Shown here: positions 1 through 64,000 of the stretch, piece after piece | Numbering within the stretch: position 1 is the first letter of the stretch | How the letters are laid out: each line of letters opens with the position of its first letter | DNA from: Escherichia coli | GTDB taxonomy: Bacteria > Pseudomonadota > Gammaproteobacteria > Enterobacterales > Enterobacteriaceae | Assembly: GCF_030013205.1 (NCBI RefSeq) | Contig: NZ_CP122648.1 | Direction: 5' to 3' (one strand) | DNA length: 64,000 nucleotides | Notes under the pieces: generated by a model | What the model saw: the letters and a program-made list of their open reading frames with translations, nothing else | The model's database searches: none | Told to the model about the DNA's origin: nothing | Position numbers and translations under genes: made by a program

Positions 1-1440
1 CTGGCTGTCGATTTCCGGCGGTAAATGCTCATACCACTCGGTGTCGTTACGCCGCAGAGCGATATCCAGTGCCAGAATGTCTTCGACTTCATCGGAATGC
101 ACCGCCTGATAACGAATTGCTGCGCCCGCAGCGGCGAAACGGTGTAAAAACGCTTTGCTACCTTCCTCCGGCGTACAGACAAAGAAATCGCCTTCGGCCT
201 GTTTGAAATAATCCACCAGCCACGATTTGGCTTCACCGACGCCATCGCCCGCCATTTTTAACAGCAGATGATGCTCGTATTTATCGCGCCAGTTTTTCAT
301 GCGCGGCGGTAAATGGCTGGGGAACAGGTGACCGAATTTTTGCATCGCACGGTCGGTAAAATGCGGACGGAAGAATTTCACTTTCTCCAGCATCGCATCG
401 GTGCGCCCCTTGAGATTAAAGAAGAACGGCATCTTGTCGGTGCCTAACTTATCAATCATCAGGAAGGTGTCTTTGCCGTATTTTTCCGCAATATCGTAGA
501 TATCCCGGTGCATATATTCCCCGGCAACCGGCAGATTTTCGAAATTAGCCAGAATATGACGGCGGATTTCGGTCAGTACTTCTGGCTGGTTGGTGCCGAT
601 ATAAAACACCTGCTGATTTTTTTCCGCTTCGAAGGTATCAAGACGTACCGCAAAGACGGCCAGCTTCCCGGCGCAACCAGAAGATTCAAATAACCGATCC
701 GGATCGGCGTTATAACGTGCGGGCGTGTCGGCTTCAATATCACGAACGCGGTGGACATAGTCATAATCGTGGGCGTGACGACCATCGTGGCGCACATCGT
801 CATCTTTGATGCGATCGTCATCCAGCTTGCTAAGGATCTGCTCCGGCGTTTCGCCCAGATCAATCCCCAGATGGTTCACCAGCGTCAGTTTGCCGTCTTC
901 ATTTATACGCGCGAATAACGACATTTCGGTATACGCCGGGCCACGCTGCACCAGCGAGCCGCCGGAGTTGTTACAAATACCGCCGATGACCGATGCGCCT
1001 ATACACGATGAGCCAATCACCGAGTGCGGTTCGCGTCCCAGCGGTTTGAGGGCTTTTTCCAGCGAATAAAGCGTGGTGCCCGGATAGGCCAGCACCTGTT
1101 CGCCCTTGCCAAGAACGTGCAGCTTGTCGAGACGCAGGGTGCTGATGATCACGATATCGCGATCATAGTCGTTACCGTTTGGCGTCGAGCCTTCGGTCAG
1201 ACCTGTATTGGCTGCCTGCATCAGAATAATTTTGTCGGCGGTGACGCAGGCTTTCAGCACCCGCCACAATTCCAGTAGTGAGCCAGGGAAAACGACAGCC
1301 AGTGCATCGCCCTGACCAGAACGGAAGCCCTTGCGATAGCGGGCCGTTTTTGCGGGATCGGTGAGCAGGTGTGAAGAACCCACCAGTCGGGCAAGTTCAT
1401 TCAAAAAGGCTTTATTATCAGTTGTTGTCATGGAAGACAT
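1..1440 (-). CDS. dld: D-lactate dehydrogenase, FAD-dependent (partial; C-terminus lies beyond window start)
   Basis: Reverse-strand reading frame open from 1440 to window edge; translation begins MSSMTTTDNKAFLNELARLVGSSHLL, recognised as Dld N-terminus. Not in ORF track because no stop codon in window. Confidence 0.8.
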   Translation of the reverse strand, partial: MSSMTTTDNKAFLNELARLVGSSHLLTDPAKTARYRKGFRSGQGDALAVVFPGSLLELWRVLKACVTADKIILMQAANTGLTEGSTPNGNDYDRDIVIISTLRLDKLHVLGKGEQVLAYPGTTLYSLEKALKPLGREPHSVIGSSCIGASVIGGICNNSGGSLVQRGPAYTEMSLFARINEDGKLTLVNHLGIDLGETPEQILSKLDDDRIKDDDVRHDGRHAHDYDYVHRVRDIEADTPARYNADPDRLFESSGCAGKLAVFAVRLDTFEAEKNQQVFYIGTNQPEVLTEIRRHILANFENLPVAGEYMHRDIYDIAEKYGKDTFLMIDKLGTDKMPFFFNLKGRTDAMLEKVKFFRPHFTDRAMQKFGHLFPSHLPPRMKNWRDKYEHHLLLKMAGDGVGEAKSWLVDYFKQAEGDFFVCTPEEGSKAFLHRFAAAGAAIRYQAVHSDEVEDILALDIALRRNDTEWYEHLPPEIDSQ

Positions 1441-1635
1441 TTTCCACTCCTTGTGGTGGCGAAAAAATATCACAAACTAGAATAGCGCCTTGTATGACAA
1501 TTCAGCGAGTGAATATTTTGAAAATTCAGACAATAAACTGAGCATTCTTTTTCTCTCTCTATCATGCTTATGGCAAACTACGGTTTTTGCACTATTTTCG
1601 CTGCCTCGTCGGGCAACAGAGGAAGAAAAATCCAT

Positions 1636-3933
1636 ATGAAATGGCTATGTTCAGTAGGAATCGCGGTGAGTCTGGCCCTGCAGCCAGCACTGGCAGATGA
1701 TTTATTCGGCAACCATCCATTAACGCCCGAAGCGCGGGATGCGTTCGTCACCGAACTGCTTAAGAAAATGACAGTTGATGAGAAAATTGGTCAGCTGCGC
1801 TTAATCAGCGTCGGCCCGGATAATCCGAAAGAGGCGATCCGCGAGATGATCAAAGACGGTCAGGTTGGGGCGATTTTCAACACCGTAACCCGTCAGGATA
1901 TCCGCGCCATGCAGGATCAGGTGATGGAATTAAGCCGCCTGAAAATTCCTCTTTTCTTTGCTTACGACGTGCTGCACGGTCAGCGCACGGTGTTCCCGAT
2001 TAGCCTCGGCCTGGCCTCGTCTTTTAACCTCGATGCGGTGAAAACAGTCGGGCGTGTCTCTGCTTATGAAGCGGCAGATGATGGCCTGAATATGACCTGG
2101 GCACCGATGGTCGATGTCTCGCGCGATCCGCGCTGGGGACGTGCTTCCGAAGGTTTTGGCGAAGATACGTATCTCACTTCAACAATGGGTAAAACCATGG
2201 TGGAAGCGATGCAGGGTAAAAGTCCGGCAGATCGCTACTCGGTGATGACCAGCGTCAAACACTTTGCCGCATACGGTGCGGTAGAAGGCGGTAAAGAGTA
2301 CAACACCGTCGATATGAGTCCGCAGCGCCTGTTTAATGATTATATGCCGCCGTACAAAGCGGGGCTGGACGCAGGCAGCGGCGCGGTGATGGTGGCGCTG
2401 AACTCGCTGAACGGCACGCCAGCCACCTCCGATTCATGGCTGCTGAAAGATGTTCTGCGCGACCAGTGGGGCTTTAAAGGCATCACCGTTTCTGATCACG
2501 GCGCAATCAAAGAGCTGATTAAACATGGCACGGCGGCAGCCCCGGAAGATGCGGTGCGCGTGGCGCTGAAATCCGGCATCAACATGAGTATGAGCGACGA
2601 GTACTACTCGAAGTATCTGCCTGGGTTGATCAAATCCGGCAAAGTGACGATGGAAGAGCTGGATGACGCTACCCGTCATGTACTGAACGTTAAATATGAT
2701 ATGGGGTTGTTTAACGACCCATACAGCCATTTGGGGCCGAAAGAGTCTGACCCGGTGGATACCAATGCCGAAAGCCGCCTGCACCGCAAAGAAGCGCGTG
2801 AAGTGGCGCGTGAAAGCCTGGTGTTGCTGAAAAACCGTCTCGAAACGTTACCGCTGAAAAAATCGGCCACCATTGCGGTGGTTGGGCCACTGGCGGACAG
2901 TAAACGTGACGTGATGGGCAGCTGGTCCGCAGCCGGTGTTGCCGATCAATCCGTGACCGTACTGACCGGGATTAAAAATGCCGTCGGTGAAAACGGTAAA
3001 GTGCTGTACGCCAAAGGGGCGAACGTCACCAGTGACAAAGGCATTATCGATTTCCTGAATCAGTATGAAGAGGCGGTCAAAGTCGATCCGCGTTCGCCGC
3101 AAGAGATGATTGATGAAGCGGTGCAAACCGCGAAACAATCTGATGTGGTGGTGGCTGTGGTCGGTGAAGCTCAGGGGATGGCGCACGAGGCCTCCAGCCG
3201 TACCGATATTACTATTCCGCAAAGCCAACGTGACTTGATTGCGGCGTTGAAAGCCACTGGTAAACCGCTGGTGCTGGTGCTGATGAATGGGCGTCCGCTG
3301 GCGCTGGTGAAAGAAGATCAGCAGGCTGATGCGATTCTGGAAACCTGGTTTGCGGGTACGGAAGGGGGTAATGCGATTGCCGATGTATTGTTTGGCGATT
3401 ACAACCCGTCCGGTAAGCTACCGATGTCCTTCCCGCGTTCTGTCGGGCAGATCCCTGTGTACTACAGCCATCTGAATACCGGGCGTCCGTATAATGCCGA
3501 CAAGCCGAACAAATACACTTCGCGTTATTTTGATGAAGCTAACGGGGCGCTGTATCCGTTCGGTTATGGTCTGAGCTACACCACTTTCACCGTCTCTGAT
3601 GTGAAACTTTCTGCGCCGACCATGAAGCGTGACGGCAAAGTGACCGCCAGTGTGCAGGTGACGAACACCGGTAAGCGCGAAGGGGCGACGGTAGTGCAGA
3701 TGTACTTGCAGGATGTGACGGCTTCCATGAGTCGTCCGGTGAAGCAGCTGAAAGGCTTTGAGAAAATCACCCTGAAACCGGGCGAAACTCAGACCGTCAG
3801 CTTCCCGATTGATATCGAGGCGCTGAAGTTCTGGAATCAACAGATGAAATATGACGCCGAGCCTGGCAAGTTCAATGTCTTCATCGGCACTGATTCCGCA
3901 CGCGTTAAGAAAGGCGAGTTTGAGTTGCTGTAA
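1636..3933 (+). CDS. bglX: Periplasmic beta-glucosidase (GH3)
   Basis: ORF 1564..3933; ATG at 1636 (MKWLCSVGIAVSLALQPALA signal peptide) gives 765 aa; GH3 family sequence. Confidence 0.9.
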   Translation: MKWLCSVGIAVSLALQPALADDLFGNHPLTPEARDAFVTELLKKMTVDEKIGQLRLISVGPDNPKEAIREMIKDGQVGAIFNTVTRQDIRAMQDQVMELSRLKIPLFFAYDVLHGQRTVFPISLGLASSFNLDAVKTVGRVSAYEAADDGLNMTWAPMVDVSRDPRWGRASEGFGEDTYLTSTMGKTMVEAMQGKSPADRYSVMTSVKHFAAYGAVEGGKEYNTVDMSPQRLFNDYMPPYKAGLDAGSGAVMVALNSLNGTPATSDSWLLKDVLRDQWGFKGITVSDHGAIKELIKHGTAAAPEDAVRVALKSGINMSMSDEYYSKYLPGLIKSGKVTMEELDDATRHVLNVKYDMGLFNDPYSHLGPKESDPVDTNAESRLHRKEAREVARESLVLLKNRLETLPLKKSATIAVVGPLADSKRDVMGSWSAAGVADQSVTVLTGIKNAVGENGKVLYAKGANVTSDKGIIDFLNQYEEAVKVDPRSPQEMIDEAVQTAKQSDVVVAVVGEAQGMAHEASSRTDITIPQSQRDLIAALKATGKPLVLVLMNGRPLALVKEDQQADAILETWFAGTEGGNAIADVLFGDYNPSGKLPMSFPRSVGQIPVYYSHLNTGRPYNADKPNKYTSRYFDEANGALYPFGYGLSYTTFTVSDVKLSAPTMKRDGKVTASVQVTNTGKREGATVVQMYLQDVTASMSRPVKQLKGFEKITLKPGETQTVSFPIDIEALKFWNQQMKYDAEPGKFNVFIGTDSARVKKGEFELL

Positions 3934-3943
3934 TGCTTTAGTA

Positions 3944-3974
3944 AGGGCGCGACGTTTGCGCCCTTTAAGTATTT
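3944..3974 (+). terminator. Rho-independent terminator downstream of bglX
   Basis: GC hairpin agggcgc-gacgttt-gcgccct followed by T-rich tract. Confidence 0.5.
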
Positions 3975-4081
3975 ATCTGATTCTGCAACTGAATCCGCCC
4001 AGACAGGCTAACCCTGTCATTATCAACTATGCTTTTCTCTTAATTAGCTGAAAACAACAGTAAAAGAATGAGGAAAGCATC

Positions 4082-4999
4082 ATGCCACTCTCAAAGCTCT
4101 GGGCAGGTTCATTGGTTTTGTTGGCAGCCGTGAGCCTGCCGCTACAGGCGGCTTCCCCCGTTAAGGTCGGTTCAAAAATCGATACCGAAGGCGCGCTGCT
4201 CGGCAATATCATTTTGCAGGTGCTGGAAAGTCACGGTGTTCCTACGGTAAATAAAGTGCAACTGGGAACGACTCCCGTGGTGCGCGGGGCGATTACTTCC
4301 GGTGAACTGGATATCTATCCGGAATATACCGGCAATGGCGCGTTTTTCTTTAAAGATGAAAACGATGCGGCGTGGAAAAATGCCGGGCAAGGCTACGAGA
4401 AAGTCAAAAAGCTCGATGCAGAACAAAACAAGTTAATCTGGCTGACGCCTGCGCCTGCAAATAACACCTGGACCATCGCCGTGCGTCAGGATGTGGCAGA
4501 GAAAAACAAACTCACTTCGCTTGCCGACCTGAGTCGTTATCTGAAAGAGGGCGGCACCTTCAAACTGGCGGCCTCGGCAGAATTTATTGAACGCGCCGAT
4601 GCCTTACCCGCGTTTGAAAAAGCCTATGGCTTTAAGCTCGGTCAGGATCAGTTGCTGTCACTGGCTGGTGGCGATACGGCAGTGACGATCAAAGCCGCTG
4701 CTCAGCAAACCTCTGGCGTTAATGCCGCAATGGCTTACGGTACCGACGGTCCGGTCGCGGCGCTGGGGCTGCAAACCTTAAGCGATCCGCAAGGCGTGCA
4801 ACCTATCTACGCGCCTGCACCAGTGGTGCGTGAATCGGTGTTGAAGGAGTATCCGCAAATGGCACAGTGGCTACAGCCAGTCTTCGCCAGCCTCGATGAA
4901 AAAACATTGCAGCAACTGAATGCCAGCATTGCTGTGGAAGGACTGGATGCCAAAAAAGTGGCTGCCGACTACCTGAAACAAAAAGGGTGGACGAAGTAA
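4082..4999 (+). CDS. osmF: Glycine betaine/osmoprotectant-binding periplasmic protein
   Basis: 305 aa with signal peptide; first gene of the osmF-yehYXW ABC transporter operon. Confidence 0.85.
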   Translation: MPLSKLWAGSLVLLAAVSLPLQAASPVKVGSKIDTEGALLGNIILQVLESHGVPTVNKVQLGTTPVVRGAITSGELDIYPEYTGNGAFFFKDENDAAWKNAGQGYEKVKKLDAEQNKLIWLTPAPANNTWTIAVRQDVAEKNKLTSLADLSRYLKEGGTFKLAASAEFIERADALPAFEKAYGFKLGQDQLLSLAGGDTAVTIKAAAQQTSGVNAAMAYGTDGPVAALGLQTLSDPQGVQPIYAPAPVVRESVLKEYPQMAQWLQPVFASLDEKTLQQLNASIAVEGLDAKKVAADYLKQKGWTK

Positions 5000-5005
5000 T
5001 TTCCC

Positions 5006-6163
5006 GTGACTTATCTACGTATTAATCCTGTTCTGGCGCTGCTGCTGTTGCTGACGGCAATCGCAGCGGCGCTGCCGTTTATCAGTTACGCGCCTAATCG
5101 TTTAGTTTCGGGTGAGGGGCGTCATCTCTGGCAGCTGTGGCCGCAAACGATCTGGATGCTGGTGGGCGTTGGTTGCGCCTGGATGACAGCCTGTTTTATT
5201 CCCGCTAAAAAAGGCAGCATTTTTGCACTCATTCTGGCGCAATTCGTCTTCGTATTGCTGGTGTGGGGAGCAGGAAAGGCGGCGACACAACTGGCACAAA
5301 ATGGCAGTGCGCTGGCGCGTACCAGCCTCGGCAGTGGTTTCTGGCTGGCTGCGGCGCTGGCATTGCTGGCCTGTAGCGATGCCATCCGCCGAATCTCCAC
5401 GCATCCGCTGTGGCGCTGGTTGTTGCATATGCAGATTGCCATTATTCCGCTGTGGTTGCTGTACTCCGGCACGCTTAACGATCTCTCGCTAATGAAAGAA
5501 TACGCCAACCGTCGGGATGTGTTTGATGACGCGCTGGCGCAACATCTGACGTTGCTGTTTGGTGCGGTGCTGCCTGCGTTAGTGATTGGTGTGCCGCTGG
5601 GCGTCTGGTGCTACTTTTCCACTGCGCGGCAGGGGGCGATTTTTTCTCTGCTGAATGTCATTCAGACCGTGCCTTCGGTGGCGCTCTTTGGCCTGTTGAT
5701 TGCGCCGCTTGCCGCACTGGTTACGGCCTTTCCGTGGCTGGGTAAGCTCGGCATAGCAGGAACCGGAATGACACCCGCACTGATTGCGCTGGTGCTCTAT
5801 GCCTTGCTGCCGCTGGTGCGCGGCGTGGTAGTCGGCTTGAACCAGATCCCGCGCGATGTGCTGGAGAGCGCCAGAGCGATGGGCATGAGCGGGGCGCAGC
5901 GATTCCTGCATGTTCAGTTACCACTGGCGTTACCGGTATTTCTGCGTAGCCTGCGGGTGGTGATGGTGCAAACCGTCGGCATGGCGGTGATTGCGGCGTT
6001 AATCGGCGCAGGCGGTTTTGGTGCGCTGGTTTTCCAGGGGCTGCTAAGCAGTGCCATTGATTTAGTGTTGCTAGGGGTGATCCCGGTAATTGTTCTGGCG
6101 GTGCTGATCGATGCGCTGTTCGATTTGCTTATCGCACTGCTGAAGGTGAAACGTAATGATTGA
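5006..6163 (+). CDS. yehY: ABC transporter permease
   Basis: 385-aa polytopic membrane protein, GTG start; operon context. Confidence 0.85.
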
Positions 6164-7082
6164 ATTTAGCCATGTCAGCAAACTGTTCGGCATACAAAAA
6201 GCCGTTAACGATCTCAATCTCAATTTTCAGGAGGGGAGTTTTTCGGTGCTGATTGGTACATCAGGCTCCGGTAAATCCACCACTCTGAAAATGATTAACC
6301 GCCTGGTGGAGCATGACAGTGGCGTGATCCGCTTTGCCGGAGAAGAAATTCGCTCGCTGCCAGTGCTGGAGTTGCGCCGCCGGATGGGCTATGCCATTCA
6401 ATCTATTGGCCTGTTTCCCCACTGGAGCGTGGCGCAAAATATTGCCACCGTGCCGCAATTACAAAAATGGTCACGGGCGCGGATCGACGATCGTATCGAC
6501 GAATTAATGGCGCTACTGGGGCTGGAGCCAAATTTGCGTGAGCGTTATCCGCATCAGCTTTCCGGTGGTCAGCAGCAACGTGTGGGAGTGGCGCGCGCAC
6601 TGGCTGCCGATCCGCAAGTCTTACTGATGGATGAACCTTTTGGCGCGCTGGACCCGGTAACGCGCGGCGCGTTGCAACAAGAGATGACGCGCATTCACCG
6701 TTTGCTGGGGCGCACTATTGTGCTGGTCACTCATGATATTGATGAGGCGCTACGGCTGGCAGAACATCTGGTGTTGATGGATCACGGTGAAGTGGTGCAG
6801 CAGGGCAATCCGCTGACGATGCTGACTCGTCCGGCGAATGATTTTGTCCGCCAGTTTTTTGGGCATAGTGAACTGGGTGTCCGCCTGCTTTCGTTACGTA
6901 GCGTGGCGGATTACGTGCGTCGCGAAGAACGGGCAGAAGGTGAGGCGCTGGCAGAAGAGATGACGCTACGCGATGCGCTCTCCCTGTTTGTCGCGCGGGG
7001 ATGTGAAGTGCTGCCGGTGGTGAACACGCAGGGCGAGCCTTGCGGCACGCTGCATTTTCAGGATCTGCTGGTGGAGGCGTAA
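6156..7082 (+). CDS. yehX: ABC transporter ATP-binding protein
   Basis: Walker [10 protein letters not shown] and ABC signature LSGGQQQR in translation; overlaps yehY stop. Confidence 0.9.
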
Positions 7083-7086
7083 ACGT

Positions 7087-7818
7087 ATGAAGATGTTGCG
7101 CGATCCGCTGTTCTGGCTCATTGCTCTGTTTGTGGCGCTGATTTTCTGGCTGCCTTACAGCCAGCCGCTGTTTGCAGCCTTGTTCCCACAACTGCCACGA
7201 CCCGTTTATCAGCAAGAAAGTTTTGCAGTTCTGGCACTGGCTCATTTCTGGCTGGTGGGAATTTCGAGTTTGTTTGCGGTGATCATTGGTACTGGTGCCG
7301 GAATTGCTGTCACTCGCCCTTGGGGCGCGGAATTTCGCCCACTGGTGGAAACTATTGCCGCCGTTGGACAGACTTTTCCGCCCGTCGCGGTGCTGGCGAT
7401 TGCCGTTCCGGTGATCGGCTTTGGTCTGCAACCCGCGATTATCGCCTTGATCCTTTACGGCGTGCTGCCCGTCCTGCAGGCAACACTTGCCGGGCTGGGA
7501 GCGATTGATGCCAGCGTGACAGAAGTTGCGAAAGGTATGGGAATGAGTCGAGGTCAGCGACTGCGTAAGGTCGAGCTACCGCTGGCGGCTCCGGTGATTC
7601 TGGCGGGCGTGCGAACTTCGGTGATTATCAACATTGGTACGGCGACGATCGCCTCAACGGTAGGGGCCAGCACGCTGGGTACGCCGATCATCATCGGGCT
7701 TAGCGGATTTAATACCGCGTATGTGATCCAGGGGGCGTTACTGGTGGCACTGGCGGCGATCATTGCAGACCGCCTGTTTGAAAGGCTGGTGCAGGCGCTT
7801 AGCCAGCACGCAAAATAA
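7087..7818 (+). CDS. yehW: ABC transporter permease
   Basis: 243-aa membrane protein, last gene of operon. Confidence 0.85.
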
Positions 7819-7906
7819 AGGTATAACCTGCGAGCATGACGCCACCAATTCCGCCTAACGCCATAAACAGGAACAGGGCGATGACCCCAATTTTAGCTAT
7901 GCGCAT
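7799..7906 (-). CDS. yohO: Small membrane protein (35 aa)
   Basis: Minus-strand 35-codon [38 protein letters not shown]; overlaps yehW 3' end antisense by 20 bp. Confidence 0.6.
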
Positions 7907-7965
7907 AATGCACTCCTTATGTTAACGAAAGGATTGTACAGTAAAGCGCATTTGTTAACGAATCA

Positions 7966-8697
7966 TTAAATGCCGAGTGGGAAAATATCATGGCCTTGTT
8001 CCTGCCAACTGGTGAGTTGCTGCTGTTGGGCGGAGGTTCGATTTTCACCGCACCACACCAGCAATGTACGGCCTTCGAACAGTTCAGGGCGTAGTTGATT
8101 GAGCGAGTGGGCGAGGACATCAATGCGCCATCCTTGTTGACTGGCAATCCAGCCCTCCAGCCACAGACGGGTGGTATCGTGAATATTCCAGCCAACCACC
8201 AGCGCATCTTTACCCTGTTTTTTACGTGCCGAAGCCAGGCAAATGGCGATGTAGTTGATCAGTACGCCGTCGAGGATCGCCAGCAGCGCCTGGAGGGTCG
8301 GTTGTTGGCACTGAAGTCGTCGGCGCAGAGGAATAAACAGATGCGTGGTGAGTGTCTGGGCGGGGTAATCCTGACCGCGCTCTTTGATCCACGTTCGCAG
8401 GCTATGCAGATTGCCGCTTTGCAGGTAAGTCAGTAATGTTTCTTGCTGATCGCGCCAGCCGTTCTGCACATCAACATTTTCATTACTGAGCAGCATTTTT
8501 ACTTTGCTGACCTGCACGCCGTTGTCGATCCAGCGTTTGATCTCGCGGATCCGGTCAATATCGGCATCATTGAACAGCCGATGACCGCCGTCTGTCCGTT
8601 GCGGTTTCAGCAATCCGTAACGCCTCTGCCACGCGCGTAACGTGACAGGGTTAATATCACAAAGCAACGCCACTTCACCAATTGTGTAAAGCGCCAT
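7966..8697 (-). CDS. mlrA: MerR-family transcriptional regulator (curli regulator)
   Basis: 243 aa; N-terminal MerR HTH MALYTIGEVALLCDINPVTLRAWQRRYGLLKPQRTDGGHRLF. Confidence 0.85.
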   Translation of the reverse strand: MALYTIGEVALLCDINPVTLRAWQRRYGLLKPQRTDGGHRLFNDADIDRIREIKRWIDNGVQVSKVKMLLSNENVDVQNGWRDQQETLLTYLQSGNLHSLRTWIKERGQDYPAQTLTTHLFIPLRRRLQCQQPTLQALLAILDGVLINYIAICLASARKKQGKDALVVGWNIHDTTRLWLEGWIASQQGWRIDVLAHSLNQLRPELFEGRTLLVWCGENRTSAQQQQLTSWQEQGHDIFPLGI

Positions 8698-8918
8698 CGT
8701 CTCACCCTTGCTCGCGAGGTCCCGGTTTAACTTTAGACGCAGTTTTGCGAACCAGGTAGTTTTGCCCGTTTTTTGTGCATCTATAGGGTGATTTTATTTT
8801 TGCCAGGCGATTTTGAGTGATCGTACTCACGAATTCTCATTTTTCTGCAAGAGTTCAAAGAAAGTTAAACGCAGGCAATGTATGTTACGCGTTTTAAAGG
8901 GAAGTGTGGTTTGCGGGT

Positions 8919-10604
8919 ATGTACGATTTTAATCTGGTGTTGCTGCTGCTTCAGCAGATGTGCGTTTTTTTAGTCATTGCGTGGTTAATGAGTAAAACGC
9001 CATTATTCATACCGTTAATGCAGGTCACGGTTCGTCTGCCGCATAAATTTCTCTGCTACATCGTCTTTTCCATCTTCTGCATCATGGGCACCTGGTTTGG
9101 GTTGCACATTGACGATTCTATTGCCAATACCCGTGCGATAGGCGCGGTAATGGGCGGCTTGCTCGGCGGTCCGGTCGTCGGTGGGCTGGTTGGTCTGACC
9201 GGCGGGTTACATCGATATTCGATGGGGGGCATGACCGCGCTAAGTTGCATGATCTCGACCATCGTTGAAGGATTGCTCGGCGGCCTGGTACACAGCATCC
9301 TGATCCGTCGCGGGCGCACTGATAAAGTCTTTAACCCCATTACCGCCGGTGCCGTCACGTTCGTCGCTGAAATGGTGCAAATGTTGATCATCCTGGCGAT
9401 CGCCCGACCTTATGAAGATGCGGTGCGTCTGGTGAGTAATATTGCTGCGCCAATGATGGTTACCAATACCGTCGGCGCGGCGCTGTTTATGCGTATATTG
9501 CTCGATAAACGCGCGATGTTTGAAAAATACACTTCGGCTTTTTCTGCCACTGCGCTAAAAGTGGCTGCCTCGACGGAAGGCATTTTGCGCCAGGGGTTTA
9601 ACGAAGTTAACAGCATGAAAGTGGCACAGGTGCTGTATCAGGAGCTGGATATTGGTGCAGTCGCGATTACCGATCGAGAGAAATTGCTGGCCTTTACCGG
9701 AATTGGTGACGATCACCATTTACCCGGCAAACCGATTTCTTCGACTTACACCTTAAAAGCGATTGAAACCGGTGAAGTGGTCTACGCTGATGGCAACGAA
9801 GTACCTTATCGTTGCTCTTTGCATCCGCAATGCAAACTGGGGTCGACGCTGGTAATTCCGTTGCGTGGTGAAAATCAGCGGGTGATGGGCACCATCAAAT
9901 TGTATGAAGCCAAAAACCGTTTATTCAGTTCAATCAACCGCACGCTGGGCGAGGGGATTGCGCAACTGCTTTCGGCGCAGATCCTCGCCGGGCAATATGA
10001 GCGGCAAAAAGCGATGCTCACCCAGTCAGAGATCAAACTGCTTCACGCCCAGGTGAACCCCCATTTTTTGTTTAATGCGCTTAACACCATTAAAGCGGTG
10101 ATCCGCCGCGACAGCGAACAGGCCAGCCAGCTGGTCCAGTATCTTTCCACTTTTTTCCGCAAAAACTTAAAGCGGCCTTCGGAGTTTGTTACTCTCGCAG
10201 ACGAAATTGAACATGTGAACGCTTATCTGCAAATTGAAAAGGCGCGCTTCCAGTCGCGGTTGCAGGTCAACATTGCTATTCCGCAAGAATTATCCCAGCA
10301 GCAATTGCCCGCGTTTACCCTGCAACCGATAGTGGAAAACGCCATTAAACATGGGACATCACAACTGCTCGATACAGGGCGAGTGGCAATCAGCGCCCGA
10401 CGTGAGGGGCAACATTTGATGCTGGAGATCGAAGACAATGCCGGTTTGTATCAACCGGTAACCAATGCCAGTGGGCTGGGGATGAATCTGGTGGATAAGC
10501 GTTTACGTGAACGGTTTGGCGATGACTATGGGATAAGCGTCGCCTGTGAGCCTGATAGTTACACCCGAATAACGTTACGACTACCATGGAGGGACGAGGC
10601 ATGA
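8919..10604 (+). CDS. btsS: Sensor histidine kinase (LytS-type)
   Basis: ORF 8904..10604; ATG at 8919 gives 561 aa; N-terminal membrane domain, GAF-like region and HATPase C-terminus. Confidence 0.85.
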
Positions 10605-11320
10605 TTAAAGTCTTAATTGTCGATGATGAACCGTTAGCACGGGAGAACCTGCGCGTATTTTTGCAGGAGCAGAGCGATATTGAAATTGTTGGAGAGTGTT
10701 CAAACGCCGTGGAAGGGATCGGCGCGGTGCATAAACTGCGCCCGGATGTGCTGTTTCTTGATATCCAGATGCCGCGCATCAGTGGTCTGGAAATGGTGGG
10801 AATGCTCGACCCGGAACATCGTCCGTATATCGTTTTTCTCACCGCGTTTGACGAATACGCTATTAAAGCCTTTGAAGAACATGCCTTTGATTATCTGCTG
10901 AAGCCAATTGACGAAGCGCGACTGGAGAAAACGCTGGCGCGATTGCGTCTGGAGCGCAGCAAGCAGGATGTTTCGCTGTTACCGGAAAATCAACAGGCGC
11001 TGAAATTTATCCCTTGTACGGGGCATAGTCGGATTTATTTGCTGCAAATGAAAGATGTGGCATTTGTCAGCAGTCGGATGAGCGGTGTCTACGTTACCAG
11101 TCACGAAGGGAAAGAGGGCTTTACCGAATTGACATTACGTACCCTGGAAAGTCGTACACCACTACTGCGCTGCCATCGTCAGTATCTGGTTAACCTCGCG
11201 CATTTACAGGAGATTCGTCTGGAAGATAACGGCCAGGCCGAGTTGATTTTGCGTAATGGCTTAACCGTGCCGGTCAGCCGCCGTTATCTGAAAAGCTTAA
11301 AAGAGGCGATTGGCCTGTAA
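10601..11320 (+). CDS. btsR: LytTR-family response regulator
   Basis: [17 protein letters not shown] receiver domain plus LytTR C-terminus; ATGA overlap with btsS stop. Confidence 0.85.
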
Positions 11321-11366
11321 AAGACTGCTAAAATGGCTTTTTGCCTCATCAACACCTGAAGGCCTC

Positions 11367-11837
11367 ATGCTAAGTAACGATATTCTGCGCAGCGTGCGCT
11401 ACATTTTGAAAGCCAATAATAATGACCTGGTGCGTATTCTGGCGCTGGGTAATGTCGAAGCCACCGCGGAACAGATCGCCGTCTGGCTACGTAAAGAAGA
11501 CGAAGAGGGTTTTCAGCGTTGTCCGGACATTGTTTTGTCTTCCTTCCTCAATGGCCTGATTTATGAAAAACGCGGCAAGGATGAGTCTGCTCCGGCACTG
11601 GAGCCGGAACGTCGCATTAATAACAACATCGTGCTGAAAAAATTACGCATCGCGTTTTCGCTGAAAACCGATGACATTCTGGCGATCCTTACCGAACAGC
11701 AGTTCCGCGTTTCGATGCCGGAAATTACGGCGATGATGCGTGCACCGGATCATAAAAACTTCCGCGAATGCGGCGATCAATTTTTACGTTATTTTCTGCG
11801 TGGACTGGCAGCGCGCCAGCATGTGAAGAAAAGCTAA
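11367..11837 (+). CDS. yehS: Conserved protein of unknown function (DUF1456-like)
   Basis: ORF 11310..11837; ATG at 11367 gives 156 aa (MLSNDILRSVRYILK). Confidence 0.7.
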   Translation: MLSNDILRSVRYILKANNNDLVRILALGNVEATAEQIAVWLRKEDEEGFQRCPDIVLSSFLNGLIYEKRGKDESAPALEPERRINNNIVLKKLRIAFSLKTDDILAILTEQQFRVSMPEITAMMRAPDHKNFRECGDQFLRYFLRGLAARQHVKKS

Positions 11838-11846
11838 GACGGGTAT

Positions 11847-11871
11847 GGCGGCCATGCGAAACATGGCCGCC
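11847..11871. terminator. Perfect palindrome between convergent yehS and yehR (possible bidirectional terminator)
   Basis: ggcggccatg-cgaaa-catggccgcc hairpin; no strong T-run so confidence is low. Confidence 0.3.
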
Positions 11872-11877
11872 GACAGA

Positions 11878-32880: not shown

Positions 32881-35361
32881 ATGTTGAGAATGACCCCACT
32901 TGCATCAGCAATCGTAGCGTTATTGCTCGGCATTGAAGCTTATGCAGCTGAAGAAACCTTTGATACCCATTTTATGATAGGTGGAATGAAAGACCAGCAG
33001 GTTGCAAATATTCGTCTTGATGATAATCAACCCTTGCCGGGGCAGTATGACATCGATATTTATGTCAATAAGCAATGGCGCGGGAAATATGAGATTATTG
33101 TTAAAGACAACCCGCAAGAAACATGTTTATCAAGGGAAATTATCAAGCGGTTAGGCGTTAATACCGATAACTTTGCCAGCGGTAAGCAATGTTTAACATT
33201 TGAGCAACTTGTTCAGGGTGGGAGCTATACCTGGGATATCGGAGTTTTTCGTCTCGATTTCAGTGTCCCGCAGGCGTGGGTGGAAGAACTGGAAAGTGGC
33301 TATGTTCCACCGGAAAACTGGGAACGGGGTATTAATGCGTTTTATACCTCTTATTATGTGAGTCAGTATTACAGCGACTATAAAGCGTCGGGTAATAGCA
33401 AGAGTACATATGTACGTTTTAACAGCGGGTTAAACTTACTGGGGTGGCAACTGCATTCTGATGCCAGTTTCAGTAAAACAAATAGCAATCCAGGGGTGTG
33501 GAAAAGCAATACCCTGTATCTGGAACGTGGATTTGCCCAACTTCTCGGCACGCTTCGCGTGGGTGATATGTACACATCAAGCGATATTTTTGATTCTGTT
33601 CGCTTCAGCGGTGTGCGGTTGTTTCGTGATATGCAGATGTTGCCTAACTCGAAACAAAATTTTACGCCACGGGTGCAGGGGATTGCTCAGAGTAACGCGC
33701 TGGTAACTATTGAACAGAATGGTTTTGTCGTTTATCAGAAAGAGGTTCCTCCTGGCCCGTTTGCGATTACAGATTTGCAGTTGGCCGGTGGTGGAGCAGA
33801 TCTTGATGTCAGCGTGAAAGAGGCGGACGGCTCGGTTACCACCTATCTGGTGCCTTATGCAGCAGTGCCGAATATGCTGCAACCCGGAGTGTCGAAATAT
33901 GATTTTGCGGCGGGTCGTAGCCATATTGAAGGGGCGAGCAAACAAAGTGATTTTGTCCAGGCGGGTTATCAGTATGGTTTTAATAACTTATTGACGCTGT
34001 ATGGCGGATCGATGGTCGCGAATAATTATTACGCGTTCACTTTGGGGACTAGCTGGAATACACGCATTGGTGCCATTTCCGTCGATGCCACGAAGTCGCA
34101 TAGTAAACAAGACAACGGCGATGTGTTTGACGGGCAAAGTTATCAAATTGCCTACAACAAATTTGTGAGCCAAACGTCGACGCGTTTTGGTCTGGCGGCC
34201 TGGCGTTATTCGTCGCGTGATTACCGGACATTTAACGATCACGTTTGGGCAAACAATAAAGATAATTATCGCCGTGATGAAAACGATATCTATGACATTG
34301 CCGATTATTACCAGAACGATTTTGGCCGTAAAAATAGCTTTTCTGCCAATATGAGCCAGTCATTGCCAGAAGGCTGGGGTTCTGTGTCCTTAAGTACGTT
34401 ATGGCGAGATTACTGGGGGCGTAGCGGCAGCAGTAAGGATTATCAGTTGAGTTATTCCAACAACCTGCGACGGATAAGCTATACCCTCGCGGCAAGCCAG
34501 GCTTATGACGAGAATCATCATGAAGAGAAACGTTTTAATATTTTTATATCGATTCCCTTTGATTGGGGTGATGACGTTACGACGCCTCGTCGGCAAATAT
34601 ATATGTCTAACTCAACGACGTTTGATGATCAGGGTTTTGCCTCAAATAATACGGGATTATCGGGAACCGTTGGAAACCGGGATCAATTTAACTATGGGGT
34701 CAACCTGAGTCATCAGCATCAGGGAAATGAAACAACAGCTGGAGCGAATTTAACCTGGAACGCGCCGGTGGCAACGGTGAATGGCAGTTATAGTCAGTCG
34801 AGTACTTATCGACAGGCTGGAGCCAGTGTTTCAGGGGGCATTGTCGCCTGGTCGGGTGGCGTTAATCTGGCGAACCGTCTTTCCGAAACGTTTGCAGTGA
34901 TGAATGCGCCAGGAATTAAAGATGCTTATGTCAATGGGCAAAAATATCGCACAACAAACCGTAATGGAGTGGTGGTATACGACGGAATGACACCTTATCG
35001 GGAAAATCACCTGATGCTGGATGTGTCGCAAAGCGATAGCGAAGCAGAATTGCGCGGTAACCGGAAAATTGCCGCACCTTATCGCGGCGCGGTTGTACTG
35101 GTTAATTTTGATACCGATCAGCGCAAGCCCTGGTTTATAAAAGCGTTAAGAACGGATGGGCAACCATTAACGTTTGGTTATGAAGTCAATGATATCCATG
35201 GTCATAATATTGGCGTTGTCGGCCAGGGAAGCCAGTTATTTATTCGCACCAATGAAGTTCCGCCATCGGTTAATGTAGCAATTGATAAGCAACAAGGACT
35301 TTCATGCACAATCACCTTCGGTAAAGAGATTGATGAAAGTAGAAATTATATTTGCCAGTAA
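32881..35361 (+). CDS. yehB: Fimbrial outer-membrane usher
   Basis: AGGAG RBS then ATG at 32881; 826-aa beta-barrel usher-like protein. Confidence 0.85.
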   Translation: MLRMTPLASAIVALLLGIEAYAAEETFDTHFMIGGMKDQQVANIRLDDNQPLPGQYDIDIYVNKQWRGKYEIIVKDNPQETCLSREIIKRLGVNTDNFASGKQCLTFEQLVQGGSYTWDIGVFRLDFSVPQAWVEELESGYVPPENWERGINAFYTSYYVSQYYSDYKASGNSKSTYVRFNSGLNLLGWQLHSDASFSKTNSNPGVWKSNTLYLERGFAQLLGTLRVGDMYTSSDIFDSVRFSGVRLFRDMQMLPNSKQNFTPRVQGIAQSNALVTIEQNGFVVYQKEVPPGPFAITDLQLAGGGADLDVSVKEADGSVTTYLVPYAAVPNMLQPGVSKYDFAAGRSHIEGASKQSDFVQAGYQYGFNNLLTLYGGSMVANNYYAFTLGTSWNTRIGAISVDATKSHSKQDNGDVFDGQSYQIAYNKFVSQTSTRFGLAAWRYSSRDYRTFNDHVWANNKDNYRRDENDIYDIADYYQNDFGRKNSFSANMSQSLPEGWGSVSLSTLWRDYWGRSGSSKDYQLSYSNNLRRISYTLAASQAYDENHHEEKRFNIFISIPFDWGDDVTTPRRQIYMSNSTTFDDQGFASNNTGLSGTVGNRDQFNYGVNLSHQHQGNETTAGANLTWNAPVATVNGSYSQSSTYRQAGASVSGGIVAWSGGVNLANRLSETFAVMNAPGIKDAYVNGQKYRTTNRNGVVVYDGMTPYRENHLMLDVSQSDSEAELRGNRKIAAPYRGAVVLVNFDTDQRKPWFIKALRTDGQPLTFGYEVNDIHGHNIGVVGQGSQLFIRTNEVPPSVNVAIDKQQGLSCTITFGKEIDESRNYICQ

Positions 35362-35376
35362 TAGTCAGGTGGTCCT

Positions 35377-36411
35377 ATGAAAATTCGCATAATGCTATTT
35401 ATATTAATGATGATGGTTATGCCTGTGAGCTATGCGGCATGTTATAGTGAGTTATCTGTTCAGCACAATTTGGTTGTTCAGGGGGATTTTGCACTTAGTC
35501 AAACACAAATAGCGACATATGAGCATAATTTTAATTATTCGTCATGCGTGAGTACAAATACTATCACCCCTATGAGCCCGTCGGATATTATTGTTGGACT
35601 TTATAACGATACCATTAAATTAAATTTACATTTTGAATGGACCAATAAAAACAACATCACGCTGTCAAATAATCAGACCAGTTTCACCAGTGGTTATTCG
35701 GTAACGGTGACACCTGCGGCCAGTAATGCAAAAGTGAATGTTTCTGCGGGGGGCGGCGGTTCAGTAATGATTAATGGTGTTGCAACATTATCCAGTGCTT
35801 CATCATCGACACGCGGGAGTGCCGCAGTACAATTTCTACTGTGTTTATTAGGTGGCAAGTCATGGGATGCATGTGTAAATAGCTACAGAAATGCATTGGC
35901 ACAAAATGCAGGTGTCTATTCCTTTAATCTGACCTTGTCATACAACCCGATAACCACAACCTGCAAACCGGACGATTTATTAATTACTTTAGAGAGTATT
36001 CCCGTTTCACAATTACCAGCCACAGGTAACAAAGCAACAATAAATAGTAAAAAAGGGGATGTTATTCTGCGTTGTAAAAATTTATTAGGTCAACAAAATC
36101 AAACATCACGAAAAATGCAGGTGTATTTATCAAGTTCTGACTTGTTAACCAACAGCAACACAATACTGAAAGGTGCGGAAGATAATGGCGTAGGATTTAT
36201 TCTTGAAAGTAATAGTTCGCCAGTCACACTTTTAAATATCACTAACAGCAGTAAAGGATACACAAATTTAAAAGAAATTGCGACAAAGTCAAAACTTACA
36301 GATACAACGGTTTCAATTCCGATAACTGCCAGTTACTACGTCTACGATACAAACAAAGTTAAATCTGGCGCACTGGAGGCAACCGCATTAATCAACGTGA
36401 AATACGACTAA
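35377..36411 (+). CDS. yehA: Fimbrial adhesin-like tip protein
   Basis: 344 aa with signal peptide, terminal gene of the chaperone-usher cluster. Confidence 0.7.
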   Translation: MKIRIMLFILMMMVMPVSYAACYSELSVQHNLVVQGDFALSQTQIATYEHNFNYSSCVSTNTITPMSPSDIIVGLYNDTIKLNLHFEWTNKNNITLSNNQTSFTSGYSVTVTPAASNAKVNVSAGGGGSVMINGVATLSSASSSTRGSAAVQFLLCLLGGKSWDACVNSYRNALAQNAGVYSFNLTLSYNPITTTCKPDDLLITLESIPVSQLPATGNKATINSKKGDVILRCKNLLGQQNQTSRKMQVYLSSSDLLTNSNTILKGAEDNGVGFILESNSSPVTLLNITNSSKGYTNLKEIATKSKLTDTTVSIPITASYYVYDTNKVKSGALEATALINVKYD

Positions 36412-36457
36412 TAACAAGCAAGACGAGCAAGTGGCTAATAATAAAAAATAACAAGGT

Positions 36458-36485
36458 GTCTGCATTTCCCCCTCATGATGAGGGG
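36458..36485 (+). terminator. Rho-independent terminator of yehA operon
   Basis: Perfect hairpin ccccctcat-gatgaggggg followed by cttttttt. Confidence 0.6.
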
Positions 36486-36492
36486 GCTTTTT

Positions 36493-36831
36493 TTAGCGAT
36501 GATAAAAAATCTCACCGTCGTAGGCTTTAATGATTTTACCGTCGGTGTCGCTGATCAACACGTACGCGCCACCCATATAGGTCCAGTGCGTCCCGGCATC
36601 AGGCGCGGGCAGGTTACGTAACTGCCACTGCTTAATGTTGTACTCATCGGTGCGGTACATCTCTGGGACGGTATCGCCTGGTTTGAAATGCTTAAAGTCA
36701 GCAATGAAACTGCTTAACTCATACTTAGAAATTCCCGAGGTATTGGTCGAACCCGCGGTGGCTGGTGCGGCCCAGGCGGCACTGGTAACCAGCAAAAGCG
36801 CACCCAGCAACATCTTATTTTTAATGGTCAT
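36493..36831 (-). CDS. rcnB: Periplasmic nickel/cobalt homeostasis protein
   Basis: Start MTIKNKMLLGALLLVTSAAWA at 36831; 112 aa. Confidence 0.8.
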   Translation of the reverse strand: MTIKNKMLLGALLLVTSAAWAAPATAGSTNTSGISKYELSSFIADFKHFKPGDTVPEMYRTDEYNIKQWQLRNLPAPDAGTHWTYMGGAYVLISDTDGKIIKAYDGEIFYHR

Positions 36832-37049
36832 AAACTCTCCACTTTGGGGATCTGTAATATCAGTCGCATATCTTTCCTGCCATACAATATAACTGACAAG
36901 CGATATTTTGTTAGTGATCCCATGATTTCGTAAAAAGTGTAAATGAAAGGATGCCCTAAAAGCATCCTTAGCGAGCAGAGAGTCAGCGGAAATAGCTGAT
37001 TTAAGAATCATCCTGGGCTGAAGATAACATGCAAGCCTAAAGGATGGAG

Positions 37050-37874
37050 TTATCGCATTATGCCCATGAAGCCATGTACGCCCATATACACACCAACTAA
37101 GCCAATCAACAGACTGGAAAAATAGGGGGCGCGTTTAGCGAGAGTGTTAAATCCGCTCCAGCGTTTTGCGACCTGCTGAACGCTGATTGCTGCGCCAACG
37201 CCTACGGTGACAAGCGTTAACGCCAGGCCAATGCTGAAACTGACGACCAGTGTTGCGCCCAGTGTCAGGGCTTTCAACTGAATGCATATCAACAGCACGG
37301 TAATTGCTGCCGGGCAGGGGATAAGGCCACCGGTTAAGCCAAATAGCAAAATTTGCCAGTTGGTGACCTCTCTACCATCAAAGCGTCGTTTAATGTCATT
37401 GGCATGGGCTCGTGCATGGGCATCCTGATACTCGCCATGTTCGTGATGGTGATGATGTCCATGGTCGTGGTGATCTTCGTGATCGTGGTGATGATGCTCA
37501 TGATCATGCTCGTGCATATTCTCCAGCCAGTTGCGTTCGCCGCGCCAGGTACGCCAGAACATCCAGAACGCGGTGCCAATAATGATCACTGCGGAAATCA
37601 ACTGGAGCCACGGTTCTGCTGATTGAGCAGTAAAGCGCTTGCTGATCACCATCCCGCCAAAGGCAATCAACCAGACCACTGCGGTATGCGAAATGGTTGC
37701 TGCCAGTCCGAGCATCACCGCCTGTTTAATGGTGCCTTTGATGGCGATGATAAACGCCGCCATCATCGTTTTTGAGTGCCCTGGTTCCAGGCCATGAAGC
37801 GCACCAAGTAAGATGGCGCTGGGGATGAAGAACCAGGCGTTTCCTTGCTGAAGAAGAGTGGTAAATTCGGTCAT
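37050..37874 (-). CDS. rcnA: Nickel/cobalt efflux permease
   Basis: 274-aa membrane protein with a His/Asp/Glu-rich loop (HEHDHEHHHHDHEDHHDHGHHHHHEHGEY). Confidence 0.85.
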   Translation of the reverse strand: MTEFTTLLQQGNAWFFIPSAILLGALHGLEPGHSKTMMAAFIIAIKGTIKQAVMLGLAATISHTAVVWLIAFGGMVISKRFTAQSAEPWLQLISAVIIIGTAFWMFWRTWRGERNWLENMHEHDHEHHHHDHEDHHDHGHHHHHEHGEYQDAHARAHANDIKRRFDGREVTNWQILLFGLTGGLIPCPAAITVLLICIQLKALTLGATLVVSFSIGLALTLVTVGVGAAISVQQVAKRWSGFNTLAKRAPYFSSLLIGLVGVYMGVHGFMGIMR

Positions 37875-37911
37875 GATAATAATTCTTAGTATTAATTCGG
37901 CAATCTTATTC

Positions 37912-37946
37912 TACTCCCCCCCAGTACCTGATACTACCCCCCAGTA
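37912..37946. promoter_or_regulatory. RcnR operator pair (TACT-C6/7-N-AGTA) in rcnA-rcnR divergent region
   Basis: tactcccccccagta (37912-37926) and tactaccccccagta (37932-37946); matches published RcnR site architecture. Confidence 0.6.
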
Positions 37947-37994
37947 GATTAATAGTGCTATGATTTTTCATATTCTTGTTAACCAGGTGTTGCC

Positions 37995-38267
37995 ATGTCT
38001 CATACCATCCGTGATAAACAGAAACTGAAAGCGCGTGCCAGTAAGATTCAGGGCCAGGTCGTGGCGCTCAAGAAAATGCTCGACGAGCCGCACGAATGCG
38101 CTGCAGTTTTACAACAGATTGCTGCTATCCGTGGCGCGGTAAACGGTCTGATGCGGGAAGTGATTAAAGGTCATCTGACGGAACACATCGTTCACCAGGG
38201 GGATGAGCTAAAACGTGAAGAAGATCTGGATGTCGTTCTGAAGGTGCTGGATTCTTATATCAAATAA
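37995..38267 (+). CDS. rcnR: Ni/Co-responsive transcriptional repressor (CsoR/RcnR family)
   Basis: 90 aa, [48 protein letters not shown]. Confidence 0.85.
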
Positions 38268-38359
38268 TTTATTAACGCGATTGTAAAACTGCGGTTTTTA
38301 CTCGTTTACAACGCGTGCGCTGGACATTACCATCCTCCTCTGCGATTTATCATCGCAAT

Positions 38360-38437
38360 CAAACGACTCGGGGTGCCCTTCTGCGTGAAGGCTGAGAAAT
38401 ACCCGTATCACCTGATCTGGATAATGCCAGCGTAGGG
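38360..38437. repeat. attL: 78-bp copy of thiM TPP-riboswitch sequence (left junction of inserted element)
   Basis: Perfect 78-bp identity to 47250..47327; sequence to its left is native rcnR-thiM intergenic DNA, sequence to its right is element DNA. Confidence 0.75.
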
Positions 38438-38520
38438 GGCCAAAATAGTCTTGAAAATTATGTGGTTGTATCTCTTTTTGACCATAAATCATGCTGTTAA
38501 GGTACAAAAAGGGGTCGTTT

Positions 38521-39828
38521 ATGAGGTCAAGAACTCTCCCATACACATTTCAGCGAAACGGTAATTACTATCTACAAATCCGGCTTTCGGATGGTCGGAT
38601 ATACAAAAAATCACTTTTTACTGACAGTTATCGCGAAGCATCGGCGTTGATGATTGGCCTTACTCCGCACATTCCTTTCGTTAAATCACTCGCTACTCCG
38701 TTGCCGCAATTTAATAAGTTTGTTTCAAACTTGATCGCTTCGTCACGTAACGTAATGATTCCGTTGCCACTCCCTCAGCAATTGAACAATATTTCTAAAG
38801 AAGTTTTGCAGCTTCAACCACCAGCCAAACCGGAAAAGGTGCTAACACTTGCTGATGCGTGGGCTATGTACAAGGAGGAAAGAGGTCGAAATTGGACAAA
38901 ATCGATCTCAATGGCAAATGAGCGTTATATGGAGGTATTGCTTGTTGTCTTGGGAAAAGAAACAGACGTAACGGCAATCACCAAACAAGATATTAAGCGA
39001 GTAATGGAAACTGTCGAAAACTTACCAAAGCGTGTAGTGCAACCGTATAGGTCAATGACTATTCAGCAACTAATCGAATGTGATGATGTGCTGCCAGAGG
39101 ATTTAGTTGGTGCTGAGGCTGTACATAAGCACCTTAAAATCTACAAATCGTTATTCAAAACATTTCTGACTGAAAACAAAGATATTCTATCTAAGTCTCC
39201 GACTGATGGAATAGTAGCGGCACCATCCAAAGCTAGGTTTGGTGCATACAGTGCAGCAGAAATGAAAAAATTTGTAGGATGGGCACTAAAGCAGCCTGAT
39301 GGATGGCAGAAGTGGATCACTTTGTTGTTGGCGTACACAGGAGCCAGAAGAGGTGAGATTGCTAAACTGGAGAAGTCGCAGATCAAATTTGATGAAGATA
39401 GCCAGCGGCACTATCTTCTGATCGCGGAAAGAAGGCTGGGTAAAACTGAGAATGCTACAAGACAGGTAGTGATTCATCCCAAACTGATTGAGTGGGGGTT
39501 TCTGGATTTTGTTAACCGCCAATGGAAAGAGAAAATCTTTTCGGAAGTCTCAGGTCGAAATATGTCAAAGATAGGTAAAGTTCTTTCAGATGTTCGTGAT
39601 CAGCTTGATATTCCTTATCTTGATGATTATGGGCAGCGGCGCTTGGTGCATAGTTTCCGGCATACTATGATTTCTACTTGTTTAGCTGGTTGGGTGAGTA
39701 ATTTGGCGCATCTGCAACAGGTGGTAGGTCATGAGAAAAGCGGTTTAGGGATTACCAGACGCTATTTGCACTCTTTTCCTTTACGTTCAATTTGTTACGT
39801 GATTGATGGTTTGGACTGGTTAAATTGA
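38521..39828 (+). CDS. Tyrosine-type site-specific integrase
   Basis: ORF 38491..39828; RBS AAGGGG before ATG 38521; catalytic-region motifs ARRGEI, HSFRHT, and terminal RRYLHS tyrosine. Confidence 0.85.
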   Translation: MRSRTLPYTFQRNGNYYLQIRLSDGRIYKKSLFTDSYREASALMIGLTPHIPFVKSLATPLPQFNKFVSNLIASSRNVMIPLPLPQQLNNISKEVLQLQPPAKPEKVLTLADAWAMYKEERGRNWTKSISMANERYMEVLLVVLGKETDVTAITKQDIKRVMETVENLPKRVVQPYRSMTIQQLIECDDVLPEDLVGAEAVHKHLKIYKSLFKTFLTENKDILSKSPTDGIVAAPSKARFGAYSAAEMKKFVGWALKQPDGWQKWITLLLAYTGARRGEIAKLEKSQIKFDEDSQRHYLLIAERRLGKTENATRQVVIHPKLIEWGFLDFVNRQWKEKIFSEVSGRNMSKIGKVLSDVRDQLDIPYLDDYGQRRLVHSFRHTMISTCLAGWVSNLAHLQQVVGHEKSGLGITRRYLHSFPLRSICYVIDGLDWLN

Positions 39829-39869
39829 TGTGAGCCTCGTGAGAAAGGGAATAAATAGAGAAAATCAAG

Positions 39870-39897
39870 TTGTTACCTCATTGGCAGGGGATATAAT
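39870..39897 (+). promoter_or_regulatory. Candidate sigma70 promoter for the nuclease gene
   Basis: -35 TTGTTA (39870-39875), 16-bp spacer, perfect -10 TATAAT (39892-39897), about 30 nt upstream of the ATG. Confidence 0.4.
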
Positions 39898-39927
39898 GAC
39901 CATATTGTCATCTTGAGGAACAAAAGT

Positions 39928-41499
39928 ATGGTTGCTCGTTCTAACCTTGTAAATTTAGATGCACTGATTAAGCGTGCTGATTTAGGTTTAAAGATCCAAG
40001 ATAACTCTTCATTTGAAACGCTAAACAGTATTCCTGCAAGAGAATTGAAATCAGGAAGTGGAATTGCTGCGCTTCTGAGAAAACCAGATTTCCAGCGTGA
40101 AACAAATCATTGGGGGCCTGAGCAGGTTGTATCGCTTCTCGAATGCTACATCAATGGTGATTTGATACCTTCCGTTATTCTTTGGCGGTCTTCAACCCAT
40201 CTTTTTGTGATCGATGGTGGTCATCGTTTAAGTGCGTTACGTGCTTGGGTTGAAGATGATTATGGCGACGGTCATATATCCCATCAACTTTTTGGGCATG
40301 ATATTCCTCGTGAACAACGCCGCGCTGCAGATAGAACGAGAAAGCTTGTGAAGGAGAGGGTCGGTAGCTGGGAATATTATCAGAAGTTGCTTGCCGATGA
40401 TGCTTCATTGACCGAGGAACAGCAGAGAAGAATCAGCGTATTAACATCTCGTGGAATCTCAGTCCAATGGGTAGTGGGTGATGTAGATAAGGCAGAAACT
40501 TCATTTTTTAACATCAATATGAAGGGAACTCCTCTTGATGCTATCGAAGAGATGCTTCTAAAAAATCGCAAGAAAAGTATTCCGATAGCAACCCGAGCAA
40601 TTATTCGTGCCGGTAGAGGTCATCGCTATTGGTCGGGGTTTGATCAGAGCATTGCCCAGCAACTTGAAGATAAATCTGCAAAGCTGCATCGTTTGCTGTT
40701 CGAACCTGAAGTTGATCGCCCTATTAAAACTCTTGATCTTCCATTAGGCGGTTCTAGGGGGGTCAGGACAGCGATCCAAGTTTTGAAAGATTTCTTACTG
40801 ATCACTGATTGCAACCAGAATGGTGTTTTGAAAAAAATCGAAGCCTACCCTGATGATGCGTCGGGTGCTGATACGTTAAGAATCCTTTCCAAAGCCACAT
40901 CATTAAGCAATAGAATTACAGGCAATGGCGATGGTAGCTTGGGGCTTCATCCAGCGATTTATTTTTATGGTCCGACTGGAATCCACTCAACGCCAATGTT
41001 TCTAGGAACTGTGCTACTGGTGGCAAAACAACTCTCTAACAATAATGGTCAATTCTTTAAAGACTTCACAACAATCAGATCTAGGCTTGAGAGAATAATG
41101 ATCGAATTTAAGGACTTGATCGCAATGATAGTACAAAAACCAGGTAGTAATGTCCGAGTGGCTCGCTACTGTGATTTTTTAAATGCGGTGATCAAATCAC
41201 TCAAGCAGGGAGAGAATATTGATGAGAGTAAGCTTATCGAGCTGGCCGAATTGGAGGGGAGAATACTCTCTGGAGATTTTAAGAGAACATCAGCAAAAAT
41301 CAGCGATGAACAAAAAAGTAAGGTGTTCATTGACGTGGCTCTGCGCAACGCTTTGAAATGTCCGATTTGCCAAGGTTACCTTGATACTGAAAAGTCAGTT
41401 TCTTATGATCATATCGTACGTGTCCGTGAGGGAGGAGATGGTAATTCTGACAATGTACAGTTGACACACCCTTACTGTAACCAGTCAGTGAAGTGTTAA
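39928..41499 (+). CDS. DUF262/DGQHR (ParB-like) domain + C-terminal HNH endonuclease fusion; candidate defence nuclease
   Basis: N-terminus FQRETNHW ... FVIDGGHRLSALRAW (QR/DGQ(Q/H)R-like ParB-fold motifs); C-terminus CPICQGYLDTEKSVSYDHIVRVREGGDGNSDNVQLTHPYCNQ (HNH His-Me finger). 523 aa from ATG 39928. Confidence 0.7.
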   Translation: MVARSNLVNLDALIKRADLGLKIQDNSSFETLNSIPARELKSGSGIAALLRKPDFQRETNHWGPEQVVSLLECYINGDLIPSVILWRSSTHLFVIDGGHRLSALRAWVEDDYGDGHISHQLFGHDIPREQRRAADRTRKLVKERVGSWEYYQKLLADDASLTEEQQRRISVLTSRGISVQWVVGDVDKAETSFFNINMKGTPLDAIEEMLLKNRKKSIPIATRAIIRAGRGHRYWSGFDQSIAQQLEDKSAKLHRLLFEPEVDRPIKTLDLPLGGSRGVRTAIQVLKDFLLITDCNQNGVLKKIEAYPDDASGADTLRILSKATSLSNRITGNGDGSLGLHPAIYFYGPTGIHSTPMFLGTVLLVAKQLSNNNGQFFKDFTTIRSRLERIMIEFKDLIAMIVQKPGSNVRVARYCDFLNAVIKSLKQGENIDESKLIELAELEGRILSGDFKRTSAKISDEQKSKVFIDVALRNALKCPICQGYLDTEKSVSYDHIVRVREGGDGNSDNVQLTHPYCNQSVKC

Positions 41500-41887
41500 A
41501 ATCACGTTTCACTTTTCGTTGTCATTTGTATCGAACGTTTTTGAGAAAGGGCAGGATTGCGAGCGAGTTACCAGCGTAAACAGATAAATACTGTTTTCGT
41601 AAGCCCACTGTCGCCGCTTTCCGCTCTGCAATTTTTGCTTGTCGGGGGGCTAATTGTGGCTTTGCTTGCCATAACATTAAAAGTCAGTAATATACTGAAA
41701 ATTAATACAATACTTTTCATATATCCCATTGAATATTCAGTTCATTGCCAAATAGCAAGCGGAGCACTCTCTCTTTAACGTTGTAGTAACTTAGTTGAAC
41801 AATTTTATAATATAATTTGTCTAAGTTGGTTGATGTATCAAAGCCTTTTTCTGAAGAATGAATTGGCGTGATTACTCACGCCAGATT

Positions 41888-42235
41888 TTAAATTTCAGAA
41901 CATAGGCTAAGCGTATAGACAGCAGTTTGCCCATCATTGTTAGTCGGTCTCATAACGAAAACAGGCTGACTCCCATTATCAATGTATGTGACTGCAACCC
42001 CTCCATCAGGTGTGGCATACATTTTTGCGATGCTTTTTTGACCTATAAAATCAAGTCTCCAAGTCTTACCACCAAGATGTATTGTCATTTTTTTATCTTG
42101 TATATCAAAAGTTGAATCTACAGAAACTTTCTGACTTCCCGAGTCAATATGACCTTCCTGTATTGCTTTACAGGAAAAGGTTGTGGCGTGGCCCATCACT
42201 GGAATTAACAAAGCGGCAAATACTAGTTTTTTCAT
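41888..42235 (-). CDS. Small secreted protein of unknown function (115 aa)
   Basis: RBS GGGAGA; MKKLVFAALLIPVMGHATTFSC signal peptide; no recognisable family. Confidence 0.5.
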   Translation of the reverse strand: MKKLVFAALLIPVMGHATTFSCKAIQEGHIDSGSQKVSVDSTFDIQDKKMTIHLGGKTWRLDFIGQKSIAKMYATPDGGVAVTYIDNGSQPVFVMRPTNNDGQTAVYTLSLCSEI

Positions 42236-42345
42236 TTGTCTCCCTTGATGTGTCAAATGGATGGTGATGCTAATAATACATGATTGATTCAAAATGTCAC
42301 GATTAGTGCGTGGTTAATTGGTGCGTCAAATTGCATCTTTGTGCC

Positions 42346-42810
42346 ATGCGAAAGAATCTGAGATACCTTTTTGGACAACGAGTAAAAGAGTTCCGTATAG
42401 CTATTGGCTTAAGCCAAGAGGCCTTTGCAGATCGGTGTGGTTTTGCTCGTAGTTATATGAGTCGAATTGAGCGTGGTTGCTCTAATGCATCTCTTGATGC
42501 AATTGAGGTTCTGGCTGACGCTTTGCGTATTGAGCCTTGGCAGTTACTAGCTTCTGATTCAAGGAAAACTGATGATCAGGAGGTACTTGTTCCTTATGCT
42601 GCAGATGGGTCGTGTTTTCATCCAGGATTGGCAAGTACTCGCGATGGTTCGTTTAGAGTAGGGGAAAAATCAGCCCAGAAACGTTTCAGTTCGTTCAATG
42701 ACGCTCTCGAATACCTTCGTGGAATGGAAACCGCGAAGTGGCGTAGGCCTAATGCTAGTGGTAATTGGGGAATTGTATCTGCGGTTAAATGGGATCGACT
42801 GAATCAATAA
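42346..42810 (+). CDS. XRE-family HTH regulator with C-terminal extension
   Basis: LRYLFGQRVKEFRIAIGLSQEAFADRCGFARSYMSRIERG HTH; start could also be the GTG at 42310; divergent from secreted-protein gene. Confidence 0.65.
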   Translation: MRKNLRYLFGQRVKEFRIAIGLSQEAFADRCGFARSYMSRIERGCSNASLDAIEVLADALRIEPWQLLASDSRKTDDQEVLVPYAADGSCFHPGLASTRDGSFRVGEKSAQKRFSSFNDALEYLRGMETAKWRRPNASGNWGIVSAVKWDRLNQ

Positions 42811-42976
42811 GATATCAGTAATTTTCGGGCCACTCCACAAGGCAATAAGTGGCTTAGTGGTGATTATCGAAGGGGAATACAAGCGAGCACCTAGGCACCA
42901 TTGCAAGAACCGCTCAACGCTGAGATCAGCAAGCCCCGATTTCTGCCGACCGTCCCTGTCAAATATCAAGGAGGCA

Positions 42977-43516
42977 TTACGCCTCCTCTTCTTCCTTCTT
43001 AATTCGCTGTACCGTCGAAGGAGCAACATTAAAGATCTCGGCGGTTTTACGCACTGACACGCCATCAGAAAGGGCTTTCTTTATACCTTCTCGATCCACT
43101 GCCTTACCTTTACCACGCTTTCTAGGATTGACGGCTTGCGCTTCTCGTTTACGTTCTAACATCAGTTCACGTTCACACGTTGCCACTGCCGACAACATAG
43201 TAAGCATCATTTTTCCCATCGCGCTTGTAATGTCTGCAATGATCCCTTCTTTGTGAAAGCGAACAATTACACCACGATTATTAAGTTGTTCCACTAAGGC
43301 AAGAATGTCTAAGGTGTTACGCCCTAAACGATCAAGAGAGTGGACGTGTAAGGTGTCGCCTTCTCTCAGATAGGCTAAACACGCTTGTAAGCCTGGGCGG
43401 TTAGTGTCTTTACCAGACAGCTTATCTTCAAAGACTTTGTCGAGAGTTAGTCCTGCAAGCTGGCGATCAGTATTTTGATCTACAGTGCTCACACGCTTAT
43501 AGCCGATATTGCTCAT
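42977..43516 (-). CDS. Small serine recombinase (resolvase/invertase family)
   Basis: MSNIGYKRVSTVDQNTDRQ with catalytic Ser; C-terminal HTH; RBS AAGGGGA. Confidence 0.8.
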   Translation of the reverse strand: MSNIGYKRVSTVDQNTDRQLAGLTLDKVFEDKLSGKDTNRPGLQACLAYLREGDTLHVHSLDRLGRNTLDILALVEQLNNRGVIVRFHKEGIIADITSAMGKMMLTMLSAVATCERELMLERKREAQAVNPRKRGKGKAVDREGIKKALSDGVSVRKTAEIFNVAPSTVQRIKKEEEEA

Positions 43517-43565
43517 AAAATCCCCTTGATGTATCGATTTGGCACCACTCCAATGCAAATGAGTG

Positions 43566-43653
43566 TGTTGTATTCATTTGGTCTGTTTCAAGCCTTATGG
43601 ATACGGAATATTACACGATTTAGCTGTATTCATTTGGTATGCCTAATGGATAC
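43566..43653. promoter_or_regulatory. Two res-like palindromic sites upstream of the serine recombinase
   Basis: tgtattcatttggtctgtttcaagccttatggatacgg and tgtattcatttggtatgcctaatggatacgc; each has imperfect inverted half-sites GTATTCAT / ATGGATAC. Confidence 0.4.
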
Positions 43654-43785
43654 GCAGGGGGATAGATTAAATGGTGTTCTGTTTATACAGGTTTATTTGT
43701 TAGATCAACAAGTTGGCATTTCTAAACAGATGTTTGAACGTTGCCAAATGCCTTGACAACACAAGAAAATGGCTTGCTATGAACG

Positions 43786-44100
43786 CATTACACGAAATAA
43801 GGCTATAAAAACAAAATAAATTTTAAAATTTGCACAAAAACGAGAAAACTCGTTCGACAAATAATAGATTGGTTTTTAATCGACAATTTCTGACAATTTC
43901 TGATGGTGCTCTGTAAACCGCATTACACAAGGCTTTGCGAAAGTGATGTAAAAGTGAAGAAAGTTAACATTGCACTTTGAAGCCATTTTTCATTGGATTT
44001 TTTAGTAGGGAATTACACAGGGAATAGAGAGCATTATTCTATGATTTACACAGGGAATATAGGGGATTATGGCACACACATAGAAAGGCATTACACAGAG
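43786..44100. repeat. Iteron-like direct repeats, family A (TTACACAGGGAAT-type, 5 copies)
   Basis: cattacac(g/a) at 43786 and 43921, aattacacagggaat at 44011, tttacacagggaat at 44046, cattacacagag at 44089. Confidence 0.5.
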
Positions 44101-44163
44101 TGAGTGCTATGTGATGATTGGTAGTAACGGTAGGTCACTGTGAGCTACCCCCCACAGAATTCT

Positions 44164-44340
44164 GTTACCCCTATCAAGTCTAACAGGGGTTTATAAAGAA
44201 TAATAAACCGATGATACCCCTATCAATATTGATACCCCTATTAGCTTTGATATGACTACCCCTATCAAAACTGATACCCGATAAGAATAAGTTAATAAGA
44301 ATAATTAAATAATATTCTTTATATCTATATATATGATCTT
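44164..44340. repeat. Iteron cluster, family B (GATACCCCTATCAA x5) plus AT-rich unwinding-like tract: candidate oriV
   Basis: tacccctat at 44166, 44215, 44233, 44257 and tacccgat at 44275 (spacing 18-49 bp), followed by about 60 bp of nearly pure A/T (44281-44340). Confidence 0.55.
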
Positions 44341-45503
44341 TTTGCCTTCCGGCGTTAGCTTCACTCTCTGGCAAGCAGCCTTACTCCGCTATCTTTGGGC
44401 TTCGTGGCTGGCCCGTTCCGCTCACACCGAAAGCAAAGCGTTACTCTTCTTCGTGTAACTATCGTTGGCGGTAACGCCACACGAAGAAATACTATTGCGC
44501 TGTGCGCAGTAAGAGTAATCACCTAACCAATCACCTGATTGCTTACGTGTTAACTCTCTCTAACTCTTAATTACCCTCCTACATTTAATAACTCTATTAT
44601 TCTCTGTAGTTGTGTAATTACTCGAAGAGAGAGCGGCTAAAGCTCAATTACACTCTGCTTTCCTCGTGTAATTTCACTAAGCCTCAATACAATTTCACTT
44701 CCTACATTCTGTAGTCGTGTAATAGTTTTCGGTGGGGAAAAGCCAGAGGCGACACCGAAAGAAAATTCTGATCTTATTAATCTTATCTATCTTAGTTAAT
44801 CTTCTTACTTACTTTATCTACTTTATTATTAATAATAGCTTTATAAGCTCTCTGTGTAGCTCTCTGACGCAAGAAACAGCATTCAGGAAGGGAATCACCT
44901 TAGAAAAGTGTTCTTTGCGTCATAATGTGTTTTATGAAGGATTCAGAGGTGTTTCATAACACAAGGTATAGAGGATATTTTAGTTAATTAAAAATAAGGG
45001 GGCTAAATGCTTCTCTAACAGCATTAAGCAGGGTAGAGAATGGAAATGCATTGCCTACGTATATATAAACTCACTACAAGGCTTTACAGAGCGTTTTATA
45101 AAGTAACTAATCTAAGAACTCTCTGTTTTATATCTATCATCATCTTTCCATCATCTAACAAATACAAAATAAGCCCCTTAAATAAGCCTCTGGCGAGCTA
45201 AACAGCCATTACATAAGGGAATGTATTTCTTTTATCAAAACTTCGTTAGAACGCGTTTTAGAGCGTTTTATACAATAAGGAAGAATAGGACCGTCCGCAA
45301 GAGCACGAATTGCTAAGAAAGAATGTAAACGCATGAAAAATATCAGATTTTTTATGAAAATATATTGACAAATGTTTCTTTATATGTAATAATAGGTATT
45401 AGAGAGACAGAAAAACATTCTTCTCTAAATAATCAAAATCAATGCACTTTGAAGCCGTCAGGCTTGCAAGGTGTTTTTCTTTTAACTGAATAAGGAGTTT
45501 TTT

Positions 45504-45692
45504 ATGAAATGGTTTACACCGGAACACGTCGTAGAGGCATTTAAAAAAGGTGAGCTAACACGACATCAAGTAGTAATGAATCGTAATATGGCAAGGAGTC
45601 GAGGTTATCCAGAGCGTGAAAAATGTTTCGATGCAGCACTAAAAATTATTGATAAATTAAGAAAAAATGAAAAAGGATCTGAAACAGAGTAA
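45504..45692 (+). CDS. Hypothetical small protein (62 aa)
   Basis: Strong RBS AAGGAG 7 nt upstream of ATG; basic small protein, no family recognised. Confidence 0.45.
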   Translation: MKWFTPEHVVEAFKKGELTRHQVVMNRNMARSRGYPEREKCFDAALKIIDKLRKNEKGSETE

Positions 45693-45711
45693 AGAAGAGA
45701 AGGAGAAAACT

Positions 45712-45882
45712 ATGAGCGAAACTACAGAAAAGAAAAGACAACCACGCACTTGCTTTCATATTCCTGATGAAGTATTTCAGGTGTTGTTTAAAGAAGCCAG
45801 AAGTAAACGTATCACTGTTACAGATTACATTCTTGATATGTTGAAAAGAGAGGCTGAAACACTCTCAAATAAAAGCAAGTGA
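45712..45882 (+). CDS. Ribbon-helix-helix (CopG/Arc-like) DNA-binding protein
   Basis: RBS AGGAG; PRTCFHIPDEVFQVLFKEARSKRITVTDYILDMLKRE fits beta-alpha-alpha RHH pattern. Confidence 0.5.
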   Translation: MSETTEKKRQPRTCFHIPDEVFQVLFKEARSKRITVTDYILDMLKREAETLSNKSK

Positions 45883-45936
45883 TTTTTATCACCATAGTAG
45901 CGCCGTAGAGCGTGATTACATCAAGGAGCTTTTTTA

Positions 45937-46599
45937 ATGATTAAACATACAAAACCTTTCTTAGGAATAGATTATGACTTACTAGCAATCACTTCCCTAG
46001 TGATTAACGGCAAAACAAAAGAAGTAAAACTACATCATAAGATCATTTATTCTTATTTGTTAAGTTTATCTGGCACATATCAAAAGGTAACACCATCTTT
46101 GAAAGGTATTGGTGAGCGGTTAGGAGTAGGTACAGATCAGACGGTACGCCGTCATATCAAAGATCTTGTTTCTTTTGGATGGTTGAAGATTGAGGAAAGG
46201 GCAGGTAGCACAAATGCTTATATTGTCCTTCCTTATGAACAAGAAGCCCAGACACAACAAGAAGCTACCGTTAAAGCTGTTCAGGAACAGCTTCCCCCTA
46301 CGGAAGATAATAAAGAGTTTTCTTTTGATGTTCTTGATGATTGGGATGCGCCTTTACCTTGGGAAATGGAAGAAACGCCATCTGATGAAAAGGTAGCTAA
46401 TGATAATGAGGAGGATGTGTTAGAGAATTTTGCCTCTCTTATCATCCAGGAGAAACACACAAGAACAGGAGGGGCATCATTTATAGAATTTGCAACATCG
46501 TTAGCCTGTAAGCACAGGATAAAGCTACCAAATGGTATTGAGGCATATTTTGCTAAGAAACATCCCAAAGTATATGAAGACTTTGATATTCCATTTTAA
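45937..46599 (+). CDS. Winged-helix protein, candidate replication initiator
   Basis: RBS AAGGAG; wHTH-like SLKGIGERLGVGTDQTVRRHIKDLVSFGWLKIEE; acidic C-terminal half; sits next to iteron region. Confidence 0.5.
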   Translation: MIKHTKPFLGIDYDLLAITSLVINGKTKEVKLHHKIIYSYLLSLSGTYQKVTPSLKGIGERLGVGTDQTVRRHIKDLVSFGWLKIEERAGSTNAYIVLPYEQEAQTQQEATVKAVQEQLPPTEDNKEFSFDVLDDWDAPLPWEMEETPSDEKVANDNEEDVLENFASLIIQEKHTRTGGASFIEFATSLACKHRIKLPNGIEAYFAKKHPKVYEDFDIPF

Positions 46600-46794
46600 T
46601 AAGGAGGGTTATGATTCAATATTTAGTAAAAAATAAAGTAGAATTCATCTATTCCACTCTCTAAAAATCTATCTGTGTAATATAAAATGAAAACATTATG
46701 GTATTAGCTATGTATTGGTTATTGTTCTTTCTGGCCTTAGAAACATATGCAAGTAAGTCTGGAAAACGAAAGTAATATATTGATGATTTGTTTG

Positions 46795-47052
46795 TTATAA
46801 CTTCGTGGTGTCAAGTCCAGCAGTTTTGAGTCGCTCGGTAAGATTTCTCATTTTGCTGAACTCTGTACCAAAGCTGGCTTTAAGTCCTACACCTTCGCAA
46901 AACTCTTTTGCCGTGACGTTTTTCAGATGGTCAACATATTTGGTCATCTGGAGGTGCATTTCCATCGTTTGGCTATTTCGTGATGCGCTGCTAATGGCTT
47001 GCTTAATGTTCTCGTAGATCTGGGTTCTGTCATTGTTTATCCCACCTATCAA
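46795..47052 (-). CDS. Hypothetical small protein (85 aa) at element right end
   Basis: Minus-strand ORF adjacent to attR; function unknown (could be an excision/regulatory factor). Confidence 0.35.
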   Translation of the reverse strand: MIGGINNDRTQIYENIKQAISSASRNSQTMEMHLQMTKYVDHLKNVTAKEFCEGVGLKASFGTEFSKMRNLTERLKTAGLDTTKL

Positions 47053-47245
47053 ATTTAGAAAAATAATATTAATTAGCTAATTAATATAATCAATGGTTTT
47101 CACCATCTGAATGATAGCCGTTAATTGTTTCTTTTTCATTCCTTCTATGGGGTACAAAATGGGGTACACAGAGAAGAAGCAATTAATGGAGGCGAGCTTG
47201 CATCTGCAAGCCACTTCCCCTAAGCTGGCACAAAATATAGAGATT

Positions 47246-47379
47246 CAACCAAACGACTCGGGGTGCCCTTCTGCGTGAAGGCTGAGAAATACCCGTATCA
47301 CCTGATCTGGATAATGCCAGCGTAGGGAAGTCACGGACCACCAGGTCATTGCTTCTTCACGTTATGGCAGGAGCAAACT
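47246..47379 (+). promoter_or_regulatory. TPP (thi-box) riboswitch controlling thiMD
   Basis: Contains the canonical thiM aptamer sequence CAAACGACTCGGGGTGCCCTTCTGCGTGAAGGCTGAGAAATACCCGTATCACCTGATCTGGATAATGCCAGCGTAGGGAAGTC and expression platform up to the SD (ggcaggag). Confidence 0.85.
47250..47327. repeat. attR: 78-bp direct repeat (native riboswitch copy adjoining thiM)
   Basis: Identical to 38360..38437; downstream sequence continues as native thiM leader. Confidence 0.75.
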
Positions 47380-48168
47380 ATGCAAGTCGACCTGCTGAGT
47401 TCCGCGCAATCTGCGCACGCGTTACACCTTTTTCACCAACATTCCCCTCTTGTGCATTGCATGACCAATGATGTGGTGCAAACTTTTACTGCCAATACCT
47501 TACTGGCGCTCGGTGCATCGCCAGCGATGGTTATCGAAACCGAAGAAGCCAGTCAGTTTGCGGCTATCGCCAGTGCGTTGCTGATTAACGTTGGCACACT
47601 GACGCAGCCACGCGCACAGGCGATGCGTGCCGCCGTTGAACAGGCAAAACGCTCTCAAACACCCTGGACGCTTGATCCAGTAGCGGTTGGTGCACTCGAC
47701 TATCGCCGCCGTTTTTGTCTGGAACTTCTGTCTCATAAGCCAACCGCCATACGTGGTAATGCTTCGGAAATCATGGCATTAGCTGGCATTGCTAATGGCG
47801 GACGGGGAGTGGATACCACTGACGCCGCAGCTAATGCGATACCCGCTGCACAAACACTGGCACGGGAAACTGGCGCAATCGTCGTGGTCACAGGCGAGGT
47901 GGATTATGTTACCGATGGCCATTGCACCGTTGGCATTCACGGTGGCGATCCGCTAATGACCAAAGTGGTAGGAACTGGCTGTGCATTATCGGCGGTTGTC
48001 GCTGCCTGTTGTGCGCTACCAGGCGATATGCTGGAAAATGTCGCATCTGCCTGTCACTGGATGAAACAAGCCGGAGAACGCGCAGTCGCCAGTAGCGAGG
48101 GGCCAGGCAGTTTTGTTCCACATTTCCTTGATGCGCTCTGGCAATTGACGCAGGAGGTGCAAGCGTGA
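47380..48168 (+). CDS. thiM: Hydroxyethylthiazole kinase
   Basis: 262 aa; immediately downstream of TPP riboswitch. Confidence 0.9.
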
Positions 48169-48965
48169 AACGAATTAACGCTCTGACGATTGCCGGTACT
48201 GATCCGAGTGGTGGTGCGGGGATTCAGGCCGATCTTAAAACCTTCTCGGCACTTGGCGCTTATGGTTGCTCAGTTATTACTGCACTGGTGGCGCAAAATA
48301 CCCGTGGTGTACAGTCGGTGTATCGCATTGAGCCTGATTTTGTCGCCGCCCAGCTCGATTCGGTGTTCAGCGATGTGCGAATCGACACCACTAAAATCGG
48401 TATGTTGGCGGAAACCGATATTGTTGAAGCGGTGGCAGAACGGTTGCAACGTTATCAGATCCAAAACGTGGTACTCGACACCGTTATGCTGGCAAAAAGC
48501 GGCGACCCGCTGCTTTCACCTTCGGCGGTTGCTACGCTGCGCAGTCGATTATTGCCACAGGTTTCATTAATAACGCCAAACTTGCCCGAAGCTGCTGCCT
48601 TGCTCGACGCGCCACACGCGCGCACCGAACAGGAAATGCTGGAACAAGGGCGATCGCTGTTGGCGATGGGCTGTGGCGCAGTGCTAATGAAAGGTGGTCA
48701 TCTGGATGATGAGCAAAGCCCTGACTGGCTGTTTACTCGTGAGGGGGAACAACGATTTACTGCACCGCGCATTATGACCCAAAACACCCACGGCACTGGT
48801 TGTACGCTCTCTGCGGCGTTGGCTGCACTACGCCCGCGCCATACAAACTGGGCTGACACCGTACAGGAGGCAAAAAGCTGGCTTTCATCGGCGTTAGCCC
48901 AGGCCGACACGCTGGAAGTTGGTCACGGTATTGGTCCGGTTCACCACTTCCACGCCTGGTGGTGA
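48165..48965 (+). CDS. thiD: Hydroxymethylpyrimidine/phosphomethylpyrimidine kinase
   Basis: 266 aa; overlaps thiM stop (operon). Confidence 0.9.
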
Positions 48966-49029
48966 GCACCGTACTATAGCTGCTTTGGTTATTGTCAGCC
49001 TTTGGCACTGACATTCAGGGATGAAACCA

Positions 49030-49848
49030 ATGCAGCTAAGAATCACCAGTCGAAAAAAACTCACCGCTTTATTATGCGCTCTTGGGCTAATTTCCATCGT
49101 TGCGATTTATCCGCGTCAGACGGTGAATTTTTTCTATTCGACAGCAATTCAGATTAAAGACTACATCCACTTCTACGGTTATCGCCCGGTTAAATCTTTC
49201 GCTATTCGCATTCCTGCCAATTACACCATTCATGGTATTGATGTTTCACGCTGGCAGGAGCGAATCGACTGGCAGCGGGTGGCAAAAATGCGCGATAACG
49301 GTATTCGCTTGCAATTTGCCTTTATCAAGGCTACGGAAGGCGAAAAGCTGGTGGACCCCTATTTTTCGCGTAACTGGCAACTAAGCCGCGAAAATGGCCT
49401 GCTGCGCGGGGCGTATCATTATTTCTCCCCGTCGGTATCCGCTTCAGTTCAGGCGCGATTATTTCTGCAAACGGTGGATTTTGCCCACGGCGATCTCCCT
49501 GCCGTGCTGGACGTAGAAGAACGGGGAAAATTATCGGCAAAAGAATTACGCAAGCGGGTAAGTCAGTGGCTAAAAATGGTCGAAAAAAGTACGGGGAAAA
49601 AGCCGATTATTTACTCAGGAGCCGTTTTTTATCACACGAATCTGGCGGGCTATTTCAATGAATATCCGTGGTGGGTGGCTCACTATTATCAACGTCGTCC
49701 GGACAATGACGGCATGGCCTGGCGCTTCTGGCAGCATTCCGACCGTGGACAGGTAGATGGCATTAATGGTCCGGTGGATTTTAATGTGTTTAATGGCACG
49801 GTGGAGGAGTTGCAGGTATTCGTTGATGGGATTAAAGAAACGCCTTAA
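49030..49848 (+). CDS. yegX: GH25-family muramidase-like protein
   Basis: ORF 49021..49848; N-terminal membrane anchor/signal; 272 aa from ATG 49030. Confidence 0.7.
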   Translation: MQLRITSRKKLTALLCALGLISIVAIYPRQTVNFFYSTAIQIKDYIHFYGYRPVKSFAIRIPANYTIHGIDVSRWQERIDWQRVAKMRDNGIRLQFAFIKATEGEKLVDPYFSRNWQLSRENGLLRGAYHYFSPSVSASVQARLFLQTVDFAHGDLPAVLDVEERGKLSAKELRKRVSQWLKMVEKSTGKKPIIYSGAVFYHTNLAGYFNEYPWWVAHYYQRRPDNDGMAWRFWQHSDRGQVDGINGPVDFNVFNGTVEELQVFVDGIKETP

Positions 49849-49899
49849 ATAAGAAGCAGTGATATACTCCCACCAGACTCCCTGGCAGGAAAAAGACAA

Positions 49900-50646
49900 A
49901 TGGAACAAGCGCATACCCAGCTGATTGCCCAACTGAACGAACGTATTTTAGCGGCGGATAACACGCCGCTTTATATTAAGTTTGCCGAAACGGTAAAAAA
50001 TGCCGTGCGCAGCGGGGTGCTGGAGCATGGCAATATTTTGCCCGGTGAGCGTGATTTAAGTCAGTTAACCGGCGTTTCGCGCATTACGGTGCGCAAGGCG
50101 ATGCAGGCGCTGGAAGAAGAGGGCGTGGTGACGCGTTCGCGTGGTTACGGTACGCAGATCAACAACATCTTCGAATACTCGTTGAAAGAAGCGCGAGGTT
50201 TTTCTCAGCAGGTGGTATTGCGCGGGAAAAAGCCCGATACGCTATGGGTTAACAAGCGTGTCGTGAAATGTCCCGAAGAAGTCGCGCAGCAGCTGGCGGT
50301 CGAAGCGGGAAGTGATGTCTTTTTGCTTAAGCGTATTCGCTATGTCGATGAAGAAGCGGTATCGATTGAGGAATCGTGGGTTCCGGCGCATTTAATTCAT
50401 GATGTTGATGCCATCGGGATTTCTCTTTATGACTATTTCCGCAGCCAGCACATTTACCCACAACGTACGCGTTCCCGCGTTAGCGCCCGGATGCCGGATG
50501 CCGAGTTTCAGTCACATATTCAGTTAGATAGCAAAATACCGGTGCTGGTGATCAAGCAAGTGGCGCTTGACCAACAGCAACGGCCTATTGAGTACAGCAT
50601 CAGCCACTGTCGCAGCGATCTATACGTTTTTGTGTGCGAGGAGTAG
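49900..50646 (+). CDS. yegW: GntR-family transcriptional regulator
   Basis: N-terminal GntR HTH (ERDLSQLTGVSRITVRKAMQALEEEGVV) plus UTRA-like C-terminus. Confidence 0.8.
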   Translation: MEQAHTQLIAQLNERILAADNTPLYIKFAETVKNAVRSGVLEHGNILPGERDLSQLTGVSRITVRKAMQALEEEGVVTRSRGYGTQINNIFEYSLKEARGFSQQVVLRGKKPDTLWVNKRVVKCPEEVAQQLAVEAGSDVFLLKRIRYVDEEAVSIEESWVPAHLIHDVDAIGISLYDYFRSQHIYPQRTRSRVSARMPDAEFQSHIQLDSKIPVLVIKQVALDQQQRPIEYSISHCRSDLYVFVCEE

Positions 50647-51585
50647 TTCCTCGCGCGTTGGCGCACAATCACCGCCCCGATGCCCGACAACCCACGACGC
50701 CACTGCATTGCCCAGTAATACAGCATCCGCCAGTGGCAGACCAGAGGCCAGCCCGGCAAGTACGCCACCTGCATGACTGTCGCCCGCCCCAATGGTGTCT
50801 ACAACTTGCGTTGGATATGCCGGAATGCAGCCAGAAGCGTCGTTGCTGAAATACCATGCGCCTTCTTTATCGAGACGAACGATCAACGGCGCGGCAAATT
50901 TCTCCTGCCATTGCTTGCCAAGTGTTGTTATCTCTGCGGATAAAGCAAAACGTTCGGCGGCAATCTCAGCCTCCTGACGATTGAGTGACACTAAAGGTCG
51001 ACAGGCCATGATCCGCGCCAGTAATGCGTCCGGGATATCGCCAATACGTGGGCCAAAATCGATAAACGGCGTCACGTCTTGCAGCTCTTCCAGCCATTCC
51101 ACTAACAATTCGCCGCAGGGCGAGGCCAGTTGATAACCGGAAAAATAGAGCAGGCTGCCAGGCGCAACGGTTAATCGCGCCAGCCACTGGCGATTCCATT
51201 GATTTTCCACACCGCTGAATGACATAAAAGTGCGTTCGCCATCCGGCTCAACCAGCGCCAGACACCAGCCGTTATCGCCTTCGGCGTTATCGATCAGGCT
51301 GATTAACCCCTCTTTCGCCATCCGGTTGCGAATAATCTCCGCCCACACGCCCTGACCGAGCGGCAAGGCATTACCCGCTTCGATGCCGAGGCGCTTTAAC
51401 GCCACGGCAATATTCAGTGCGCAGCCGCCAACGTTAACGCTCTGCTGTTTCAGTTCGATATCGCACCCGCGCCAGGGGAGGGCATAAGCGTCGGCGATCA
51501 CATCAATGACCGCCGCGCCGACGACCATCACCGGCTGACGCGTGGCTAATTCAGGCAGCAGCGTGTGTAATCGAGCGCCGCTCAT
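50620..51585 (-). CDS. yegV: PfkB-family sugar kinase
   Basis: 321 aa; DTIGAGD motif. Confidence 0.8.
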   Translation of the reverse strand: MSGARLHTLLPELATRQPVMVVGAAVIDVIADAYALPWRGCDIELKQQSVNVGGCALNIAVALKRLGIEAGNALPLGQGVWAEIIRNRMAKEGLISLIDNAEGDNGWCLALVEPDGERTFMSFSGVENQWNRQWLARLTVAPGSLLYFSGYQLASPCGELLVEWLEELQDVTPFIDFGPRIGDIPDALLARIMACRPLVSLNRQEAEIAAERFALSAEITTLGKQWQEKFAAPLIVRLDKEGAWYFSNDASGCIPAYPTQVVDTIGAGDSHAGGVLAGLASGLPLADAVLLGNAVASWVVGHRGGDCAPTREELLLAHKNV

Positions 51586-52586
51586 ATCGCCTCCCGTTGT
51601 TGGCGATACTTCGCCAGCGCCGTGGCATAGCGGTTGAAATCAAGCTGATTTACCGCATCCAGTTCCGCCTTTAACGCAGGATCGATAGCGTTAATGCCAT
51701 GCAACGCGCCGCAGATTGCCGTCGCCATAGCACCGATGGTGTCTGTATCGCCGCCAAGGTTAGCGCAGAGGACGGCGCAACGGTTCGGATCGGTTTGTGC
51801 CAGTTCAACCAGCGCAATGGCGCACGGAACGGACTCAATAGTGCTGGTACCTGCGCCAACGACCTGGTAAAGCTGTTCGCTGGCGGATTCGATGCCGTCG
51901 GCATTGCGCACAATTTTCAGCGCAATCTCCAGACGTGCTGCCAGTGAGGCGCTGAAGGTAGTGATGCGTTTTTGTTGAGCATGTCGCGCAATTGAAGGCA
52001 GTGGATCAACAATTGCTGACCAGCTTTCTCCGTCAATGGCACGAGAAATCGCCCATGCGATGACTACCGCCCCCGCAACCGCCAGATCGGATTTATGTGT
52101 CGGGCTGGAGGCCAGCGCCACATCATCAATAAAGGAATCAACATCACGCGCCGGAAGCAAACAACCTAATGGCGAGACGCGCATCGCTGCGCCGTTGGTC
52201 ACGCCGTTATTTTCCAGTTCAGCAACGGGTTTACCGTCGCGAATGGCGTTAAGCGCAATCTTCGAGGTCGGACCTAGTACGTTTTTGTTAAAGGCGTCGA
52301 AACGCAGCGCCCAGTCGAGAATATTACGCCCAATCAGATCCGGATCGATCTTGCCTTCACGTTCCAGTAACGCATCCGCCAGACACAGCGCCATCGAGGT
52401 ATCGTCGGTGAATTCGGCGCGGTTAAAATAACAGGCTGCGTTATTCTCCTTTGGCCCAGGCAGAAAACGGTCAATCCAGCCAAAGTGCGCTTTGACGCGA
52501 CTGCGCGGCCAAAGCTCGGAGGGCATCCCCATCGCATCCCCTAACGCCTGCCCATAAAGAGCACCGAGAATACGTTCTGTTTTCAT
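51582..52586 (-). CDS. yegU: ADP-ribosylglycohydrolase-family protein
   Basis: 334 aa; overlaps yegV start and yegT stop. Confidence 0.8.
   Translation of the reverse strand: MKTERILGALYGQALGDAMGMPSELWPRSRVKAHFGWIDRFLPGPKENNAACYFNRAEFTDDTSMALCLADALLEREGKIDPDLIGRNILDWALRFDAFNKNVLGPTSKIALNAIRDGKPVAELENNGVTNGAAMRVSPLGCLLPARDVDSFIDDVALASSPTHKSDLAVAGAVVIAWAISRAIDGESWSAIVDPLPSIARHAQQKRITTFSASLAARLEIALKIVRNADGIESASEQLYQVVGAGTSTIESVPCAIALVELAQTDPNRCAVLCANLGGDTDTIGAMATAICGALHGINAIDPALKAELDAVNQLDFNRYATALAKYRQQREAI

Positions 52587-64000: not shown

What the first reader, a model, noticed from the sequence alone, without database searches (positions are those of the whole stretch)
38300..38530. Riboswitch split by the insertion: aptamer copy now precedes the integrase, and thiMD is separated from its native promoter
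The left junction keeps the native thiM promoter region and the aptamer up to CGTAGGG, then runs into element DNA with the integrase ATG about 85 nt downstream on the same strand. Transcripts from the thiM promoter would therefore carry most of a TPP aptamer ahead of int, which may place int under TPP-responsive control or be incidental. The thiM-proximal copy retains the full aptamer and expression platform, but its upstream DNA is element-derived, so thiMD transcription must start in the element or rely on read-through.
Basis: inference. Interest (0 to 1): 0.7.

Follow-up and report, generated by a model that had tools for sequence, protein, structure and literature searches.

The report
Mobile element that targets thiM riboswitch
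An 8.9-kb mobile element has inserted into the thiamine-sensing RNA switch in front of thiM, bringing its own promoter and its own copy of the sensor so that thiMD stays switched on and regulated, while the displaced host copy left in front of the integrase gene is most likely a by-product rather than a regulator.

Summary
An 8,890-bp integrative element lies between rcnR and thiM. It is flanked by an 82-nt direct repeat (78 nt exact) that is the TPP aptamer from its P1 5' strand to GCGTAGGG. Both copies pass Rfam's threshold. The integrase gene starts 83 nt after the left copy.

Related loci refine the picture. Integrases 64-84% identical sit about 85 nt downstream of a TPP aptamer copy in over 15 genera of Enterobacterales. 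Relatives at about 30% identity sit behind rnpB. Empty-site strains of Pantoea ananatis and Citrobacter koseri show that the integrase-side copy is the displaced host aptamer. The thiM-side aptamer is supplied by the element. Crossover lies in the last 13-23 nt (P4/P5).

The element also supplies a promoter (TTGCAT-N17-TAAGCT, 47198-47226). Published Cappable-seq of O157:H7 EDL933 places a thiM start site 148 nt upstream of the ATG, equivalent to window 47232. EDL933 keeps only this right arm and has lost the native promoter.

TPP control of int is not supported. The left copies lack P1, half fall below the Rfam threshold, some have decayed, and folding shows no coupling. This is a new variant of target-restoring integration (as with prfC and dusA), here applied to a riboswitch.

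The parts
38305..38333 (+). Native thiM promoter (-35 TTTACA 38305-38310, 17-nt spacer, -10 TACCAT 38328-38333). The inferred start site is 38340. It now points at the displaced aptamer copy and at int.
   Evidence: Promoter scan gives 9/12. The published MG1655 thiM TSS lies 150 nt from the start codon, which maps to window 38340, 7 nt after TACCAT.
38356..38437 (+). Left (integrase-side) repeat. This is the displaced host TPP aptamer from the P1 5' strand to GCGTAGGG. It lacks the P1 3' strand and the expression platform.
   Evidence: Repeat found. Rfam scores 61.9 bits with 2 of 5 P1 pairs non-canonical. In C. koseri and P. ananatis this copy is 100% the native aptamer of empty-site strains.
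38423..38437 (+). Inferred crossover region, left copy: AATGCCAGCGTAG(GG). It covers the 3' side of the L5 loop, the P5 and P4 3' strands.
   Evidence: Host and element aptamers differ everywhere to the left of CCTGATCTGG... in P. ananatis LMG 2665 and E. coli TB06052. In E. coli strain 'ExPEC' (L045) the identity between the two junctions is only AATGCCAGCGTAG. All three integrase subfamilies diverge from the host right after GCGTAG or GCGTAGGG.
38438..38520 (+). Element left arm and int leader. It holds a degenerate copy of the family's GGCCGAAATTCGGCC palindrome, an inverted repeat/hairpin (about 38467-38517) that pairs CUCUUUUUGAC with GGUACAAAAAGGGG across the int Shine-Dalgarno, and one arm-type motif AGGTACA at 38500.
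   Evidence: Fold. Alignment fold of 10 relatives (alignment A1). Motif positions.
38521..39828 (+). Tyrosine integrase, 435 aa.
   Evidence: Pfam PF00589 over residues 260-419. PHROG 1 integrase, E 1.6e-26. PGAP annotation in ATCC 8739. The ARRGE, HSFRH and RRYLH motifs are read from the translation.
39913..46599 (.). Element body. It carries a DUF262/GmrSD_N + HNH protein (39913-41499), a small secreted-type protein (41888-42292, -), an XRE-type HTH (42310-42810), a serine invertase (42977-43558, -), an ORF-poor stretch with iteron-like repeats (about 44010-44280), two small ORFs, and a Rep-like HTH_36 protein (45937-46599).
46795..47052 (-). HTH_73 protein gene, conserved at the right end of type-A elements. 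It is retained in the O157:H7 and BL21 remnants.
   Evidence: Pfam PF24718, E 8e-27. phrog_30666. Annotations.
47149..47168 (+). Tandem arm-type motifs GGGGTACA-AAAT-GGGGTACA (putative integrase arm sites in the right arm).
   Evidence: The same motif occurs as 2-3 copies in relatives' right arms and over the int start. It is also present at both ends of the rnpB-targeting relative L030. That these are binding sites is inference.
47198..47226 (+). Element-borne thiM promoter: -35 TTGCAT (47198-47203), 17-nt spacer, -10 TAAGCT (47221-47226). The inferred start site is 47232.
   Evidence: The EDL933 Cappable-seq TSS 148 nt from the thiM ATG maps to the A at the equivalent of 47232, and the sequence differs from the window by 1 nt. 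The layout TTGNNN-17-TANNNT lies 28-29 nt before GACUC in every type-A right arm, in one unrelated right arm and in native Pantoea and Franconibacter sites, against 3.2% of random windows.
47246..47327 (+). Right (thiM-side) repeat. By the family rule this is the element-supplied part of the aptamer. Here its sequence is identical to the E. coli host copy apart from one base.
   Evidence: and by analogy.
47249..47379 (+). Complete working thiM TPP riboswitch. The aptamer (47249-47345) scores 71.2 bits. The host-derived P1 3' strand (GAAGUC from 47328) and the expression platform run up to the thiM ATG.
   Evidence: Rfam. Forcing the aptamer fold lowers SD/AUG accessibility from 0.465 to 0.315.
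47380..48965 (+). thiM (47380-48168) and thiD (48165-48965).

Best explanation
This is a site-specific integrative element, 8.9 kb here, with interchangeable cargo in relatives. Its tyrosine integrase uses the DNA that encodes the P4/P5 helix of the thiM TPP riboswitch aptamer as its attachment site. The crossover lies within ...AATGCCAGCGTAG(GG).

A riboswitch acts in cis on the gene downstream, so the element must replace everything upstream of the crossover. Its right arm carries a thiM-type promoter, a short leader and nearly a whole TPP aptamer (P1 5' strand through P5). After integration this cassette is joined to the host's P1 3' strand, expression platform and thiMD. The operon therefore stays expressed and TPP-regulated.

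The host's own promoter and aptamer, cut just before the P1 3' strand, are pushed to the other junction and end up 83 nt upstream of int. Host-promoter transcripts probably read into int. The truncated aptamer there has no switching function. Translation of int is instead held down by a conserved hairpin and arm-site region over its ribosome-binding site.

Shown: the repeat anatomy; host versus element origin of the two copies; family-wide conservation; loss of the native promoter in O157:H7 and BL21; and a mapped thiM start site inside element DNA in EDL933.

Inferred: the exact overlap bases; the arm sites; read-through into int; and that the window strain uses the same start site.
For: Family conservation: all Enterobacterales relatives of the integrase (64-84% identity, over 15 genera) have an aptamer copy ending at GCGTAG about 85 nt before int. 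Most have a second, complete copy in front of thiM 3-11 kb away.

Origin of the copies:
- Eight P. ananatis empty-site strains match the integrase-side copy of LMG 2665 exactly. The thiM-side copy there has a different, compensated P3 and J region and still scores 75.6 bits.
- Nine C. koseri empty-site strains match the integrase-side copy of NCTC10786 exactly.
- E. coli TB06052 has a foreign aptamer in front of thiM.
- L045 reduces the shared core to 13 nt.

Function of the copies: thiM-side copies score 71-78 bits in 13 of 13 loci. Integrase-side copies score 55-64 bits, or fall below threshold in 12 of 25 loci.

Promoter: the layout is conserved. The EDL933 TSS lies at -148. The native promoter is absent in O157:H7 and BL21(DE3)-type genomes, which keep the right arm. 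The right arm is in 558 of 5,426 E. coli genomes but int in only 125.

Mobility: the identical element is found in 37 genomes from unrelated sources, and empty sites in 4,727. Tandem, attP-like junctions exist.
Against: No excised circle, attP product or recombination assay was seen. The attP-like junctions are all tandem arrays.

In the window itself the two copies are identical, so the host/element assignment rests on relatives. The BL21 remnant is mosaic (element-type P1 5' strand, E. coli-type P3), which needs later homologous exchange between the repeats to be explained.

The tool's promoter scan does not call the element promoter (6/12). It also fails on the native P. ananatis site.

The TSS evidence is from EDL933, not from the window strain or a strain with an intact element. 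The per-condition rows were not retrievable, so the strength of the -148 site relative to -137 and -201 is unknown.

Type-B right arms in other genera have no clear match to the simple promoter pattern.
Confidence: 0.82

Rival explanations
1. One reading: the aptamer copy ahead of int makes integrase expression respond to TPP, linking excision or integration to thiamine status.
For: An aptamer copy sits at a fixed distance of about 85 nt before int throughout the family. No promoter or terminator is predicted between it and int in the window. Subfamily-A copies still pass the Rfam threshold at 57-64 bits. In the excised form int would again lie behind a thiM-type promoter plus aptamer (inference).
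Against: The P1 3' strand is absent, and P1 is what couples ligand binding to the platform. In subfamilies B and C part of P4 is lost too. 12 of 25 copies fall below the gathering score. Several carry disabling changes: L004 in the L5 loop, L042 in P1/P2, and L043 with a deletion plus duplication. That pattern argues against selection.

The copy is simply whatever the host had. The AGUC in the window's left arm that could mimic a P1 3' strand is not present in relatives. The int RBS hairpin is conserved and independent of the aptamer. Accessibility is unchanged when the aptamer is forced, 0.259 versus 0.280, while the thiM control drops from 0.465 to 0.315.
Confidence: 0.07
2. thiMD behind the element is expressed mainly by read-through: from the + strand genes of the element (45504-46599), or from the distant native promoter, rather than from a dedicated promoter in the right arm.
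For: No terminator-like site is predicted in 46700-47420. The element promoter is a poor consensus match at 6/12. EDL933 also has a start site at -201, further inside the arm.
Against: Cappable-seq captures primary 5' ends, and it puts one 6 nt after TAAGCT. The native promoter is deleted in O157:H7 and BL21. The remnants differ in what lies upstream but share the promoter block. The layout is conserved in sequence-unrelated right arms.
Confidence: 0.06
3. The crossover is at the left edge of the repeat, as in tRNA- and rnpB-type integration. The aptamer next to int would then be the element's own copy, kept by selection, and the one before thiM would be the host's.
For: Distant relatives behind rnpB have the classical arrangement of an intact RNA gene followed by int. 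The BL21 remnant has an element-type P1 5' strand but an E. coli-type P3.
Against: The integrase-side copies equal the native aptamers of empty-site strains in two species and two integrase subfamilies. The thiM-side copies carry foreign sequence up to CCTGATCTGG. Near-identical right arms carry the same P3 in Enterobacter and Citrobacter hosts. L045 shares only the right-most 13 nt.
Confidence: 0.03

Closest known systems
Integrative elements that target the 5' end of a gene and supply a new promoter and 5' part: the SXT/R391 ICE in prfC, and dusA-specific elements such as IMEVchUSA3
   Same: Integration occurs at the upstream end of the target. The element's far arm supplies a new promoter and a replacement for the displaced 5' part, so the target stays expressed (PMC8409611, read; PMC5812530). 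Tandem arrays and RecA-mediated hybrids are also described for SXT, as seen here.
   Different: What is replaced here is a cis-regulatory RNA (promoter, leader and aptamer), not a coding N-terminus. The replacement must fold together with the host's P1 3' strand into a working ligand sensor. The integrases are not shown to be related to those of SXT or the dusA elements (not tested).
Integration into tRNA, tmRNA and other structured-RNA genes with restoration of the 3' end (P4-like and many genomic islands; ffs in phage phiEf11)
   Same: The target is DNA that encodes a conserved RNA stem-loop. A long identity block restores the RNA. int lies next to the attachment site. Distant relatives of this integrase do exactly this at rnpB, with a 117-nt repeat of the rnpB 3' end. 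Non-coding RNA targets are listed in PMC12540744.
   Different: This case is the mirror image. The restored copy is at the junction far from int, the identity block lies upstream of the crossover, and a promoter has to be supplied. Riboswitches are not among the attB classes listed in the papers read.
KplE1 (CPS-53) intS type of integrase regulation
   Same: The int gene abuts attL, and the integrase arm-type sites overlap its own expression signals. This suggests negative autoregulation rather than control from upstream (title and abstract of PMC2951348 as listed; the mechanism itself is from my own knowledge).
   Different: No binding or promoter data exist for this element. The overlap of GGTACA motifs with the int Shine-Dalgarno and ATG is read from sequence only.
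E. coli K-12 thiM TPP riboswitch (Rfam RF00059)
   Same: The thiM-side copy is a complete member: all helices, a platform that hides the Shine-Dalgarno, and thiMD downstream.
   Different: Its promoter, leader and, by the family rule, aptamer up to P5 are of element origin. The integrase-side copy is a 3'-truncated scar that RefSeq still annotates as a riboswitch.

Membership tests
TPP riboswitch (RF00059): thiM-side copy 47249-47345 | Covariance-model score at or above the curated gathering score | tested here: met
   71.2 bits against 54.3.
TPP riboswitch (RF00059): thiM-side copy 47249-47345 | P1 helix closing the three-way junction, followed by an expression platform and a thiamine gene | tested here: met
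   4 of 5 P1 pairs are canonical, as in native E. coli. Forcing the aptamer lowers SD/AUG accessibility from 0.465 to 0.315. thiM ATG is at 47380.
TPP riboswitch (RF00059): integrase-side copy 38359-38454 | Covariance-model score at or above the gathering score | tested here: met
   61.9 bits. Equivalent copies in relatives score 54.9-63.5, or fall below threshold in 12 of 25 loci.
TPP riboswitch (RF00059): integrase-side copy 38359-38454 | P1 helix and a platform that converts ligand binding into a change in expression of the downstream gene | tested here: not met
   The 3' partner is element DNA and 2 of 5 pairs are non-canonical. No P1 partner is conserved in relatives. Accessibility of the int RBS is unchanged by the aptamer fold.
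TPP riboswitch (either copy) | Binding of thiamine pyrophosphate | not testable with these tools
   Needs in-line probing or ITC.
Tyrosine-recombinase integrative element | Integrase with the tyrosine recombinase catalytic domain | tested here: met
   PF00589, E 4e-6, residues 260-419. PHROG 1. The ARRGE, HSFRH and RRYLH motifs are present in the translation.
Tyrosine-recombinase integrative element | Element bounded by direct repeats of the target, with uninterrupted target sites in other strains | tested here: met
   The reconstructed attB is 100% identical to an empty site. The same holds in P. ananatis and C. koseri.
Tyrosine-recombinase integrative element | Excision to a circle carrying attP, and integrase-dependent recombination | not tested
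   Only tandem-array junctions with the attP arrangement were found. No free circle or experiment is available.
Target-restoring integration at the 5' end (prfC/dusA type) | The element supplies a promoter that drives the target after integration | tested here: met
   The EDL933 TSS 148 nt from the thiM ATG lies inside element DNA, 6 nt after TAAGCT, and the native promoter is deleted there. For the window strain this is by near-identity (1 nt different).
Target-restoring integration at the 5' end (prfC/dusA type) | The element supplies a functional replacement for the displaced 5' part of the target | tested here: met
   Foreign but structurally complete aptamers lie in front of thiM in P. 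ananatis LMG 2665 (75.6 bits) and E. coli TB06052. An exception without an aptamer is L045.
Phage or phage satellite (PICI, P4-like) | Phage structural or packaging genes, or hijacking genes, or relatives among sequenced phages | tested here: not met
   tblastn of the integrase finds nothing in 50,697 phage records. PHROG hits are limited to integrase, invertase, regulators and a Rep-like protein. The element is not filed under this family.

The most novel reading that the evidence does not exclude
A clade of integrases has specialised on DNA that encodes conserved RNA folds: rnpB in marine Gammaproteobacteria and the TPP aptamer P4/P5 helix in Enterobacterales. Its members carry a portable promoter-plus-aptamer cassette. 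As a result, in about a tenth of E. coli genomes, including O157:H7 and BL21, the model thiM riboswitch is driven by a foreign promoter and is partly a foreign aptamer. Examples are a fully paired P1 in BL21 and a different P3 and J region in TB06052 and P. ananatis LMG 2665. This would measurably shift the TPP set-point or expression level of thiMD relative to K-12. A stronger and less likely version is that the truncated host aptamer left before int still binds TPP and modulates integrase expression.
Probability: 0.3. Interest if true: 0.65.

Novelty: new variant of a known kind. Interest (0 to 1): 0.55.

Why it matters
1. In the papers I could search, I found no description of a riboswitch serving as the attachment site of a mobile element. 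This adds a new class of attB. It also shows how an element can preserve a cis-acting RNA regulator, by carrying a surrogate promoter, leader and aptamer that must fold together with the host's remaining strand.

2. The core (AATGCCAGCGTAG within CCTGATCTGGATAATGCCAGCGTAG) was the same in all the enterobacterial thiM aptamers examined here. This fits the spread across more than 15 genera and suggests a broad-host-range landing site for engineering.

3. Two widely used E. coli lineages, O157:H7 and BL21(DE3), have lost the native thiM promoter and depend on the element's right arm. Results on the thiM riboswitch from K-12 may not transfer unchanged.

4. Annotation pipelines label the integrase-side scar as a TPP riboswitch. 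That invites the false inference that integrases are thiamine-regulated.

Tried and rejected
- The consensus promoter scan found no + strand promoter in 46700-47420. It also finds none in the uninterrupted P. ananatis thiM upstream region, so the negative result was set aside.
- For BL21(DE3) TSS data, PMC5435950 has no supplement held and does not mention thiM.
- Per-condition rows for EDL933 gene 15540 were cut from the stored supplement.
- Exact-protein look-ups for empty sites in Atlantibacter hermannii and Lelliottia returned only the occupied genomes.
- Hit H70 was fetched as a possible divergent aptamer. It proved to be an IS3-ridden element, though its right junction later helped narrow the core.
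- A first guess at the EDL933 coordinates missed the locus.
- Six literature searches for riboswitch, thiM or TPP as an integration site found nothing relevant. One candidate paper had no thiM in its text. Mageeney et al. 2020 does not mention riboswitches.
- The AGUC at 38446-38449 was considered as a substitute P1 3' strand and rejected, because it is absent from relatives.
- The GGCCGAAATTCGGCC palindrome was considered as an intrinsic terminator and rejected, because there is no U tract and it is degenerate in the window.
- A left-edge crossover was considered and rejected.
- A phage or satellite identity was considered but not supported.
Full report
**1. The observation**

The window carries rcnA (-), rcnR (+), then the region in question, then an island, then thiM and thiD.

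- A direct repeat of 82 nt with one mismatch (78 nt exact) lies at 38356-38437 and 47246-47327, with start-to-start spacing of 8,890 bp.
- Both copies match Rfam's TPP riboswitch model above its gathering score of 54.3 bits. The left copy scores 61.9 and the right copy 71.2.
- The repeat runs from just before the P1 5' strand (CAAACGACUC) to GCGUAGGG. It therefore covers P1-5', P2, P3, P4 and P5, but not the P1 3' strand.
- After the left copy the sequence is foreign (GGCCAAAATAGTC...). A 435-aa tyrosine integrase starts at 38521.
- After the right copy comes the native GAAGUCACGG..., the expression platform and thiM (ATG 47380).
- The only + strand promoter-like site near the left copy is TTTACA-17-TACCAT at 38305-38333.
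- Joining the two flanks reconstructs a site that is 100% identical to the uninterrupted rcnR-thiM region of another E. coli. That uninterrupted site occurs in 4,727 of 5,426 complete E. coli genomes.

**2. What the element is**

Between the repeats lie the following:
- the integrase;
- a DUF262/GmrSD_N protein with a C-terminal HNH motif;
- a small secreted-type protein;
- an XRE-type regulator;
- a serine invertase;
- an ORF-poor stretch with iteron-like repeats;
- two small ORFs and a Rep-like HTH protein;
- at the far end on the minus strand, an HTH_73 protein.

The identical element is present in 37 complete E. coli genomes from pigs, people, dogs, chickens and soil, and in ATCC 8739. The best matches are porcine ETEC/O139:H1 strains. 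No sequenced phage encodes a related integrase, so I do not file it as a phage or satellite.

**3. A family that always sits in this riboswitch**

A scan of one genome per species for relatives of the integrase gave 41 loci.

- Every relative of 64-84% identity has a TPP aptamer copy ending ...GCCAGCGTAG about 85 nt upstream of the integrase start. The genera include Lelliottia, Erwinia, Enterobacter, Citrobacter, Silvania, Atlantibacter, Cedecea, Rahnella, Pluralibacter, Klebsiella, Winslowiella, Pantoea, Mangrovibacter, Pseudenterobacter, Franconibacter and Kosakonia.
- Many of them have a second, complete copy in front of thiM, 3-11 kb downstream.
- The sequence just after GCGTAG defines three integrase subfamilies: GG+GGCCGAAATTCGGCC, TCCTGGCGATTATCC and CCATGGCAATTATTC.
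- Some junctions have one element's right arm directly followed by the aptamer and the next element's integrase. These are tandem arrays with the attP arrangement.
- Relatives of about 30% identity in marine Gammaproteobacteria sit on the same strand, usually about 70-180 nt (in two loci about 640-880 nt) downstream of a complete RNase P RNA gene.
- One of these, in Methylophaga, has a 117-nt repeat of the rnpB 3' end 7.6 kb away, and GGTACA-type repeats at both ends.

The clade therefore targets genes for structured RNAs.

**4. Which copy belongs to whom, and where the crossover is**

In the window the two copies are identical, so relatives have to decide.

- **Pantoea ananatis.** Eight strains with an uninterrupted site share one native promoter-aptamer-platform sequence. 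In the occupied strain LMG 2665, the integrase-side copy is 100% that native sequence up to GCGTAG. The thiM-side copy has a different P1 5' strand, a different but fully compensated P3 (CCCUG...CAGGG instead of CCUUC...GAAGG) and a different junction. It becomes identical only from CCTGATCTGGATAATGCCAGCGTAG onward, after which the native platform follows. That chimeric aptamer scores 75.6 bits.
- **Citrobacter koseri.** Here the integrase is of the same subfamily as the window's. Nine empty-site strains carry a species-specific aptamer that is exactly the integrase-side copy of strain NCTC10786.
- **E. coli TB06052.** A second element has entered the riboswitch of an O157-type remnant. Its thiM-side aptamer is non-E. 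coli at P1-5', P3 and the junction, followed by the native E. coli platform.
- **E. coli 'ExPEC' (L045).** The right arm carries no aptamer at all, and the identity between the two junctions is only AATGCCAGCGTAG.

I conclude that the crossover lies in the last 13-23 nt of the repeat, in the P5/P4 3' strands (window 38423-38437 and 47313-47327). The copy in front of int is the displaced host aptamer. The aptamer in front of thiM is supplied by the element.

The identity block is thus a target-restoring segment. It is the mirror image of the 3'-end restoration seen with tRNA genes and with this clade's own rnpB-targeting relatives.

Mosaics such as the BL21 remnant (element-type AUGACUC, E. coli-type P3), and the perfect identity in the window, are most simply explained by homologous exchange between the two long repeats. 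This is inference.

**5. The thiM side: a surrogate promoter, with transcript evidence**

Upstream of the right copy lies TTGCAT (47198-47203), a 17-nt spacer and TAAGCT (47221-47226).

- The tool's scan does not call it, at 6/12. It also finds nothing in the native, uninterrupted P. ananatis region.
- The layout TTGNNN-17-TANNNT ending 28-29 nt before GACUC is present in every right arm of this type. It is also present in the sequence-unrelated right arm of TB06052 (TTGTAT-17-TAACCT) and in the native sites of Pantoea (TTGCTT-17-TATGCT) and Franconibacter. Only 3.2% of random windows match.
- In O157:H7 and in BL21(DE3)-type genomes only the right arm of such an element remains, and the native promoter is gone. 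In O157:H7 homology to the window stops at the last codons of rcnR. In BL21 an IS1-bounded deletion removed rcnR and beyond, and the left 165 nt of the reconstructed site match nowhere in that genome.
- The right arm is present in 558 of 5,426 E. coli genomes, but the integrase 5' region in only 125. The arm next to thiM therefore survives when the rest decays.
- Published Cappable-seq data for O157:H7 EDL933 list the distance from start codon to TSS for thiM as 150 in MG1655. For EHEC gene 15540 they list 137, 148 and 201 (PMC10469882, Table S5 sheet 3).
- EDL933_RS15540 is thiM, preceded by the HTH_73 gene and the remnant.
- The 148 site is an A lying 6 nt after TAAGCT, equivalent to window 47232. 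EDL933 and the window differ by one base from -45 to the ATG.
- The MG1655 value maps to window 38340, 7 nt after TACCAT.

Transcription of thiM therefore starts inside element DNA, with almost the native leader length. It applies to the window strain by near-identity, not by direct measurement.

**6. The int side: TPP control is unlikely**

The host promoter, active in MG1655, now faces the truncated aptamer and int. No promoter or terminator is predicted in between, so read-through into int is plausible. Several results argue against a thiamine response:

- The P1 3' strand is missing everywhere. In two subfamilies one P4 pair is lost as well.
- thiM-side copies score 71.2-77.7 bits in 13 of 13 loci. 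Integrase-side copies score 54.9-63.5 in 13 loci and fall below threshold in 12.
- Some integrase-side copies carry disabling changes in L5, in P1/P2, or indels. This is what is expected of a sequence under no selection.
- The copy is simply the host's own.
- The AGUC at 38446-38449 that might replace the P1 3' strand is peculiar to this element.
- The 85-nt leader has a conserved inverted repeat that pairs CUCUUUUUGUC with GGUACAAAAAGGG over the int Shine-Dalgarno, and a further helix over the AUG. It overlaps GGTACA motifs that recur as tandem copies in the right arm. These are probably integrase arm sites, which would suggest autoregulation (inference).
- Forcing the aptamer helices leaves the accessibility of the int Shine-Dalgarno/AUG unchanged in the window (0.259 against 0.280), and nearly so in five of the six relatives tested. 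The same treatment lowers it for thiM from 0.465 to 0.315.

The aptamer stands before int because the crossover is at its 3' end, not because int needs it. I put TPP-responsive control at about 7%.

**7. Comparison with known systems**

In working principle the nearest are elements that enter the 5' end of a gene and bring a new promoter and 5' part: SXT in prfC and IMEVchUSA3 in dusA (PMC8409611; PMC5812530). Also close are elements that enter structured-RNA genes and restore them (tRNA, tmRNA, ffs; PMC12540744).

The differences here are these:
- The restored object is a cis-acting riboswitch.
- The surrogate aptamer must pair with the host's remaining P1 strand.
- The attachment core is the pyrophosphate-sensor helix, whose sequence was the same in all the enterobacterial thiM aptamers examined here.

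I found no paper that describes a riboswitch as an attachment site. The library is incomplete, so this is absence of evidence only.

**8. Verdict**

The finding is a new variant of a known kind, target-restoring site-specific integration. It has practical consequences for annotation, because RefSeq labels the scar as a riboswitch. It also matters for anyone who assumes that thiM regulation in BL21 or O157:H7 is the same as in K-12.

Noticed in passing
L027, L029, L030, L032, L033, L036, L037, L038 (e.g. L030:9536-9906 rnpB, int from 10001, repeat 9791-9907 / 17359-17475): Relatives of the integrase at about 30% identity in marine Gammaproteobacteria sit just downstream of a complete RNase P RNA gene. 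One has a 117-nt repeat of the rnpB 3' end 7.6 kb away, and TGGTACACAAACTGGTACACA at both ends. rnpB therefore appears to be the attachment site of the sister group.
   Followed up: partly
L076 (E. coli TB06052) 11692-23520: This is a tandem history in one E. coli genome. An O157-type remnant, with the native promoter gone, has served as the target for a second, different element carrying an AAA ATPase cargo. The aptamer now in front of thiM is foreign at P1-5', P3 and the junction.
   Followed up: yes
L045 (E. coli strain 'ExPEC', mussels) 14583-15070: The right arm of an IS-ridden relative carries no aptamer and joins the host at AATGCCAGCGTAG. thiM keeps its P1 3' strand and platform but has no ligand sensor, so it is presumably constitutive. 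No riboswitch is annotated there.
   Followed up: partly
L003 (BL21(DE3) derivative) 11995-12091: In BL21-type genomes the P1 5' strand of the thiM riboswitch is element-type UGACU rather than K-12's CGACU. This gives five canonical P1 pairs instead of four. The native promoter and rcnR-rcnA-rcnB are absent, next to an IS1.
   Followed up: partly
window 39913-41499 (+): The cargo gene encodes a 528-aa protein with a DUF262/GmrSD_N domain and a C-terminal HNH-like motif (PGAP: GmrSD restriction endonuclease domain). It gives only a weak PADLOC hit. Relatives carry other cargo at the same position (AAA ATPase, AIPR, HATPase). The element family thus looks like a small carrier of defence-type genes.
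   Followed up: partly
window 42977-45500: A serine invertase gene is followed by about 2 kb without convincing ORFs. The stretch contains iteron-like direct repeats (GAATTACACAGGGAATAGAG twice at 44010-44070; TGATACCCCTATCAA about four times at 44163-44279). It lies upstream of a Rep-like HTH protein (45937-46599). This may be a replication origin or an invertible segment.
   Followed up: no
window 19080-19153 (-) and 63178-63263 (-): Rfam finds an OrzO-P antitoxin sRNA (88.8 bits) and CyaR (100.7 bits) elsewhere in the window.
   Followed up: no
L001 2922-3017; hits H96-H120: RefSeq/PGAP annotates the integrase-side aptamer scar as 'TPP riboswitch' directly upstream of the integrase in every genome checked. 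This is an annotation pitfall that could be mistaken for thiamine-regulated integrases.
   Followed up: yes
L010, L012, L019, L023, L024, L042, L043 (thiM-side junctions): A second type of right arm (...CCCGCTGGCATTATCC...GATTAACGGGACGTTAATC...) goes with the other two integrase subfamilies. It resembles the native Klebsiella/E. coli-type thiM upstream region, including a leader hairpin. It has no clear match to the simple -35/-10 pattern, so its promoter is unassigned.
   Followed up: partly

Follow-up and report, generated by a model that had tools for sequence, protein, structure and literature searches.

What is the 8.89 kb of DNA that separates rcnR from thiM in the 64,000-nt stretch of Escherichia coli DNA analysed here (the window), and why do its ends consist of riboswitch sequence? 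Our reading, to which we give a probability of roughly 80%, is that it is a mobile, site-specific island that targets the thiM thiamine pyrophosphate (TPP) riboswitch, has its own replicon and is in conflict with phages.

The insert is bracketed by a direct repeat of 82 nt (38356-38437 and 47246-47327, start-to-start spacing 8,890 bp) with a single mismatch between the copies, T38359 versus C47249. An earlier note on this DNA had described a perfect 78-bp repeat around 8.89 kb between rcnR and thiM. The repeat search confirmed the 78-nt stretch (38360-38437 and 47250-47327), although the block of homology in most carriers is 82 nt. The attachment site had been placed inside the thiM TPP aptamer, and both repeat copies do score as TPP aptamers above the Rfam gathering score of 54.3. 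The rcnR-riboswitch-thiM arrangement is uninterrupted in K-12, where it spans 1,211 bp versus 10,101 bp in the island carrier. This empty site, which the earlier note had expected, is present in K-12 and most E. coli, so the insert is not common to the whole species, and synteny breaks off exactly at the borders of the repeat. The G+C content of the island is 39.8%, against 46-52% in the flanks.

At the right end the target is restored. The attR core (47246-47327, + strand) is the island-supplied 5' 82 nt of the aptamer, fused to the chromosomal 3' strand of P1. The reconstituted aptamer (47249-47345, +; Rfam 71.2 bits, P1 intact) lies 5' of the annotated genes thiM (47380-48168) and thiD (48165-48965), and this riboswitch is identical to that of K-12 W3110 across the 100 nt compared. 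A riboswitch acts only in cis with the gene behind it, and because it must stay attached to that gene, the island supplies the 5' 82 nt. The right (P) arm (47100-47245, +; cross-genus alignment A1) contains the arm-type repeats GGGTACAAA (47150-47158) and GGGTACACA (47162-47170) and the inverted repeat GCTTGCATCTGCAAGC (47196-47211); GGGTACA-type arm repeats are conserved in both arms. Next to the attR core, and overlapping it slightly, is a conserved block, CACTTCCCCTAAGCTGGCACAAAATATAGAGATTCAA (47212-47248), a candidate replacement promoter with TATAGA at 47236-47241. The consensus scan called no sigma-70 consensus promoter in the right arm, so we infer how thiMD is transcribed in carriers; in O157:H7 Sakai the native promoter is deleted and the island right arm alone precedes the riboswitch, an arrangement that would fit a replacement-promoter role.

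The earlier note had listed a tyrosine integrase, a nuclease, an XRE regulator, a serine recombinase and a plasmid-type origin as cargo, and all were found, the last as an iteron origin with a Rep gene. A variable cargo slot (39928-41499, +) encodes a 523-aa candidate GmrSD-like type IV (modification-dependent) restriction endonuclease, with Pfam matches to GmrSD_N (1.1e-11) and HNH (2.9e-4). PGAP names the gene GmrSD; PADLOC did not call it so and gave a weak NsnA match only. Elsewhere the slot holds mREase_IV (island locus L004) or a 316-aa protein with no known identity (L005, L006), and in Franconibacter a gene 97% identical to the slot gene adjoins int; it is a swappable slot for defence genes. 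It is followed by a conserved small protein of 115 aa (41888-42235, -; phrog_35183, 4.3e-27), present in L004-L006, L009, L010 and L025, whose N-terminus, MKKLVFAALLIPVMG, looks like a signal peptide when the translation is read by eye. The XRE-family helix-turn-helix regulator (154 aa, 42346-42810, +; phrog_8, phrog_4 and phrog_3; PADLOC 'Control_protein', 5e-17) is a candidate master repressor of the island. The small serine recombinase of resolvase/invertase type (179 aa, 42977-43516, -; phrog_125 DNA invertase, 5.4e-56) has no flanking inverted repeats that would bound an invertible segment, and probably resolves multimers of the excised island. Adjoining attR is an 81-aa HTH_73 protein (46795-47040, -; Pfam PF24718, 7e-27; phrog_30666), homologous to ECD_02033, which is found 5' of mcrX in E. 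coli B; in our own comparison its C-terminus matches the ECD_02033 primer sequence (PMC5487053). It may be a regulator or a directionality factor. Searches with phrog and PADLOC profiles recognised no excisionase/AlpA, primase, terminase or capsid-remodelling gene. Separately, a 73-bp segment (42901-42973) resembles sequence at the inner edge of the direct terminal repeat (343 bp) that phage phi92 and its relatives carry. The similarity is short; a 23-nt core, CCCCGATTTCTGCCGACCGTCCC, is identical, the segment is conserved in L004, L005 and L006, and mimicry of a packaging or recognition site is one possibility.

The replicon includes about 2 kb (43560-45500) with no ORF above 93 aa, no PGAP ORF and no Rfam match at E <= 1, which is 82-93% conserved across island variants. 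ATTACAC(A/G)-type motifs occur six times on the + strand (43610-44097) and three times on the - strand (44611-44723). The replication origin (44166-44335, +) comprises four type-A iterons, TACCCCTAT, starting at 44166, 44215, 44233 and 44257 (0.14 matches expected), followed by an A+T-rich stretch; one vestigial iteron each of types C and D lies at 44130-44165. Adjoining the iterons is a G+C-rich, strongly structured segment (44340-44560; fold z-scores -3.5 on the + strand and -4.2 on the - strand) that includes the hairpin TTCTTCGTGT...ACACGAAGAA. Parts of it are kept in Erwinia and Enterobacter islands; a single-strand initiation site and an RNA are possible roles. A strong sigma-70-like promoter, TTGACA-17-AATAAT and TG-extended (45365-45393, +), lies 5' of the rep operon; with 11 of 12 consensus positions it is the top site in the region. 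Two small ORFs (45504-45882, +) precede rep, of 62 aa (45504-45692) and 56 aa (45712-45882). They are conserved along with the replicon in L002 and L050-L053 and gave no significant family match in the phrog and PADLOC profile searches, and the shorter looks ribbon-helix-helix-like by eye. The Rep initiator itself (220 aa, 45937-46599, +) matches phrog_270, phrog_428 and phrog_391 (replication initiation) and Pfam HTH_36 (1.9e-7). Its N-terminal winged-helix domain (HTH_36) is designated type A, while the C-terminal half is common to the Rep types. Iteron type co-varies with the type of the Rep DNA-binding domain, with four types of each (L004, L005, L050, L052). The excised island would replicate from this origin by means of its own Rep.

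Copies of the Rep DNA-binding domain recur in nucleases of lytic phages, which strengthens the earlier suggestion of an integrative plasmid or satellite-like element. Residues 1-115 of gp154 of phage muut are identical to the Rep of this island, with 5 differences in 345 nt, all synonymous, and its second domain matches the Rep gene of an L005-type thiM island at 258 of 261 nt; the tandem domains are 98.6% and 98.9% identical in nucleotides to the two island Rep types. The C-terminus matches Pfam MUG113 (4.6e-4) and phrog_681 endonuclease (2e-18), and gp154 is accordingly a predicted GIY-YIG-type nuclease with two tandem island-Rep DNA-binding domains. Phage Mt1B1_P17 combines a type-D domain with type B, and inny another domain with type B; each of the three phages has two tandem Rep-type domains matching different island Rep types at 82-100% amino-acid identity. 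These copies suggest an ongoing arms race between phages and islands, in which lytic phi92/phAPEC8-like phages (subfamily Stephanstirmvirinae) would target the replicon with Rep domains fused to a GIY-YIG-type domain. Since such nucleases occur in these phages, the island would be expected to replicate during infection and interfere with it in the manner of PLE or PICMI. We regard it as probably a satellite-like anti-phage replicon, whose transfer might depend on a helper. We saw no direct sign of packaging, and a sister island at tRNA-Gly has a capsid protein that shares just 21-26% identity with any phage capsid protein and does not single out phi92-like phages as helpers.

An element independent of phages is the alternative that deserves most weight, although we consider it rather unlikely. 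It would be an integrative plasmid, or a mobilizable element spread by conjugative mobilisation or generalised transduction, with Rep, iterons and resolvase only maintaining the excised circle; the phage nucleases could then be homing endonucleases whose Rep-type DNA-binding domains were acquired by chance and serve a different end. The combination of int, Rep, iteron origin and small serine recombinase is indeed plasmid-like, SGI1-type mobilizable islands have a similar gene set, and packaging and capsid genes are absent. The nuclease domain also resembles putative homing endonucleases of T5-like and other phages. However, no relaxase or recognised oriT was found, and the replicon is nearly absent from plasmids, matching just 3 records among 72,556. 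Tandem Rep-type domains in three phages are, moreover, hard to explain without selection for iteron recognition, and Rep domain and iteron types are shuffled among islands, like those of PLE replicons under Odn pressure (PMC8263062). We therefore prefer the island in conflict with phages.

The left end of this island retains the displaced part of the target. The attL core (38356-38437, +; repeat and Rfam) is the chromosomal 5' 82 nt of the aptamer. It terminates at GCGTAGGG and has neither the P1 3' strand nor the expression platform; the Rfam match (38359-38454, 61.9 bits) has island DNA in place of the P1 3' strand and non-standard pairs in P1. A putative native thiM promoter, TTTACA-17-TACCAT (38305-38333, +; consensus scan), is contiguous with the riboswitch in K-12 and is predicted, after insertion, to face the truncated aptamer and int instead of thiM. 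The left (P') arm (38438-38520, +) has a mean column identity of 91% in alignment A2 over 9 genera, with GAGGTACAAAAAGGG invariant, and contains a candidate arm-type integrase site, AGGTACAAA (38500-38508); in relatives a second arm-type site overlaps the int ATG. The tyrosine integrase (435 aa, 38521-39828, +) matches phrog_1 integrase (E = 1.6e-26), its homologues are annotated with PF00589, and its start codon is backed by the cross-genus alignment and PGAP annotation. We propose that this lambda-type integrase recombines an attP containing a copy of the first 82 nt of the thiM leader, the aptamer as far as GCGTAGGG, with the chromosomal thiM riboswitch. Strand exchange would take place in the 3' ~46 bp of the aptamer, near the naturally symmetrical P4/P5 hairpin CTGGATAATGCCAG. 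In the attR product, the island promoter region and the 5' part of the island aptamer would lie in front of chromosomal sequence, namely the 3' strand of P1, the expression platform and thiMD, to give an intact switch. The attL product would have int 84 nt 3' of a pseudo-aptamer without P1, itself preceded by the host thiM promoter.

This arrangement raises the idea that the riboswitch is a regulator besides being a landing site, in that int expression would respond to thiamine pyrophosphate through the copy of the aptamer at attL (and attP). Promoter and aptamer are suitably placed, and the attL copy still scores above the Rfam gathering score. We nevertheless think it improbable: island DNA has taken the place of the P1 3' strand and of the entire expression platform, inspection by eye of the left arm across genera revealed no conserved substitute partner for P1, and the attL copies of L045 and L046 have disruptive changes, though those islands may be dead.

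The search for relatives of the integrase and their attachment sites, suggested in the earlier note, uncovered a clade. Homologues with 64-84% amino-acid identity occupy the thiM aptamer position in at least 20 Enterobacterales genera, all of them about 85 nt 3' of an aptamer copy cut at aptamer position 80-82, and many of these loci have a second, complete aptamer copy 2.6-11 kb onward. Riboswitch targeting is a trait of the whole integrase clade, not an oddity of E. coli. The copies in L007, L009 and L025 are identical solely from GCTGAGA to GCGTAGGG, which bounds the crossover region. More distant relatives (~30% identity) adjoin islands whose ends are marked by 117-175-bp repeats of rnpB 3'-end sequence. 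Among 5,426 complete E. coli genomes, 221 contain a homologue of the island integrase and 37 contain at least 80% of the island. The whole window matches E. coli ETEC1748 (pig, Belgium) at 100% identity. Copies of the island with 99.5-100% identity are present in ATCC 8739 as well as in isolates from pigs, people, chickens, dogs and one monkey, which implies recent mobility. IMG/VR and JGI metagenome contigs yielded no excised attP junction, and the plasmid records of complete E. coli genomes no free circular copy; the sole full-length attP-like junction in those genomes is chromosomal.

Comparably improbable is a reading of the insert as the trace of an old insertion, in which a small prophage or capsid-encoding element has decayed and can no longer move. 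The island has no structural genes, whereas the sister element at tRNA-Gly, with the same replicon, has capsid- and tail-like genes, and remnants of the family are fixed in O157:H7/O55:H7 and E. coli B (PMC5487053). Against this, int, both att repeats and the arm sites are intact, the near-identical copies are in unrelated strains while the site is empty in most genomes, the compact architecture recurs with an exchanged cargo gene, and in strain TB06052 a second, fresh island sits within the aptamer copy that an older remnant left behind. That the repeat reflects misassembly, or a local duplication without any mobile element, is conceivable as a general matter; the same junctions, seen in other genera and in dozens of complete genomes assembled independently, refute it.

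We found no description in the literature of riboswitch targeting by such an island. The earlier note had not recognised it as a described element; the locus itself is known, as an uncharacterised island. PMC5487053 places the McrX island of E. coli B 'adjacent to thiM', and a supplementary table of PMC10121019 lists an 'rcnR-thiM' type IV restriction island with mobile-element type 'None'; neither mentions an integrase or a riboswitch. The McrX island is a remnant of the thiM-riboswitch island family.

Among known systems, islands, prophages and satellites in tRNA and tmRNA genes (Islander/TIGER; PMC4383910, PMC7192596) likewise have a tyrosine integrase adjoining one att site, ends formed by a duplicated piece of the target with the island bringing the part needed to rebuild it, a dyad-symmetric structured RNA as site, and tandem occupancy. 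The thiM island differs in using a cis-regulatory aptamer that belongs to an mRNA leader, where the others use self-contained RNA genes. The tRNA and tmRNA elements restore the 3' part of the target; what the thiM island brings back is the 5' part, 82 nt long and presumably accompanied by a promoter, so that the intact copy is at the int-distal end and the displaced fragment beside int. Islands in the 5' end of dusA (PMC4482086) and SpyCI in that of mutL (PMC3430984) also target the 5' end of a transcription unit, for which the element must bring upstream sequence or control the downstream gene. Those targets are protein-coding, whereas the thiM island duplicates non-coding aptamer RNA and leaves the coding sequence untouched. 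The phiEf11-type phage in ffs (4.5S RNA; PMC12540744) and the rnpB relatives, the latter of the same broad integrase family, share a non-tRNA structured RNA as attB; unlike the riboswitch, these are free-standing RNA genes restored at the 3' end.

With regard to the replicon, there is a parallel with PLE of Vibrio cholerae and Odn of phage ICP1 (PMC8263062, PMC7145576). PLE, too, is an island in the chromosome that has an initiator and an iteron origin of its own, its replicon modules (initiator DNA-binding domain and iterons) are swapped among islands, and Odn is a chimeric nuclease of a lytic phage that joins an initiator-like DNA-binding domain to a T5orf172/GIY-YIG-type domain. PLE uses a large serine recombinase, Vibrio repeats and a RepA_N initiator, while the thiM island relies on a tyrosine integrase and an HTH_36/O-like initiator and inserts at a riboswitch. 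Odn shares 42% identity with RepA, whereas in the E. coli phage nucleases the two tandem domains match island Reps almost perfectly. For PLE, excision, interference and transduction are demonstrated; the thiM island is likened to it from sequence. PICMI, minimalist satellites of virulent vibriophages that can be packaged as a concatemer in full-size heads (PMC10803314), are similarly small (6-9 kb class), linked to virulent phages, without capsid-remodelling genes and with a defence gene. The integration site of PICMI is beside fis, and its genes include int, alpA and a primase; we see none of these markers in the thiM island. P4-like satellites differ in integrase target and in psu, delta, sid and alpha, which were not found in the thiM island. 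Like P2 prophages with defence hotspots (PMC9122126), they have a fixed slot for interchangeable anti-phage genes, and in the thiM islands this slot holds GmrSD-like, mREase_IV or unknown genes, with McrX in the E. coli B remnant.

The 8,890-bp island between rcnR and thiM is of the classical tyrosine-integrase kind, its class of target is apparently new, and the logic by which the target is restored is inverted. A repeat search of positions 37000-48500 returned one family of long direct repeats, consisting of 82-nt copies at 38356-38437 (attL, on the side of the integrase gene int) and 47246-47327 (attR, on the thiM side), spaced 8,890 bp apart and differing at a single base. The perfect 78-nt repeat claimed in the earlier note was recovered exactly inside this pair, and its description as riboswitch aptamer sequence was borne out by Rfam: at the gathering thresholds four RNAs are present in the window, two of which are TPP riboswitch aptamers (RF00059) coinciding with the repeats. 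The attR aptamer (47249-47345) scores 71.2 bits against a gathering threshold of 54.3, has a complete P1 helix in the residue-level alignment and belongs to a riboswitch equal to that of K-12 over the 100 nt compared; the target is thus rebuilt intact at one junction. The attL aptamer (38359-38454; 61.9 bits, also above 54.3) is the same as the right copy as far as GCGUAGGG and then continues into foreign sequence, where the foreign 3' strand of P1 leads to two non-standard P1 pairs. The other two RNAs, the OrzO-P type I antitoxin RNA (88.8 bits) and the CyaR sRNA (100.7 bits) at 19080-19153 and 63178-63263, are ordinary E. coli features with no relation to the island.

The window matches the chromosome of E. 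coli ETEC1748, a Belgian pig isolate, at 100% identity, and the PGAP annotation of that chromosome gives the order rcnR, riboswitch, integrase, GmrSD-domain protein, hypothetical protein, HTH protein, recombinase, two hypothetical proteins, HTH protein, HTH-like protein, riboswitch, thiM and thiD. In K-12 W3110 the order rcnR-riboswitch-thiM is unbroken and the sequence runs continuously across both island borders, confirming that the repeat borders coincide with the break in synteny. An empty site with a single repeat copy, as the earlier note had predicted, is present in K-12 and in most of the 5,426 complete E. coli genomes. At least 80% of the island was detected in 37 of these genomes and an integrase homologue in 221, which disposes of the possibility that the 8.9 kb belongs to all E. 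coli, K-12 included. Among the matches listed, every integrase homologue of at least 95% identity had a riboswitch under the match. The G+C content of the island is 39.8%, against 46-52% in the flanks. The element therefore has the integrase at one end, target repeats with an empty site and a rebuilt target, as belongs to a target-restoring tyrosine-integrase island. A tRNA/tmRNA-targeting island in the Islander definition is ruled out, the target being the RF00059 riboswitch with its 5' part restored. The island is inserted site-specifically into the aptamer and restores its target, and we put the probability of this account of integration and targeting at roughly 0.95.

The same backbone occupies the same site in other E. 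coli strains with a different gene after int. This slot holds a type IV methyl-directed restriction enzyme in PCN033 (PADLOC mREase_IV) and a 316-aa protein without assigned function in STEC1588 and TUM12355, while in Franconibacter a gene 97% identical to the GmrSD-like gene of the window adjoins the integrase. The islands thus have a variable slot with restriction-type genes. In O157:H7/O55:H7, E. coli B and E. coli C, right-end remnants have become fixed; they lack the integrase and lie between rcnR and thiM in O157:H7/O55:H7 (ECs_2908-2910 in Sakai, L057) and beside thiM in E. coli B (ECD_02033/02034), where the remnant carries the classical restriction enzyme McrX. A supplementary table of an E. 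coli defence-island survey lists a 7,956-bp 'rcnR-thiM' island with RM_type_IV in strain 789 and gives its mobile-element type as 'None' (PMC10121019), so that the locus has been seen before and was not recognised as integrase-driven or as a riboswitch site.

Relatives of the integrase were collected by scanning one genome per species, and aptamer copies were located by BLAST with the E. coli aptamer. The scan gave 41 loci encoding integrase relatives. About 85 nt upstream of the integrase start, every Enterobacterales locus with enough upstream sequence carries an aptamer copy that breaks off at position 80-82 of the aptamer, which answers the earlier suggestion to search for such relatives and their att sites; the integrases of these aptamer-associated loci are 64-84% identical to that of the window. 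The genera include Lelliottia, Erwinia, Enterobacter, Citrobacter, Silvania, Atlantibacter, Cedecea, Rahnella, Pluralibacter, Klebsiella, Winslowiella, Pantoea, Mangrovibacter, Pseudenterobacter, Franconibacter and Kosakonia. A second aptamer copy, reading into the native 3' strand of P1, lies 2.6-11.4 kb downstream in 11 such loci. Targeting of the aptamer is evidently conserved throughout the integrase clade.

Two subclasses of junction were distinguished, falling between GCGTAGGG and GGCC or between GCGTAG and TCCTGGC, and in both the identity of attL and attR ends there. The P2/P3 hairpin is not the same in the two copies of three loci, L007, L009 and L025 (CCCTTC...GAAGG versus CCCCATC...GATGGG), and there the attL/attR identity is confined to the stretch from GCTGAGA to GCGTAGGG. 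Since these copies are identical only there, strand exchange must fall within those ~46 bp, and we infer that the exact crossover point lies among them. The stretch holds the dyad-symmetric P4/P5 hairpin CTGGATAATGCCAG. Integrases that target tRNA genes use the anticodon stem-loop, and the P4/P5 hairpin may be the analogue of that structure. The differences between copies in the three loci also show that islands import part of an aptamer from a previous host and form chimeric riboswitches; at attR of these loci a foreign P2/P3 hairpin is combined with the P1 3' strand and expression platform of the host. Such chimeras could alter the regulation of thiM. Conservation across genera extends to both arms: the arm upstream of the core has two or three GGGGTACA-type repeats, a ~38-bp invariant block and an inverted repeat, and the downstream arm has two GGTACA repeats, one overlapping the int start codon. 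These arm repeats form the layout expected for arm-binding integrases. The site is occupied in tandem in several genera (L009, L013, L026 and L027 are among the examples), and in E. coli TB06052 (L058:10914-22426) a different island with AAA ATPase cargo lies inside the aptamer copy of an O157-type remnant. A new island can apparently use the aptamer copy of an earlier one, leaving attP-like junctions in the chromosome.

The most distant integrase relatives found, with ~30% identity, occur in marine Gammaproteobacteria (L030-L044). A full-length RNase P RNA gene was detected in 13 of their loci, and in each of these the integrase lies within ~100 nt to 1 kb downstream of it. In the three loci examined, repeats of the rnpB 3' end, 117-175 bp long, flank islands of 3.4-8.4 kb (for example 9574-9914 and 13200-13340 of L031; also L033 and L037). 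This is the classical arrangement, in which the 3' part of the target comes from the island and the intact gene is beside int. The thiM islands carry the 5' part and leave the intact copy at the far end, because a riboswitch must stay joined to its ORF.

Integration would thereby swap promoters. The predicted native thiM promoter (38305-38333) points through the P1-less attL aptamer and the left arm, which occupies the 83 nt directly after the attL core, into int, whose start is 84 nt from that core. Transcription of thiMD would start in the conserved block of the right arm or reach the genes by read-through of the rep operon. Between rep and attR no terminator was predicted, and in the right arm no consensus sigma-70 promoter was called. 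In O157:H7 Sakai, attL and the native thiM promoter are deleted and the island arm alone precedes an intact riboswitch-thiMD. The gene thiD is required for thiamine synthesis, and we know of no thiamine requirement in O157:H7. Sakai is the best evidence that the right arm probably suffices to drive thiMD, and a promoter swap at integration is the arrangement that we infer. A TPP-regulated integrase is unlikely, attL being without the native P1 3' strand and expression platform.

Genes matching the cargo proposed in the earlier note (a tyrosine integrase, a nuclease, an XRE regulator, a serine recombinase and an origin) were all found. The integrase gene (38521-39828) matches the PHROG integrase family phrog_1 at 1.6e-26, and PF00589 is recorded on members of its cluster. 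The putative nuclease is the 523-aa slot protein after int, a candidate GmrSD type IV restriction enzyme with matches to GmrSD_N (1.1e-11) and HNH (2.9e-4); it was named GmrSD by PGAP, and PADLOC made no GmrSD call. There follow a conserved 115-aa protein on the minus strand, the XRE regulator, and a 179-aa serine recombinase of the invertase/resolvase type on the minus strand, for which no convincing inverted repeats bounding an invertible segment were found. The next ~2 kb (43560-45500) are conserved and non-coding, with no ORF above 93 aa and none annotated by PGAP. A near-consensus promoter (45365-45393) and two small ORFs precede a 220-aa Rep with a winged-helix domain (HTH_36) and matches to lambda-O-like and DnaD-like initiators. 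The island ends with an 81-aa HTH_73 protein on the minus strand, the right arm and the attR core.

The non-coding stretch contains four TACCCCTAT iterons, against 0.14 expected by chance, followed by an A+T-rich run and then by a G+C-rich segment (44340-44560) whose predicted fold, on each of the two strands, is much more stable than those of shuffled controls (z = -3.5 and -4.2). Motifs of the ATTACAC type number six on the plus strand (43610-44097) and three on the minus strand (44611-44723), and the ~2-kb region gave no Rfam match at E <= 1. The iteron block is the one part of 43560-45500 that is explained. Read from the sequence, the features of an iteron-type theta replicon are present: an initiator gene, at least three direct repeats, an A+T-rich neighbour and an iteron type matched to the initiator. 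The iteron block co-varies with the N-terminal domain of Rep, four iteron types corresponding to four domain types: type A, TACCCCTATCAA, in the window, in the MS20658 island (L002) and in L006, a variant with the 316-aa slot gene; type B in L005, the other such variant; type C, six tandem copies of GGTAGGTCACTGTGAACTAGGGG, in the PCN033 island (L004); and type D, CCCCCACAGAATTCTGTTA, in comparison locus L050. Types A, C and D resemble one another in the C-terminal half of Rep. Vestigial iterons of other types persist in the window, where a single type-C and a single type-D iteron lie at 44130-44165 beside the four of type A, and in a further locus, L052, where positions 1740-2330 hold arrays of four types. 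Such mosaic origins suggest repeated swapping of replicons. The island evidently carries an iteron-type replicon of modular specificity, and this replicon is likely functional.

The module of serine recombinase, non-coding 2 kb, small ORFs and Rep recurs in the MS20658 island and in four IMG/VR contigs. The MS20658 island (L002:7341-19262; ~12 kb, at tRNA-Gly) has the non-coding region, small ORFs and type-A Rep in common with the thiM island at ~91% nucleotide identity, and bears its own integrase together with capsid-like, tape-measure-like and tail-fibre/endolysin-like genes. The two islands may be siblings, that of MS20658 being a form that encodes capsids. Its capsid gene, with 21-26% identity to assorted myophage capsid proteins, does not indicate a helper phage. 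In PLSDB, relatives of the replicon are limited to three weak or partial records, one of which, at 4.9 Mb, is evidently a chromosome.

A search of a phage collection gave two matches to one group, the virulent ~146-151 kb myophages of the Stephanstirmvirinae (phi92, muut, inny and Mt1B1_P17). The first lies in rep, where window positions 45877-46305 are 94.7% identical to muut. The product of muut gp154 (332 aa; L049:2558-3556) is identical to the window Rep over amino acids 1-115, the 345 nt differing at five positions that are all synonymous, and thus has a phage-encoded N-terminal domain homologous to the DNA-binding domain of the island initiator, as expected of an Odn-like nuclease. Its second winged-helix domain matches the Rep gene of the L005-type thiM island at 258 of 261 nt. 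The C-terminal domain matches MUG113 (PF13455) at 4.6e-4, T5orf172 weakly (0.11) and the PHROG endonuclease family phrog_681 at 2e-18, and by tblastn it matches genes annotated as GIY-YIG or homing endonucleases. The nuclease of Mt1B1_P17 (L055:514-1500) joins a type-D-like first domain, 82% identical to the Rep of L050 and L051, to a type-B domain and the nuclease, and inny gp184 (L056:157-1260) has another first domain, a type-B domain and the nuclease. The tandem Rep-type domains of these three nucleases are 82-100% identical in amino acid sequence to different Rep types of E. coli islands, and they are joined to a MUG113/T5orf172-like domain, an arrangement like that of Odn. These phages evidently encode predicted nucleases that carry the Rep domains of the islands, and a conflict between the islands and Stephanstirmvirinae phages is probable. 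The 55 kb of muut examined contain neither the iterons nor the terminal-repeat segment described next.

The second match covers 73 bp (42901-42973) where the XRE and recombinase genes face each other with their 3' ends. This segment corresponds to positions 285-357 of phi92 (L048), with an identical 23-nt core, and so extends across the inner boundary of the annotated 343-bp direct terminal repeat. By BLAST it occurs in ~40 records, nearly all of phi92-like phages, with four labelled as Campylobacter phages; it is kept in other thiM islands and travels with the XRE/serine-recombinase module. One possibility is that it is a mimic of a packaging site. As PICMI illustrates, the full-size heads of a virulent phage can take up a small island in concatemer form (PMC10803314). 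Replication of the thiM island would presumably be triggered by infection, the phage would presumably be inhibited, and transfer could occur in phage particles; true satellite behaviour, with helper-dependent packaging, is on balance somewhat doubtful. Searches for an excised form with exact and degenerate attP patterns gave no match in IMG/VR and JGI metagenomes, and a synthetic 461-nt attP, compared with all complete E. coli genomes, found no free circle and one chromosomal tandem junction, that of TB06052. An 8,980-bp Logan contig with the integrase was set aside as evidence of a circle, its size fitting a repeat-bounded assembly.

The described satellite families were considered as homes for the element. 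A PICMI is not indicated, as the island lies in the thiM leader, not next to fis, and neither alpA nor a primase was found. A PLE is excluded by the tyrosine integrase, the serine recombinase being a 179-aa protein of the resolvase/invertase type, and by a Rep of the HTH_36 and not the RepA_N type. A PICI or capsid-forming PICI is not indicated, as PHROGs, NCBIfam and PADLOC gave no AlpA, primase, terminase or capsid family in the nine ORFs, and a P4-like satellite is dismissed with no match to psu, delta, sid or the alpha primase-helicase. If the thiM island is a satellite, it would belong to a new family.

A literature search, with subscription journals mostly outside its coverage, returned no report of a riboswitch attB, an rnpB attB, or satellites or Odn-like nucleases of phi92-like phages, and the TIGER paper and its supplements mention neither thiM, riboswitches nor rnpB. 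The riboswitch is thus apparently an unreported class of integrase target, and it inverts the usual logic of target restoration where the target must stay on its gene. Nearly every E. coli genome checked has the attB of ~80 nt, which is also conserved, without exception, in the other Enterobacterales loci examined; because it is so widespread and conserved, the integrase could be a ready-made tool for DNA insertion. The thiMD genes sit behind island DNA in carriers and in remnant-only lineages such as O157:H7, and foreign islands make hybrid aptamers, so that regulation of thiamine salvage may vary between strains. If the islands block phi92/phAPEC8-like phages, this would be relevant to the use of such phages against E. 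coli.

A tentative joint reading is that the thiM islands are the Enterobacterales counterpart of the Vibrio PLEs, acting as satellites or defence replicons of phi92/phAPEC8-like phages, with a promoter-swap attachment site in addition. The islands would excise, over-replicate and block the phage, possibly riding in capsids by means of the terminal-repeat-like segment, and the phages would answer with multi-headed Odn-like nucleases that collect island Rep DNA-binding domains. The riboswitch site would serve as a symmetrical promoter swap, after which the host thiM promoter would drive int and an island promoter would drive thiMD, and islands arriving from other hosts would make chimeric riboswitches. 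The Rep-domain nucleases of phi92/phAPEC8-like phages point to a PLE/ICP1-like conflict in the bacterial host that is easiest to work with. In ICP1, Odn consists of a T5orf172 nuclease fused to a DNA-binding domain that resembles the one of PLE RepA (42% identity); it cleaves the iterons of the PLE origin and thereby favours PLEs with swapped replicons (PMC8263062). The E. coli islands and phages look like a second natural example of this arms race. Odn and the muut-type nucleases apparently have a design principle in common, and the E. coli phage case is the more extreme, with two tandem, nearly identical captured domains in each nuclease.

What the first reader, a model, noticed from the sequence alone, without database searches (positions are those of the whole stretch)
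39870..41499. DUF262/DGQHR-like + HNH nuclease next to the integrase: candidate single-gene defence system
The 523-aa protein pairs an N-terminal ParB/Srx-fold region (FQRETNHW and IDGGHRLSAL motifs, as in the DUF262 of GmrSD/BrxU/SspE or the DGQHR domain of DndB) with a classical C-terminal HNH finger (CPICQ...DHIVRV...N...HPYCN). Known GmrSD-type type IV restriction enzymes use a DUF1524 nuclease, so this ParB-fold + canonical HNH architecture looks like a distinct variant. It sits in the integrase-proximal cargo slot and has its own near-consensus promoter. No cognate methyltransferase or dnd/ssp genes are nearby, which fits a modification-dependent nuclease or a stand-alone system.
Basis: partly seen in the sequence, partly recalled or inferred. 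Interest (0 to 1): 0.85.

Follow-up and report, generated by a model that had tools for sequence, protein, structure and literature searches.

The report
Uncharacterised ParB-fold plus HNH nuclease gene
A self-contained gene on a small island inserted into the thiM thiamine riboswitch encodes a strongly conserved, uncharacterised nuclease related to the GmrSD restriction enzymes; prophages and phage satellites carry it as cargo, so it is probably an anti-phage DNA nuclease, but nobody has tested it.

Summary
Window 39928-41499 (+) encodes a 523-aa protein with its own promoter-like site, Shine-Dalgarno sequence and terminator-like hairpin. Pfam finds GmrSD_N/DUF262 at residues 50-213 and an HNH finger at 478-520.

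It belongs to a coherent, uncharacterised family. About 300 clusters at 50% identity match with E<1e-30, most of those listed being about 520 aa long. The NTPase motifs (QR, DG[AGS]HR, FxxxN) and the nuclease motifs (CxxC…DH…N…HxxCN) are invariant or nearly so. dN/dS is 0.05.

Across 37 loci no neighbour family recurs in more than five. The gene sits in accessory positions of P2-like prophages, a P4-like satellite, a Pf prophage and integrase islands, sometimes next to R-M systems. A 24%-identical relative lies near BREX.

Best reading: a single-gene, NTP-gated DNA nuclease that works like GmrSD, with a canonical HNH in place of DUF1524. I found no experimental report. Its target and any modification dependence are unknown. 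It is a new variant of a known kind, of moderate interest.

The parts
39870..39897 (+). Promoter-like site, TTGTTA-16 nt-TATAAT (10 of 12 positions)
   Evidence: It is the best-scoring match upstream of the gene, but consensus matches are common in this region (9 found, 5.1 expected).
39915..39930 (+). Shine-Dalgarno GAGGA (39915-39919) and ATG start codon (39928-39930)
   Evidence: Sequence read. RefSeq uses the same start.
39928..41499 (+). CDS of 523 aa, the DUF262 (ParB/Srx fold) + helical domain + HNH nuclease (WP_021293132.1)
   Evidence: AlphaFold model with pLDDT 93.4 and pTM 0.91. dN/dS 0.05.
39943..39984 (+). Conserved N-terminal peptide (residues 6-19, NLVNLDALIKRADL)
   Evidence: L10, D11, A12 and R16 are conserved in at least 90% of 107 sequences. 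Its function is unknown.
40075..40566 (+). GmrSD_N/DUF262 ParB-fold NTPase-like domain (residues 50-213), with Q56-R57, D96-G97-G98-H99-R100 and F193…N197
40567..41337 (+). Central all-helical domain (residues 214-470) with no Pfam match; R223, R384 and E388 invariant; conserved blocks RAIIRAGxGHxYW, LDLPLGG and SLGLHPAxYFY
   Evidence: It may correspond to the helical connector or DNA-binding ('ParBDB') region of other DUF262 proteins (PMC12065111). That is inference and was not tested.
41338..41496 (+). HNH beta-beta-alpha-metal nuclease finger (residues 471-523): C478xxC481, D494-H495, N509, H514xxC517-N518
   Evidence: Pfam HNH. The family profile hits Gme HNH nickase 4h9d (E 1.2e-4), a Cas9 HNH domain and a group II intron maturase HNH. 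The model shows strands 492-495 and 510-513 and helix 515-521.
41487..41513 (+). Terminator-like hairpin followed by a T run, overlapping the stop codon
38491..39828 (+). Tyrosine integrase of the island (RefSeq start 38521), immediately upstream
   Evidence: It is shared with the DUF262-HNH gene as one module of about 89% nucleotide identity in Enterobacter elements.
38360..38437 (+). attL: a 78-bp direct repeat that is most of the thiM TPP riboswitch aptamer
47250..47327 (+). attR: an identical 78-bp direct repeat within the functional thiM TPP riboswitch
   Evidence: The reconstructed empty site is contiguous in 4727 of 5426 E. coli genomes.

Best explanation
The gene encodes a stand-alone, single-protein DNA endonuclease or nickase that works like the GmrSD/BrxU/SspE class. 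An N-terminal ParB/Srx-fold DUF262 domain binds and hydrolyses NTP and acts as sensor and switch. A conserved helical domain couples it to a C-terminal zinc-stabilised HNH (H-N-N type) nuclease that cuts DNA. Temperate phages, phage satellites and small integrative islands carry it as an independently expressed accessory gene, and it restricts incoming phage or other foreign DNA. Because it has no partner methyltransferase or immunity gene, self-DNA is most likely spared by requiring a feature absent from host DNA. A hypermodified base, as in type IV restriction, is the leading candidate.

Shown: the domains, the intact and invariant catalytic and NTPase motifs, purifying selection, single-gene organisation and mobile-element cargo contexts.
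Inferred: nuclease and NTPase activity, the anti-phage role, and above all the nature of the trigger. I put modification dependence at roughly 0.35-0.4.
For: - Domains: GmrSD_N and HNH in the protein and in 102 and 103 of 107 relatives.
- Motifs: R57, D96, G97, H99, R100, F193, N197, C478, C481, H495, H514 and C517 are invariant in 107 of 107 sequences. Q56, D494, N509 and N518 are conserved in at least 97%.
- Selection: dN/dS 0.05.
- Expression unit: promoter-like site, Shine-Dalgarno sequence and terminator-like hairpin.
- Single gene: no neighbour family recurs in more than 5 of 37 loci.
- Prophage and satellite contexts: Burkholderia P2-like phage KL3, between the portal gene and an EcoRII-C/Vsr/Dcm R-M system. 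The edge of a Pf8 filamentous prophage. A Yersinia P4-like satellite, between ogr/delta and the integrase. A Vibrio P2-like prophage, beside a LlaJI-type R-M system. E. coli O103:H2, between gpD and ogr.
- Other contexts: next to HsdR, and as chromosomal singletons. A 24%-identical relative lies 3.5 kb from a BREX-1 locus on Acinetobacter plasmids.
- Distribution: sporadic, in 53 of 5426 complete E. coli genomes.
- Precedent: in characterised DUF262 nucleases, NTP hydrolysis gates a His-Me nuclease that defends against phage (PMC4619093, PMC10952713, PMC11662687, PMC12373910).
Against: - There are no experimental data for any member. I found no paper in the searchable library.
- No PADLOC model matched beyond weak partial hits: NsnA at 2e-5 over 60 residues and PDC-M55C at 0.016.
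- The family is unusually conserved along its whole length. Identity is 56-65% between E. coli, Vibrio, Acinetobacter and a Verrucomicrobium (Persicirhabdus). Characterised GmrSD variants are reported to share very little sequence (PMC12373910). This fits a fixed target better than an arms race.
- Several relatives sit beside cytosine or Dam-like methyltransferases. The family probably does not attack ordinary m5C or m6A, and a different relationship to methylation cannot be excluded.
Confidence: 0.6

Rival explanations
1. It is an abortive-infection or toxic effector. The nuclease is held off by NTP binding or an autoinhibited conformation. A phage cue, such as a nucleotide-pool change, a phage protein or a replication intermediate, unleashes it on any DNA, host DNA included, rather than on modified DNA specifically.
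For: - There is no self/non-self marker gene nearby.
- COG1479/DUF262 proteins were grouped with the Abi family AbiU1 and proposed as cell-death modules (PMC3632139).
- The GmrSD-like protein EF_B0059 remains toxic in methylation-free E. coli (PMC11322646).
- SspE and DndI nick DNA without strict discrimination in vitro (PMC11662687).
- High conservation fits sensing of a constant cue.
Against: - No PADLOC Abi model was hit.
- The closest structural relatives are direct restriction nucleases.
- Nothing in the sequence points to a particular trigger.
- The gene is carried stably, with its own promoter-like site, in many genomes without an antitoxin.
Confidence: 0.17
2. It serves the mobile element itself, as a selfish homing-type HNH endonuclease or as a DNA-processing accessory for excision, replication or packaging of the island, prophage or satellite. 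It is not host defence.
For: - HNH genes in phages are often homing endonucleases or terminase accessories.
- In KL3-type phages the gene lies near the portal and terminase genes.
- Integrase plus this gene is the only module shared between the E. coli island and the Enterobacter satellite-like elements.
- The protein is strongly conserved across distant hosts.
Against: - It occupies at least three different accessory positions in P2-like phages: next to Q, between D and ogr, and between CI and the integrase.
- It also occurs as a chromosomal singleton with no mobile-element genes around it.
- At 523 aa with a conserved NTPase domain, it is unlike compact homing endonucleases.
- It has its own promoter-like site and terminator-like hairpin.
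Confidence: 0.1
3. It is the nuclease half of an R-M-like or modification-sensing system. Its partner, a methyltransferase or a phosphorothioate or other modification module, is encoded elsewhere, as with SspE or DndI, which depend on host PT modification.
For: - Methyltransferase genes are adjacent in 4 of the roughly 30 loci: KL3, Vibrio, L027 and L043.
- SspE and DndI are among the nearest structural neighbours.
Against: - Most loci, including this window, have no methyltransferase or dnd/ssp genes.
- No neighbour family is shared by more than 5 of 37 loci.
- The methyltransferases that do occur belong to complete R-M systems of their own.
Confidence: 0.06

Closest known systems
GmrSD-family type IV restriction enzymes (GmrSD, Eco94GmrSD, BrxU, HEC-06, TgvB, GrwA; DUF262 + DUF1524)
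   Same: - It is a single polypeptide with an N-terminal DUF262 ParB/Srx-fold domain carrying the QR, DGxxR and FxxxN motifs.
- A helical connector follows, then a C-terminal His-Me (beta-beta-alpha-metal) nuclease with a D-H…N…N catalytic set.
- It is encoded in mobile elements and defence neighbourhoods.
   Different: - The nuclease is PF01844 HNH with a CxxC…HxxC zinc finger. No DUF1524 was detected and there is no (E/D)HxxP motif.
- The NTPase motif is DG[AGS]HR, not DGQQR.
- The family profile does not detect BrxU, SspE or DndI sequences, and PADLOC gave only weak partial hits.
- The family is far more conserved than GmrSD variants are reported to be (PMC12373910).
- The substrate is unknown.
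SspE and DndI (phosphorothioate-sensing DUF262 + DUF1524 nickases)
   Different: There are no ssp or dnd genes in the island or in most related loci. The nuclease domain family differs.
DndB / DGQHR-domain proteins
   Same: The H-R ending of the signature pentapeptide (DGGHR against DGQHR), plus the QR and FxxxN motifs (motif definitions from PMC4619093).
   Different: There is no Pfam DndB hit and no dnd cluster. DndB is a regulator with no HNH domain.
Menshen NsnA (DUF262 sensor of the three-gene NsnABC system)
   Same: It is the only PADLOC hit better than E 0.01: E 2.2e-5 over residues 52-111, which is the DUF262 core.
   Different: The match is partial. No NsnB ATPase or NsnC effector genes are nearby. 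NsnA lacks a nuclease domain (PMC12065111).
McrA-type and other sensor-HNH type IV enzymes (McrA, ScoMcrA, VcaM4I and similar)
   Same: A PF01844-type HNH effector fused to an N-terminal DNA-sensing domain in a single protein (architecture recalled from the literature; not compared here).
   Different: The sensor here is a ParB-fold NTPase rather than an SRA, EVE or McrA-N reader domain. No sequence or structure match to these enzymes was seen.

Membership tests
GmrSD family (type IV restriction, DUF262 + DUF1524) | N-terminal DUF262/GmrSD_N ParB-Srx-fold domain | tested here: met
GmrSD family (type IV restriction, DUF262 + DUF1524) | QR, (I/V)DGQQR and FxxxN motifs | tested here: inconclusive
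   QR (Q56, R57) and FxxxN (F193, N197) are present and invariant or nearly so. The pentapeptide is DG[A/G/S]HR, never DGQQR, in 107 of 107 sequences. The D, G and R are kept but both Q are replaced.
GmrSD family (type IV restriction, DUF262 + DUF1524) | C-terminal DUF1524 (PF07510) nuclease with the (E/D)HxxP…N…N motif | tested here: not met
   No DUF1524 hit in the protein or in any of 107 relatives. PF01844 HNH is found instead. The motif is DHIV with a CxxC/HxxC zinc finger. Both domains belong to the His-Me finger superfamily (PMC4619093).
GmrSD family (type IV restriction, DUF262 + DUF1524) | Detectable sequence homology to characterised members | tested here: not met
   The family profile finds no BrxU, SspE or DndI chain at E<=10. 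PADLOC gave only weak NsnA and PDC-M55C hits at E<=1. No NCBIfam match reached its cut-off.
GmrSD family (type IV restriction, DUF262 + DUF1524) | NTP-stimulated cleavage of modified (5hmC, glucosyl-5hmC, m5C) DNA and phage restriction | not testable with these tools
   This needs plaque assays and in vitro nuclease and NTPase assays.
HNH endonuclease (PF01844, His-Me finger) | Beta-beta-alpha-metal fold with a catalytic His at the end of strand 1, a structural Asn, and a metal-binding His or Asn on the helix | tested here: met
   Pfam HNH E 2.9e-4, and as low as 3.7e-9 in relatives. Profile hits to 4h9d, a Cas9 HNH domain and a maturase HNH. The model shows strands 492-495 and 510-513 and helix 515-521. 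H495 is invariant; D494, N509 and N518 are at least 97% conserved.
DndB / DGQHR domain (PF14072, TIGR03187) | DGQHR pentapeptide, a DndB profile match and linkage to dndCDE | tested here: not met
   No DndB Pfam hit. No NCBIfam hit reached its cut-off. The motif is DG[AGS]HR. There are no dnd genes nearby.
Menshen (NsnABC) | NsnA followed by the NsnB ABC ATPase and the NsnC effector | tested here: not met
   Only a 60-residue partial NsnA match. The downstream genes are unrelated and on the opposite strand. No partner is conserved across 37 loci.
Single-gene anti-phage defence system (generic) | Sufficient alone to confer phage resistance | not testable with these tools
   Computation can show only that the gene is autonomous and sits in accessory or defence neighbourhoods.

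The most novel reading that the evidence does not exclude
This is the founding member of a distinct, widely transferred family of single-protein immune nucleases (ParB-fold NTPase, conserved helical domain, zinc-finger HNH). Its unusually strong conservation over the full length would reflect recognition of a constant feature that is not one of the cytosine hypermodifications targeted by GmrSD or BrxU. Candidates are another class of phage DNA modification, such as 7-deazaguanines or modified thymidines. Another is a DNA structure or end onto which a ParB-like NTP-gated clamp loads before nicking. That would give prophages and satellites of many bacterial lineages a common weapon against competing phages.
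Probability: 0.25. Interest if true: 0.65.

Novelty: new variant of a known kind. Interest (0 to 1): 0.45.

Why it matters
If it does confer defence, it adds a compact single-gene module of about 1.6 kb to the DUF262 restriction repertoire. It pairs the ParB-fold NTP switch with a different His-Me nuclease. It is common cargo in P2-like prophages and also occurs in a P4-like satellite, a Pf prophage and riboswitch-targeting islands across alpha-, beta- and gamma-Proteobacteria, Clostridia and Actinobacteria.

Its strong conservation makes it a good system for asking how a DUF262 domain senses DNA and gates a nuclease. It should also show whether its target differs from the cytosine modifications seen by GmrSD and BrxU.

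The gene is present in the widely used strain E. coli ATCC 8739, so it could affect which phages plate on that strain. That is untested.

It is not a new principle. The general DUF262-nuclease logic is established, and fusions to HNH were already noted computationally.

Tried and rejected
- **Sequence search of solved structures.** The single protein returned only an HNH match to a group II intron maturase. The 107-sequence profile also returned only HNH hits. This gave no handle on the N-terminal or central domains.
- **Foldseek against AFDB50.** It returned only uncharacterised family members, so there was no functional annotation to transfer.
- **Family libraries.** NCBIfam gave no family above its cut-off. 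PADLOC gave no known defence family. The PHROG family is of 'unknown function'.
- **Literature.** I searched the accession, DUF262+HNH, ParB+HNH+type IV, DGQHR+HNH, and hotspot+satellite+DUF262. No experimental study of a DUF262 + PF01844 protein turned up.
  - The supplementary tables of Rousset et al. 2022 list a lone 'DUF262' gene (WP_077697332) in a P4 hotspot. I could not retrieve that sequence to check whether it belongs to this family.
  - Maindola et al. 2014, on the ParB/Srx superfamily, is not held.
- **Conserved partner gene.** Rejected. All-against-all clustering of neighbours in 37 loci found none. The other island genes are a secreted protein, an XRE regulator, a DNA invertase and a replication initiator.
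- **Housekeeping protein.** Rejected. The gene is present in about 1% of E. coli genomes, within an insertion whose empty site is intact in 4727 of 5426 genomes.
- **DndB-like regulator.** Rejected. There is no DndB profile hit and there are no dnd genes.
- **Not done.** I did not scan genome contigs or metagenome contigs, because the contexts already collected answered the partner-gene question.
Full report
**1. The observation**

The window has an ORF at 39913/39928-41499 on the + strand. The ATG at 39928 follows a GAGGA (39915-19) by 8 nt. It is also the start RefSeq uses for WP_021293132.1, named 'GmrSD restriction endonuclease domain-containing protein', in E. coli ATCC 8739, whose sequence matches the query stretch (window 39870-41499) exactly.

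All quoted motifs are present. Pfam finds GmrSD_N/DUF262 (PF03235) at residues 50-213 with E 1.1e-11. It finds HNH (PF01844) at residues 478-520 with E 2.9e-4.

A promoter-like site, TTGTTA-16-TATAAT, lies at 39870-39897. A terminator-like hairpin with a T run lies at 41487-41513. The gene therefore looks like an autonomous transcription unit, although consensus scans alone are weak evidence.

**2. The island**

The gene lies 100 nt downstream of a tyrosine integrase gene (38491/38521-39828). Both sit in an 8.97-kb insertion bounded by perfect 78-bp direct repeats at 38360-38437 and 47250-47327. The repeats are most of the TPP riboswitch aptamer of the thiMD leader.

Joining the two flanks rebuilds an rcnR-riboswitch-thiM junction. 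That junction is contiguous in 4727 of 5426 complete E. coli genomes. The element is therefore an insertion into a riboswitch.

The rest of the island encodes:
- a small secreted protein;
- an XRE/C-protein-like regulator;
- a DNA invertase;
- a 1.7-kb gene-free stretch with iteron-like repeats;
- an O/DnaD-like replication initiator.

RefSeq annotates no methyltransferase and no dnd or ssp genes within about 12 kb.

**3. The family**

- **Size.** The word-indexed search found more than 2,900 clusters at 90% identity. Its best 120 are almost all 510-530 aa long and 56-97% identical to the query. The exhaustive search of 50%-identity representatives found 900 clusters with E<1e-3 and 308 with E<1e-30. 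Most of those listed are 510-560 aa long.
- **Hosts.** Named hosts include Enterobacter, Pantoea, Yersinia, Vibrio, Colwellia, Acinetobacter, Kushneria, Cellvibrio and a Verrucomicrobium, Persicirhabdus. AFDB50 adds alpha- and beta-proteobacteria, Clostridia and Actinobacteria, with full-length TM-scores of 0.85-0.97. All are annotated only as 'DUF262' or 'HNH' proteins.
- **Motifs in 107 diverse members.** Invariant residues are R57, D96, G97, H99, R100, F193, N197, R223, R384, E388, C478, C481, H495, H514 and C517. Q56, D494, N509 and N518 are at least 97% conserved. The signature is QR … DG[A/G/S]HR … FxxxN in the N-terminal domain and CxxC … DH … N … HxxCN in the nuclease.
- **Selection.** The E. 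coli and Enterobacter alleles differ at 11% of nucleotides but 3% of residues. dN/dS is 0.05 at dS 0.24. The gene is functional and strongly constrained.

**4. Structure**

An AlphaFold2 model built on the 107-sequence alignment is confident and compact, with pLDDT 93.4 and pTM 0.91. DGGHR sits at a strand-helix junction, the position described for DGQQR in DndI (PMC11662687). The C-terminus forms a beta-beta-alpha unit, with strands 492-495 and 510-513 and helix 515-521. D494-H495 lie at the end of strand 1, N509 lies just before strand 2, and N518 lies on the helix. This is the arrangement expected for an H-N-N type His-Me finger. C478, C481, H514 and C517 are placed to bind zinc.

- Foldseek finds no solved structure below E 1e-3.
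- The family profile matches only HNH domains among PDB sequences: Gme HNH nickase (1.2e-4), a Cas9 HNH domain and a group II intron maturase.
- The central helical domain, residues 214-470, has no Pfam match. It carries invariant residues and conserved blocks of its own.

The protein is therefore a distant structural relative of the GmrSD family in its N-terminal domain only. Its nuclease belongs to a different Pfam family, PF01844 rather than DUF1524.

**5. Genomic context elsewhere**

Clustering the neighbours of the gene in 37 loci found no protein family shared by more than five loci. The recurrent neighbours are phage structural genes, ogr, and the island's own integrase. The gene is a single-gene module.

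Locations:
- Burkholderia P2-like phage KL3, between the portal gene Q and an EcoRII-C/Vsr/Dcm R-M system.
- The edge of the Pf8 filamentous prophage, where it is annotated 'repressor C'.
- A Yersinia enterocolitica P4-like satellite, between ogr/delta and the integrase.
- A Vibrio P2-like prophage, between CI and a LlaJI-type R-M system plus integrase.
- An E. coli O103:H2 P2-like prophage, between gpD and ogr.
- Beside a type I HsdR gene.
- As chromosomal singletons next to uvrA/ssb or guaA.

In Enterobacter, the same integrase plus nuclease module heads a roughly 13-kb satellite-like element that carries a capsid gene and is integrated at the same riboswitch.

IMG/VR holds 25 loci, many close to a contig end. 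Their neighbours include integrases, Dam-like methyltransferases, P2 gpD and gpA, a CI repressor and a terminase.

A 24%-identical relative on Acinetobacter plasmids lies 3.5 kb from a BREX-1 locus. A figure legend in the KKP paper lists DUF262 and HNH among genes neighbouring a prophage defence module (PMC11341870).

In E. coli the family is sporadic, in 53 of 5426 genomes.

**6. Mechanism**

The best-supported reading is an NTP-gated DNA nuclease that works like GmrSD, BrxU and SspE. The ParB-fold DUF262 domain binds and hydrolyses NTP and senses DNA. The helical domain transmits the signal. The HNH finger nicks or cuts.

The precedent comes from characterised members. In those, mutating the DGQQR arginine or the nuclease histidine abolishes defence, and NTP hydrolysis licenses cleavage (PMC4619093, PMC10952713, PMC11662687, PMC12373910, bioRxiv 10.1101/2024.01.29.577857).

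- Shown here: intact motifs, fold, selection, autonomy and mobile-element cargo context.
- Inferred: the activities and the defence role (confidence about 0.6).
- Least certain: modification dependence (about 0.35-0.4). It is the simplest way for a lone nuclease to spare self-DNA. The co-resident Dcm- and Dam-type methyltransferases make ordinary m5C or m6A unlikely targets.

Rival readings are a triggered abortive-infection nuclease (0.17), a function selfish to the element, such as homing or DNA processing (0.10), and dependence on a modification system encoded elsewhere (0.06).

**7. Comparison with what is known**

Every characterised DUF262 nuclease I found in the literature pairs DUF262 with DUF1524, and the family is defined that way (PMC12707154, PMC11322646, PMC4619093).

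This protein passes the DUF262 test. It fails the DUF1524 test and the sequence-homology test. Its NTPase pentapeptide is a variant. So it should not be filed as a GmrSD family member, although it most likely works like one.

The distinction is modest. DUF1524 is itself a His-Me/HNH-type finger (PMC4619093). Makarova et al. had already noted that COG1479/DUF262 is 'often fused to' HNH, PD-(D/E)xK or HEPN nucleases (PMC3632139).

No PADLOC, NCBIfam or PHROG annotation assigns a function. I found no experimental paper. That is a limit of the held library, not proof that none exists.

**8. Verdict**

It is a new variant of a known kind. The most unusual feature is the family's very high full-length conservation and broad horizontal spread, which contrasts with the reported divergence of GmrSD variants. 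Interest is 0.45. It would be about 0.65 if the family proves to recognise a new kind of target.

Noticed in passing
window 38360-38437 and 47250-47327 (island 38360-47327): The 8.97-kb island is inserted in the TPP riboswitch of the thiMD leader and is flanked by perfect 78-bp repeats of the aptamer. The left aptamer copy keeps the native upstream DNA and now precedes the integrase gene. The right copy precedes thiM, whose upstream DNA is now island sequence. The integrase may therefore be under thiamine control and thiMD may depend on an island promoter; both are inference. The reconstructed empty site is contiguous in 4727 of 5426 E. coli genomes, so about 700 genomes have the site interrupted. 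Only 40 carry the near-identical copy of this gene, which suggests an integration hotspot with variable cargo.
   Followed up: partly
L016-L020 (Enterobacter cloacae complex and relatives), locus coordinates about 8400-21500: Elements of about 13 kb are integrated at the same TPP-riboswitch att site (96% identical). They share only the integrase plus DUF262-HNH module with the E. coli island (about 89% nucleotide identity, window 38839-41669). They then carry a lambda-E-like major capsid gene (Phage_cap_E), DUF6945 and a 716-731-aa protein. This could be a capsid-encoding phage satellite, with the E. coli island a different or decayed relative.
   Followed up: partly
window 43756-45500: A 1.7-kb stretch of low GC (about 0.38) has no annotated gene. 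It holds iteron-like direct repeats: four copies of TACCCCTATCAA at 44163-44279 and two 28-nt repeats at 44010-44070. It lies upstream of two small ORFs and an O/DnaD-like replication-initiator gene (45937-46599). It may be the island's replication origin or a regulatory region.
   Followed up: partly
L003 (Pseudomonas phage pf8_ST274-AUS411), 8523-10061: The Pf8 gene annotated 'putative repressor C protein' is a full-length homologue of the DUF262-HNH protein (38% identity, E 1e-101), so the annotation is probably wrong.
   Followed up: yes
L021 (E. coli O103:H2 str. 12009), 8866-10449: A second, divergent family member (WP_000146939.1, about 69% nucleotide identity over the conserved parts) lies between gpD and ogr in a P2-like prophage. 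It occurs in 13 complete E. coli genomes, including O145 strains.
   Followed up: partly
L002 (KL3) 3881-6836; L008 (Vibrio) 9830-14449; L027 7121-7921; L043 9712-10512: DNA methyltransferase genes lie next to the DUF262-HNH gene in 4 of about 30 loci: Dcm-type with Vsr in complete R-M systems, or Dam-like orphans. This may just reflect clustering of defence genes, but it bears on which modifications the nuclease tolerates.
   Followed up: no
L006/L007 (Yersinia), 1372-6437: In some Yersinia genomes the same integrase plus DUF262-HNH pair is followed by polymorphic-toxin and immunity cassettes (PT-VENN, Ntox33, Ntox50, TNT, Imm63) instead of P4-satellite genes. The island has a mosaic structure.
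   Followed up: no

Follow-up and report, generated by a model that had tools for sequence, protein, structure and literature searches.

An XRE regulator of the C-protein type with an undescribed C-terminal domain, encoded opposite an exported protein on a mobile defence island of Escherichia coli

The window, a 64,000-nucleotide stretch of DNA, was identified as E. coli chromosome, and pig isolates such as K_EC180 were 100% identical over it. It carries a two-gene module: a relative of the controller proteins, extended by a domain not described before, and a divergently encoded exported protein. Across mobile defence islands, orphan exported proteins without a match to known families recur as partners of the regulator. 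We consider it rather probable that the regulator is a C-protein-type autoregulatory switch of the island backbone, which binds a pair of sites in front of its own gene and governs the divergent envelope gene through overlap with the -35 element of the leftward promoter. Small 'integrase-only' defence islands are frequent in E. coli, and in one family of them the regulator gene is a conserved part of the backbone. The predicted 50-bp operator and two promoters give a testable handle on the regulation of these islands.

The gene pair and the island that carries it

The open reading frame list gave a 115-aa protein on the minus strand and a 154-aa XRE protein on the plus strand (Table 1). The same two CDSs were present in the RefSeq annotation of strain K_EC180, which was 100% identical over the locus. 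The first-pass annotation had described a signal-peptide-bearing protein and an XRE protein that diverge from a 110-bp intergenic region. The open reading frames, the RefSeq CDSs and the signal-peptide features bore out the pair, and the spacer measured exactly 110 bp.

Table 1. Features of the island and of the divergent gene pair, with positions in the window
Feature	Position	Strand	Remarks
Integrative island (~8.8 kb)	38359..47345		Between rcnR and thiM; carries both genes
TPP riboswitch copies bounding the island	38359-38454 and 47249-47345		Insertion at the thiM TPP riboswitch
GmrSD-type modification-dependent nuclease (cargo)	39928-41499		Upstream of the module
Frameshifted remnant of a 68-aa secreted-protein gene	41509..41729	-	tblastn 50-55% over residues 27-68
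GC-rich hairpin	41863..41884		Directly after the small gene stop codon; terminator-like on both strands
Small-protein gene (115 aa)	41888..42235	-	RefSeq CDS WP_000737404; SD AAGGGAG upstream of ATG
Divergent control region	42236..42345		110 bp
GTCAAAT motifs	42252-42258 and 42325-42331		Motif of the first-pass annotation
Predicted leftward sigma-70 promoter of the small gene	42273..42300	-	-35 GTGACA (42300-42295), 16-bp spacer, -10 TATTAT (42278-42273)
GTCACGA motif	42297-42303		Motif of the first-pass annotation
Candidate site 1 (promoter-distal, O_L-like)	42298..42308	+	CAC-GATTA-GTG; -48 to -38 from the XRE ATG
Predicted weak XRE promoter	42311..42339	+	-35 TGGTTA (42311-42316), 17-bp spacer, -10 CATCTT (42334-42339)
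Candidate site 2 (promoter-proximal, O_R-like)	42313..42323	+	GTTAATTGGTG; -33 to -23
Two-domain regulator gene (154 aa)	42346..42810	+	HTH, linker, C-terminal domain
C-protein-like HTH	42358-42555	+	Residues ~5-70
Disordered linker		+	Residues 72-77; AlphaFold2 model
C-terminal domain	42577-42807	+	Residues ~78-154
Serine recombinase	42977-43516		Convergent to the XRE gene

The gene order of the island was tyrosine integrase, GmrSD-type nuclease, secreted-protein remnant, small gene and XRE gene, followed by a recombinase side made up of the serine recombinase, an ORF-poor stretch of 2 kb and a replication-initiator-like gene. The hairpin behind the small gene was terminator-like in both directions, so the small gene would be monocistronic. 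On the 3' side, the XRE gene was followed by a hairpin and the convergent recombinase gene, and nothing was co-transcribed downstream of it in the window. In other islands, a 68-aa secreted-protein gene accompanies 116-aa homologs of the small protein.

Imperfect inverted repeats (42243-42265 and 42949-42971) flank the XRE gene beside the invertase-like recombinase, and an invertible switch was considered. It gained no support: the listed matches (about 50 of 239 E. coli genomes) were all single collinear pieces, with no opposite orientation among them. Positions 42960-42997 form a mosaic junction between modules, and the recombinase module beyond the junction occurs in other elements.

The N-terminus of the small protein (MKK, LVFAALLIPVM, GHATT) was that of a typical Sec signal peptide of residues 1-17, with predicted cleavage between GHA and TT; MKK was followed by 11 hydrophobic residues and by a cleavage site of type I, and inspection showed no lipobox. 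The assignment to the Sec-exported periplasmic proteins was likewise made by inspection rather than with a trained predictor. Among 18 homologs, the first ~19 residues varied, while the mature part was highly conserved and C22 and C112, near the mature termini, were invariant. The mature protein of ~98 aa was beta-rich, and two homologs were named 'Secreted protein' in UniRef. We concluded that the 115-aa protein is a real, exported, beta-rich protein, which is probably disulfide-bonded.

The family of the small protein was narrow, with 29 clusters, all from Enterobacterales where named, and its full-length match was phrog_35183, a PHROG with no function assigned. No match was obtained in Pfam at E<=1, in a PDB profile search at E<=10, or in PADLOC and NCBIfam, and the profiles of periplasmic inhibitor, exclusion or immunity families (e.g., MliC/PliC, Ivy, and TraT) in these four collections gave no match either. 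No test supported the suggestion of a toxin-like secreted factor, and no similarity to any toxin family was found. Structure prediction, proposed earlier for both proteins, succeeded for the regulator (mean pLDDT 89.5); the AlphaFold2 model of the small protein, built from the 18 homologs, had a pLDDT of 43.5 and was unusable for a fold search.

The two-domain regulator

Pfam covered residues 9-63 of the regulator only, with matches to HTH_31 (9e-12) and HTH_3 (2e-9). The AlphaFold2 model showed five helices in this part (5-19, 24-31, 35-42, 50-60, and 65-68), and the five-helix lambda-repressor-like domain places the regulator in the XRE/Cro-C1 HTH superfamily. The top PADLOC model was 'Control_protein' (E 5e-17). 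Foldseek retrieved C.MunI at 54% identity, and the HTH matched C.AhdI in both sequence (48% identity) and fold. The HTH is thus a relative of the controller (C) proteins of restriction-modification systems and not a CI-type phage repressor.

About 90 extra C-terminal residues had been reported for the regulator; the unassigned extra domain is real, although its length is ~75 residues. In the AlphaFold2 model, residues ~78-154 formed a compact beta-beta-beta-alpha-beta-beta-beta domain with pLDDT >90. The domain was strongly conserved, with the motifs VPxAxDGSxFHP, VGEK, FxxFxEALxYL, and WRRPNxxGNWGxVSAVxW, and it had no match in Pfam, NCBIfam or PDB. A search with the domain alone against 1.84 billion representative proteins gave 457 clusters at E<=1e-3, in which it stood alone (~80 aa) or was fused to other domains, mostly at the C-terminus. 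The fusion partners were ASCH, UDG-like, GIY-YIG with an RNase_T exonuclease, and unknown modules of ~230 aa. Since it has no Pfam family or solved structure and occurs in varied fusions, the C-terminal domain is an independent, undescribed, mobile domain found with DNA-handling domains. It is a compact and confidently folded unit that is shuffled among DNA-related enzymes.

It may be suggested, as a speculation that we hold to be unlikely, that this domain binds nucleic acid or senses a signal, that together with the C-protein HTH it would turn a timing switch into a signal-responsive one, and that the pair of such a regulator and a divergent envelope protein forms a widespread exclusion or defence module. 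If this were true, beta- and gamma-proteobacterial islands would share a two-gene module with the variable exported protein as its effector.

The control region and the proposed switch

Upstream regions of XRE genes were aligned as 27 distinct sequences, namely the window and 26 orthologous loci from Enterobacterales, Pseudomonas, Pandoraea, Burkholderiales, Gallionellaceae, Nitrosomonadales, and others. XRE loci are designated by L numbers below. The ~62 bp before the XRE ATG aligned in all 27, and similarity ended further upstream, at about -65. The right ~62 bp of the control region (42284-42345) were therefore shared with XRE orthologs in other genera, and the left part was specific to the small gene; the BLAST alignment to Yersinia loci began at 42288. 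The most constrained element was GCGTGG with its flanks, in which most core positions were at least 90% conserved. In the same loci, the codons with the strongest conservation (SRIERG) were free to vary at their synonymous positions, which shows that the non-coding core is under a constraint of its own.

Two conserved 11-bp pseudo-palindromes were found at -48 to -23 from the XRE ATG. In the orthologs, site 1 read CTC...GAG, CAC...GTG or CAC...GAG, and site 2 read ...GAT(T/A)AGTC; in the window, site 2 (GTTAATTGGTG) was a poor palindrome. The centres of the two sites were 15 bp apart, and the CGTG between them belonged to the invariant GCGTGG. The geometry was that of the C.AhdI operator, which has the same 15-bp centre spacing (PMC1885659), and the sequence was unlike the classical C-boxes. 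Operators and promoters were called from consensus scans and conservation only.

Three GTCAAAT/GTCACGA motifs had been proposed in the first-pass annotation as operators. They were indeed present, and two of them, GTCACGA and the GTCAAAT at 42325, lay inside the conserved block. However, GTCAAAT was not enriched in the window (6 copies vs. 11.4 expected, three of the six within 713 bp around the XRE gene), it was not conserved at XRE orthologs outside Enterobacterales, and GCGTGG was more constrained. GTCAAAT was accordingly rejected as the operator, and the conserved operator would be the candidate C-box-like pair of sites 15 bp apart. The 13-mer TTGRTGYRTCAAA occurred three times in the 64 kb (at 41830, 42245, and 42318) vs. 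0.05 expected, for a pattern that was defined post hoc, after the data had been seen. A third operator at 42463-42476, with two mismatches to the core, was also rejected: it encodes the conserved SRIERG, and its synonymous positions were free among the orthologs.

The predicted leftward promoter matched the consensus at 10 of 12 positions and was the top leftward match in the region, with a predicted TSS near 42266; site 1 overlapped its -35 element. At the same offset to the XRE ATG, GTGACA followed after 16 or 17 bp by TAT(C/G/T)AT or AATAAT was found in L007, L024, L025, L027, L030, L038, and L039. In the loci whose neighbour is a 165-aa membrane protein, a leftward promoter was not evident at that position, so that control of the divergent gene may not extend to every locus. 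The XRE gene lacked an SD sequence, and its predicted TSS lies at or beside the ATG, so that the mRNA is probably leaderless. An equivalent of the weak XRE promoter, TGGCCn-17/18-CA(C/A)ATT ending at -7 or -8, was present in several orthologs (e.g., L024, L025, L030, L031, L045, L046, and L049).

Classical C proteins are single-domain proteins of ~70-100 aa encoded upstream of a co-transcribed nuclease gene, and the half-sites of classical C-boxes are GACT-N3-AGTC. The present regulator resembled the C proteins C.AhdI, C.PvuII, and C.Esp1396I in the sequence and fold of the HTH, in a predicted weak, probably leaderless promoter of its own, and in two adjacent candidate sites, pseudo-palindromic and 15 bp apart, directly in front of its gene. 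It was also carried on a mobile defence element, and some of its orthologs stood directly upstream of a restriction nuclease gene. It differed from them in its length of 154 aa, with the extra domain of ~75 aa, in a locus with neither a methyltransferase nor a co-transcribed nuclease, in candidate half-sites of CAC-N5-GTG with a CGTG spacer, and in its pairing with a divergent exported-protein gene.

In the C.AhdI design, two sites ~30 bp upstream of the gene serve activation (distal) and repression (proximal), and the mRNA is leaderless (PMC1885659; PMC2275141). We infer a corresponding mechanism here, in which DNA binding at the sites, the direction of regulation, leaderless transcription, and the roles of the C-terminal domain and of the exported protein would be as follows. 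The HTH would bind both candidate sites, just upstream of its own weak promoter. On the pattern of C.AhdI or C.PvuII, the regulator promoter would be activated once the distal site is filled, and it would be shut off when the proximal site, lying across the -35 element, is filled cooperatively as well. The outcome would be a self-limiting, delayed switch after entry of the island into a cell. Because the distal site overlaps the strong leftward -35 element, the regulator would also determine how strongly the divergent gene is expressed, and would most likely repress it; the product of that gene would here be the Sec-exported, disulfide-bonded periplasmic protein. The C-terminal domain would most likely add a second contact to nucleic acid or a ligand, or a higher-order assembly.

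A Kpn2I-type C protein, in the summary given by PMC12707154 of PMC6237814, acts on divergent C and R promoters. The arrangement predicted here is similar in that a single regulator would act on back-to-back promoters from sites in a short spacer, and different in that the partner of the Kpn2I protein is a restriction nuclease, whereas here it is an exported protein. The CapH regulator of the CBASS CapH-CapP pair was less similar: no CapP-type metallopeptidase adjoined the present gene, the C-terminal domain was unrelated, and the regulator belonged to the island backbone instead of being tied to a single defence system. For a CapP (M78-type) protease, no peptidase gene was found in the island annotation and no peptidase-family match among the island proteins tested.

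Distribution, divergent neighbours and alternative explanations

Full-length homologs of the regulator (58-81% identity) belonged to the backbone of a family of small islands. These usually began with a tyrosine integrase of the DUF6538 type, in many cases with NIPSNAP and DUF1643 genes next, and continued with a serine resolvase and variable cargo, the XRE gene lying near the end; the cargo included Gabija-like OLD+UvrD, NA37-type, and PDC-S60. About 374 loci were found in GTDB genomes. Among 5426 complete E. coli genomes, 913 (about one in six) had XRE homologs, including O157:H7, and some of the homologs were on plasmids; the regulator was also found in Yersinia, Enterobacter, Pseudomonas, and Burkholderiales. 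These islands resemble the 'integrase-only' E. coli defence islands (Hochhauser et al., 2023; PMC10121019), which are likewise small, combine an integrase and a recombinase with variable defence cargo, and have no recognisable transfer genes. A search by terms of the main text of that paper for XRE regulators, serine recombinases or resolvases, and the thiM site gave nothing, and the paper appears not to describe the regulator, its C-terminal domain or the pairing with exported proteins. No description of the module, of its regulator and extra domain, or of the pairing was found in the literature searched on DUF6538, DUF1643 with an integrase, the thiM hotspot, or GmrSD with a controller protein.

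The divergent neighbours of the XRE orthologs fell into 10 families without relation to one another, and 8 of these were exported or membrane proteins, export being judged by a simple hydrophobicity and cleavage-site heuristic. The probability of this result is ~0.005 under an assumed background of about one third envelope proteins. The envelope neighbours comprised a superfamily of proteins with a signal peptide, 122-265 aa long (Yersinia, O157:H7, Enterobacter, Serratia, and Pseudomonas), the 165-aa protein with two TM segments, two lipoproteins (71 and 169 aa), two further signal-peptide proteins (137 and 204 aa), a TM protein of 148 aa, and the 115-aa protein. None of the exported or membrane families matched Pfam, NCBIfam or PADLOC. 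The sole Pfam match among the neighbours was an FkbM methyltransferase, in the cytoplasmic neighbour of L043. The neighbour family switched between loci while the XRE protein stayed ~75-80% identical.

The main rival to the autoregulatory switch is incidental adjacency, in which the XRE protein would be an autoregulator only and the 115-aa gene a 'moron'-type accessory with a constitutive promoter of its own; we regard this as possible but doubtful. The two genes differ in frequency, the small gene being present in 174 E. coli genomes vs. 913 with XRE, and conservation upstream of XRE stops at about -65. Some other thiM islands carried a ~75%-identical 116-aa homolog beside the 68-aa secreted protein and a different resolvase, in islands without XRE, which means that the two proteins are not obligate partners. 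Against mere adjacency, the conserved block contains the -35 element of the top leftward promoter, with which site 1 overlaps, and an envelope protein recurs as the neighbour in the 8 of 10 unrelated families. Moreover, in sister thiM islands the small gene, XRE and recombinase were kept at ~95% identity while the integrase-side cargo was swapped, GmrSD being replaced by an HNH nuclease or a hypothetical protein. Of the regulator/effector pair suggested by the first-pass annotation, the recurring envelope-protein neighbour is retained; the 115-aa family is not a specific partner and occurs mostly without XRE.

The same annotation had also offered the gene as the repressor switch of the element. 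Such a CI/ImmR-like master repressor would silence excision, replication or transfer genes, with the C-terminal domain serving inducer sensing or oligomerisation, and we judge it improbable. The regulator is indeed a conserved backbone gene of the island family, usually the last before the island end, it has the two-domain layout of HTH and C-terminal domain, and its top PHROG matches were phage transcriptional regulators or repressors. However, its closest relatives were C proteins and not CI, the S24 peptidase domain was absent, residues 78-154 had no other Pfam match, and there was no ImmA-type partner. No excisionase, integrase or replication gene was adjacent or divergent; the distance to the integrase was 2.5 kb in the window and some 4-8 kb in other loci. 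In addition, the regulator was virtually absent from genuine phage genomes.

A true controller of the nuclease cargo, which would delay or limit the GmrSD-type nuclease, is quite improbable for the window, although some orthologs are arranged in this way. In L024, L025, L027, L030, and the plasmid locus L106, a DUF6998 protein was encoded after the ortholog, in the same orientation, and matched the PADLOC model 'mREase_II' (methyl-directed restriction enzyme) with E 2e-70. This is the classical C-then-R order, and it is absent from the window. The Burkholderiaceae locus L044 paired XRE with a 56%-identical GmrSD homolog. In the window, however, GmrSD lies upstream, with two leftward genes and a hairpin between it and XRE, no C-box-like match was found upstream of GmrSD, and the sister islands exchanged GmrSD for unrelated cargo while keeping XRE.

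A toxin-antitoxin pair, with XRE as the antitoxin and the small protein as a secreted or periplasmic toxin, is very improbable: the NCBIfam matches of the HTH to HipB, MqsA, PezA, and HigA-type antitoxins were weak and all far below the cut-offs, the small protein carries a signal peptide and resembles no toxin family, the genes are divergent and not in an operon, the neighbours of XRE being the signal-peptide protein and the convergent recombinase, and the partner family changes from locus to locus beside a well-conserved XRE protein.

Insertion site and composition of the island

The thiM TPP riboswitch was the insertion site of the window island, and the same site was also used by the Enterobacter island L023. 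The integrase ATG (38521) lay 66 bp downstream of the left riboswitch copy on the same strand; in this arrangement, the thiamine riboswitch could govern expression of the integrase. The GmrSD-type nuclease was variable cargo: its slot held a 241-aa HNH endonuclease in sister island L107 and a 316-aa hypothetical protein in sister island L108. In a Burkholderiaceae MAG (L044), a GmrSD protein 56% identical to that of the window was found near an XRE ortholog. The gene for the 68-aa secreted protein, a frameshifted remnant in the window, was unbroken and paired with the 116-aa homologs of the exported protein in islands L016, L023, and L109.

Positions of the island features and of the examples of the regulator's C-terminal domain (CTD) with ASCH
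Feature	Position (window unless stated)	Strand	Remark
TPP riboswitch copies flanking the island	38359-38454 and 47249-47345		Rfam 61.9 and 71.2 bits
GmrSD-type modification-dependent nuclease	39928-41499	+	DUF262 + HNH; variable cargo
Remnant of the gene for a 68-aa secreted Cys-containing protein	41509-41729	-	Frameshifted
Imperfect inverted repeats on either side of the XRE gene	42243-42265 and 42949-42971		17/23 nt
Serine recombinase	42977-43516	-	Invertase/resolvase-like
220-aa protein gene	45937-46599	+	PHROG matches
CTD with ASCH, examples	L071 4373-5549		Proteins P0152, P0156, P0166

Mosaic junction and inverted repeats

The serine recombinase was followed by about 2 kb without credible ORFs (43560-45500), with short direct repeats at 43569-43654. 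The recombinase, the ORF-poor gap, the small genes, and the 220-aa regulator formed a recurring unit, found at tRNA-Thr in APEC strain BEN2908 (L112), which marks the window island as a mosaic joined near 42960-42997. The 220-aa protein matched PHROG families for replication initiation and for DnaD-like helicase loaders, with E values from 1e-10 to 1e-7, and the island may replicate after excision.

Each inverted-repeat arm around the XRE gene included TGTCAAAT; the right arm adjoined a terminator-like hairpin (42969-42987) and coincided with the mosaic junction. Among the E. coli matches listed (about 50 of 239), none of the other genomes carried the repeat-flanked XRE segment in inverted orientation.

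The XRE-CTD family in other loci

In some cases the undescribed CTD of the regulator was part of one protein with an ASCH domain; in others, its coding sequence came directly after an ASCH gene. This association points to a functional connection between the CTD and ASCH. A DUF6998 protein was encoded directly downstream of the XRE orthologs in L024, L025, L027, L030 (approximately 9737-10132), and L106 (7639-8511), and these proteins matched PADLOC 'mREase_II' (methyl-directed restriction enzyme; E 2e-70). These loci have a controller-then-nuclease arrangement without a methyltransferase.

The 9704-bp contig L110 (GenBank MT836560.1), labelled 'UNVERIFIED Bacteriophage sp.', is of human faecal origin. 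It appears to represent an island of the XRE-CTD family in essentially complete form. Besides the XRE-CTD regulator, the contig encoded an integrase, a resolvase, NA37-type cargo, and two small proteins with signal peptides; no phage structural genes were evident in its 9704 bp. L110 may have been wrongly classed as phage; alternatively, virus-like particles may have packaged the island.

What the first reader, a model, noticed from the sequence alone, without database searches (positions are those of the whole stretch)
42977..43660. Serine recombinase with tandem res-like palindromes
A 179-aa resolvase/invertase-family recombinase is followed upstream by two about 35-bp sites, each with imperfect inverted half-sites (GTATTCAT ... 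ATGGATAC), the arrangement of a res/multimer-resolution site. This could resolve multimers of the replicating form. Alternatively, if a partner site exists in inverted orientation, it could invert a segment, for example the adjacent regulator/secreted-protein pair.
Basis: partly seen in the sequence, partly recalled or inferred. Interest (0 to 1): 0.5.

Follow-up and report, generated by a model that had tools for sequence, protein, structure and literature searches.

The report
Resolvase with its three-part res site
A small serine resolvase gene sits next to its own three-part DNA target site inside a 8.9-kb mobile island of E. coli, most likely to cut dimers of the island's circular replicating form back into monomers; this is an ordinary, well-understood kind of system in a little-described host element.

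Summary
Window 42977-43516 (-) encodes a 179-aa resolvase/invertase-family serine recombinase. It has the Ser10 nucleophile, the LDRLGR motif and a C-terminal HTH.

Directly upstream lie three dyad sites, not two, all built from one 12-bp half-site (GTATTCATTTGG):
- site I, 43626-43653, 28 bp, central AT
- site II, 43570-43604, 35 bp

Lengths and spacing of sites I and II match the Tn3/gamma-delta res site. In 82-83%-identical homologues the six half-sites are about 83% conserved, against about 45% for spacers and site centres. The gene is under strong purifying selection (dN/dS 0.04-0.07).

No partner site exists in the window. 154 complete E. coli genomes carry the gene-res-flank stretch unbroken, so inversion is not supported.

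The host is an 8.9-kb island inserted in the thiM TPP-riboswitch leader. It has a tyrosine integrase, iterons and a replication-initiator-like gene. Related elements carry at the same position either this cassette, a 62%-identical resolvase with its own res, or no recombinase but a dif/cer-like Xer site.

That swap argues for dimer/multimer resolution of the excised replicating circle. It is a new member of a known kind. No recombination was demonstrated.

The parts
42977..43516 (-). Serine recombinase (resolvase-type), 179 aa. N-terminal catalytic domain with Ser10; C-terminal HTH.
   Evidence: ORF list. Pfam Resolvase + HTH_7. Best solved relatives are gamma-delta and Tn3 resolvase and Gin, E about 1e-27 to 1e-28. 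dN/dS 0.04-0.07 against copies in other elements.
43626..43653 (.). res site I, the putative crossover site. 28-bp dyad GTATTCATTTGG-TATG-CCTAATGGATAC, with central AT at 43639-43640.
   Evidence: Sequence. The core CATTAGGCATACCA is invariant in all 7 aligned sequences. Half-sites are 58-83% and the centre 100% conserved against the 82-83% homologues. Role as crossover site is inferred from the 28-bp length and the distal position.
43570..43604 (.). res site II, an accessory site. 35-bp dyad GTATTCATTTGG-N11-CCTTATGGATAC.
   Evidence: Half-sites are 83-92% conserved against 45-55% for its centre. Its centre lies 52.5 bp from the centre of site I.
43531..43566 (.). res site III, a degenerate accessory site. 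36 bp, GTATCGATTTGG-N12-GCAAATGAGTGT on the + strand. It ends 14 bp before the recombinase ATG.
   Evidence: Half-site GTATCGATTTGG scores 2 mismatches to the consensus. Repeat D9. Half-sites are 83-92% conserved against 42-50% for the centre. The exact left boundary is uncertain.
43531..43653 (.). Whole res region, 123 bp: sites I, II and III with 21-bp and 3-bp spacers.
45937..46599 (+). Context: replication-initiator-like protein of the island (220 aa, wHTH).
   Evidence: PHROG replication initiation families 270/428/391, E 1e-9 to 1e-10. Pfam HTH_36.
44163..44280 (.). Context: iteron-like array, four copies of TGATACCCCTATCAA, next to an AT-rich stretch. Putative origin.
   Evidence: the repeat finder families D2/D3. 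The array is replaced by other repeat families in sister elements whose Rep N-terminal half also differs.
38491..39828 (+). Context: tyrosine integrase of the island.
   Evidence: PHROG integrase E 1e-26. RefSeq annotation of identical islands.
38360..38437 (+). Context: attL. 78-bp exact direct repeat inside a TPP riboswitch copy.
   Evidence: Rfam TPP at 38359-38454. Exact repeat with 47250-47327.
47250..47327 (+). Context: attR. 78-bp exact direct repeat inside the thiM TPP riboswitch.
   Evidence: Rfam TPP at 47249-47345.. thiM/thiD lie downstream.

Best explanation
This is a resolvase-res dimer/multimer-resolution cassette belonging to an 8.9-kb integrative, self-replicating island.

Proposed mechanism (inferred by analogy with Tn3/gamma-delta resolvase):
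- Recombinase dimers bind the three dyad subsites upstream of their own gene.
- When two copies of the 123-bp res lie in direct repeat on one supercoiled circle, for example a dimer of the excised, replicating island, the accessory sites II and III intertwine and bring the two site I copies together.
- Ser10 cuts at the central AT of site I (43639-43640).
- Subunit rotation and religation then yield two monomer circles.
- In the integrated, single-copy state nothing happens.
- Binding to res probably also autoregulates the gene, because site III ends 14 bp before the ATG.

Shown here: protein family and catalytic residues, site anatomy, conservation, selection, element context, and the absence of partner sites or isoforms.

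Inferred: binding, the crossover point, the topology requirement, and that the island replicates as a circle.
For: 1. Protein. Resolvase + HTH_7 domains. The catalytic residues align with gamma-delta resolvase.

2. Site. There are three dyads of one half-site family. The order is I(28)-21-II(35)-3-III(36), with site III nearest the gene. Tn3 res also has three dimer-binding sites, with only site I catalytic (PMC9943657). The 28-bp site I, the 34/35-bp site II and the 53-bp I-II centre distance match gamma-delta from my own knowledge.

3. Footprint. Half-sites are 58-92% conserved (mean about 83%), against 33-55% for spacers and centres, in homologues from unrelated contigs.

4. Co-variation. 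The 62%-identical allele in sister islands and on an IncF plasmid has a different half-site (GTAGTGAT/ATCACCAC). It keeps a 28-bp distal and a 36-bp middle dyad. Small 5.5-kb plasmids with 51-56% homologues show the same plan.

5. Selection. dN/dS is 0.04-0.07.

6. Replicon context. A Rep-like gene and iterons sit in the same conserved module.

7. Functional swap. About 332 genomes carry sister elements in which the cassette is replaced by a roughly 380-bp segment. That segment holds a dif/cer-like site with the XerD arm at 11/11, the XerC arm at 7/11 and a 6-bp centre. No such site was found in the resolvase-bearing island and element loci or the window; the one other hit is in the small plasmid L008, which also carries a recombinase homologue.

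8. No partner site and no rearranged isoforms were found.
Against: - No recombination product, circular form or dimer was observed; everything functional is inferred.
- Site III is 36 bp rather than the 25 bp of Tn3/gamma-delta, and its left half is weak (8/12).
- In more distant homologues the third element is made of direct, not inverted, half-sites, so the accessory architecture is not uniform.
- The Rep-like protein is almost absent from sequenced plasmids. The element is therefore rarely, if ever, maintained as a plasmid, and the need for multimer resolution during a transient replicative phase is an assumption.
- The consensus scan found no clear sigma-70 promoter inside res, so autoregulation is unproven.
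- Sequence scores do not separate resolvases from invertases (Gin scores nearly as well).
Confidence: 0.7

Rival explanations
1. DNA invertase. The recombinase flips a segment, for example the adjacent XRE regulator and secreted-protein pair, between this site and an inverted partner.
For: PHROG 125 is labelled 'DNA invertase'. Gin invertase scores almost as well as resolvases. A weak 28-bp dyad exists at 3969-3996, with 3 mismatches in each half.
Against: No second site exists within the island or at 2 mismatches or fewer as a dyad anywhere in 64 kb. Half-site hits outside res are at chance level: 4 against 5.4 expected. Three directly ordered dyads are a resolvase architecture, not a hix/gix pair. 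154 genomes are collinear across res and none has the flank inverted. The 3969-3996 dyad is 40 kb away in core chromosome, and about 0.3 such dyads are expected by chance.
Confidence: 0.03
2. Cointegrate-resolution system, or a remnant of one, from a Tn3-family transposon that inserted into the island.
For: The res geometry (28/35 bp, 52.5-bp I-II distance) is closest to Tn3/gamma-delta. Many tblastn hits on plasmids are annotated tnpR.
Against: No transposase gene or fragment lies anywhere near. The cassette is bounded by conserved element sequence, not by terminal inverted repeats. It occupies the same slot in hundreds of elements, with alternative alleles. The closest homologues are on 5-kb plasmids without tnpA.
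Confidence: 0.03
3. Regulator or relic. The protein now serves mainly as a DNA-binding repressor of itself or of the neighbouring origin region, and recombination plays no role in the island's life cycle.
For: Site III abuts the ribosome-binding site. One ATTACACG motif of the origin-region repeat family lies in the I-II spacer. The element is nearly always chromosomal.
Against: All catalytic residues are retained under dN/dS of about 0.05 across alleles. The 28-bp site I core, including its centre, is invariant. Replacement by a Xer-type recombination site in sister elements points to recombination, not regulation, as the selected function.
Confidence: 0.12
4. Module-exchange or capture site. 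res site I serves chiefly as a recombination hotspot that swaps cassettes between elements or fuses the excised circle with plasmids that carry a matching res. The IncF plasmid copy would be an example.
For: Homology between resolvase-bearing and resolvase-less elements breaks at window 43644-43647, inside site I. A partial copy of the module sits on an IncF plasmid.
Against: The break is at the outer edge of site I (TGGATAC against TGGATTACAC), not at the central AT where a serine recombinase exchanges strands. Resolvase synapses normally disfavour intermolecular fusion, which is established knowledge for Tn3-type systems. The plasmid copy is flanked by IS elements.
Confidence: 0.1

Closest known systems
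Tn3 / gamma-delta (Tn1000) resolvase TnpR and its 114-bp res
   Same: Same protein fold family, with the best solved-structure matches at E about 1e-28. Both have three dimer-binding dyads upstream of the resolvase gene, with the crossover site most distal. Site I is 28 bp with a central AT. Site II is 35 against 34 bp. The I-II centre distance is 52.5 against 53 bp. The res facts come from PMC9943657 and my own knowledge.
   Different: There is no transposase and no transposon ends. Site III is 36 bp, not 25 bp, and lies 38.5 rather than 34 bp from site II. The half-site sequence is unrelated. The alignment shows clear divergence from gamma-delta, including a 5-residue gap. R2 of the Tn3 'R interface' is Ser here.
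Plasmid multimer-resolution serine resolvases (RK2/RP4 ParA-res, R46 Per, pSM19035 beta, staphylococcal Sin)
   Same: A small serine resolvase with res next to its gene, serving a replicon rather than a transposon. Homologues at 51-56% identity lie on 5.5-kb non-mobilizable plasmids with equivalent site arrays.
   Different: The host here is an integrated island with a tyrosine integrase, not a maintained plasmid. Sin and beta use two sites plus HU/IHF, whereas this one has three dyads. No sequence comparison with ParA, Per or beta was possible with the tools, so those resemblances rest on my own knowledge.
Xer-dependent resolution sites (dif, ColE1 cer, pSC101 psi)
   Same: Same proposed job: converting dimers to monomers. 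Sister elements carry a dif/cer-like 28-bp site in the very slot occupied here by resolvase and res.
   Different: An unrelated mechanism, using the host tyrosine recombinases XerC/XerD. The window itself has no such site.
DNA invertases Hin / Gin / Cin / Pin
   Same: Same protein family and size. Gin scores E 1.7e-27.
   Different: Invertases use two inverted 26-bp sites and a Fis enhancer. Here there are three direct-order dyads, no partner site and no orientation polymorphism.

Membership tests
Small serine recombinases (resolvase/invertase family, PF00239 + C-terminal HTH) | N-terminal catalytic domain with the nucleophilic serine (Ser10 in gamma-delta) and conserved Arg8, Asp67, Arg68, Arg71 | tested here: met
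   Pfam Resolvase E 5.9e-34. The alignment to 2gm4/1gdt shows YKRVS10T and LDRLGR aligned to the gamma-delta residues.
Small serine recombinases (resolvase/invertase family, PF00239 + C-terminal HTH) | C-terminal helix-turn-helix DNA-binding domain, with the catalytic domain first | tested here: met
   HTH_7 at residues 143-174, E 9e-5.
Tn3/gamma-delta-type res site | Three dyad binding sites of one half-site family with different inner spacings, located immediately upstream of the resolvase gene | tested here: met
   Sites of 28, 35 and 36 bp at 43531-43653. Half-sites are conserved and centres and spacers are not.
Tn3/gamma-delta-type res site | Exact geometry: I = 28 bp, II = 34 bp, III = 25 bp; centres 53 and 34 bp apart | tested here: inconclusive
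   Site I at 28 bp and the I-II distance of 52.5 bp fit. Site II is 35 bp (+1). Site III is 36 bp (+11) and the II-III distance is 38.5 bp. Site III does not fit, so this is a res of the same plan but not the same geometry.
Tn3/gamma-delta-type res site | Part of a Tn3-family transposon (tnpA, 38-bp terminal repeats); function is cointegrate resolution | tested here: not met
   No transposase ORF or annotation exists in the island or its relatives.
Tn3/gamma-delta-type res site | Recombination only between directly repeated full res sites on one supercoiled molecule, giving a 2-noded catenane | not testable with these tools
   Needs in vitro or in vivo recombination assays.
Replicon multimer-resolution system | The cassette belongs to a circular, autonomously replicating DNA | tested here: inconclusive
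   A Rep-like gene and iterons sit in the same module, with an integrase and att repeats for excision. No circular or replicating form was observed, and the Rep is rare on plasmids.
Replicon multimer-resolution system | Interchangeable with other dimer-resolution devices in related replicons | tested here: met
   Sister elements carry a dif/cer-like Xer site in the same slot or a second resolvase/res allele.
DNA invertase systems (Hin/Gin/Cin/Pin) | Two inverted crossover sites flanking an invertible segment; both orientations found in populations | tested here: not met
   No partner dyad. 154 of 154 full-length matches are collinear. All island copies are collinear.
DNA invertase systems (Hin/Gin/Cin/Pin) | Fis-bound recombinational enhancer | not tested
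   No enhancer search was made.

The most novel reading that the evidence does not exclude
The resolvase-res cassette may be one of three interchangeable dimer-resolution cassettes: resolvase A/res A, resolvase B/res B, or a Xer dif/cer-like site. These sit in a so far undescribed, very common family of small integrative, self-replicating phage-like elements of E. coli. By my counts roughly 150, 290 and 330 of 5,426 complete genomes carry them.

The 12.5-kb members carry a major capsid protein, a tape-measure-like protein and a tail-fibre-like protein, and share 97-99.6%-identical patches with T5-like phages. The thiM island in the window would then be a capsid-less derivative that carries defence cargo (GmrSD-like).

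If so, the family would be a new type of phage satellite or mini-prophage in which plasmid-style dimer resolution is part of the life cycle.
Probability: 0.3. Interest if true: 0.55.

Novelty: new member of a known kind. Interest (0 to 1): 0.3.

Why it matters
The finding itself is textbook biology: a small serine resolvase next to its res. Its value is mostly annotational.
- It turns a 'recombinase family protein' and an unannotated 123-bp stretch in hundreds of E. coli genomes into a defined resolution cassette with mapped subsites.
- It gives two natural, orthogonal resolvase/res pairs (62% identical proteins with different half-sites) that could be tested as recombination tools.

The context is more interesting. 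The cassette marks the island as something that must pass through a circular, replicating stage. The resolvase / Xer-site swap is a clean natural experiment supporting that view, in an element family that does not appear in the satellite literature I could search.

Tried and rejected
- NCBIfam gave only far-below-cutoff hits for the recombinase (XisF, Mpi and others), so no named equivalog applies.
- Sequence scores cannot separate resolvase from invertase. Classification rests on site architecture.
- The promoter/terminator scan found no convincing minus-strand promoter within res. I saw by eye a TTGATC-N15-TATAAA candidate upstream of site I and a TAATAT in the I-II spacer, but the latter is not conserved in L005/L006, so I make no promoter claim.
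- Rfam at E <= 0.1 found only the two TPP riboswitches in 37.8-47.5 kb.
- Megablast against PLSDB found only two partial hits.
- P0007 could not be located on a contig.
- Literature searches for the island, the accession numbers or a T5-associated satellite returned nothing relevant. One search failed on a term that was too short.
- I considered that the homology break at 43644-43647 marks site-specific exchange at site I. I rejected this as the main reading because the break lies at the outer half-site edge, not at the central AT.
- I considered the weak 28-bp dyad at 3969-3996 as an inversion partner and rejected it as chance.
- I did not use structure prediction or the large protein and metagenome scans, because they would not change the verdict.

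Full report
**1. What is at the coordinates**

The minus-strand ORF 42977-43516 starts at the ATG at 43516; a TTG further upstream would give 193 aa. It encodes a 179-aa protein.

- Pfam finds the resolvase catalytic domain (PF00239, E 5.9e-34, residues 4-129) and the resolvase HTH (PF02796, E 9e-5, residues 143-174).
- The best solved relatives are gamma-delta resolvase (E 4e-28), Tn3 resolvase (2e-27) and Gin invertase (1.7e-27). Sin is more distant.
- The printed alignment shows the Ser10 nucleophile (MSNIGYKRVS10T), Arg8, the LDRLGR motif (Asp67/Arg68/Arg71) and the E-helix ER pair in place.
- NCBIfam has no equivalog above cutoff. RefSeq calls the identical protein 'recombinase family protein'.

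**2. The sites**

Reading from the gene outwards on the minus strand, the 140 bp upstream contain three dyads:

- GTATCCATTAGG-CATA-CCAAATGAATAC, 28 bp, window 43653-43626
- a 21-bp spacer
- GTATCCATAAGG-N11-CCAAATGAATAC, 35 bp, 43604-43570
- a 3-bp spacer
- ACACTCATTTGC-N12-CCAAATCGATAC, 36 bp, 43566-43531
- 14 bp carrying a Shine-Dalgarno-like AAGGGG, then the ATG

One of them is 28 bp, not about 35 bp, and the third was missed.

All six half-sites fit a 12-mer, GTATTCATTTGG, with 0, 0, 2, 2, 3 and 4 mismatches. In the whole window, hits with 2 mismatches or fewer number 8, of which 4 lie here. Shuffles give 5.4, so the hits outside res are at chance level. The 13-mer GTATTCATTTGGT occurs only at the two strong sites.

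A generic test for two adjacent dyads with the same arms finds only this locus in the real window. Such a pair turns up in 26 of 200 shuffled windows. Sequence statistics alone are therefore modest. Position and conservation carry the argument.

**3. Conservation**

Two metagenomic contigs encode 82-83%-identical recombinases in a different context: three unrelated genes downstream and different sequence upstream. Aligned with the window and four E. coli copies (alignment A1):

| Segment | Identity to the window |
|---|---|
| The six 12-bp half-sites | 58-92% (mean about 83%) |
| The 4-bp centre of site I | 100% |
| I-II spacer | 43% |
| Centres of sites II and III | 42-55% |
| Sequence beyond site I | 36-38% |

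The site III half-sites are among the best conserved (83-92%), which supports a third site.

The gene is under strong purifying selection. dN/dS is 0.04-0.07 at dS 0.18-0.27 against copies in other elements.

**4. Co-variation in more distant relatives**

A 62%-identical, 183-aa allele sits at the same place in sister islands (E. coli PCN033, L003) and on an IncF plasmid (L001). Its upstream region has a different half-site but the same plan: GTAGTGAT-N12-ATCACCAC (28 bp), a 20-bp spacer, GTAGTGAA-N20-ATCAACAC (36 bp), then a further ATCACTAC half-site.

Homologues at 51-56% identity on 5.5-kb non-mobilizable plasmids again show a 28-bp distal dyad and a 34-36-bp middle dyad. Their proximal element is made of direct half-site repeats 15-16 bp apart. 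The proximal accessory element therefore varies within the family, while the 28-bp and roughly 35-bp dyads are constant.

**5. Comparison with known res sites**

Tn3 res is 114 bp and has three dimer-binding sites. Only site I is catalytic; sites II and III are architectural. [quoted passage not shown] Cleavage leaves 2-nt 3' overhangs at the site centre (PMC9943657).

From my own knowledge the gamma-delta values are 28, 34 and 25 bp, with centres 53 and 34 bp apart. Here the values are 28, 35 and 36 bp, with centres 52.5 and 38.5 bp apart.

Site I, site II and their spacing match closely, including a symmetric central AT at 43639-43640. Site III does not match. I therefore file this as a res of the Tn3/gamma-delta plan, not as a member of that exact geometry, and not as a transposon system. 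No transposase or terminal repeats exist.

**6. What carries it**

The window is E. coli chromosome: metG, apbC, the yeh fimbrial genes and rcnA on one side, thiM and thiD on the other.

- Rfam finds two TPP riboswitch aptamers at 38359-38454 and 47249-47345.
- They share a 78-bp exact repeat, 38360-38437 = 47250-47327. This brackets an 8.9-kb low-GC island.
- The island runs in this order: tyrosine integrase; a GmrSD-like DUF262/HNH protein; a small secreted protein; an XRE regulator; the resolvase and res; about 1.9 kb without ORFs that holds repeat arrays; two small ORFs; a 220-aa replication-initiator-like protein (PHROG 270/428/391, HTH_36); and a small HTH-like gene.
- The same island sits in this site in about 39 complete E. 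coli genomes, always collinear. The slot next to the integrase varies: GmrSD-like, HNH endonuclease, or a 316-aa hypothetical.

**7. A larger family**

The res region recurs at 90-95% identity in 116 further genomes. There it lies in roughly 12.5-kb elements at srsR or tRNA-Thr. These share the resolvase-res-noncoding-Rep module and add a major capsid protein, a tape-measure-like 609-aa protein, a tail-fibre/endolysin-like protein and their own tyrosine integrase. Short stretches are 97-99.6% identical to T5-like phages.

Within the shared module, the iteron array (44150-44290) and the N-terminal half of Rep are the variable parts. Different repeat families occur in L001, L003 and the window. 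This is what is expected of an initiator and its origin.

**8. The natural experiment**

A 1.19-kb query spanning gene, res and flank gives 154 genomes with one unbroken, collinear match. No inversion or deletion isoform with a breakpoint at res was seen.

About 440 other genomes match only from window 43644-43647 rightwards. These are sister elements without any recombinase gene (L014-L016). The break lies at the outer edge of site I (TGGATAC against TGGATTACAC), not at its centre. I therefore read it as a cassette boundary, not a crossover scar.

In place of the 680-bp resolvase-res cassette they have about 380 bp that contain AGTGCATATTA-CGATTA-TTATGTTAAAT.

- The XerD arm of dif matches at 11/11, the XerC arm at 7/11, and the central region is 6 bp.
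- The same scan found nothing in the 64-kb window or in L001-L013, except a psi-like site on the small plasmid L008.
- This module is present at 80% coverage or more in 332 genomes. The allele-B resolvase module is in 293, and allele A in 154.

Three alternative occupants of one slot, two of them resolvase/res pairs and one a candidate Xer site, point to one common function: dimer resolution.

**9. Mechanism and confidence**

The most likely course is this. After excision by the integrase, the island replicates from its iteron origin. Homologous recombination or replication generates dimers. The resolvase, bound to res I-III on both copies, resolves them at site I. In the chromosome the single res is silent. 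Binding probably also autoregulates the gene.

I give this 0.7. The weak points are:

- No circle, dimer or recombination product has been seen.
- Site III is atypical.
- The Rep-like protein is nearly absent from sequenced plasmids, so replication is at most transient.

Rivals:

- An invertase (0.03): no partner site and no isoforms.
- A Tn3-type transposon remnant (0.03): no tnpA.
- A regulator or relic (0.12): argued against by the retained catalytic residues, the invariant site I centre and the Xer swap.
- A module-exchange or fusion hotspot (0.1): the break is not at the crossover point.

**10. Verdict**

This is a new member of a well-known kind of system, and interest in it is low to moderate. 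What deserves a separate look is the host element family and the three-way cassette swap.

Noticed in passing
window 38359-38454 and 47249-47345: There are two full-length TPP riboswitch aptamers (Rfam 61.9 and 71.2 bits). The island integrated into the thiM leader and duplicated 78 bp of it (38360-38437 = 47250-47327). The left copy now sits 37 bp upstream of the island's integrase gene (38491), so integrase expression might respond to thiamine pyrophosphate.
   Followed up: partly
L014 5830-5857, L015 5834-5861, L016 5830-5857 (minus strand): Sister elements lacking the recombinase carry a dif/cer-like candidate Xer site, AGTGCATATTA-CGATTA-TTATGTTAAAT, in the slot occupied by resolvase and res in the window. 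The module is present in about 332 complete E. coli genomes.
   Followed up: partly
L013 1-13200 (E. coli S19-651); also L010-L012, L014-L016: These are roughly 12.5-kb integrative elements at srsR, tRNA-Thr, tRNA-Leu or tRNA-Gly. They share the window's resolvase-origin-Rep module and add a major capsid protein (phrog_29), a tape-measure-like 609-aa protein, a tail-fibre/endolysin-like protein and a tyrosine integrase. I found no description in the satellite literature searched.
   Followed up: partly
L013 about 4750-5320 and about 11010-11090: Patches are 97-99.6% identical to T5-like phages inny and muut (hypothetical genes), and 91% identical to a 'tail tube initiator' gene of phage EC_OE_11. 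This hints at exchange with, or dependence on, T5-like phages.
   Followed up: no
window 39913-41499: A variable cargo slot lies next to the integrase. Here it holds a 528-aa DUF262/HNH protein (RefSeq: GmrSD restriction endonuclease domain). Other copies of the island hold an HNH endonuclease or a 316-aa hypothetical there. It looks like a defence hotspot.
   Followed up: partly
window 44163-44280; compare L003 6100-6220 and L001 7320-7500: Iteron-like arrays differ completely between sister elements: TGATACCCCTATCAA x4 here, a roughly 22-bp TAGTTCACAGTGACCTACCCCC x6 in PCN033, and GTAAC-N5-GTTAC palindromes x5 on the IncF plasmid. The N-terminal half of the Rep-like protein differs as well, which suggests matched initiator-origin specificities.
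   Followed up: partly
window 43610-44723 and 46674: The motif ATTACACR occurs 12 times in the window against 3.7 expected. Nine copies cluster around the putative origin: five on the + strand at 43610-44097, and three on the - strand at 44611-44723. One lies in the res I-II spacer. The binding factor is unknown.
   Followed up: partly
window 44330-44540: A GC-rich segment, conserved at 87-90% between elements, lies inside the otherwise AT-rich ORF-free region. The minus-strand RNA fold has z = -2.1, and there is no Rfam match. It could be a structured RNA or a DNA element.
   Followed up: partly
L001 7200-8552 (IncF plasmid pEND_Eco 19019-1): A partial copy of the element module (allele-B resolvase, res, origin region, small ORFs) sits on a conjugative IncF plasmid near sopAB. 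It is interrupted by an IS3-family element.
   Followed up: partly
window 3969-3996: A weak 28-bp dyad, GTATTTATCTGA-TTCT-GCAACTGAATCC, resembles res site I, with 3 mismatches per half. It lies in a core intergenic region 40 kb away and is most likely chance.
   Followed up: partly
window 19922-26515 (minus strand): Two large adjacent ORFs (1210 and 983 aa) have no NCBIfam hit at E <= 1e-5.
   Followed up: no

What the first reader, a model, noticed from the sequence alone, without database searches (positions are those of the whole stretch)
43760..46600. Plasmid-like replication module inside the chromosomal element
About 1.7 kb of AT-rich non-coding DNA holds two iteron families (TTACACAGGGAAT-like x5; GATACCCCTATCAA x5 at 18-49 bp spacing) followed by a nearly pure A/T tract, as in iteron-type oriV. 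Downstream are three RBS-equipped genes: a 62-aa protein, a ribbon-helix-helix protein and a 220-aa winged-helix protein that could be the initiator. Together with the integrase this suggests an element that can replicate episomally after excision.
Basis: partly seen in the sequence, partly recalled or inferred. Interest (0 to 1): 0.6.

Follow-up and report, generated by a model that had tools for sequence, protein, structure and literature searches.

The report
Phage-satellite replication origin and initiator
The region is very probably the replication origin and its matching initiator protein of a small E. coli island from a family of predicted phage satellites, whose origin-binding domain has been copied into nucleases of phi92-like virulent phages.

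Summary
Window 43560-45503 is 1.94 kb without conserved ORFs. It contains four full and one truncated GATACCCCTATCAA repeats (44164-44285), then the most AT-rich 50 bp of the region (44281-44330, 90% AT). Downstream lie a strong promoter and three genes of 62 aa, 56 aa (ribbon-helix-helix) and 220 aa.

The reading as origin plus initiator is supported, but the model is a phage satellite, not a plasmid.

- In 16 related E. coli elements there are five N-terminal domain types. Each goes with its own semi-palindromic iteron array. That array is always the last one before the AT tract, whatever the backbone.
- Four phi92-like virulent phages carry these same domains fused to a GIY-YIG-type nuclease. 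This is the architecture of ICP1 Odn, which cuts PLE origins.

Barth, Dunham and Seed (2023) had already predicted this satellite family and its RepA. Added here are the origin map, the iteron/domain pairing, an SSB-like DFDIPF tail, and an 8.9-kb thiM variant with GmrSD cargo and no capsid genes. Replication itself is untested.

The parts
38360..38437 (+). attL core: left copy of a perfect 78-bp direct repeat inside the TPP riboswitch aptamer
   Evidence: blastn of the two junctions gives 78/78 identical. Rfam TPP hit at 38359-38454.
38521..39828 (+). tyrosine integrase of the island (context, outside the finding)
   Evidence: RefSeq annotation of the identical K_EC180 locus. Pfam Phage_integrase is recorded on the same gene in L022.
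39928..41499 (+). GmrSD-type restriction endonuclease, defence cargo of the island
   Evidence: An HNH endonuclease occupies the same slot in relative L002.
42977..43516 (-). small serine recombinase (resolvase/invertase type)
   Evidence: PHROG 125 'DNA invertase', E 5e-56. Pfam Resolvase is recorded on the same gene in L022.
43530..43655 (.). res-like site: three imperfect palindromic subsites (TGTATyCATTTGG ... CCTwATGGATACG) with different half-site spacing
   Evidence: Repeat families D9 and D19. Three copies are also present in L012. Sequence. The function is inferred.
43786..44100 (+). conserved block A carrying five + strand ATTACAC-type motifs (43788, 43923, 44013, 44046, 44091)
   Evidence: Conserved at 76-88% in all relatives. 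The protein that binds it is unknown.
44120..44167 (+). single non-cognate iterons: type E half-site 44120-44129, type B 44129-44147, type D 44154-44167
   Evidence: Read from the sequence against the types defined.
44164..44285 (+). cognate (type A) iteron array: GATACCCCTATCAA-like repeats at 44164, 44213, 44231, 44255 and a truncated copy at 44273; each has the inverted sub-repeat GATA-CCCC-TATC
   Evidence: The same array (5 copies) occurs in L012, whose Rep also has the type A N-terminal domain.
44281..44330 (.). AT-rich tract (90% AT), the presumed DNA-unwinding element
   Evidence: In relatives, the 60 bp sampled shortly after the last cognate iteron are 83-93% AT in the 13 loci where this measure applied. 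The function is inferred.
44339..44560 (.). GC-rich (50%) hairpin-forming segment just past the AT tract
   Evidence: Folded as single-stranded DNA: -34.7 kcal/mol, z = -3.4 against shuffles. Its role is unknown.
44453..44723 (-). four minus-strand ATTACAC motifs (44453, 44612, 44666, 44717) mirroring those of block A across the iterons and AT tract
45365..45393 (+). strong sigma-70 promoter (TTGACA, 17-nt spacer, AATAAT, with TG upstream of the -10) for the 62aa-RHH-rep operon
   Evidence: 11 of 12 consensus positions; the best site in the region.
45444..45484 (+). leader hairpin followed by a U-run (terminator or attenuator-like) between the promoter and the first gene
   Evidence: RNA fold -27.3 kcal/mol, z = -2.9.
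45504..45692 (+). 62-aa protein of unknown function, conserved in all relatives
   Evidence: No PHROG or NCBIfam hit.
45712..45882 (+).
45937..46599 (+). rep: 220-aa RepA_N-like initiator. Winged helix at residues 9-100, disordered acidic linker 103-156, helical C-terminal domain 156-216, C-terminal DFDIPF
46795..47052 (-). 85-aa gene (PHROG 30666, function unknown) at the right end of the island
47250..47327 (+). attR core: right copy of the 78-bp repeat, part of the complete thiM TPP riboswitch

Best explanation
Window 44120-46599 is the replicon of an integrated phage-satellite-like island (38438-47327), built like the RepA/ori module of the Vibrio cholerae satellite PLE.

Proposed mechanism:
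1. The 220-aa protein is a RepA_N-type initiator.
2. Its N-terminal winged-helix domain, probably as a dimer, binds the four to five semi-palindromic GATA-CCCC-TATC iterons at 44164-44285.
3. Loading on this array opens the adjacent 90% AT tract (44281-44330).
4. The protein has no helicase or primase domain. Its acidic linker, C-terminal helical domain and SSB-like DFDIPF tip therefore recruit replication proteins made by the host or by an infecting phi92-like (Stephanstirmvirinae) phage.
5. The operon is driven by a strong promoter (45365-45393) behind a leader terminator. The small 56-aa protein upstream of rep is the likely regulator.

What is shown computationally: the repeats and their significance, the fold of the N-terminal domain, the iteron/domain covariation, and the phage nuclease homologies.

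What is inferred: binding, unwinding, recruitment, helper dependence, and the roles of the small proteins.

For: 2. Covariation. In 16 elements at thiM, thrW, tRNA-Gly, leuX and other sites there are five N-terminal domain types, A to E. Each element carries 3-5 tandem copies of its own iteron type:
- A: GATACCCCTATCAA
- B: GGTAGGTCAcTGTGAgCTA
- C: cCTAGGAAATGAGTTCC
- D: ACAGAAnnnTGTTA
- E: GTAACGAnnnGTTAC
The cognate array is always the last one before the AT tract. Types B and C each occur on both backbones, that is with both versions of the 0.8-kb block between iterons and genes and with both C-terminal domain families. The iterons follow the N-terminal domain, not the backbone.

3. Iteron form. 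All five types are semi-palindromic direct repeats, as described for RepA_N iterons (PMC7145576).

4. Phage mirror. Phage muut gene 154 is identical to the window protein over residues 1-115 (94.7% nucleotide identity over 430 bp). Downstream it carries a second winged helix of type C and a C-terminal nuclease (PHROG 681 'endonuclease', 2e-18; Pfam MUG113 4.6e-4; T5orf172 weak at 0.11). Phage inny carries E+C; Mt1B1_P17 and BI-EHEC carry D+C. This is the architecture of ICP1 Odn, which binds and cuts PLE origin iterons (PMC8263062). PMC10448857 drew the same inference for inny, muut and Mt1B1_P17. The muut genome has no type A site, so the target of its type A domain lies outside the phage.

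5. C-terminal tail. 113 of the 120 best homologs end in DFD[IL]PF, and the other C-terminal family ends in YDS[IL]PF. The SSB C-terminal interaction motif is DDDIPF (PMC5872125).
Against: - No experiment of any kind supports this for this family.
- By sequence alone the protein matches only generic HTH_36 and MarR-like winged helices, and Pfam RepA_N is not hit.
- No excised circle was found. Contigs from Logan, ENA and JGI metagenomes that carry the element are all collinear with the integrated form, and no attP junction was found.
- The iterons lie 1.2 kb from the rep operon. The DNA in between (hairpins, ATTACAC motifs) is unexplained.
- Several relatives carry additional whole arrays of non-cognate iterons, which a simple origin model does not require.
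- Phage muut has type-C-like palindromes at its own early promoters. At least the type C domain may therefore also have a transcriptional role.
- This 8.9-kb copy lacks the capsid, tape-measure and baseplate genes of the full 12-kb elements, so it may be a decaying remnant.
Confidence: 0.8

Rival explanations
1. Truly plasmid-like, helper-independent replicon. Once excised, Rep plus the iterons drive theta replication with host proteins only, so the island can persist as an episome.
For: The SSB-like DFDIPF tail could recruit host SSB partners such as PriA, DnaG or the chi subunit (PMC5872125). A resolvase with a res-like site next to the origin is a typical plasmid multimer-resolution feature. 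The promoter is strong.
Against: Of 840 matching places in 5,426 complete E. coli genomes, 838 are chromosomal and 2 are on plasmids. Plasmid databases hold only weak partial hits. No circular or permuted contig was found. In the closest characterised system, PLE, RepA is not sufficient without phage (PMC7145576). A leader terminator follows the promoter. There are no DnaA boxes.
Confidence: 0.2
2. Transcriptional regulator and operator array. The 220-aa protein is a winged-helix transcription factor, and the repeats are operators controlling a promoter that reads into the downstream non-coding DNA or the operon. On this reading it is not an origin.
For: Sequence matches in the PDB are to MarR-type regulators. 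RefSeq names some relatives 'transcriptional regulator'. Type-C-like palindromes sit just downstream of sigma-70 early promoters in phage muut.
Against: No promoter-like site lies at or just after the iterons. The nearest gene is 1.2 kb away. An array of 4-5 same-orientation repeats abutting a 90% AT tract is origin-like. The best structural neighbours are replication initiators. The C-terminal SSB-like tip has no obvious role in transcription. The phage nucleases that copy the domain fit the origin-directed nuclease model (PMC8263062, PMC10448857).
Confidence: 0.08
3. Decoy or remnant. The repeats persist as bait that titrates or misdirects phage nucleases, or the whole module is an inactive relic in a decaying island kept only for its GmrSD cargo.
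For: The island lacks all structural genes of the 12-kb relatives. Single and multiple non-cognate iterons accumulate upstream of the cognate array.
Against: rep is intact and nearly identical in at least 40 genomes. The promoter, iterons and AT tract are intact. The module is conserved at about 92% on other backbones, while its specificity parts are swapped together, which implies selection on the pairing.
Confidence: 0.07

Closest known systems
[quoted passage not shown]
   Same: The initiator has a RepA_N-fold N-terminal domain, and PLE RepA (4ro3) is the top structural hit. It has no helicase or primase domain. The iterons lie in a large non-coding region. The N-terminal domain and the origin swap together between elements, while the C-terminal part follows the backbone. 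A virulent myovirus carries the same DNA-binding domain fused to a GIY-YIG/T5orf172-type nuclease.
   Different: There is no detectable sequence similarity to PLE RepA (21% identity in the structural alignment). The hosts and helper lineages differ (E. coli with phi92-like phages against V. cholerae with ICP1). The integrase is a tyrosine recombinase rather than a large serine recombinase. There are five specificity types rather than two. The C-terminus carries an SSB-like tail, not reported for PLE. Nothing here has been tested experimentally.
[quoted passage not shown]
   Same: The Rep family is the same, and the window Rep N-terminal domain is the one copied in muut. The 62aa-RHH-rep operon and the non-coding block are shared at about 92% with 12-kb elements at thrW, leuX and tRNA-Gly.
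   Different: The window element is 8.9 kb and sits in the thiM riboswitch. It has another tyrosine integrase and GmrSD cargo, and lacks the MCP, decoration, tape-measure and baseplate genes. Accessions of thiM-type elements were not found in that paper's supplementary tables. The paper's main text does not mention iterons or locate the origin. It also states that the second RepA_N domain of the phage nucleases has no satellite homolog, whereas type C satellites match it at 83-90%.
RepA_N plasmid initiators of Gram-positive bacteria (pSK41 and pTZ2162 RepA; PDB 4pql, 4pt7, 4pta, 5kbj)
   Different: Pfam RepA_N (PF06970) is not matched. The element is integrated rather than a plasmid. The host is Gram-negative.
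Classical iteron plasmids (Rep_3 family: pSC101, F, R6K, RK2-type oriV)
   Same: Tandem iterons lie next to an AT-rich tract, and the initiator gene is in cis with a small regulator gene upstream.
   Different: There is no Rep_3 two-winged-helix initiator and no DnaA box or IHF consensus. The element is almost never found on plasmids.
Lambda O / ori-lambda
   Same: PHROG 'O-like' profiles match the N-terminal half. A winged-helix initiator binds about four iterons beside an AT-rich tract and depends on other proteins for helicase loading.
   Different: The origin is not inside the initiator gene. There is no P-like loader gene. Pfam Phage_rep_O is not hit.

Membership tests
[quoted passage not shown]
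RepA_N-type initiator/iteron replicon (PLE RepA, pSK41 RepA) | Sequence match to Pfam RepA_N (PF06970) | tested here: not met
   Pfam gives only HTH_36 at 1.9e-7. PLE RepA likewise lacks evident primary-sequence similarity to the family and was assigned by structure (PMC7145576).
RepA_N-type initiator/iteron replicon (PLE RepA, pSK41 RepA) | Semi-palindromic direct-repeat iterons at a cognate origin that change together with the N-terminal domain | tested here: met
   Five N-terminal domain types pair with five iteron types in 16 of 16 loci. A strict pattern count gives 15 of 16, with L002 degenerate. Types B and C occur on two backbones each.
RepA_N-type initiator/iteron replicon (PLE RepA, pSK41 RepA) | Initiator binds the iterons, and both are required for replication | not testable with these tools
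   Needs EMSA or footprinting and copy-number assays.
RepA_N-type initiator/iteron replicon (PLE RepA, pSK41 RepA) | No helicase or primase domain; lineage-specific C-terminal domain | tested here: met
   The 220-aa protein has no catalytic domain by Pfam, PHROG or NCBIfam. Its C-terminal domain is a small helical bundle found only in Escherichia relatives.
Putative E. coli satellites of PMC10448857 | Rep N-terminal domain nearly identical to the RepA_N domain of a phage RepA_N-T5orf172 nuclease | tested here: met
   Residues 1-115 are identical to muut gene 154, with 94.7% nucleotide identity over 430 bp.
Putative E. coli satellites of PMC10448857 | Flanked by attachment-site repeats, with an integrase at one end | tested here: met
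   A 78-bp perfect direct repeat and a tyrosine integrase at 38521-39828.
Putative E. coli satellites of PMC10448857 | Major capsid, decoration, tape-measure and baseplate-hub genes; at least 10 kb of homology to the representative elements | tested here: not met
   The window island has none of these genes. They are present in L003, L004, L005, L007 and L012. Shared DNA is about 3-4 kb.
Rep_3 iteron plasmids | Rep_3 initiator and DnaA boxes in oriV | tested here: not met
   No Rep_3 hit. No TTWTNCACA in 43500-45520.
PICI / SaPI-type satellites | Pri-Rep helicase/primase initiator, alpA or stl regulators, terS or ppi-type packaging genes | tested here: not met
   None was found among the island proteins.

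The most novel reading that the evidence does not exclude
The initiators of this family end in a mimic of the SSB C-terminal tip (DFDIPF or YDSIPF against DDDIPF of SSB). This tip would be conserved across two unrelated C-terminal domain families and absent from the phage nucleases. On this reading the initiator loads a replisome by presenting an SSB-like tail at the opened origin, so recruiting SSB partners (PriA, DnaG, the chi subunit, or phage equivalents). That would be a replisome-recruitment route not described for RepA_N or other iteron initiators. It would also let the capsid-less 8.9-kb thiM variant amplify itself, and its GmrSD defence gene, on phage attack without being a transmissible satellite.
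Probability: 0.25. Interest if true: 0.7.

Novelty: new member of a known kind. Interest (0 to 1): 0.5.

Why it matters
If confirmed, E. coli would offer a genetically tractable counterpart of the PLE/ICP1 system. That system comprises satellites of virulent phages with swappable origin/initiator modules, and phage nucleases that copy the initiator's DNA-binding domain.

The origin map and the five iteron/domain pairs found here give direct reagents. They predict which phage nuclease should cut which island: muut types A and C, inny E and C, Mt1B1_P17 and BI-EHEC D and C, and none so far for type B.

The thiM variant suggests that such replicons can be retained by small defence islands that have lost all virion genes. 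This bears on how the 'integrase-only' defence islands of E. coli move or are amplified (PMC10121019). How RepA_N initiators recruit a replisome is an open question (PMC7145576), and the SSB-like tail offers a testable handle on it.

Tried and rejected
- Structured RNA in the 1.9-kb non-coding block: no Rfam family at gathering score or at E up to 5. Some segments fold better than shuffles, but the two backbone versions of the block are not alignable, so covariation could not be tested.
- Hidden genes: the ORFs in the block are short and change frame between relatives.
- DnaA boxes and the IHF consensus: none.
- Plasmid origin: the Rep protein has only weak partial hits in 72,556 plasmids.
- Phage origin of the non-coding DNA: no real match in 50,697 phage records.
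- Invertible segment controlled by the serine recombinase: no inverted-orientation HSPs between the window and six relatives.
- Sakai prophage Sp1 as a possible identity for the thrW elements: the paper describes Sp1 as a degraded lambdoid prophage, so it is unrelated.
- Excised circular forms: island-size contigs in Logan and ENA are in chromosomal order. An attP-junction pattern found nothing in JGI metagenomes. Eleven metagenome contigs with type A iterons are all collinear with the integrated element and have no terminal overlap. Assemblies break at the att repeats, so this negative result is weak.
- Sequence-only PDB searches: only generic winged helices were returned.
Full report
**What the window is.** The window is E. 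coli chromosome, 100% identical to strain K_EC180 and to many porcine ETEC strains over 43560-46700. The finding lies in an 8.9-kb island inserted in the leader of thiM. Two TPP riboswitch hits (38359-38454 and 47249-47345) contain a perfect 78-bp direct repeat (38360-37 and 47250-327), which marks the attachment sites. From left to right the island carries:
- a tyrosine integrase;
- a GmrSD restriction enzyme;
- a 115-aa gene on the minus strand;
- an XRE-type regulator;
- a small serine recombinase on the minus strand;
- 1.94 kb without genes;
- three small genes on the plus strand;
- an 85-aa gene on the minus strand.

**The observation.** It is confirmed.
- The GATACCCCTATCAA family has four copies with at most two mismatches (44164, 44213, 44231, 44255) and a truncated fifth at 44273. 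The whole window has five matches against 0.24 expected, and no shuffle reached five.
- The array ends at the most AT-rich 50 bp of the non-coding region (44281-44330, 90% AT).
- The TTACACAGGGAAT family has only two exact copies. Its core is real, though: ATTACAC occurs 9 times in 1.9 kb against 4 times in 54 kb of background. It lies on the plus strand left of the iterons and on the minus strand right of the AT tract.
- A near-consensus sigma-70 promoter (45365-45393) and a leader hairpin with a U-run precede the 62-aa gene, the 56-aa gene and the 220-aa gene.

**The 220-aa protein.**
- By sequence it is only an HTH_36 winged helix, with PHROG matches to phage replication initiators at 1e-10.
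- An AlphaFold model has a confident winged helix (residues 9-100), a disordered acidic linker (103-156) and a small helical C-terminal domain.
- The protein therefore has the fold of RepA_N initiators, although Pfam RepA_N is not matched. The same was true of PLE RepA.

**Comparative evidence.** The non-coding block and the operon recur in 729 of 5,426 complete E. coli genomes, almost always on the chromosome. Most relatives are 12-kb elements at thrW, leuX, tRNA-Gly or other sites. These also carry a major capsid protein, a tape-measure-like protein, a baseplate-like protein and another integrase.

I compared 16 loci.
- Their Rep proteins fall into five N-terminal domain types (A to E), joined to two families of C-terminal domain.
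- Each locus has, directly after a conserved block, 3-5 tandem copies of a repeat that is specific to its N-terminal type. That cognate array is always the last one before an AT-rich tract.
- Types B and C each occur on both backbone versions, and the iterons follow the N-terminal domain, not the backbone.
- All five iterons contain inverted sub-repeats, as described for RepA_N iterons (PMC7145576).
- The same pattern was shown experimentally to define the PLE replicon (PMC8263062).

**The phage link.** A tblastn search of phage genomes found the window protein's first 115 residues, unchanged, at the start of gene 154 of the virulent phage muut, a phi92-like Justusliebigvirus (94.7% nucleotide identity over 430 bp).
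- That phage protein continues with a second winged helix of type C and a C-terminal domain. The C-terminal domain matches PHROG 681 'endonuclease' (2e-18) and Pfam MUG113, and weakly T5orf172.
- Phage inny has E+C. Mt1B1_P17 and BI-EHEC have D+C.
- The small gene upstream of the nuclease is a homolog of the island's 56-aa protein (44% identity).
- The muut genome has no type A, B, D or E site.
- This is the architecture of ICP1 Odn, a RepA_N domain fused to a T5orf172 nuclease that cleaves PLE origins (PMC8263062).

**What was already known.** After reaching this point I found that Barth, Dunham and Seed (PMC10448857) had reported these three coliphage nucleases and 224 putative E. coli satellites encoding the matching RepA proteins, and had noted the modular N-terminal domains. 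So the family and its initiator are known as predictions. That paper's main text does not mention iterons or place the origin. Accessions of thiM-type elements were not found in its supplementary tables.

**What is added here.**
- The position and anatomy of the origin.
- The one-to-one pairing of five iteron types with five N-terminal domains.
- The finding that the nucleases' second domain matches type C satellites at 83-90%, although the paper reports no satellite homolog for it.
- A conserved C-terminal D-x-[IL]-P-F tip. It is present in 113 of the 120 best homologs as DFD[IL]PF, and as YDS[IL]PF in the other C-terminal family. It resembles the SSB interaction motif DDDIPF (PMC5872125) and is absent from the phage nucleases.
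- A capsid-less 8.9-kb variant in the thiM riboswitch with a defence cargo slot: GmrSD here, an HNH endonuclease in L002.

**Mechanism and its limits.** I propose that Rep binds the type A iterons and opens the AT tract. Having no helicase or primase of its own, it would recruit host or helper-phage replication proteins through its C-terminal part.
- None of this is tested.
- No excised circles were seen in assemblies, but assemblies break at the att repeats, so this is weak evidence.
- Unexplained features are the ATTACAC motifs, the hairpin-rich GC segment beyond the AT tract, the non-cognate iterons and arrays, and type-C-like palindromes at muut early promoters. The last keeps a regulatory role for the type C domain open.

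**Verdict.** It is a satellite-type (RepA_N/PLE-like) replicon rather than a plasmid one. It belongs to a family already predicted in the literature, of which this copy is a reduced variant.

Noticed in passing
window 38360-38437 and 47250-47327: The island is inserted inside the thiM TPP riboswitch and duplicates 78 bp of the aptamer. The left copy, with the native upstream DNA, now precedes the island integrase. thiMD keeps a complete riboswitch but has island DNA upstream. Both integrase and thiMD expression may be altered.
   Followed up: partly
window 43530-43655, next to the recombinase gene 42977-43516: Three imperfect palindromic subsites with different half-site spacing lie directly upstream of a small serine recombinase. 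This looks like a res site with its resolvase, a multimer-resolution feature of circular replicons. PMC10448857 instead suggests that the serine recombinase is alternative integration machinery.
   Followed up: partly
window 45444-45484 and 43968-43984: A terminator-like hairpin with a U-run sits in the leader between the strong promoter and the 62-aa gene. Its 5' arm (CATTGCACTTTGAAGCC) is repeated 1.47 kb upstream in the conserved block A. This could be attenuation or antitermination control of rep.
   Followed up: partly
window 43786-44100 (+) and 44453-44723 (-): ATTACAC motifs flank the iterons and AT tract in mirrored orientation. Relatives with the other backbone carry ATTGCAC/TTGTGCAAT repeats instead. 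The binding protein is unknown; the 62-aa or the 56-aa protein are candidates.
   Followed up: partly
window 44120-44167; L003 9460-9800; L012 9560-9620; L014 3080-3210: Single copies of iteron types E, B and D precede the cognate type A array in the window. Some relatives carry whole non-cognate arrays upstream of the cognate one. These could be relics of module swapping, or sites for other elements' Rep proteins or for phage nucleases.
   Followed up: partly
L008 5001-5999 (muut gene 154); L028 724-1827 (inny gene 184); L021 9668-10654 (Mt1B1_P17); L029 from 868 (BI-EHEC, unannotated): All four phage nucleases share a second winged helix of type C. It is 83-90% identical to the Rep N-terminal domain of type C satellites (L002, L005, L015, L020). 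The published description says the second domain has no detectable satellite homolog. No phage nuclease with a type B domain was seen.
   Followed up: yes
phage muut MN850573 at 66500, 67359, 69368, 71677 and 72256 (L027 16500-22268): Five copies of the palindrome GCGGGAAATGGTTTCCCGC, which has the same core as type C iterons, lie just downstream of consensus sigma-70 promoters of early genes. They could be operators for the type C domain, RNA hairpins, or self-targets that need protection.
   Followed up: partly
window 46582-46599 and the C-termini of all relatives: Rep proteins end in DFD[IL]PF or YDS[IL]PF, which resembles the SSB C-terminal tip DDDIPF. The phage nucleases lack this ending.
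   Followed up: partly
window 39928-41499; L002 6332-7057: The slot between the integrase and the 115-aa gene holds GmrSD in the window and an HNH endonuclease in the thiM element of strain EC17GD31. This looks like a defence-cargo hotspot in the mini-element.
   Followed up: no
L004 12848-13842; L007 13152-14159; L005 11871-12856: The 12-kb relatives have a second gene-free stretch of about 1 kb upstream of the capsid gene cluster. It is absent from the window island.
   Followed up: no
L010 (IMG/VR contig 3300011574_000035) 8913-10488: A more distant relative, 74-77% identical in the type A iteron region and in rep, occurs in a 27-kb viral-catalogue contig. Its context was not examined.
   Followed up: no

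What the first reader, a model, noticed from the sequence alone, without database searches (positions are those of the whole stretch)
44341..44530. GC-rich structured segment embedded in the AT-rich origin region
Within otherwise about 75% AT DNA there is a 190-bp GC-richer block with nested inverted repeats (ttcttcgtgt / acacgaagaa; gttactctt / aagagtaac) and a ggcg-GTAA-cgcc hairpin with a GNRA-type loop. It contains no ORF. It could be a regulatory antisense RNA (copy-number control), a single-strand initiation site or an oriT-like nick region.
Basis: seen in the sequence. Interest (0 to 1): 0.45.

Follow-up and report, generated by a model that had tools for sequence, protein, structure and literature searches.

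The report
Folded DNA module beside a replication origin
The GC-rich block is real: it is the constant, hairpin-forming part of the replication origin of a small phage-like island in the E. coli chromosome, and most likely helps start DNA synthesis once the neighbouring AT-rich DNA has been opened.

Summary
Window 44341-44530 is 52% GC next to a 60-bp stretch of 12% GC, has no ORF, and holds the nested inverted repeats described; one was misquoted (AAGAGTAAT, not AAGAGTAAC).

It lies in an 8.9-kb island inserted in the thiM leader. This island is a cut-down member of a 9-13 kb phage-satellite-like family found in about 15% of complete E. coli genomes and in Enterobacter and Klebsiella.

Left of the block are four or five dyad repeats and an AT-rich tract. 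At least four repeat types each go with one N-terminal type of a lambda-O/HTH_36-like Rep protein encoded about 1.4 kb downstream. That marks a Rep/iteron origin. The block is a constant module that combines with any repeat/Rep type.

Its 3' half folds into a T-shaped three-way junction (44449-44486). The same topology recurs in ten sequence variants from eight or nine lineages with different sequences: 98% standard pairs against 31-40% in slid controls. The 5' half is conserved but not significantly structured.

I found no Rfam match, no conserved promoter or terminator, and no similarity to plasmids or phages.

Best reading (about 0.45): a single-strand initiation-type origin signal. Rivals are a structured RNA and a duplex or cruciform architectural site. 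It is a new variant of a known kind, of moderate interest.

The parts
38359..47345 (+). Integrated island in the thiM leader, bounded by two TPP riboswitch copies. It carries int, GmrSD, an HTH gene, a serine recombinase, about 2 kb without genes, two small ORFs, a Rep-like gene and an HTH-like gene.
   Evidence: Rfam hits; RefSeq annotation of an identical copy; PHROG and NCBIfam scans.
43917..44100 (+). Four ATTACACA(G/A)G repeats in the conserved left part of the intergenic region. Inverted copies (TGTGTAAT) lie at 44611-44725. Probably operator-type sites; the binding protein is unknown.
   Evidence: the repeat finder families D1, D4, D7 and pairs I1, I11, I17; conserved in the relatives.
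44160..44282 (+). Iteron array: TGATACCCCTATCAA-type dyad repeats at 44163, 44212, 44230 and 44254, plus a partial copy. Inferred binding sites of the Rep-like protein.
   Evidence: the repeat finder D2/D3. Repeat type co-varies with the Rep N-terminus in 29 loci and across genera.
44283..44340 (.). AT-rich tract (about 12% GC), the presumed unwinding element. It ends in a conserved GATC (44335-44338).
   Evidence: Composition. An AT-rich tract and a GATC recur at or near this boundary in the lineages read.
44341..44438 (+). 5' half of the finding. GC-rich and 97% conserved within E. coli, but without a significant fold. It holds CGTTCCGCTCA (44414-44424), kept in nearly all module-A-type lineages; shorter or altered forms occur in the Klebsiella-type copies (CCGCTCA), in L068 and in module B.
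   Evidence: Alignments; fold z +1.3 to -1.6; conservation.
44440..44519 (+). 3' half of the finding. Outer stem GTTACTCTT / AAGAGTAAT (44440-48 / 44511-19) encloses the T-junction and the GC mini-hairpin. This outer stem is not kept in every lineage.
   Evidence: The stem is absent in the Klebsiella lineage L061.
44449..44486 (+). T-shaped perfect three-way junction. Stem CTTCGTGT / ACACGAAG (44449-56 / 44479-86); arm 1 AAC-TATC-GTT (44457-66); arm 2 GGCG-GTAA-CGCC (44467-78). This is the best-supported functional core.
   Evidence: Same topology in 10 variants from 8-9 lineages: 181 of 184 cells form standard pairs, 31-40% when the partner is slid. It is the minimum-energy fold in 10 of 10 variants with DNA parameters (z -1.7 to -5.6) and in 4 of 10 with RNA parameters. 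Three compensatory pairs on a homology-only alignment.
44496..44508 (+). Mini-hairpin TGCGC-TGT-GCGCA. GCGCTGTGCGC recurs, exactly or with one or two changes, in module A, module B, L004 and the Enterobacter and Klebsiella lineages. L057 and L068 lack it; L051/L058 have a different small GC hairpin at that place.
44520..44762 (+). Rest of the constant module (about 420 bp in all, 44335-44762). It has a conserved pyrimidine-rich tail and two hairpins CTACA/TGTAG (44579-83 / 44605-09 and 44702-06 / 44710-14). The first encloses AATAAC/ATTATT (44587-92 / 44596-601). It ends with hairpin TTTTCGGTG/CACCGAAA (44726-34 / 44753-60).
   Evidence: Four-lineage alignment. By my reading of that alignment, the outer pairs change together: CTACG/CGTAG in L004 and CTACT/AGTAG in L047.
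45365..45503 (+). Promoter of the rep operon (TTGACA-17-AATAAT with TG), followed by a leader of about 90 nt that ends in a terminator-like hairpin just before the first ORF.
   Evidence: Promoter scan; sequence; by eye, the hairpin is kept with different sequence in L047, L051 and L061.
45504..45882 (+). Two small ORFs (62 aa; 56 aa). The second is conserved across genera and served as the family marker here. I judged it ribbon-helix-helix-like by eye; this was not tested.
45937..46599 (+). Rep-like initiator, 220 aa. The N-terminal part varies with repeat type; the C-terminal part is conserved.
   Evidence: PHROG replication-initiator families, including 'O-like' and DnaD-like, E 1e-10 to 1e-7; Pfam HTH_36 E 1.9e-7; co-variation with the repeats.
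42977..43660 (-). Serine recombinase gene (42977-43516) with two dyads GTATTCAT..ATGGATAC upstream (43563-43653). Probably a multimer-resolution system; not the partner of the block.
   Evidence: PHROG DNA invertase E 5e-56; sequence. Enterobacter and Klebsiella relatives have a tyrosine recombinase there but keep the block.

Best explanation
The block is the constant, initiator-independent part of the vegetative replication origin of a small integrative phage-satellite-like element.

Shown:
- A Rep protein with a lambda-O/HTH_36-like DNA-binding part is encoded in cis.
- Its specificity type matches the type of the 4-6 dyad repeats.
- These repeats abut a tract of about 60 bp with 88% AT, and the block starts at the end of that tract.
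- The block's 3' half has a fold, a T-shaped three-way junction plus a GC mini-hairpin, that is kept by compensatory changes.

Inferred:
- Rep binds the repeats and opens the AT-rich tract, and a helicase is loaded there.
- As the adjoining DNA becomes single-stranded, the T-junction and hairpins snap back and stay free of SSB.
- This folded DNA then serves as a single-strand initiation (ssi) signal, recognised by a factor that does not depend on Rep type: host primase, the PriA primosome, RNA polymerase, or a helper-phage protein. That factor lays down the first primer or assembles a primosome.
- The GC-rich, unstructured 5' half would bound the bubble and carry a sequence-specific contact (CGTTCCGCTCA).
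For: 1. Origin context. At least four repeat types each go with one Rep N-terminal type in 29 E. coli-type loci. The match also holds for Enterobacter and Klebsiella loci. Rep hits replication-initiator families.

2. Position. The block begins within 5 nt of the AT-rich tract in E. coli module-A copies; L004, L047 and L051 have one extra small hairpin in between. The order repeats, AT tract, block, rep is the same in all loci read.

3. Independence from Rep type. The same block follows repeat types A, B, C, D and E. An alternative module B, which also starts with a three-way junction, combines with the same repeat types.

4. Conserved fold. The T-junction keeps one topology in ten variants, with 98.4% standard pairs against 31-40% in slid controls. 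Each variant folds better than shuffles as DNA. Examples of compensatory change: TCG/CGA vs GCG/CGC, AGGC/GCCT vs AGCC/GGCT, TAAC/GTTA vs AAAC/GTTT.

5. No conserved promoter or terminator brackets the block (for the window; relatives read by eye).

6. With DNA energy parameters the T-shape is the minimum-energy fold in 10 of 10 variants, with RNA parameters in 4 of 10. This is a weak pointer only.

7. Precedent. Iteron replicons with an ssi-like palindrome next to the repeats are described for pHW126-type plasmids (bioRxiv 10.1101/2022.12.05.519187, read). RSF1010 ssiA/ssiB and the R1 G-site are precedents from my own knowledge.
Against: - No replication or priming assay exists for this family; everything beyond anatomy is inference.
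- There is no sequence similarity to any plasmid or phage. The PAS hexamer AAGCGG, recalled from memory, is absent, and there is no consensus DnaA box.
- The functional strand could not be assigned. G.T-compatible mismatches occur on both strands.
- The conserved module is about 420 bp with further co-varying hairpins. That is longer than classical ssi signals and more like a large RNA.
- Natural copies lack parts of it: L068 has no T-junction, L057 has no GCGCTGTGCGC hairpin, and L037 has no module-B junction. The structure may therefore be dispensable, or those copies may be decaying.
Confidence: 0.45

Rival explanations
1. The block is part of a structured non-coding RNA, either about 200 nt or the whole 420-nt module. 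It would be transcribed across the origin-proximal region and act as a regulator, pre-primer or origin activator.
For: Compensatory changes keep several hairpins over about 420 nt. Unpaired motifs are conserved (CGTTCCGCTCA and the tail). Some loops are GNRA-like. The composition is strongly strand-skewed, with the + strand 38-46% purine over 44300-44700. Whole-block RNA folds give z -2.2 and -3.3.
Against: No Rfam family matches even at E<=10. No sigma-70 promoter or intrinsic terminator lies near either end on either strand (for the window; relatives read by eye). With RNA parameters the T-shape is the optimum in only 4 of 10 variants. Wobble pairs show no strand asymmetry. The block does not overlap rep or its leader.
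Confidence: 0.2
2. The block acts as duplex DNA or as an extruded cruciform. It would be an architectural part of the origin: a GC clamp that limits melting, a landing site for the conserved C-terminal part of Rep or for a host or helper protein, or a cruciform that takes up superhelical stress when the AT tract opens.
For: The 5' half is conserved in sequence but unstructured. Short invariant motifs (CGTTCCGCTCA, GCGCTGTGCGC) look like protein sites. GC-rich segments next to AT-rich tracts occur in RK2 and RSF1010 origins (own knowledge). Both strands can form the T-shape equally well. Rep C-terminal parts are conserved across specificity types.
Against: The sequences of the junction arms are not conserved, only their pairing. 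That argues against sequence-specific duplex recognition of that part. Small palindromes nested inside a larger inverted repeat with no spacing are typical of folded strands.
Confidence: 0.2
3. The block is a packaging (cos/pac) signal that a helper-phage terminase recognises to package the element.
For: The family encodes a lambda-E-type capsid protein, and I saw no terminase among its called genes, so it may need a helper's packaging signal. The constant module comes in alternative forms that could track helpers.
Against: The island has no lambda cosN or P2/P4 cos sequence and no similarity to 50,697 phage records. Pairing, not sequence, is what is conserved. The block sits fixed against the AT-rich tract of the origin.
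Confidence: 0.05
4. The block is an oriT-like nick region that lets a conjugative plasmid mobilise the island.
For: Inverted repeats and a small, possibly ribbon-helix-helix, protein are common at oriT sites.
Against: Neither the island nor its full-length relatives encode a relaxase. No plasmid in 72,556 records has similar sequence. The relatives carry capsid and tail-like genes instead.
Confidence: 0.03

Closest known systems
RSF1010/R1162 (IncQ) oriV with ssiA and ssiB (own knowledge)
   Same: Repeats bound by a plasmid Rep, an adjacent AT-rich tract, then hairpin-forming single-strand initiation signals that act once the origin is melted.
   Different: The IncQ signals are simple hairpins of about 40 nt, read by the plasmid's own primase RepB'. 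Here there is no primase gene and no sequence similarity, the fold is a T-shaped three-way junction, and only one orientation of the module occurs.
pHW126-type plasmids (pIGMS31, pIGRK): repeats + conserved region + ssi-like palindrome (bioRxiv 10.1101/2022.12.05.519187)
   Same: An HTH-type Rep, four repeats, a conserved region and a non-essential ssi-like palindrome lie side by side. Loss of the ssi changes copy number and multimer state rather than abolishing replication, which would fit the natural deletion variants seen here.
   Different: These are small plasmids rather than integrative phage-like elements, with no detectable sequence relation. Their replication mode is said to be unusual.
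Phage lambda ori (own knowledge)
   Same: The repeats have dyad symmetry and are bound by an O-type initiator. They are followed by an AT-rich tract and then a palindrome. Rep here hits the 'replication initiation O-like' PHROG family.
   Different: Lambda ori lies inside gene O and its right-hand palindrome is a simple 28-bp one. Here the origin is 1.7 kb upstream of rep, in a gene-free region, and no P-type helicase loader is encoded.
Plasmid R1 G-site, and phage G4 and phiX174 complementary-strand origins (own knowledge)
   Same: Folded single-stranded DNA near or downstream of an origin directs primase or the PriA primosome to start synthesis.
   Different: No sequence resemblance could be shown. 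Those signals are sets of adjacent hairpins, not a closed three-way junction.
Single-strand origins (ssoA and others) of rolling-circle plasmids, and the M13 minus-strand origin (own knowledge)
   Same: Non-coding, orientation-specific, highly structured regions of 150-300 nt that keep pairing rather than sequence and recruit host RNA polymerase for a primer.
   Different: They serve replicons with an HUH nickase and a full single-stranded intermediate. The Rep here is an HTH protein with repeats, that is, a theta-type setting.
Parvovirus (AAV) inverted terminal repeat (own knowledge)
   Same: A T-shaped hairpin: one stem with two small palindromic arms and almost no unpaired junction bases, used in DNA replication.
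   Different: It is terminal on a linear single-stranded genome and primes by self-folding. Here the junction is internal in a double-stranded, integrative element. The resemblance is one of shape only.

Membership tests
Rep/iteron (theta-type) replication origin | Tandem repeats that match the specificity of a cognate initiator | tested here: met
   4-5 copies in the window. Four repeat types each pair with one Rep N-terminal type in 29 loci; the match also holds in Enterobacter and Klebsiella.
Rep/iteron (theta-type) replication origin | AT-rich unwinding tract next to the repeats | tested here: met
   44281-44340 is 11.7% GC; an AT-rich tract follows the repeats in the lineages read.
Rep/iteron (theta-type) replication origin | Initiator gene in cis with similarity to known initiators | tested here: met
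   PHROG replication-initiator families, E 1e-10 to 1e-7; Pfam HTH_36, E 1.9e-7.
Rep/iteron (theta-type) replication origin | DnaA boxes (present in many, not all, such origins) | tested here: not met
   No exact TTWTNCACA in 43560-45500; only four one-mismatch hits.
Rep/iteron (theta-type) replication origin | Rep-dependent autonomous replication | not testable with these tools
   Needs a mini-replicon assay.
Single-strand initiation (ssi) / primosome assembly signals | Stable fold of the single strand, kept in evolution | tested here: met
   T-junction z -1.7 to -5.6 as DNA in 10 variants; 98.4% standard pairs against 31-40% in slid controls.
Single-strand initiation (ssi) / primosome assembly signals | Activity confined to one strand | tested here: inconclusive
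   The orientation relative to the origin is fixed, but wobble-compatible mismatches occur on both strands.
Single-strand initiation (ssi) / primosome assembly signals | Sequence hallmarks of a known class: PAS hexamer AAGCGG, DnaA box in a hairpin, or homology to G4 oric | tested here: not met
   No AAGCGG or CCGCTT in 44000-44900 and no DnaA box; no similarity to plasmids or phages. The hallmarks themselves were recalled from memory.
Single-strand initiation (ssi) / primosome assembly signals | Priming on SSB-coated single strands, or rescue of an ori-defective M13 | not testable with these tools
   Experimental.
Antisense or other regulatory RNA of replicons (RNAI/CopA type), or any Rfam family | Match to a curated RNA family | tested here: not met
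   No hit at gathering score. At E<=10 the only hit is a chance one in the repeats (E 7.8). ARAGORN finds nothing.
Antisense or other regulatory RNA of replicons (RNAI/CopA type), or any Rfam family | Own promoter and terminator that delimit a transcript | tested here: not met
   The scan finds none near the block apart from a weak 5-bp hairpin (the TGCGC-TGT-GCGCA hairpin itself) without a proper T-run. The flanks in other lineages, read by eye, have no shared -35/-10.
Antisense or other regulatory RNA of replicons (RNAI/CopA type), or any Rfam family | Overlap with, or complementarity to, the rep mRNA or its leader | tested here: not met
   The block ends 835 bp before the rep-operon promoter (45365) and 1.4 kb before rep.
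Antisense or other regulatory RNA of replicons (RNAI/CopA type), or any Rfam family | Detectable transcript | not testable with these tools
   No expression data at hand; a literature search for sRNAs in the O157 copy found nothing.
oriT | Cognate relaxase, or similarity to the oriT of a helper plasmid | tested here: not met
   No relaxase in the island or its relatives; no plasmid match.
cos site of lambda- or P2-type helpers | cosN-like sequence | tested here: not met
   GGGCGGCGACCT with <=2 mismatches and the P2 cos with <=3 mismatches are absent from the island.

The most novel reading that the evidence does not exclude
The roughly 420-nt constant module (44335-44762), with its T-shaped junction, would be a previously undescribed class of structured nucleic-acid element. 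It would be specific to a widespread but uncharacterised family of enterobacterial satellite-like islands. It could be a large non-coding RNA made at the origin, or a new type of folded-DNA signal that lets interchangeable Rep/repeat cassettes plug into one common host or helper replication apparatus.
Probability: 0.3. Interest if true: 0.65.

Novelty: new variant of a known kind. Interest (0 to 1): 0.45.

Why it matters
About 15% of complete E. coli genomes carry the gene-free region (799 of 5426) and 8% carry this block (437 of 5426). I found no description of the element family or of its origin in the searched literature.

The region shows an unusually clear modular origin. Specificity cassettes (repeats plus the Rep N-terminus) are shuffled against a constant folded module. 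If the module is a priming or primosome signal, it would show how small satellites with only an O-like initiator recruit the rest of the replication machinery. It would also supply a compact, portable origin part.

The islands carry varying defence genes next to int (GmrSD here, a TIR protein in a relative). How they replicate therefore bears on how such defence cargo spreads.

Tried and rejected
- **Rfam and tRNA.** Rfam at gathering score and at E<=10 gave nothing usable. ARAGORN found no tRNA or tmRNA.
- **BLAST.** The block against plasmids and phages at E<=10 gave only chance hits of 19-35 nt. The whole 1.9-kb region gave no phage hit, and its two 'plasmid' hits are partial: one covers only the right-hand end and the other is a 4.9-Mb record, apparently a chromosome.
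- **cos, DnaA box, PAS hexamer, Fis.** All absent. An IHF-like AATCACCTGATTG at 44529 is not kept in the variants.
- **A resemblance to lambda cosB R3** (GCGTT..CTTCTTCGT..TAAC), noticed from memory, was dropped. Homologues replace that sequence while keeping the pairing.
- **A long-range 'closing helix' around the 5' half** (TTTGC...GCAAAG) looked compensated by eye. It was rejected as evidence because the 5' half folds no better than shuffles and the helix is not predicted consistently.
- **The outer stem** GTTAC/GTAAC is not universal.
- **Strand assignment from G.T against A.C mismatches** was inconclusive.
- **Alignment tools.** MAFFT-based RNAalifold recovers only the core of the junction stem because the arms do not align by sequence. 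Feeding an N-padded hand alignment through MAFFT failed, so pair counts for the arms come from my own structure-anchored table. That table leans towards the structure; the slid controls and the per-sequence shuffles are the safeguards.
- **Pattern scans.** The genome-collection scan showed the exact E. coli form only in Escherichia, plus one MAG labelled Bacillota, which is probably contamination. One viral scan gave nothing.
- **Literature.** The O157 Sakai prophage paper (PMC2669165) only lists Sp1 as degraded and inactive; that the O157 copies are Sp1 is my unverified guess. The E. coli defence-island paper does not mention this site. PIME elements are a different family.
Full report
**Where the finding sits.** The window is E. 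coli chromosome: it holds CyaR, OrzO-P and the thiMD region. Positions 38359-47345 are an 8.9-kb island inserted in the thiM leader, and a TPP riboswitch copy lies at each end. The RefSeq annotation of an identical copy lists, in order: a tyrosine integrase, a GmrSD nuclease, a hypothetical gene, an HTH gene, a serine recombinase on the minus strand, about 2 kb without any gene (43560-45500), two small ORFs, an 'HTH domain' protein of 220 aa, and an HTH-like gene. The finding (44341-44530) lies in the middle of the gene-free stretch.

**Checking the observation.** The block is 51.6% GC. The 60 bp before it are 11.7% GC and the 100 bp after it are 34%. The third pair is 44440-48 with 44511-19, where the sequence is AAGAGTAAT rather than AAGAGTAAC. 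A further hairpin, TGCGC-TGT-GCGCA, lies at 44496-44508. All six frames have stops, and related copies differ by 1-nt indels. The block folds better than shuffled sequence, with z -2.2 on the + strand and -3.3 on the - strand.

**The element family.** The 1.9-kb gene-free stretch has relatives in 799 of 5426 complete E. coli genomes, always on chromosomes apart from two places. The block itself occurs in 437 genomes. No phage record matches, and the only two 'plasmid' records match partially.

Full-length relatives are 9-13 kb and lie next to tRNA-Thr, tRNA-Ser, tRNA-Gly or thiM. Besides the genes seen here they carry a lambda-E-type major capsid protein, a tape-measure-like protein and a tail-fibre or baseplate-like protein. 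Homologues of the 56-aa small protein led to the same architecture in Enterobacter and Klebsiella. The island in the window is thus a cut-down member of a phage-satellite-like family. I found no description of this family. A 2009 survey of O157 Sakai prophages lists one small element (Sp1) as degraded and inactive (PMC2669165); that the O157 copies are Sp1 is my unverified guess. The recently described PIME elements are different.

**It is an origin.** Left of the block are four or five copies of the dyad repeat TGATACCCCTATCAA (44160-44282), followed by the AT-rich tract. Other copies of the family have quite different repeats at the same place:
- CACAGAAWWCTGTTA
- GGTAGGTCAYWGTGAGCTAGGGG
- GTAACGAWWCGTTACA
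- CCTAGGAAATGAGTTCC
- GGCACTWTACCTGAGGGG
- ACATCAAAWTGATGTA
- GGTGTCAATTTGGCAC

. In 29 loci, four repeat types each go with one N-terminal type of the 220-aa protein, without exception. The match also holds between genera:
- The Enterobacter copy with the window's repeat type has a Rep 44% identical to the window's over its whole length, with a matching N-terminus.
- Copies with ATAACA..TGTTAT repeats share the type-B N-terminus.
- Copies with ACATCAAA..GATGTA repeats share another Rep.

That protein hits PHROG replication-initiator families, including 'O-like' and DnaD-like (E 1e-10 to 1e-7), and Pfam HTH_36. Its C-terminal part is conserved across types. Repeats that track an initiator's DNA-binding part, followed by an AT-rich tract, define a Rep/iteron origin. 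No consensus DnaA box is present.

**The block is a constant module.** The same block follows at least five repeat types. Roughly half of the E. coli elements carry a different right-hand module, 'B', which combines with the same repeat types. Whatever reads the block is therefore not the specificity-determining part of Rep. Within 17 distinct E. coli copies the block is 97% identical pairwise, against 71% for the AT-rich tract and 85% for the next 80 bp. A four-lineage alignment shows that conservation in fact runs from about 44335 to about 44760, some 420 bp, of which the finding is the left 190 bp.

**Structure.** Diverged copies came from an E. coli variant (L004), Enterobacter (L047, L051), Klebsiella-type loci (L061, L064-L066) and metagenomes (L055-L058). 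In all of them the segment homologous to 44449-44486 can form the same T-shaped, perfect three-way junction. It has a stem of 7-10 bp and two arms of 3-5 bp, with no unpaired junction bases, and the sequences differ:

| Variant | Stem 5' | Arm 1 | Arm 2 | Stem 3' |
|---|---|---|---|---|
| window | CTTCGTGT | AAC-TATC-GTT | GGCG-GTAA-CGCC | ACACGAAG |
| L004 | CTCGTGC | TAAC-TTC-GTTA | CTGAC-GAGA-GTCAG | GCACGA |
| L055 | TTGTGCAA | TGGC-TTT-GCCA | CCG-TTTCA-CGG | TTGCACAA |
| L051 | TTTGTGCC | AGGC-TTTG-GCCT | TGAC-GTGA-GTCA | GGCACAAA |
| L061 | TTGTGCA | AGCC-CTT-GGCT | GCG-TGAAA-CGC | TGCACAA |

Over ten variants, 181 of 184 cells are standard pairs, against 31-40% when the 3' partner is slid by 1-3 nt. 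On an alignment made by sequence homology alone, the junction stem has three pairs with changes on both sides. Each variant folds better than its shuffles.

With DNA parameters the T-shape is the optimum in 10 of 10 variants. With RNA parameters it is the optimum in 4 of 10. This is a weak pointer, because it depends on multiloop parameters.

Module B starts with an analogous junction directly after its AT-rich tract: GGGATA [CCC-GTTA-GGG] [AGTC-nnn-GACT] TATCCC. The mini-hairpin GCGC-TGT-GCGC recurs, exactly or with small changes, in most lineages and in module B.

By contrast, the 5' half of the finding (44341-44438) shows no significant fold in any lineage. It is conserved as sequence within Escherichia and is largely replaced in other genera, except for CGTTCCGCTCA.

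Further right, the hairpins CTACA/TGTAG also change in a compensated way by my reading of the alignment: CTACG/CGTAG in L004 and CTACT/AGTAG in L047.

**What it is not.**
- No Rfam family matches even at E<=10, and there is no tRNA or tmRNA.
- No sigma-70 promoter or intrinsic terminator brackets the block (for the window). The flanks in other lineages, read by eye, share no promoter.
- The rep-operon promoter lies 835 bp further right and points away from the block.
- There is no relaxase gene and no plasmid similarity, so an oriT is unlikely.
- No lambda or P2 cos sequence is present.
- The neighbouring recombinase is a serine enzyme in E. coli and a small tyrosine enzyme in Enterobacter and Klebsiella, yet the block is the same. 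It is therefore not that enzyme's site.

**Most likely mechanism.** The shown steps are the origin context, the block's position at the edge of the unwinding tract, its independence from Rep type, and a fold kept by compensation. The rest is inferred. When Rep opens the AT tract and a helicase moves in, the adjoining strand folds into the T-junction and mini-hairpin. This folded DNA then acts as a single-strand initiation signal for primase, the PriA primosome, RNA polymerase or a helper-phage factor, and the GC-rich 5' half bounds the bubble.

Precedents exist. pHW126-type plasmids have repeats, a conserved region and a non-essential ssi-like palindrome. RSF1010 ssiA/ssiB, the R1 G-site and pAMbeta1 ssiA are further precedents from my own knowledge. 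I put this reading at about 0.45.

**Arguments against it.** There is no sequence hallmark of any known ssi class, and the strand cannot be assigned. The module is long for an ssi. Natural copies lack parts of it: L068, L057 and L037.

**Rivals.** A structured RNA gets about 0.2: it is favoured by the extent of co-varying hairpins and the strand-skewed composition, and disfavoured by the missing transcription signals. A duplex or cruciform architectural role also gets about 0.2, and it is the better account of the unstructured but conserved 5' half. Packaging and oriT readings are unlikely.

**Verdict.** The finding is real and functional-looking. The block is best filed as a new variant of a known kind: an origin-adjacent folded-strand signal, with an unusual T-junction shape, in an uncharacterised but common element family. 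Interest is moderate. It would rise if the 420-nt module proves to be a transcribed RNA or a new kind of primosome-recruiting structure.

Noticed in passing
window 38359-38454 and 47249-47345: The island sits inside the thiM leader and the TPP riboswitch is present twice. One copy lies directly upstream of the island's integrase gene (38521-39828) and the other upstream of thiM. The integrase may therefore sit behind a thiamine-responsive leader, while the element restores one for thiM.
   Followed up: partly
window 43563-43653: Two dyads GTATTCAT-(N)-ATGGATAC with different spacing lie just upstream of the serine recombinase gene (42977-43516, minus strand). They look like a res-type multimer-resolution site. 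Enterobacter and Klebsiella relatives carry a small tyrosine recombinase at the same place.
   Followed up: partly
window 43917-44100 and 44611-44725: Four ATTACACA(G/A)G repeats lie to the left of the origin core, and inverted TGTGTAAT copies lie to its right. Module B has TGTGCAAT instead. These are possibly operator or handcuffing sites for one of the small conserved proteins.
   Followed up: no
window 45365-45503: A strong promoter (TTGACA-17-AATAAT with TG) is followed by a leader of about 90 nt ending in a terminator-like hairpin and T-run just before the first ORF. By eye, the hairpin keeps its pairing with different sequence in other genera (GAAGCC/GGCTT, GAAACC/GGTTT, TTAGCC/GGCTGA). 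It is either an attenuator or a small RNA.
   Followed up: partly
window 39928-41499; L004 1360-3975: The cargo next to the integrase differs between copies at the same site: a GmrSD-type nuclease here and a TIR-domain protein in L004. This fits a defence-gene hotspot.
   Followed up: no
L061-L066, L068 (about 1450-2230); window 44335-44338: Klebsiella and Enterobacter relatives encode a Dam-like methyltransferase (PF05869) just left of the repeats. A GATC recurs at or near the border between the AT-rich tract and the block in the lineages read. This hints at methylation control of the origin.
   Followed up: no
L064 about 2490-2720; L066 about 2430-2720: Two tandem copies of the unit 'T-junction + GCGCTGTGCGC hairpin' are present, one Klebsiella-like and one L004-like. 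They are separated by an (AATTAATC)n microsatellite of variable length.
   Followed up: partly
L068 about 2560-2680; L057; L037: There are natural deletion variants. L068 lacks the T-junction, the mini-hairpin and the tail; L057 lacks the GCGCTGTGCGC hairpin; L037 lacks the module-B junction. Either the structures are dispensable or these copies are decaying.
   Followed up: partly
window 44446, 44479, 44510: The window's copy differs from the majority E. coli form by three single-base insertions (C, A, T). The C and the A each add base pairs, to the outer stem (6 to 9 bp) and to the junction stem respectively; the T lies in the spacer and some other copies have it too.
   Followed up: partly
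L002 1-1971 (NZ_AP027745.1): In one genome the satellite-like element lies next to a second integrative element that carries trbJ/trbL at the same tRNA-Ser. This may be one of the recently described PIME elements.
   Followed up: no
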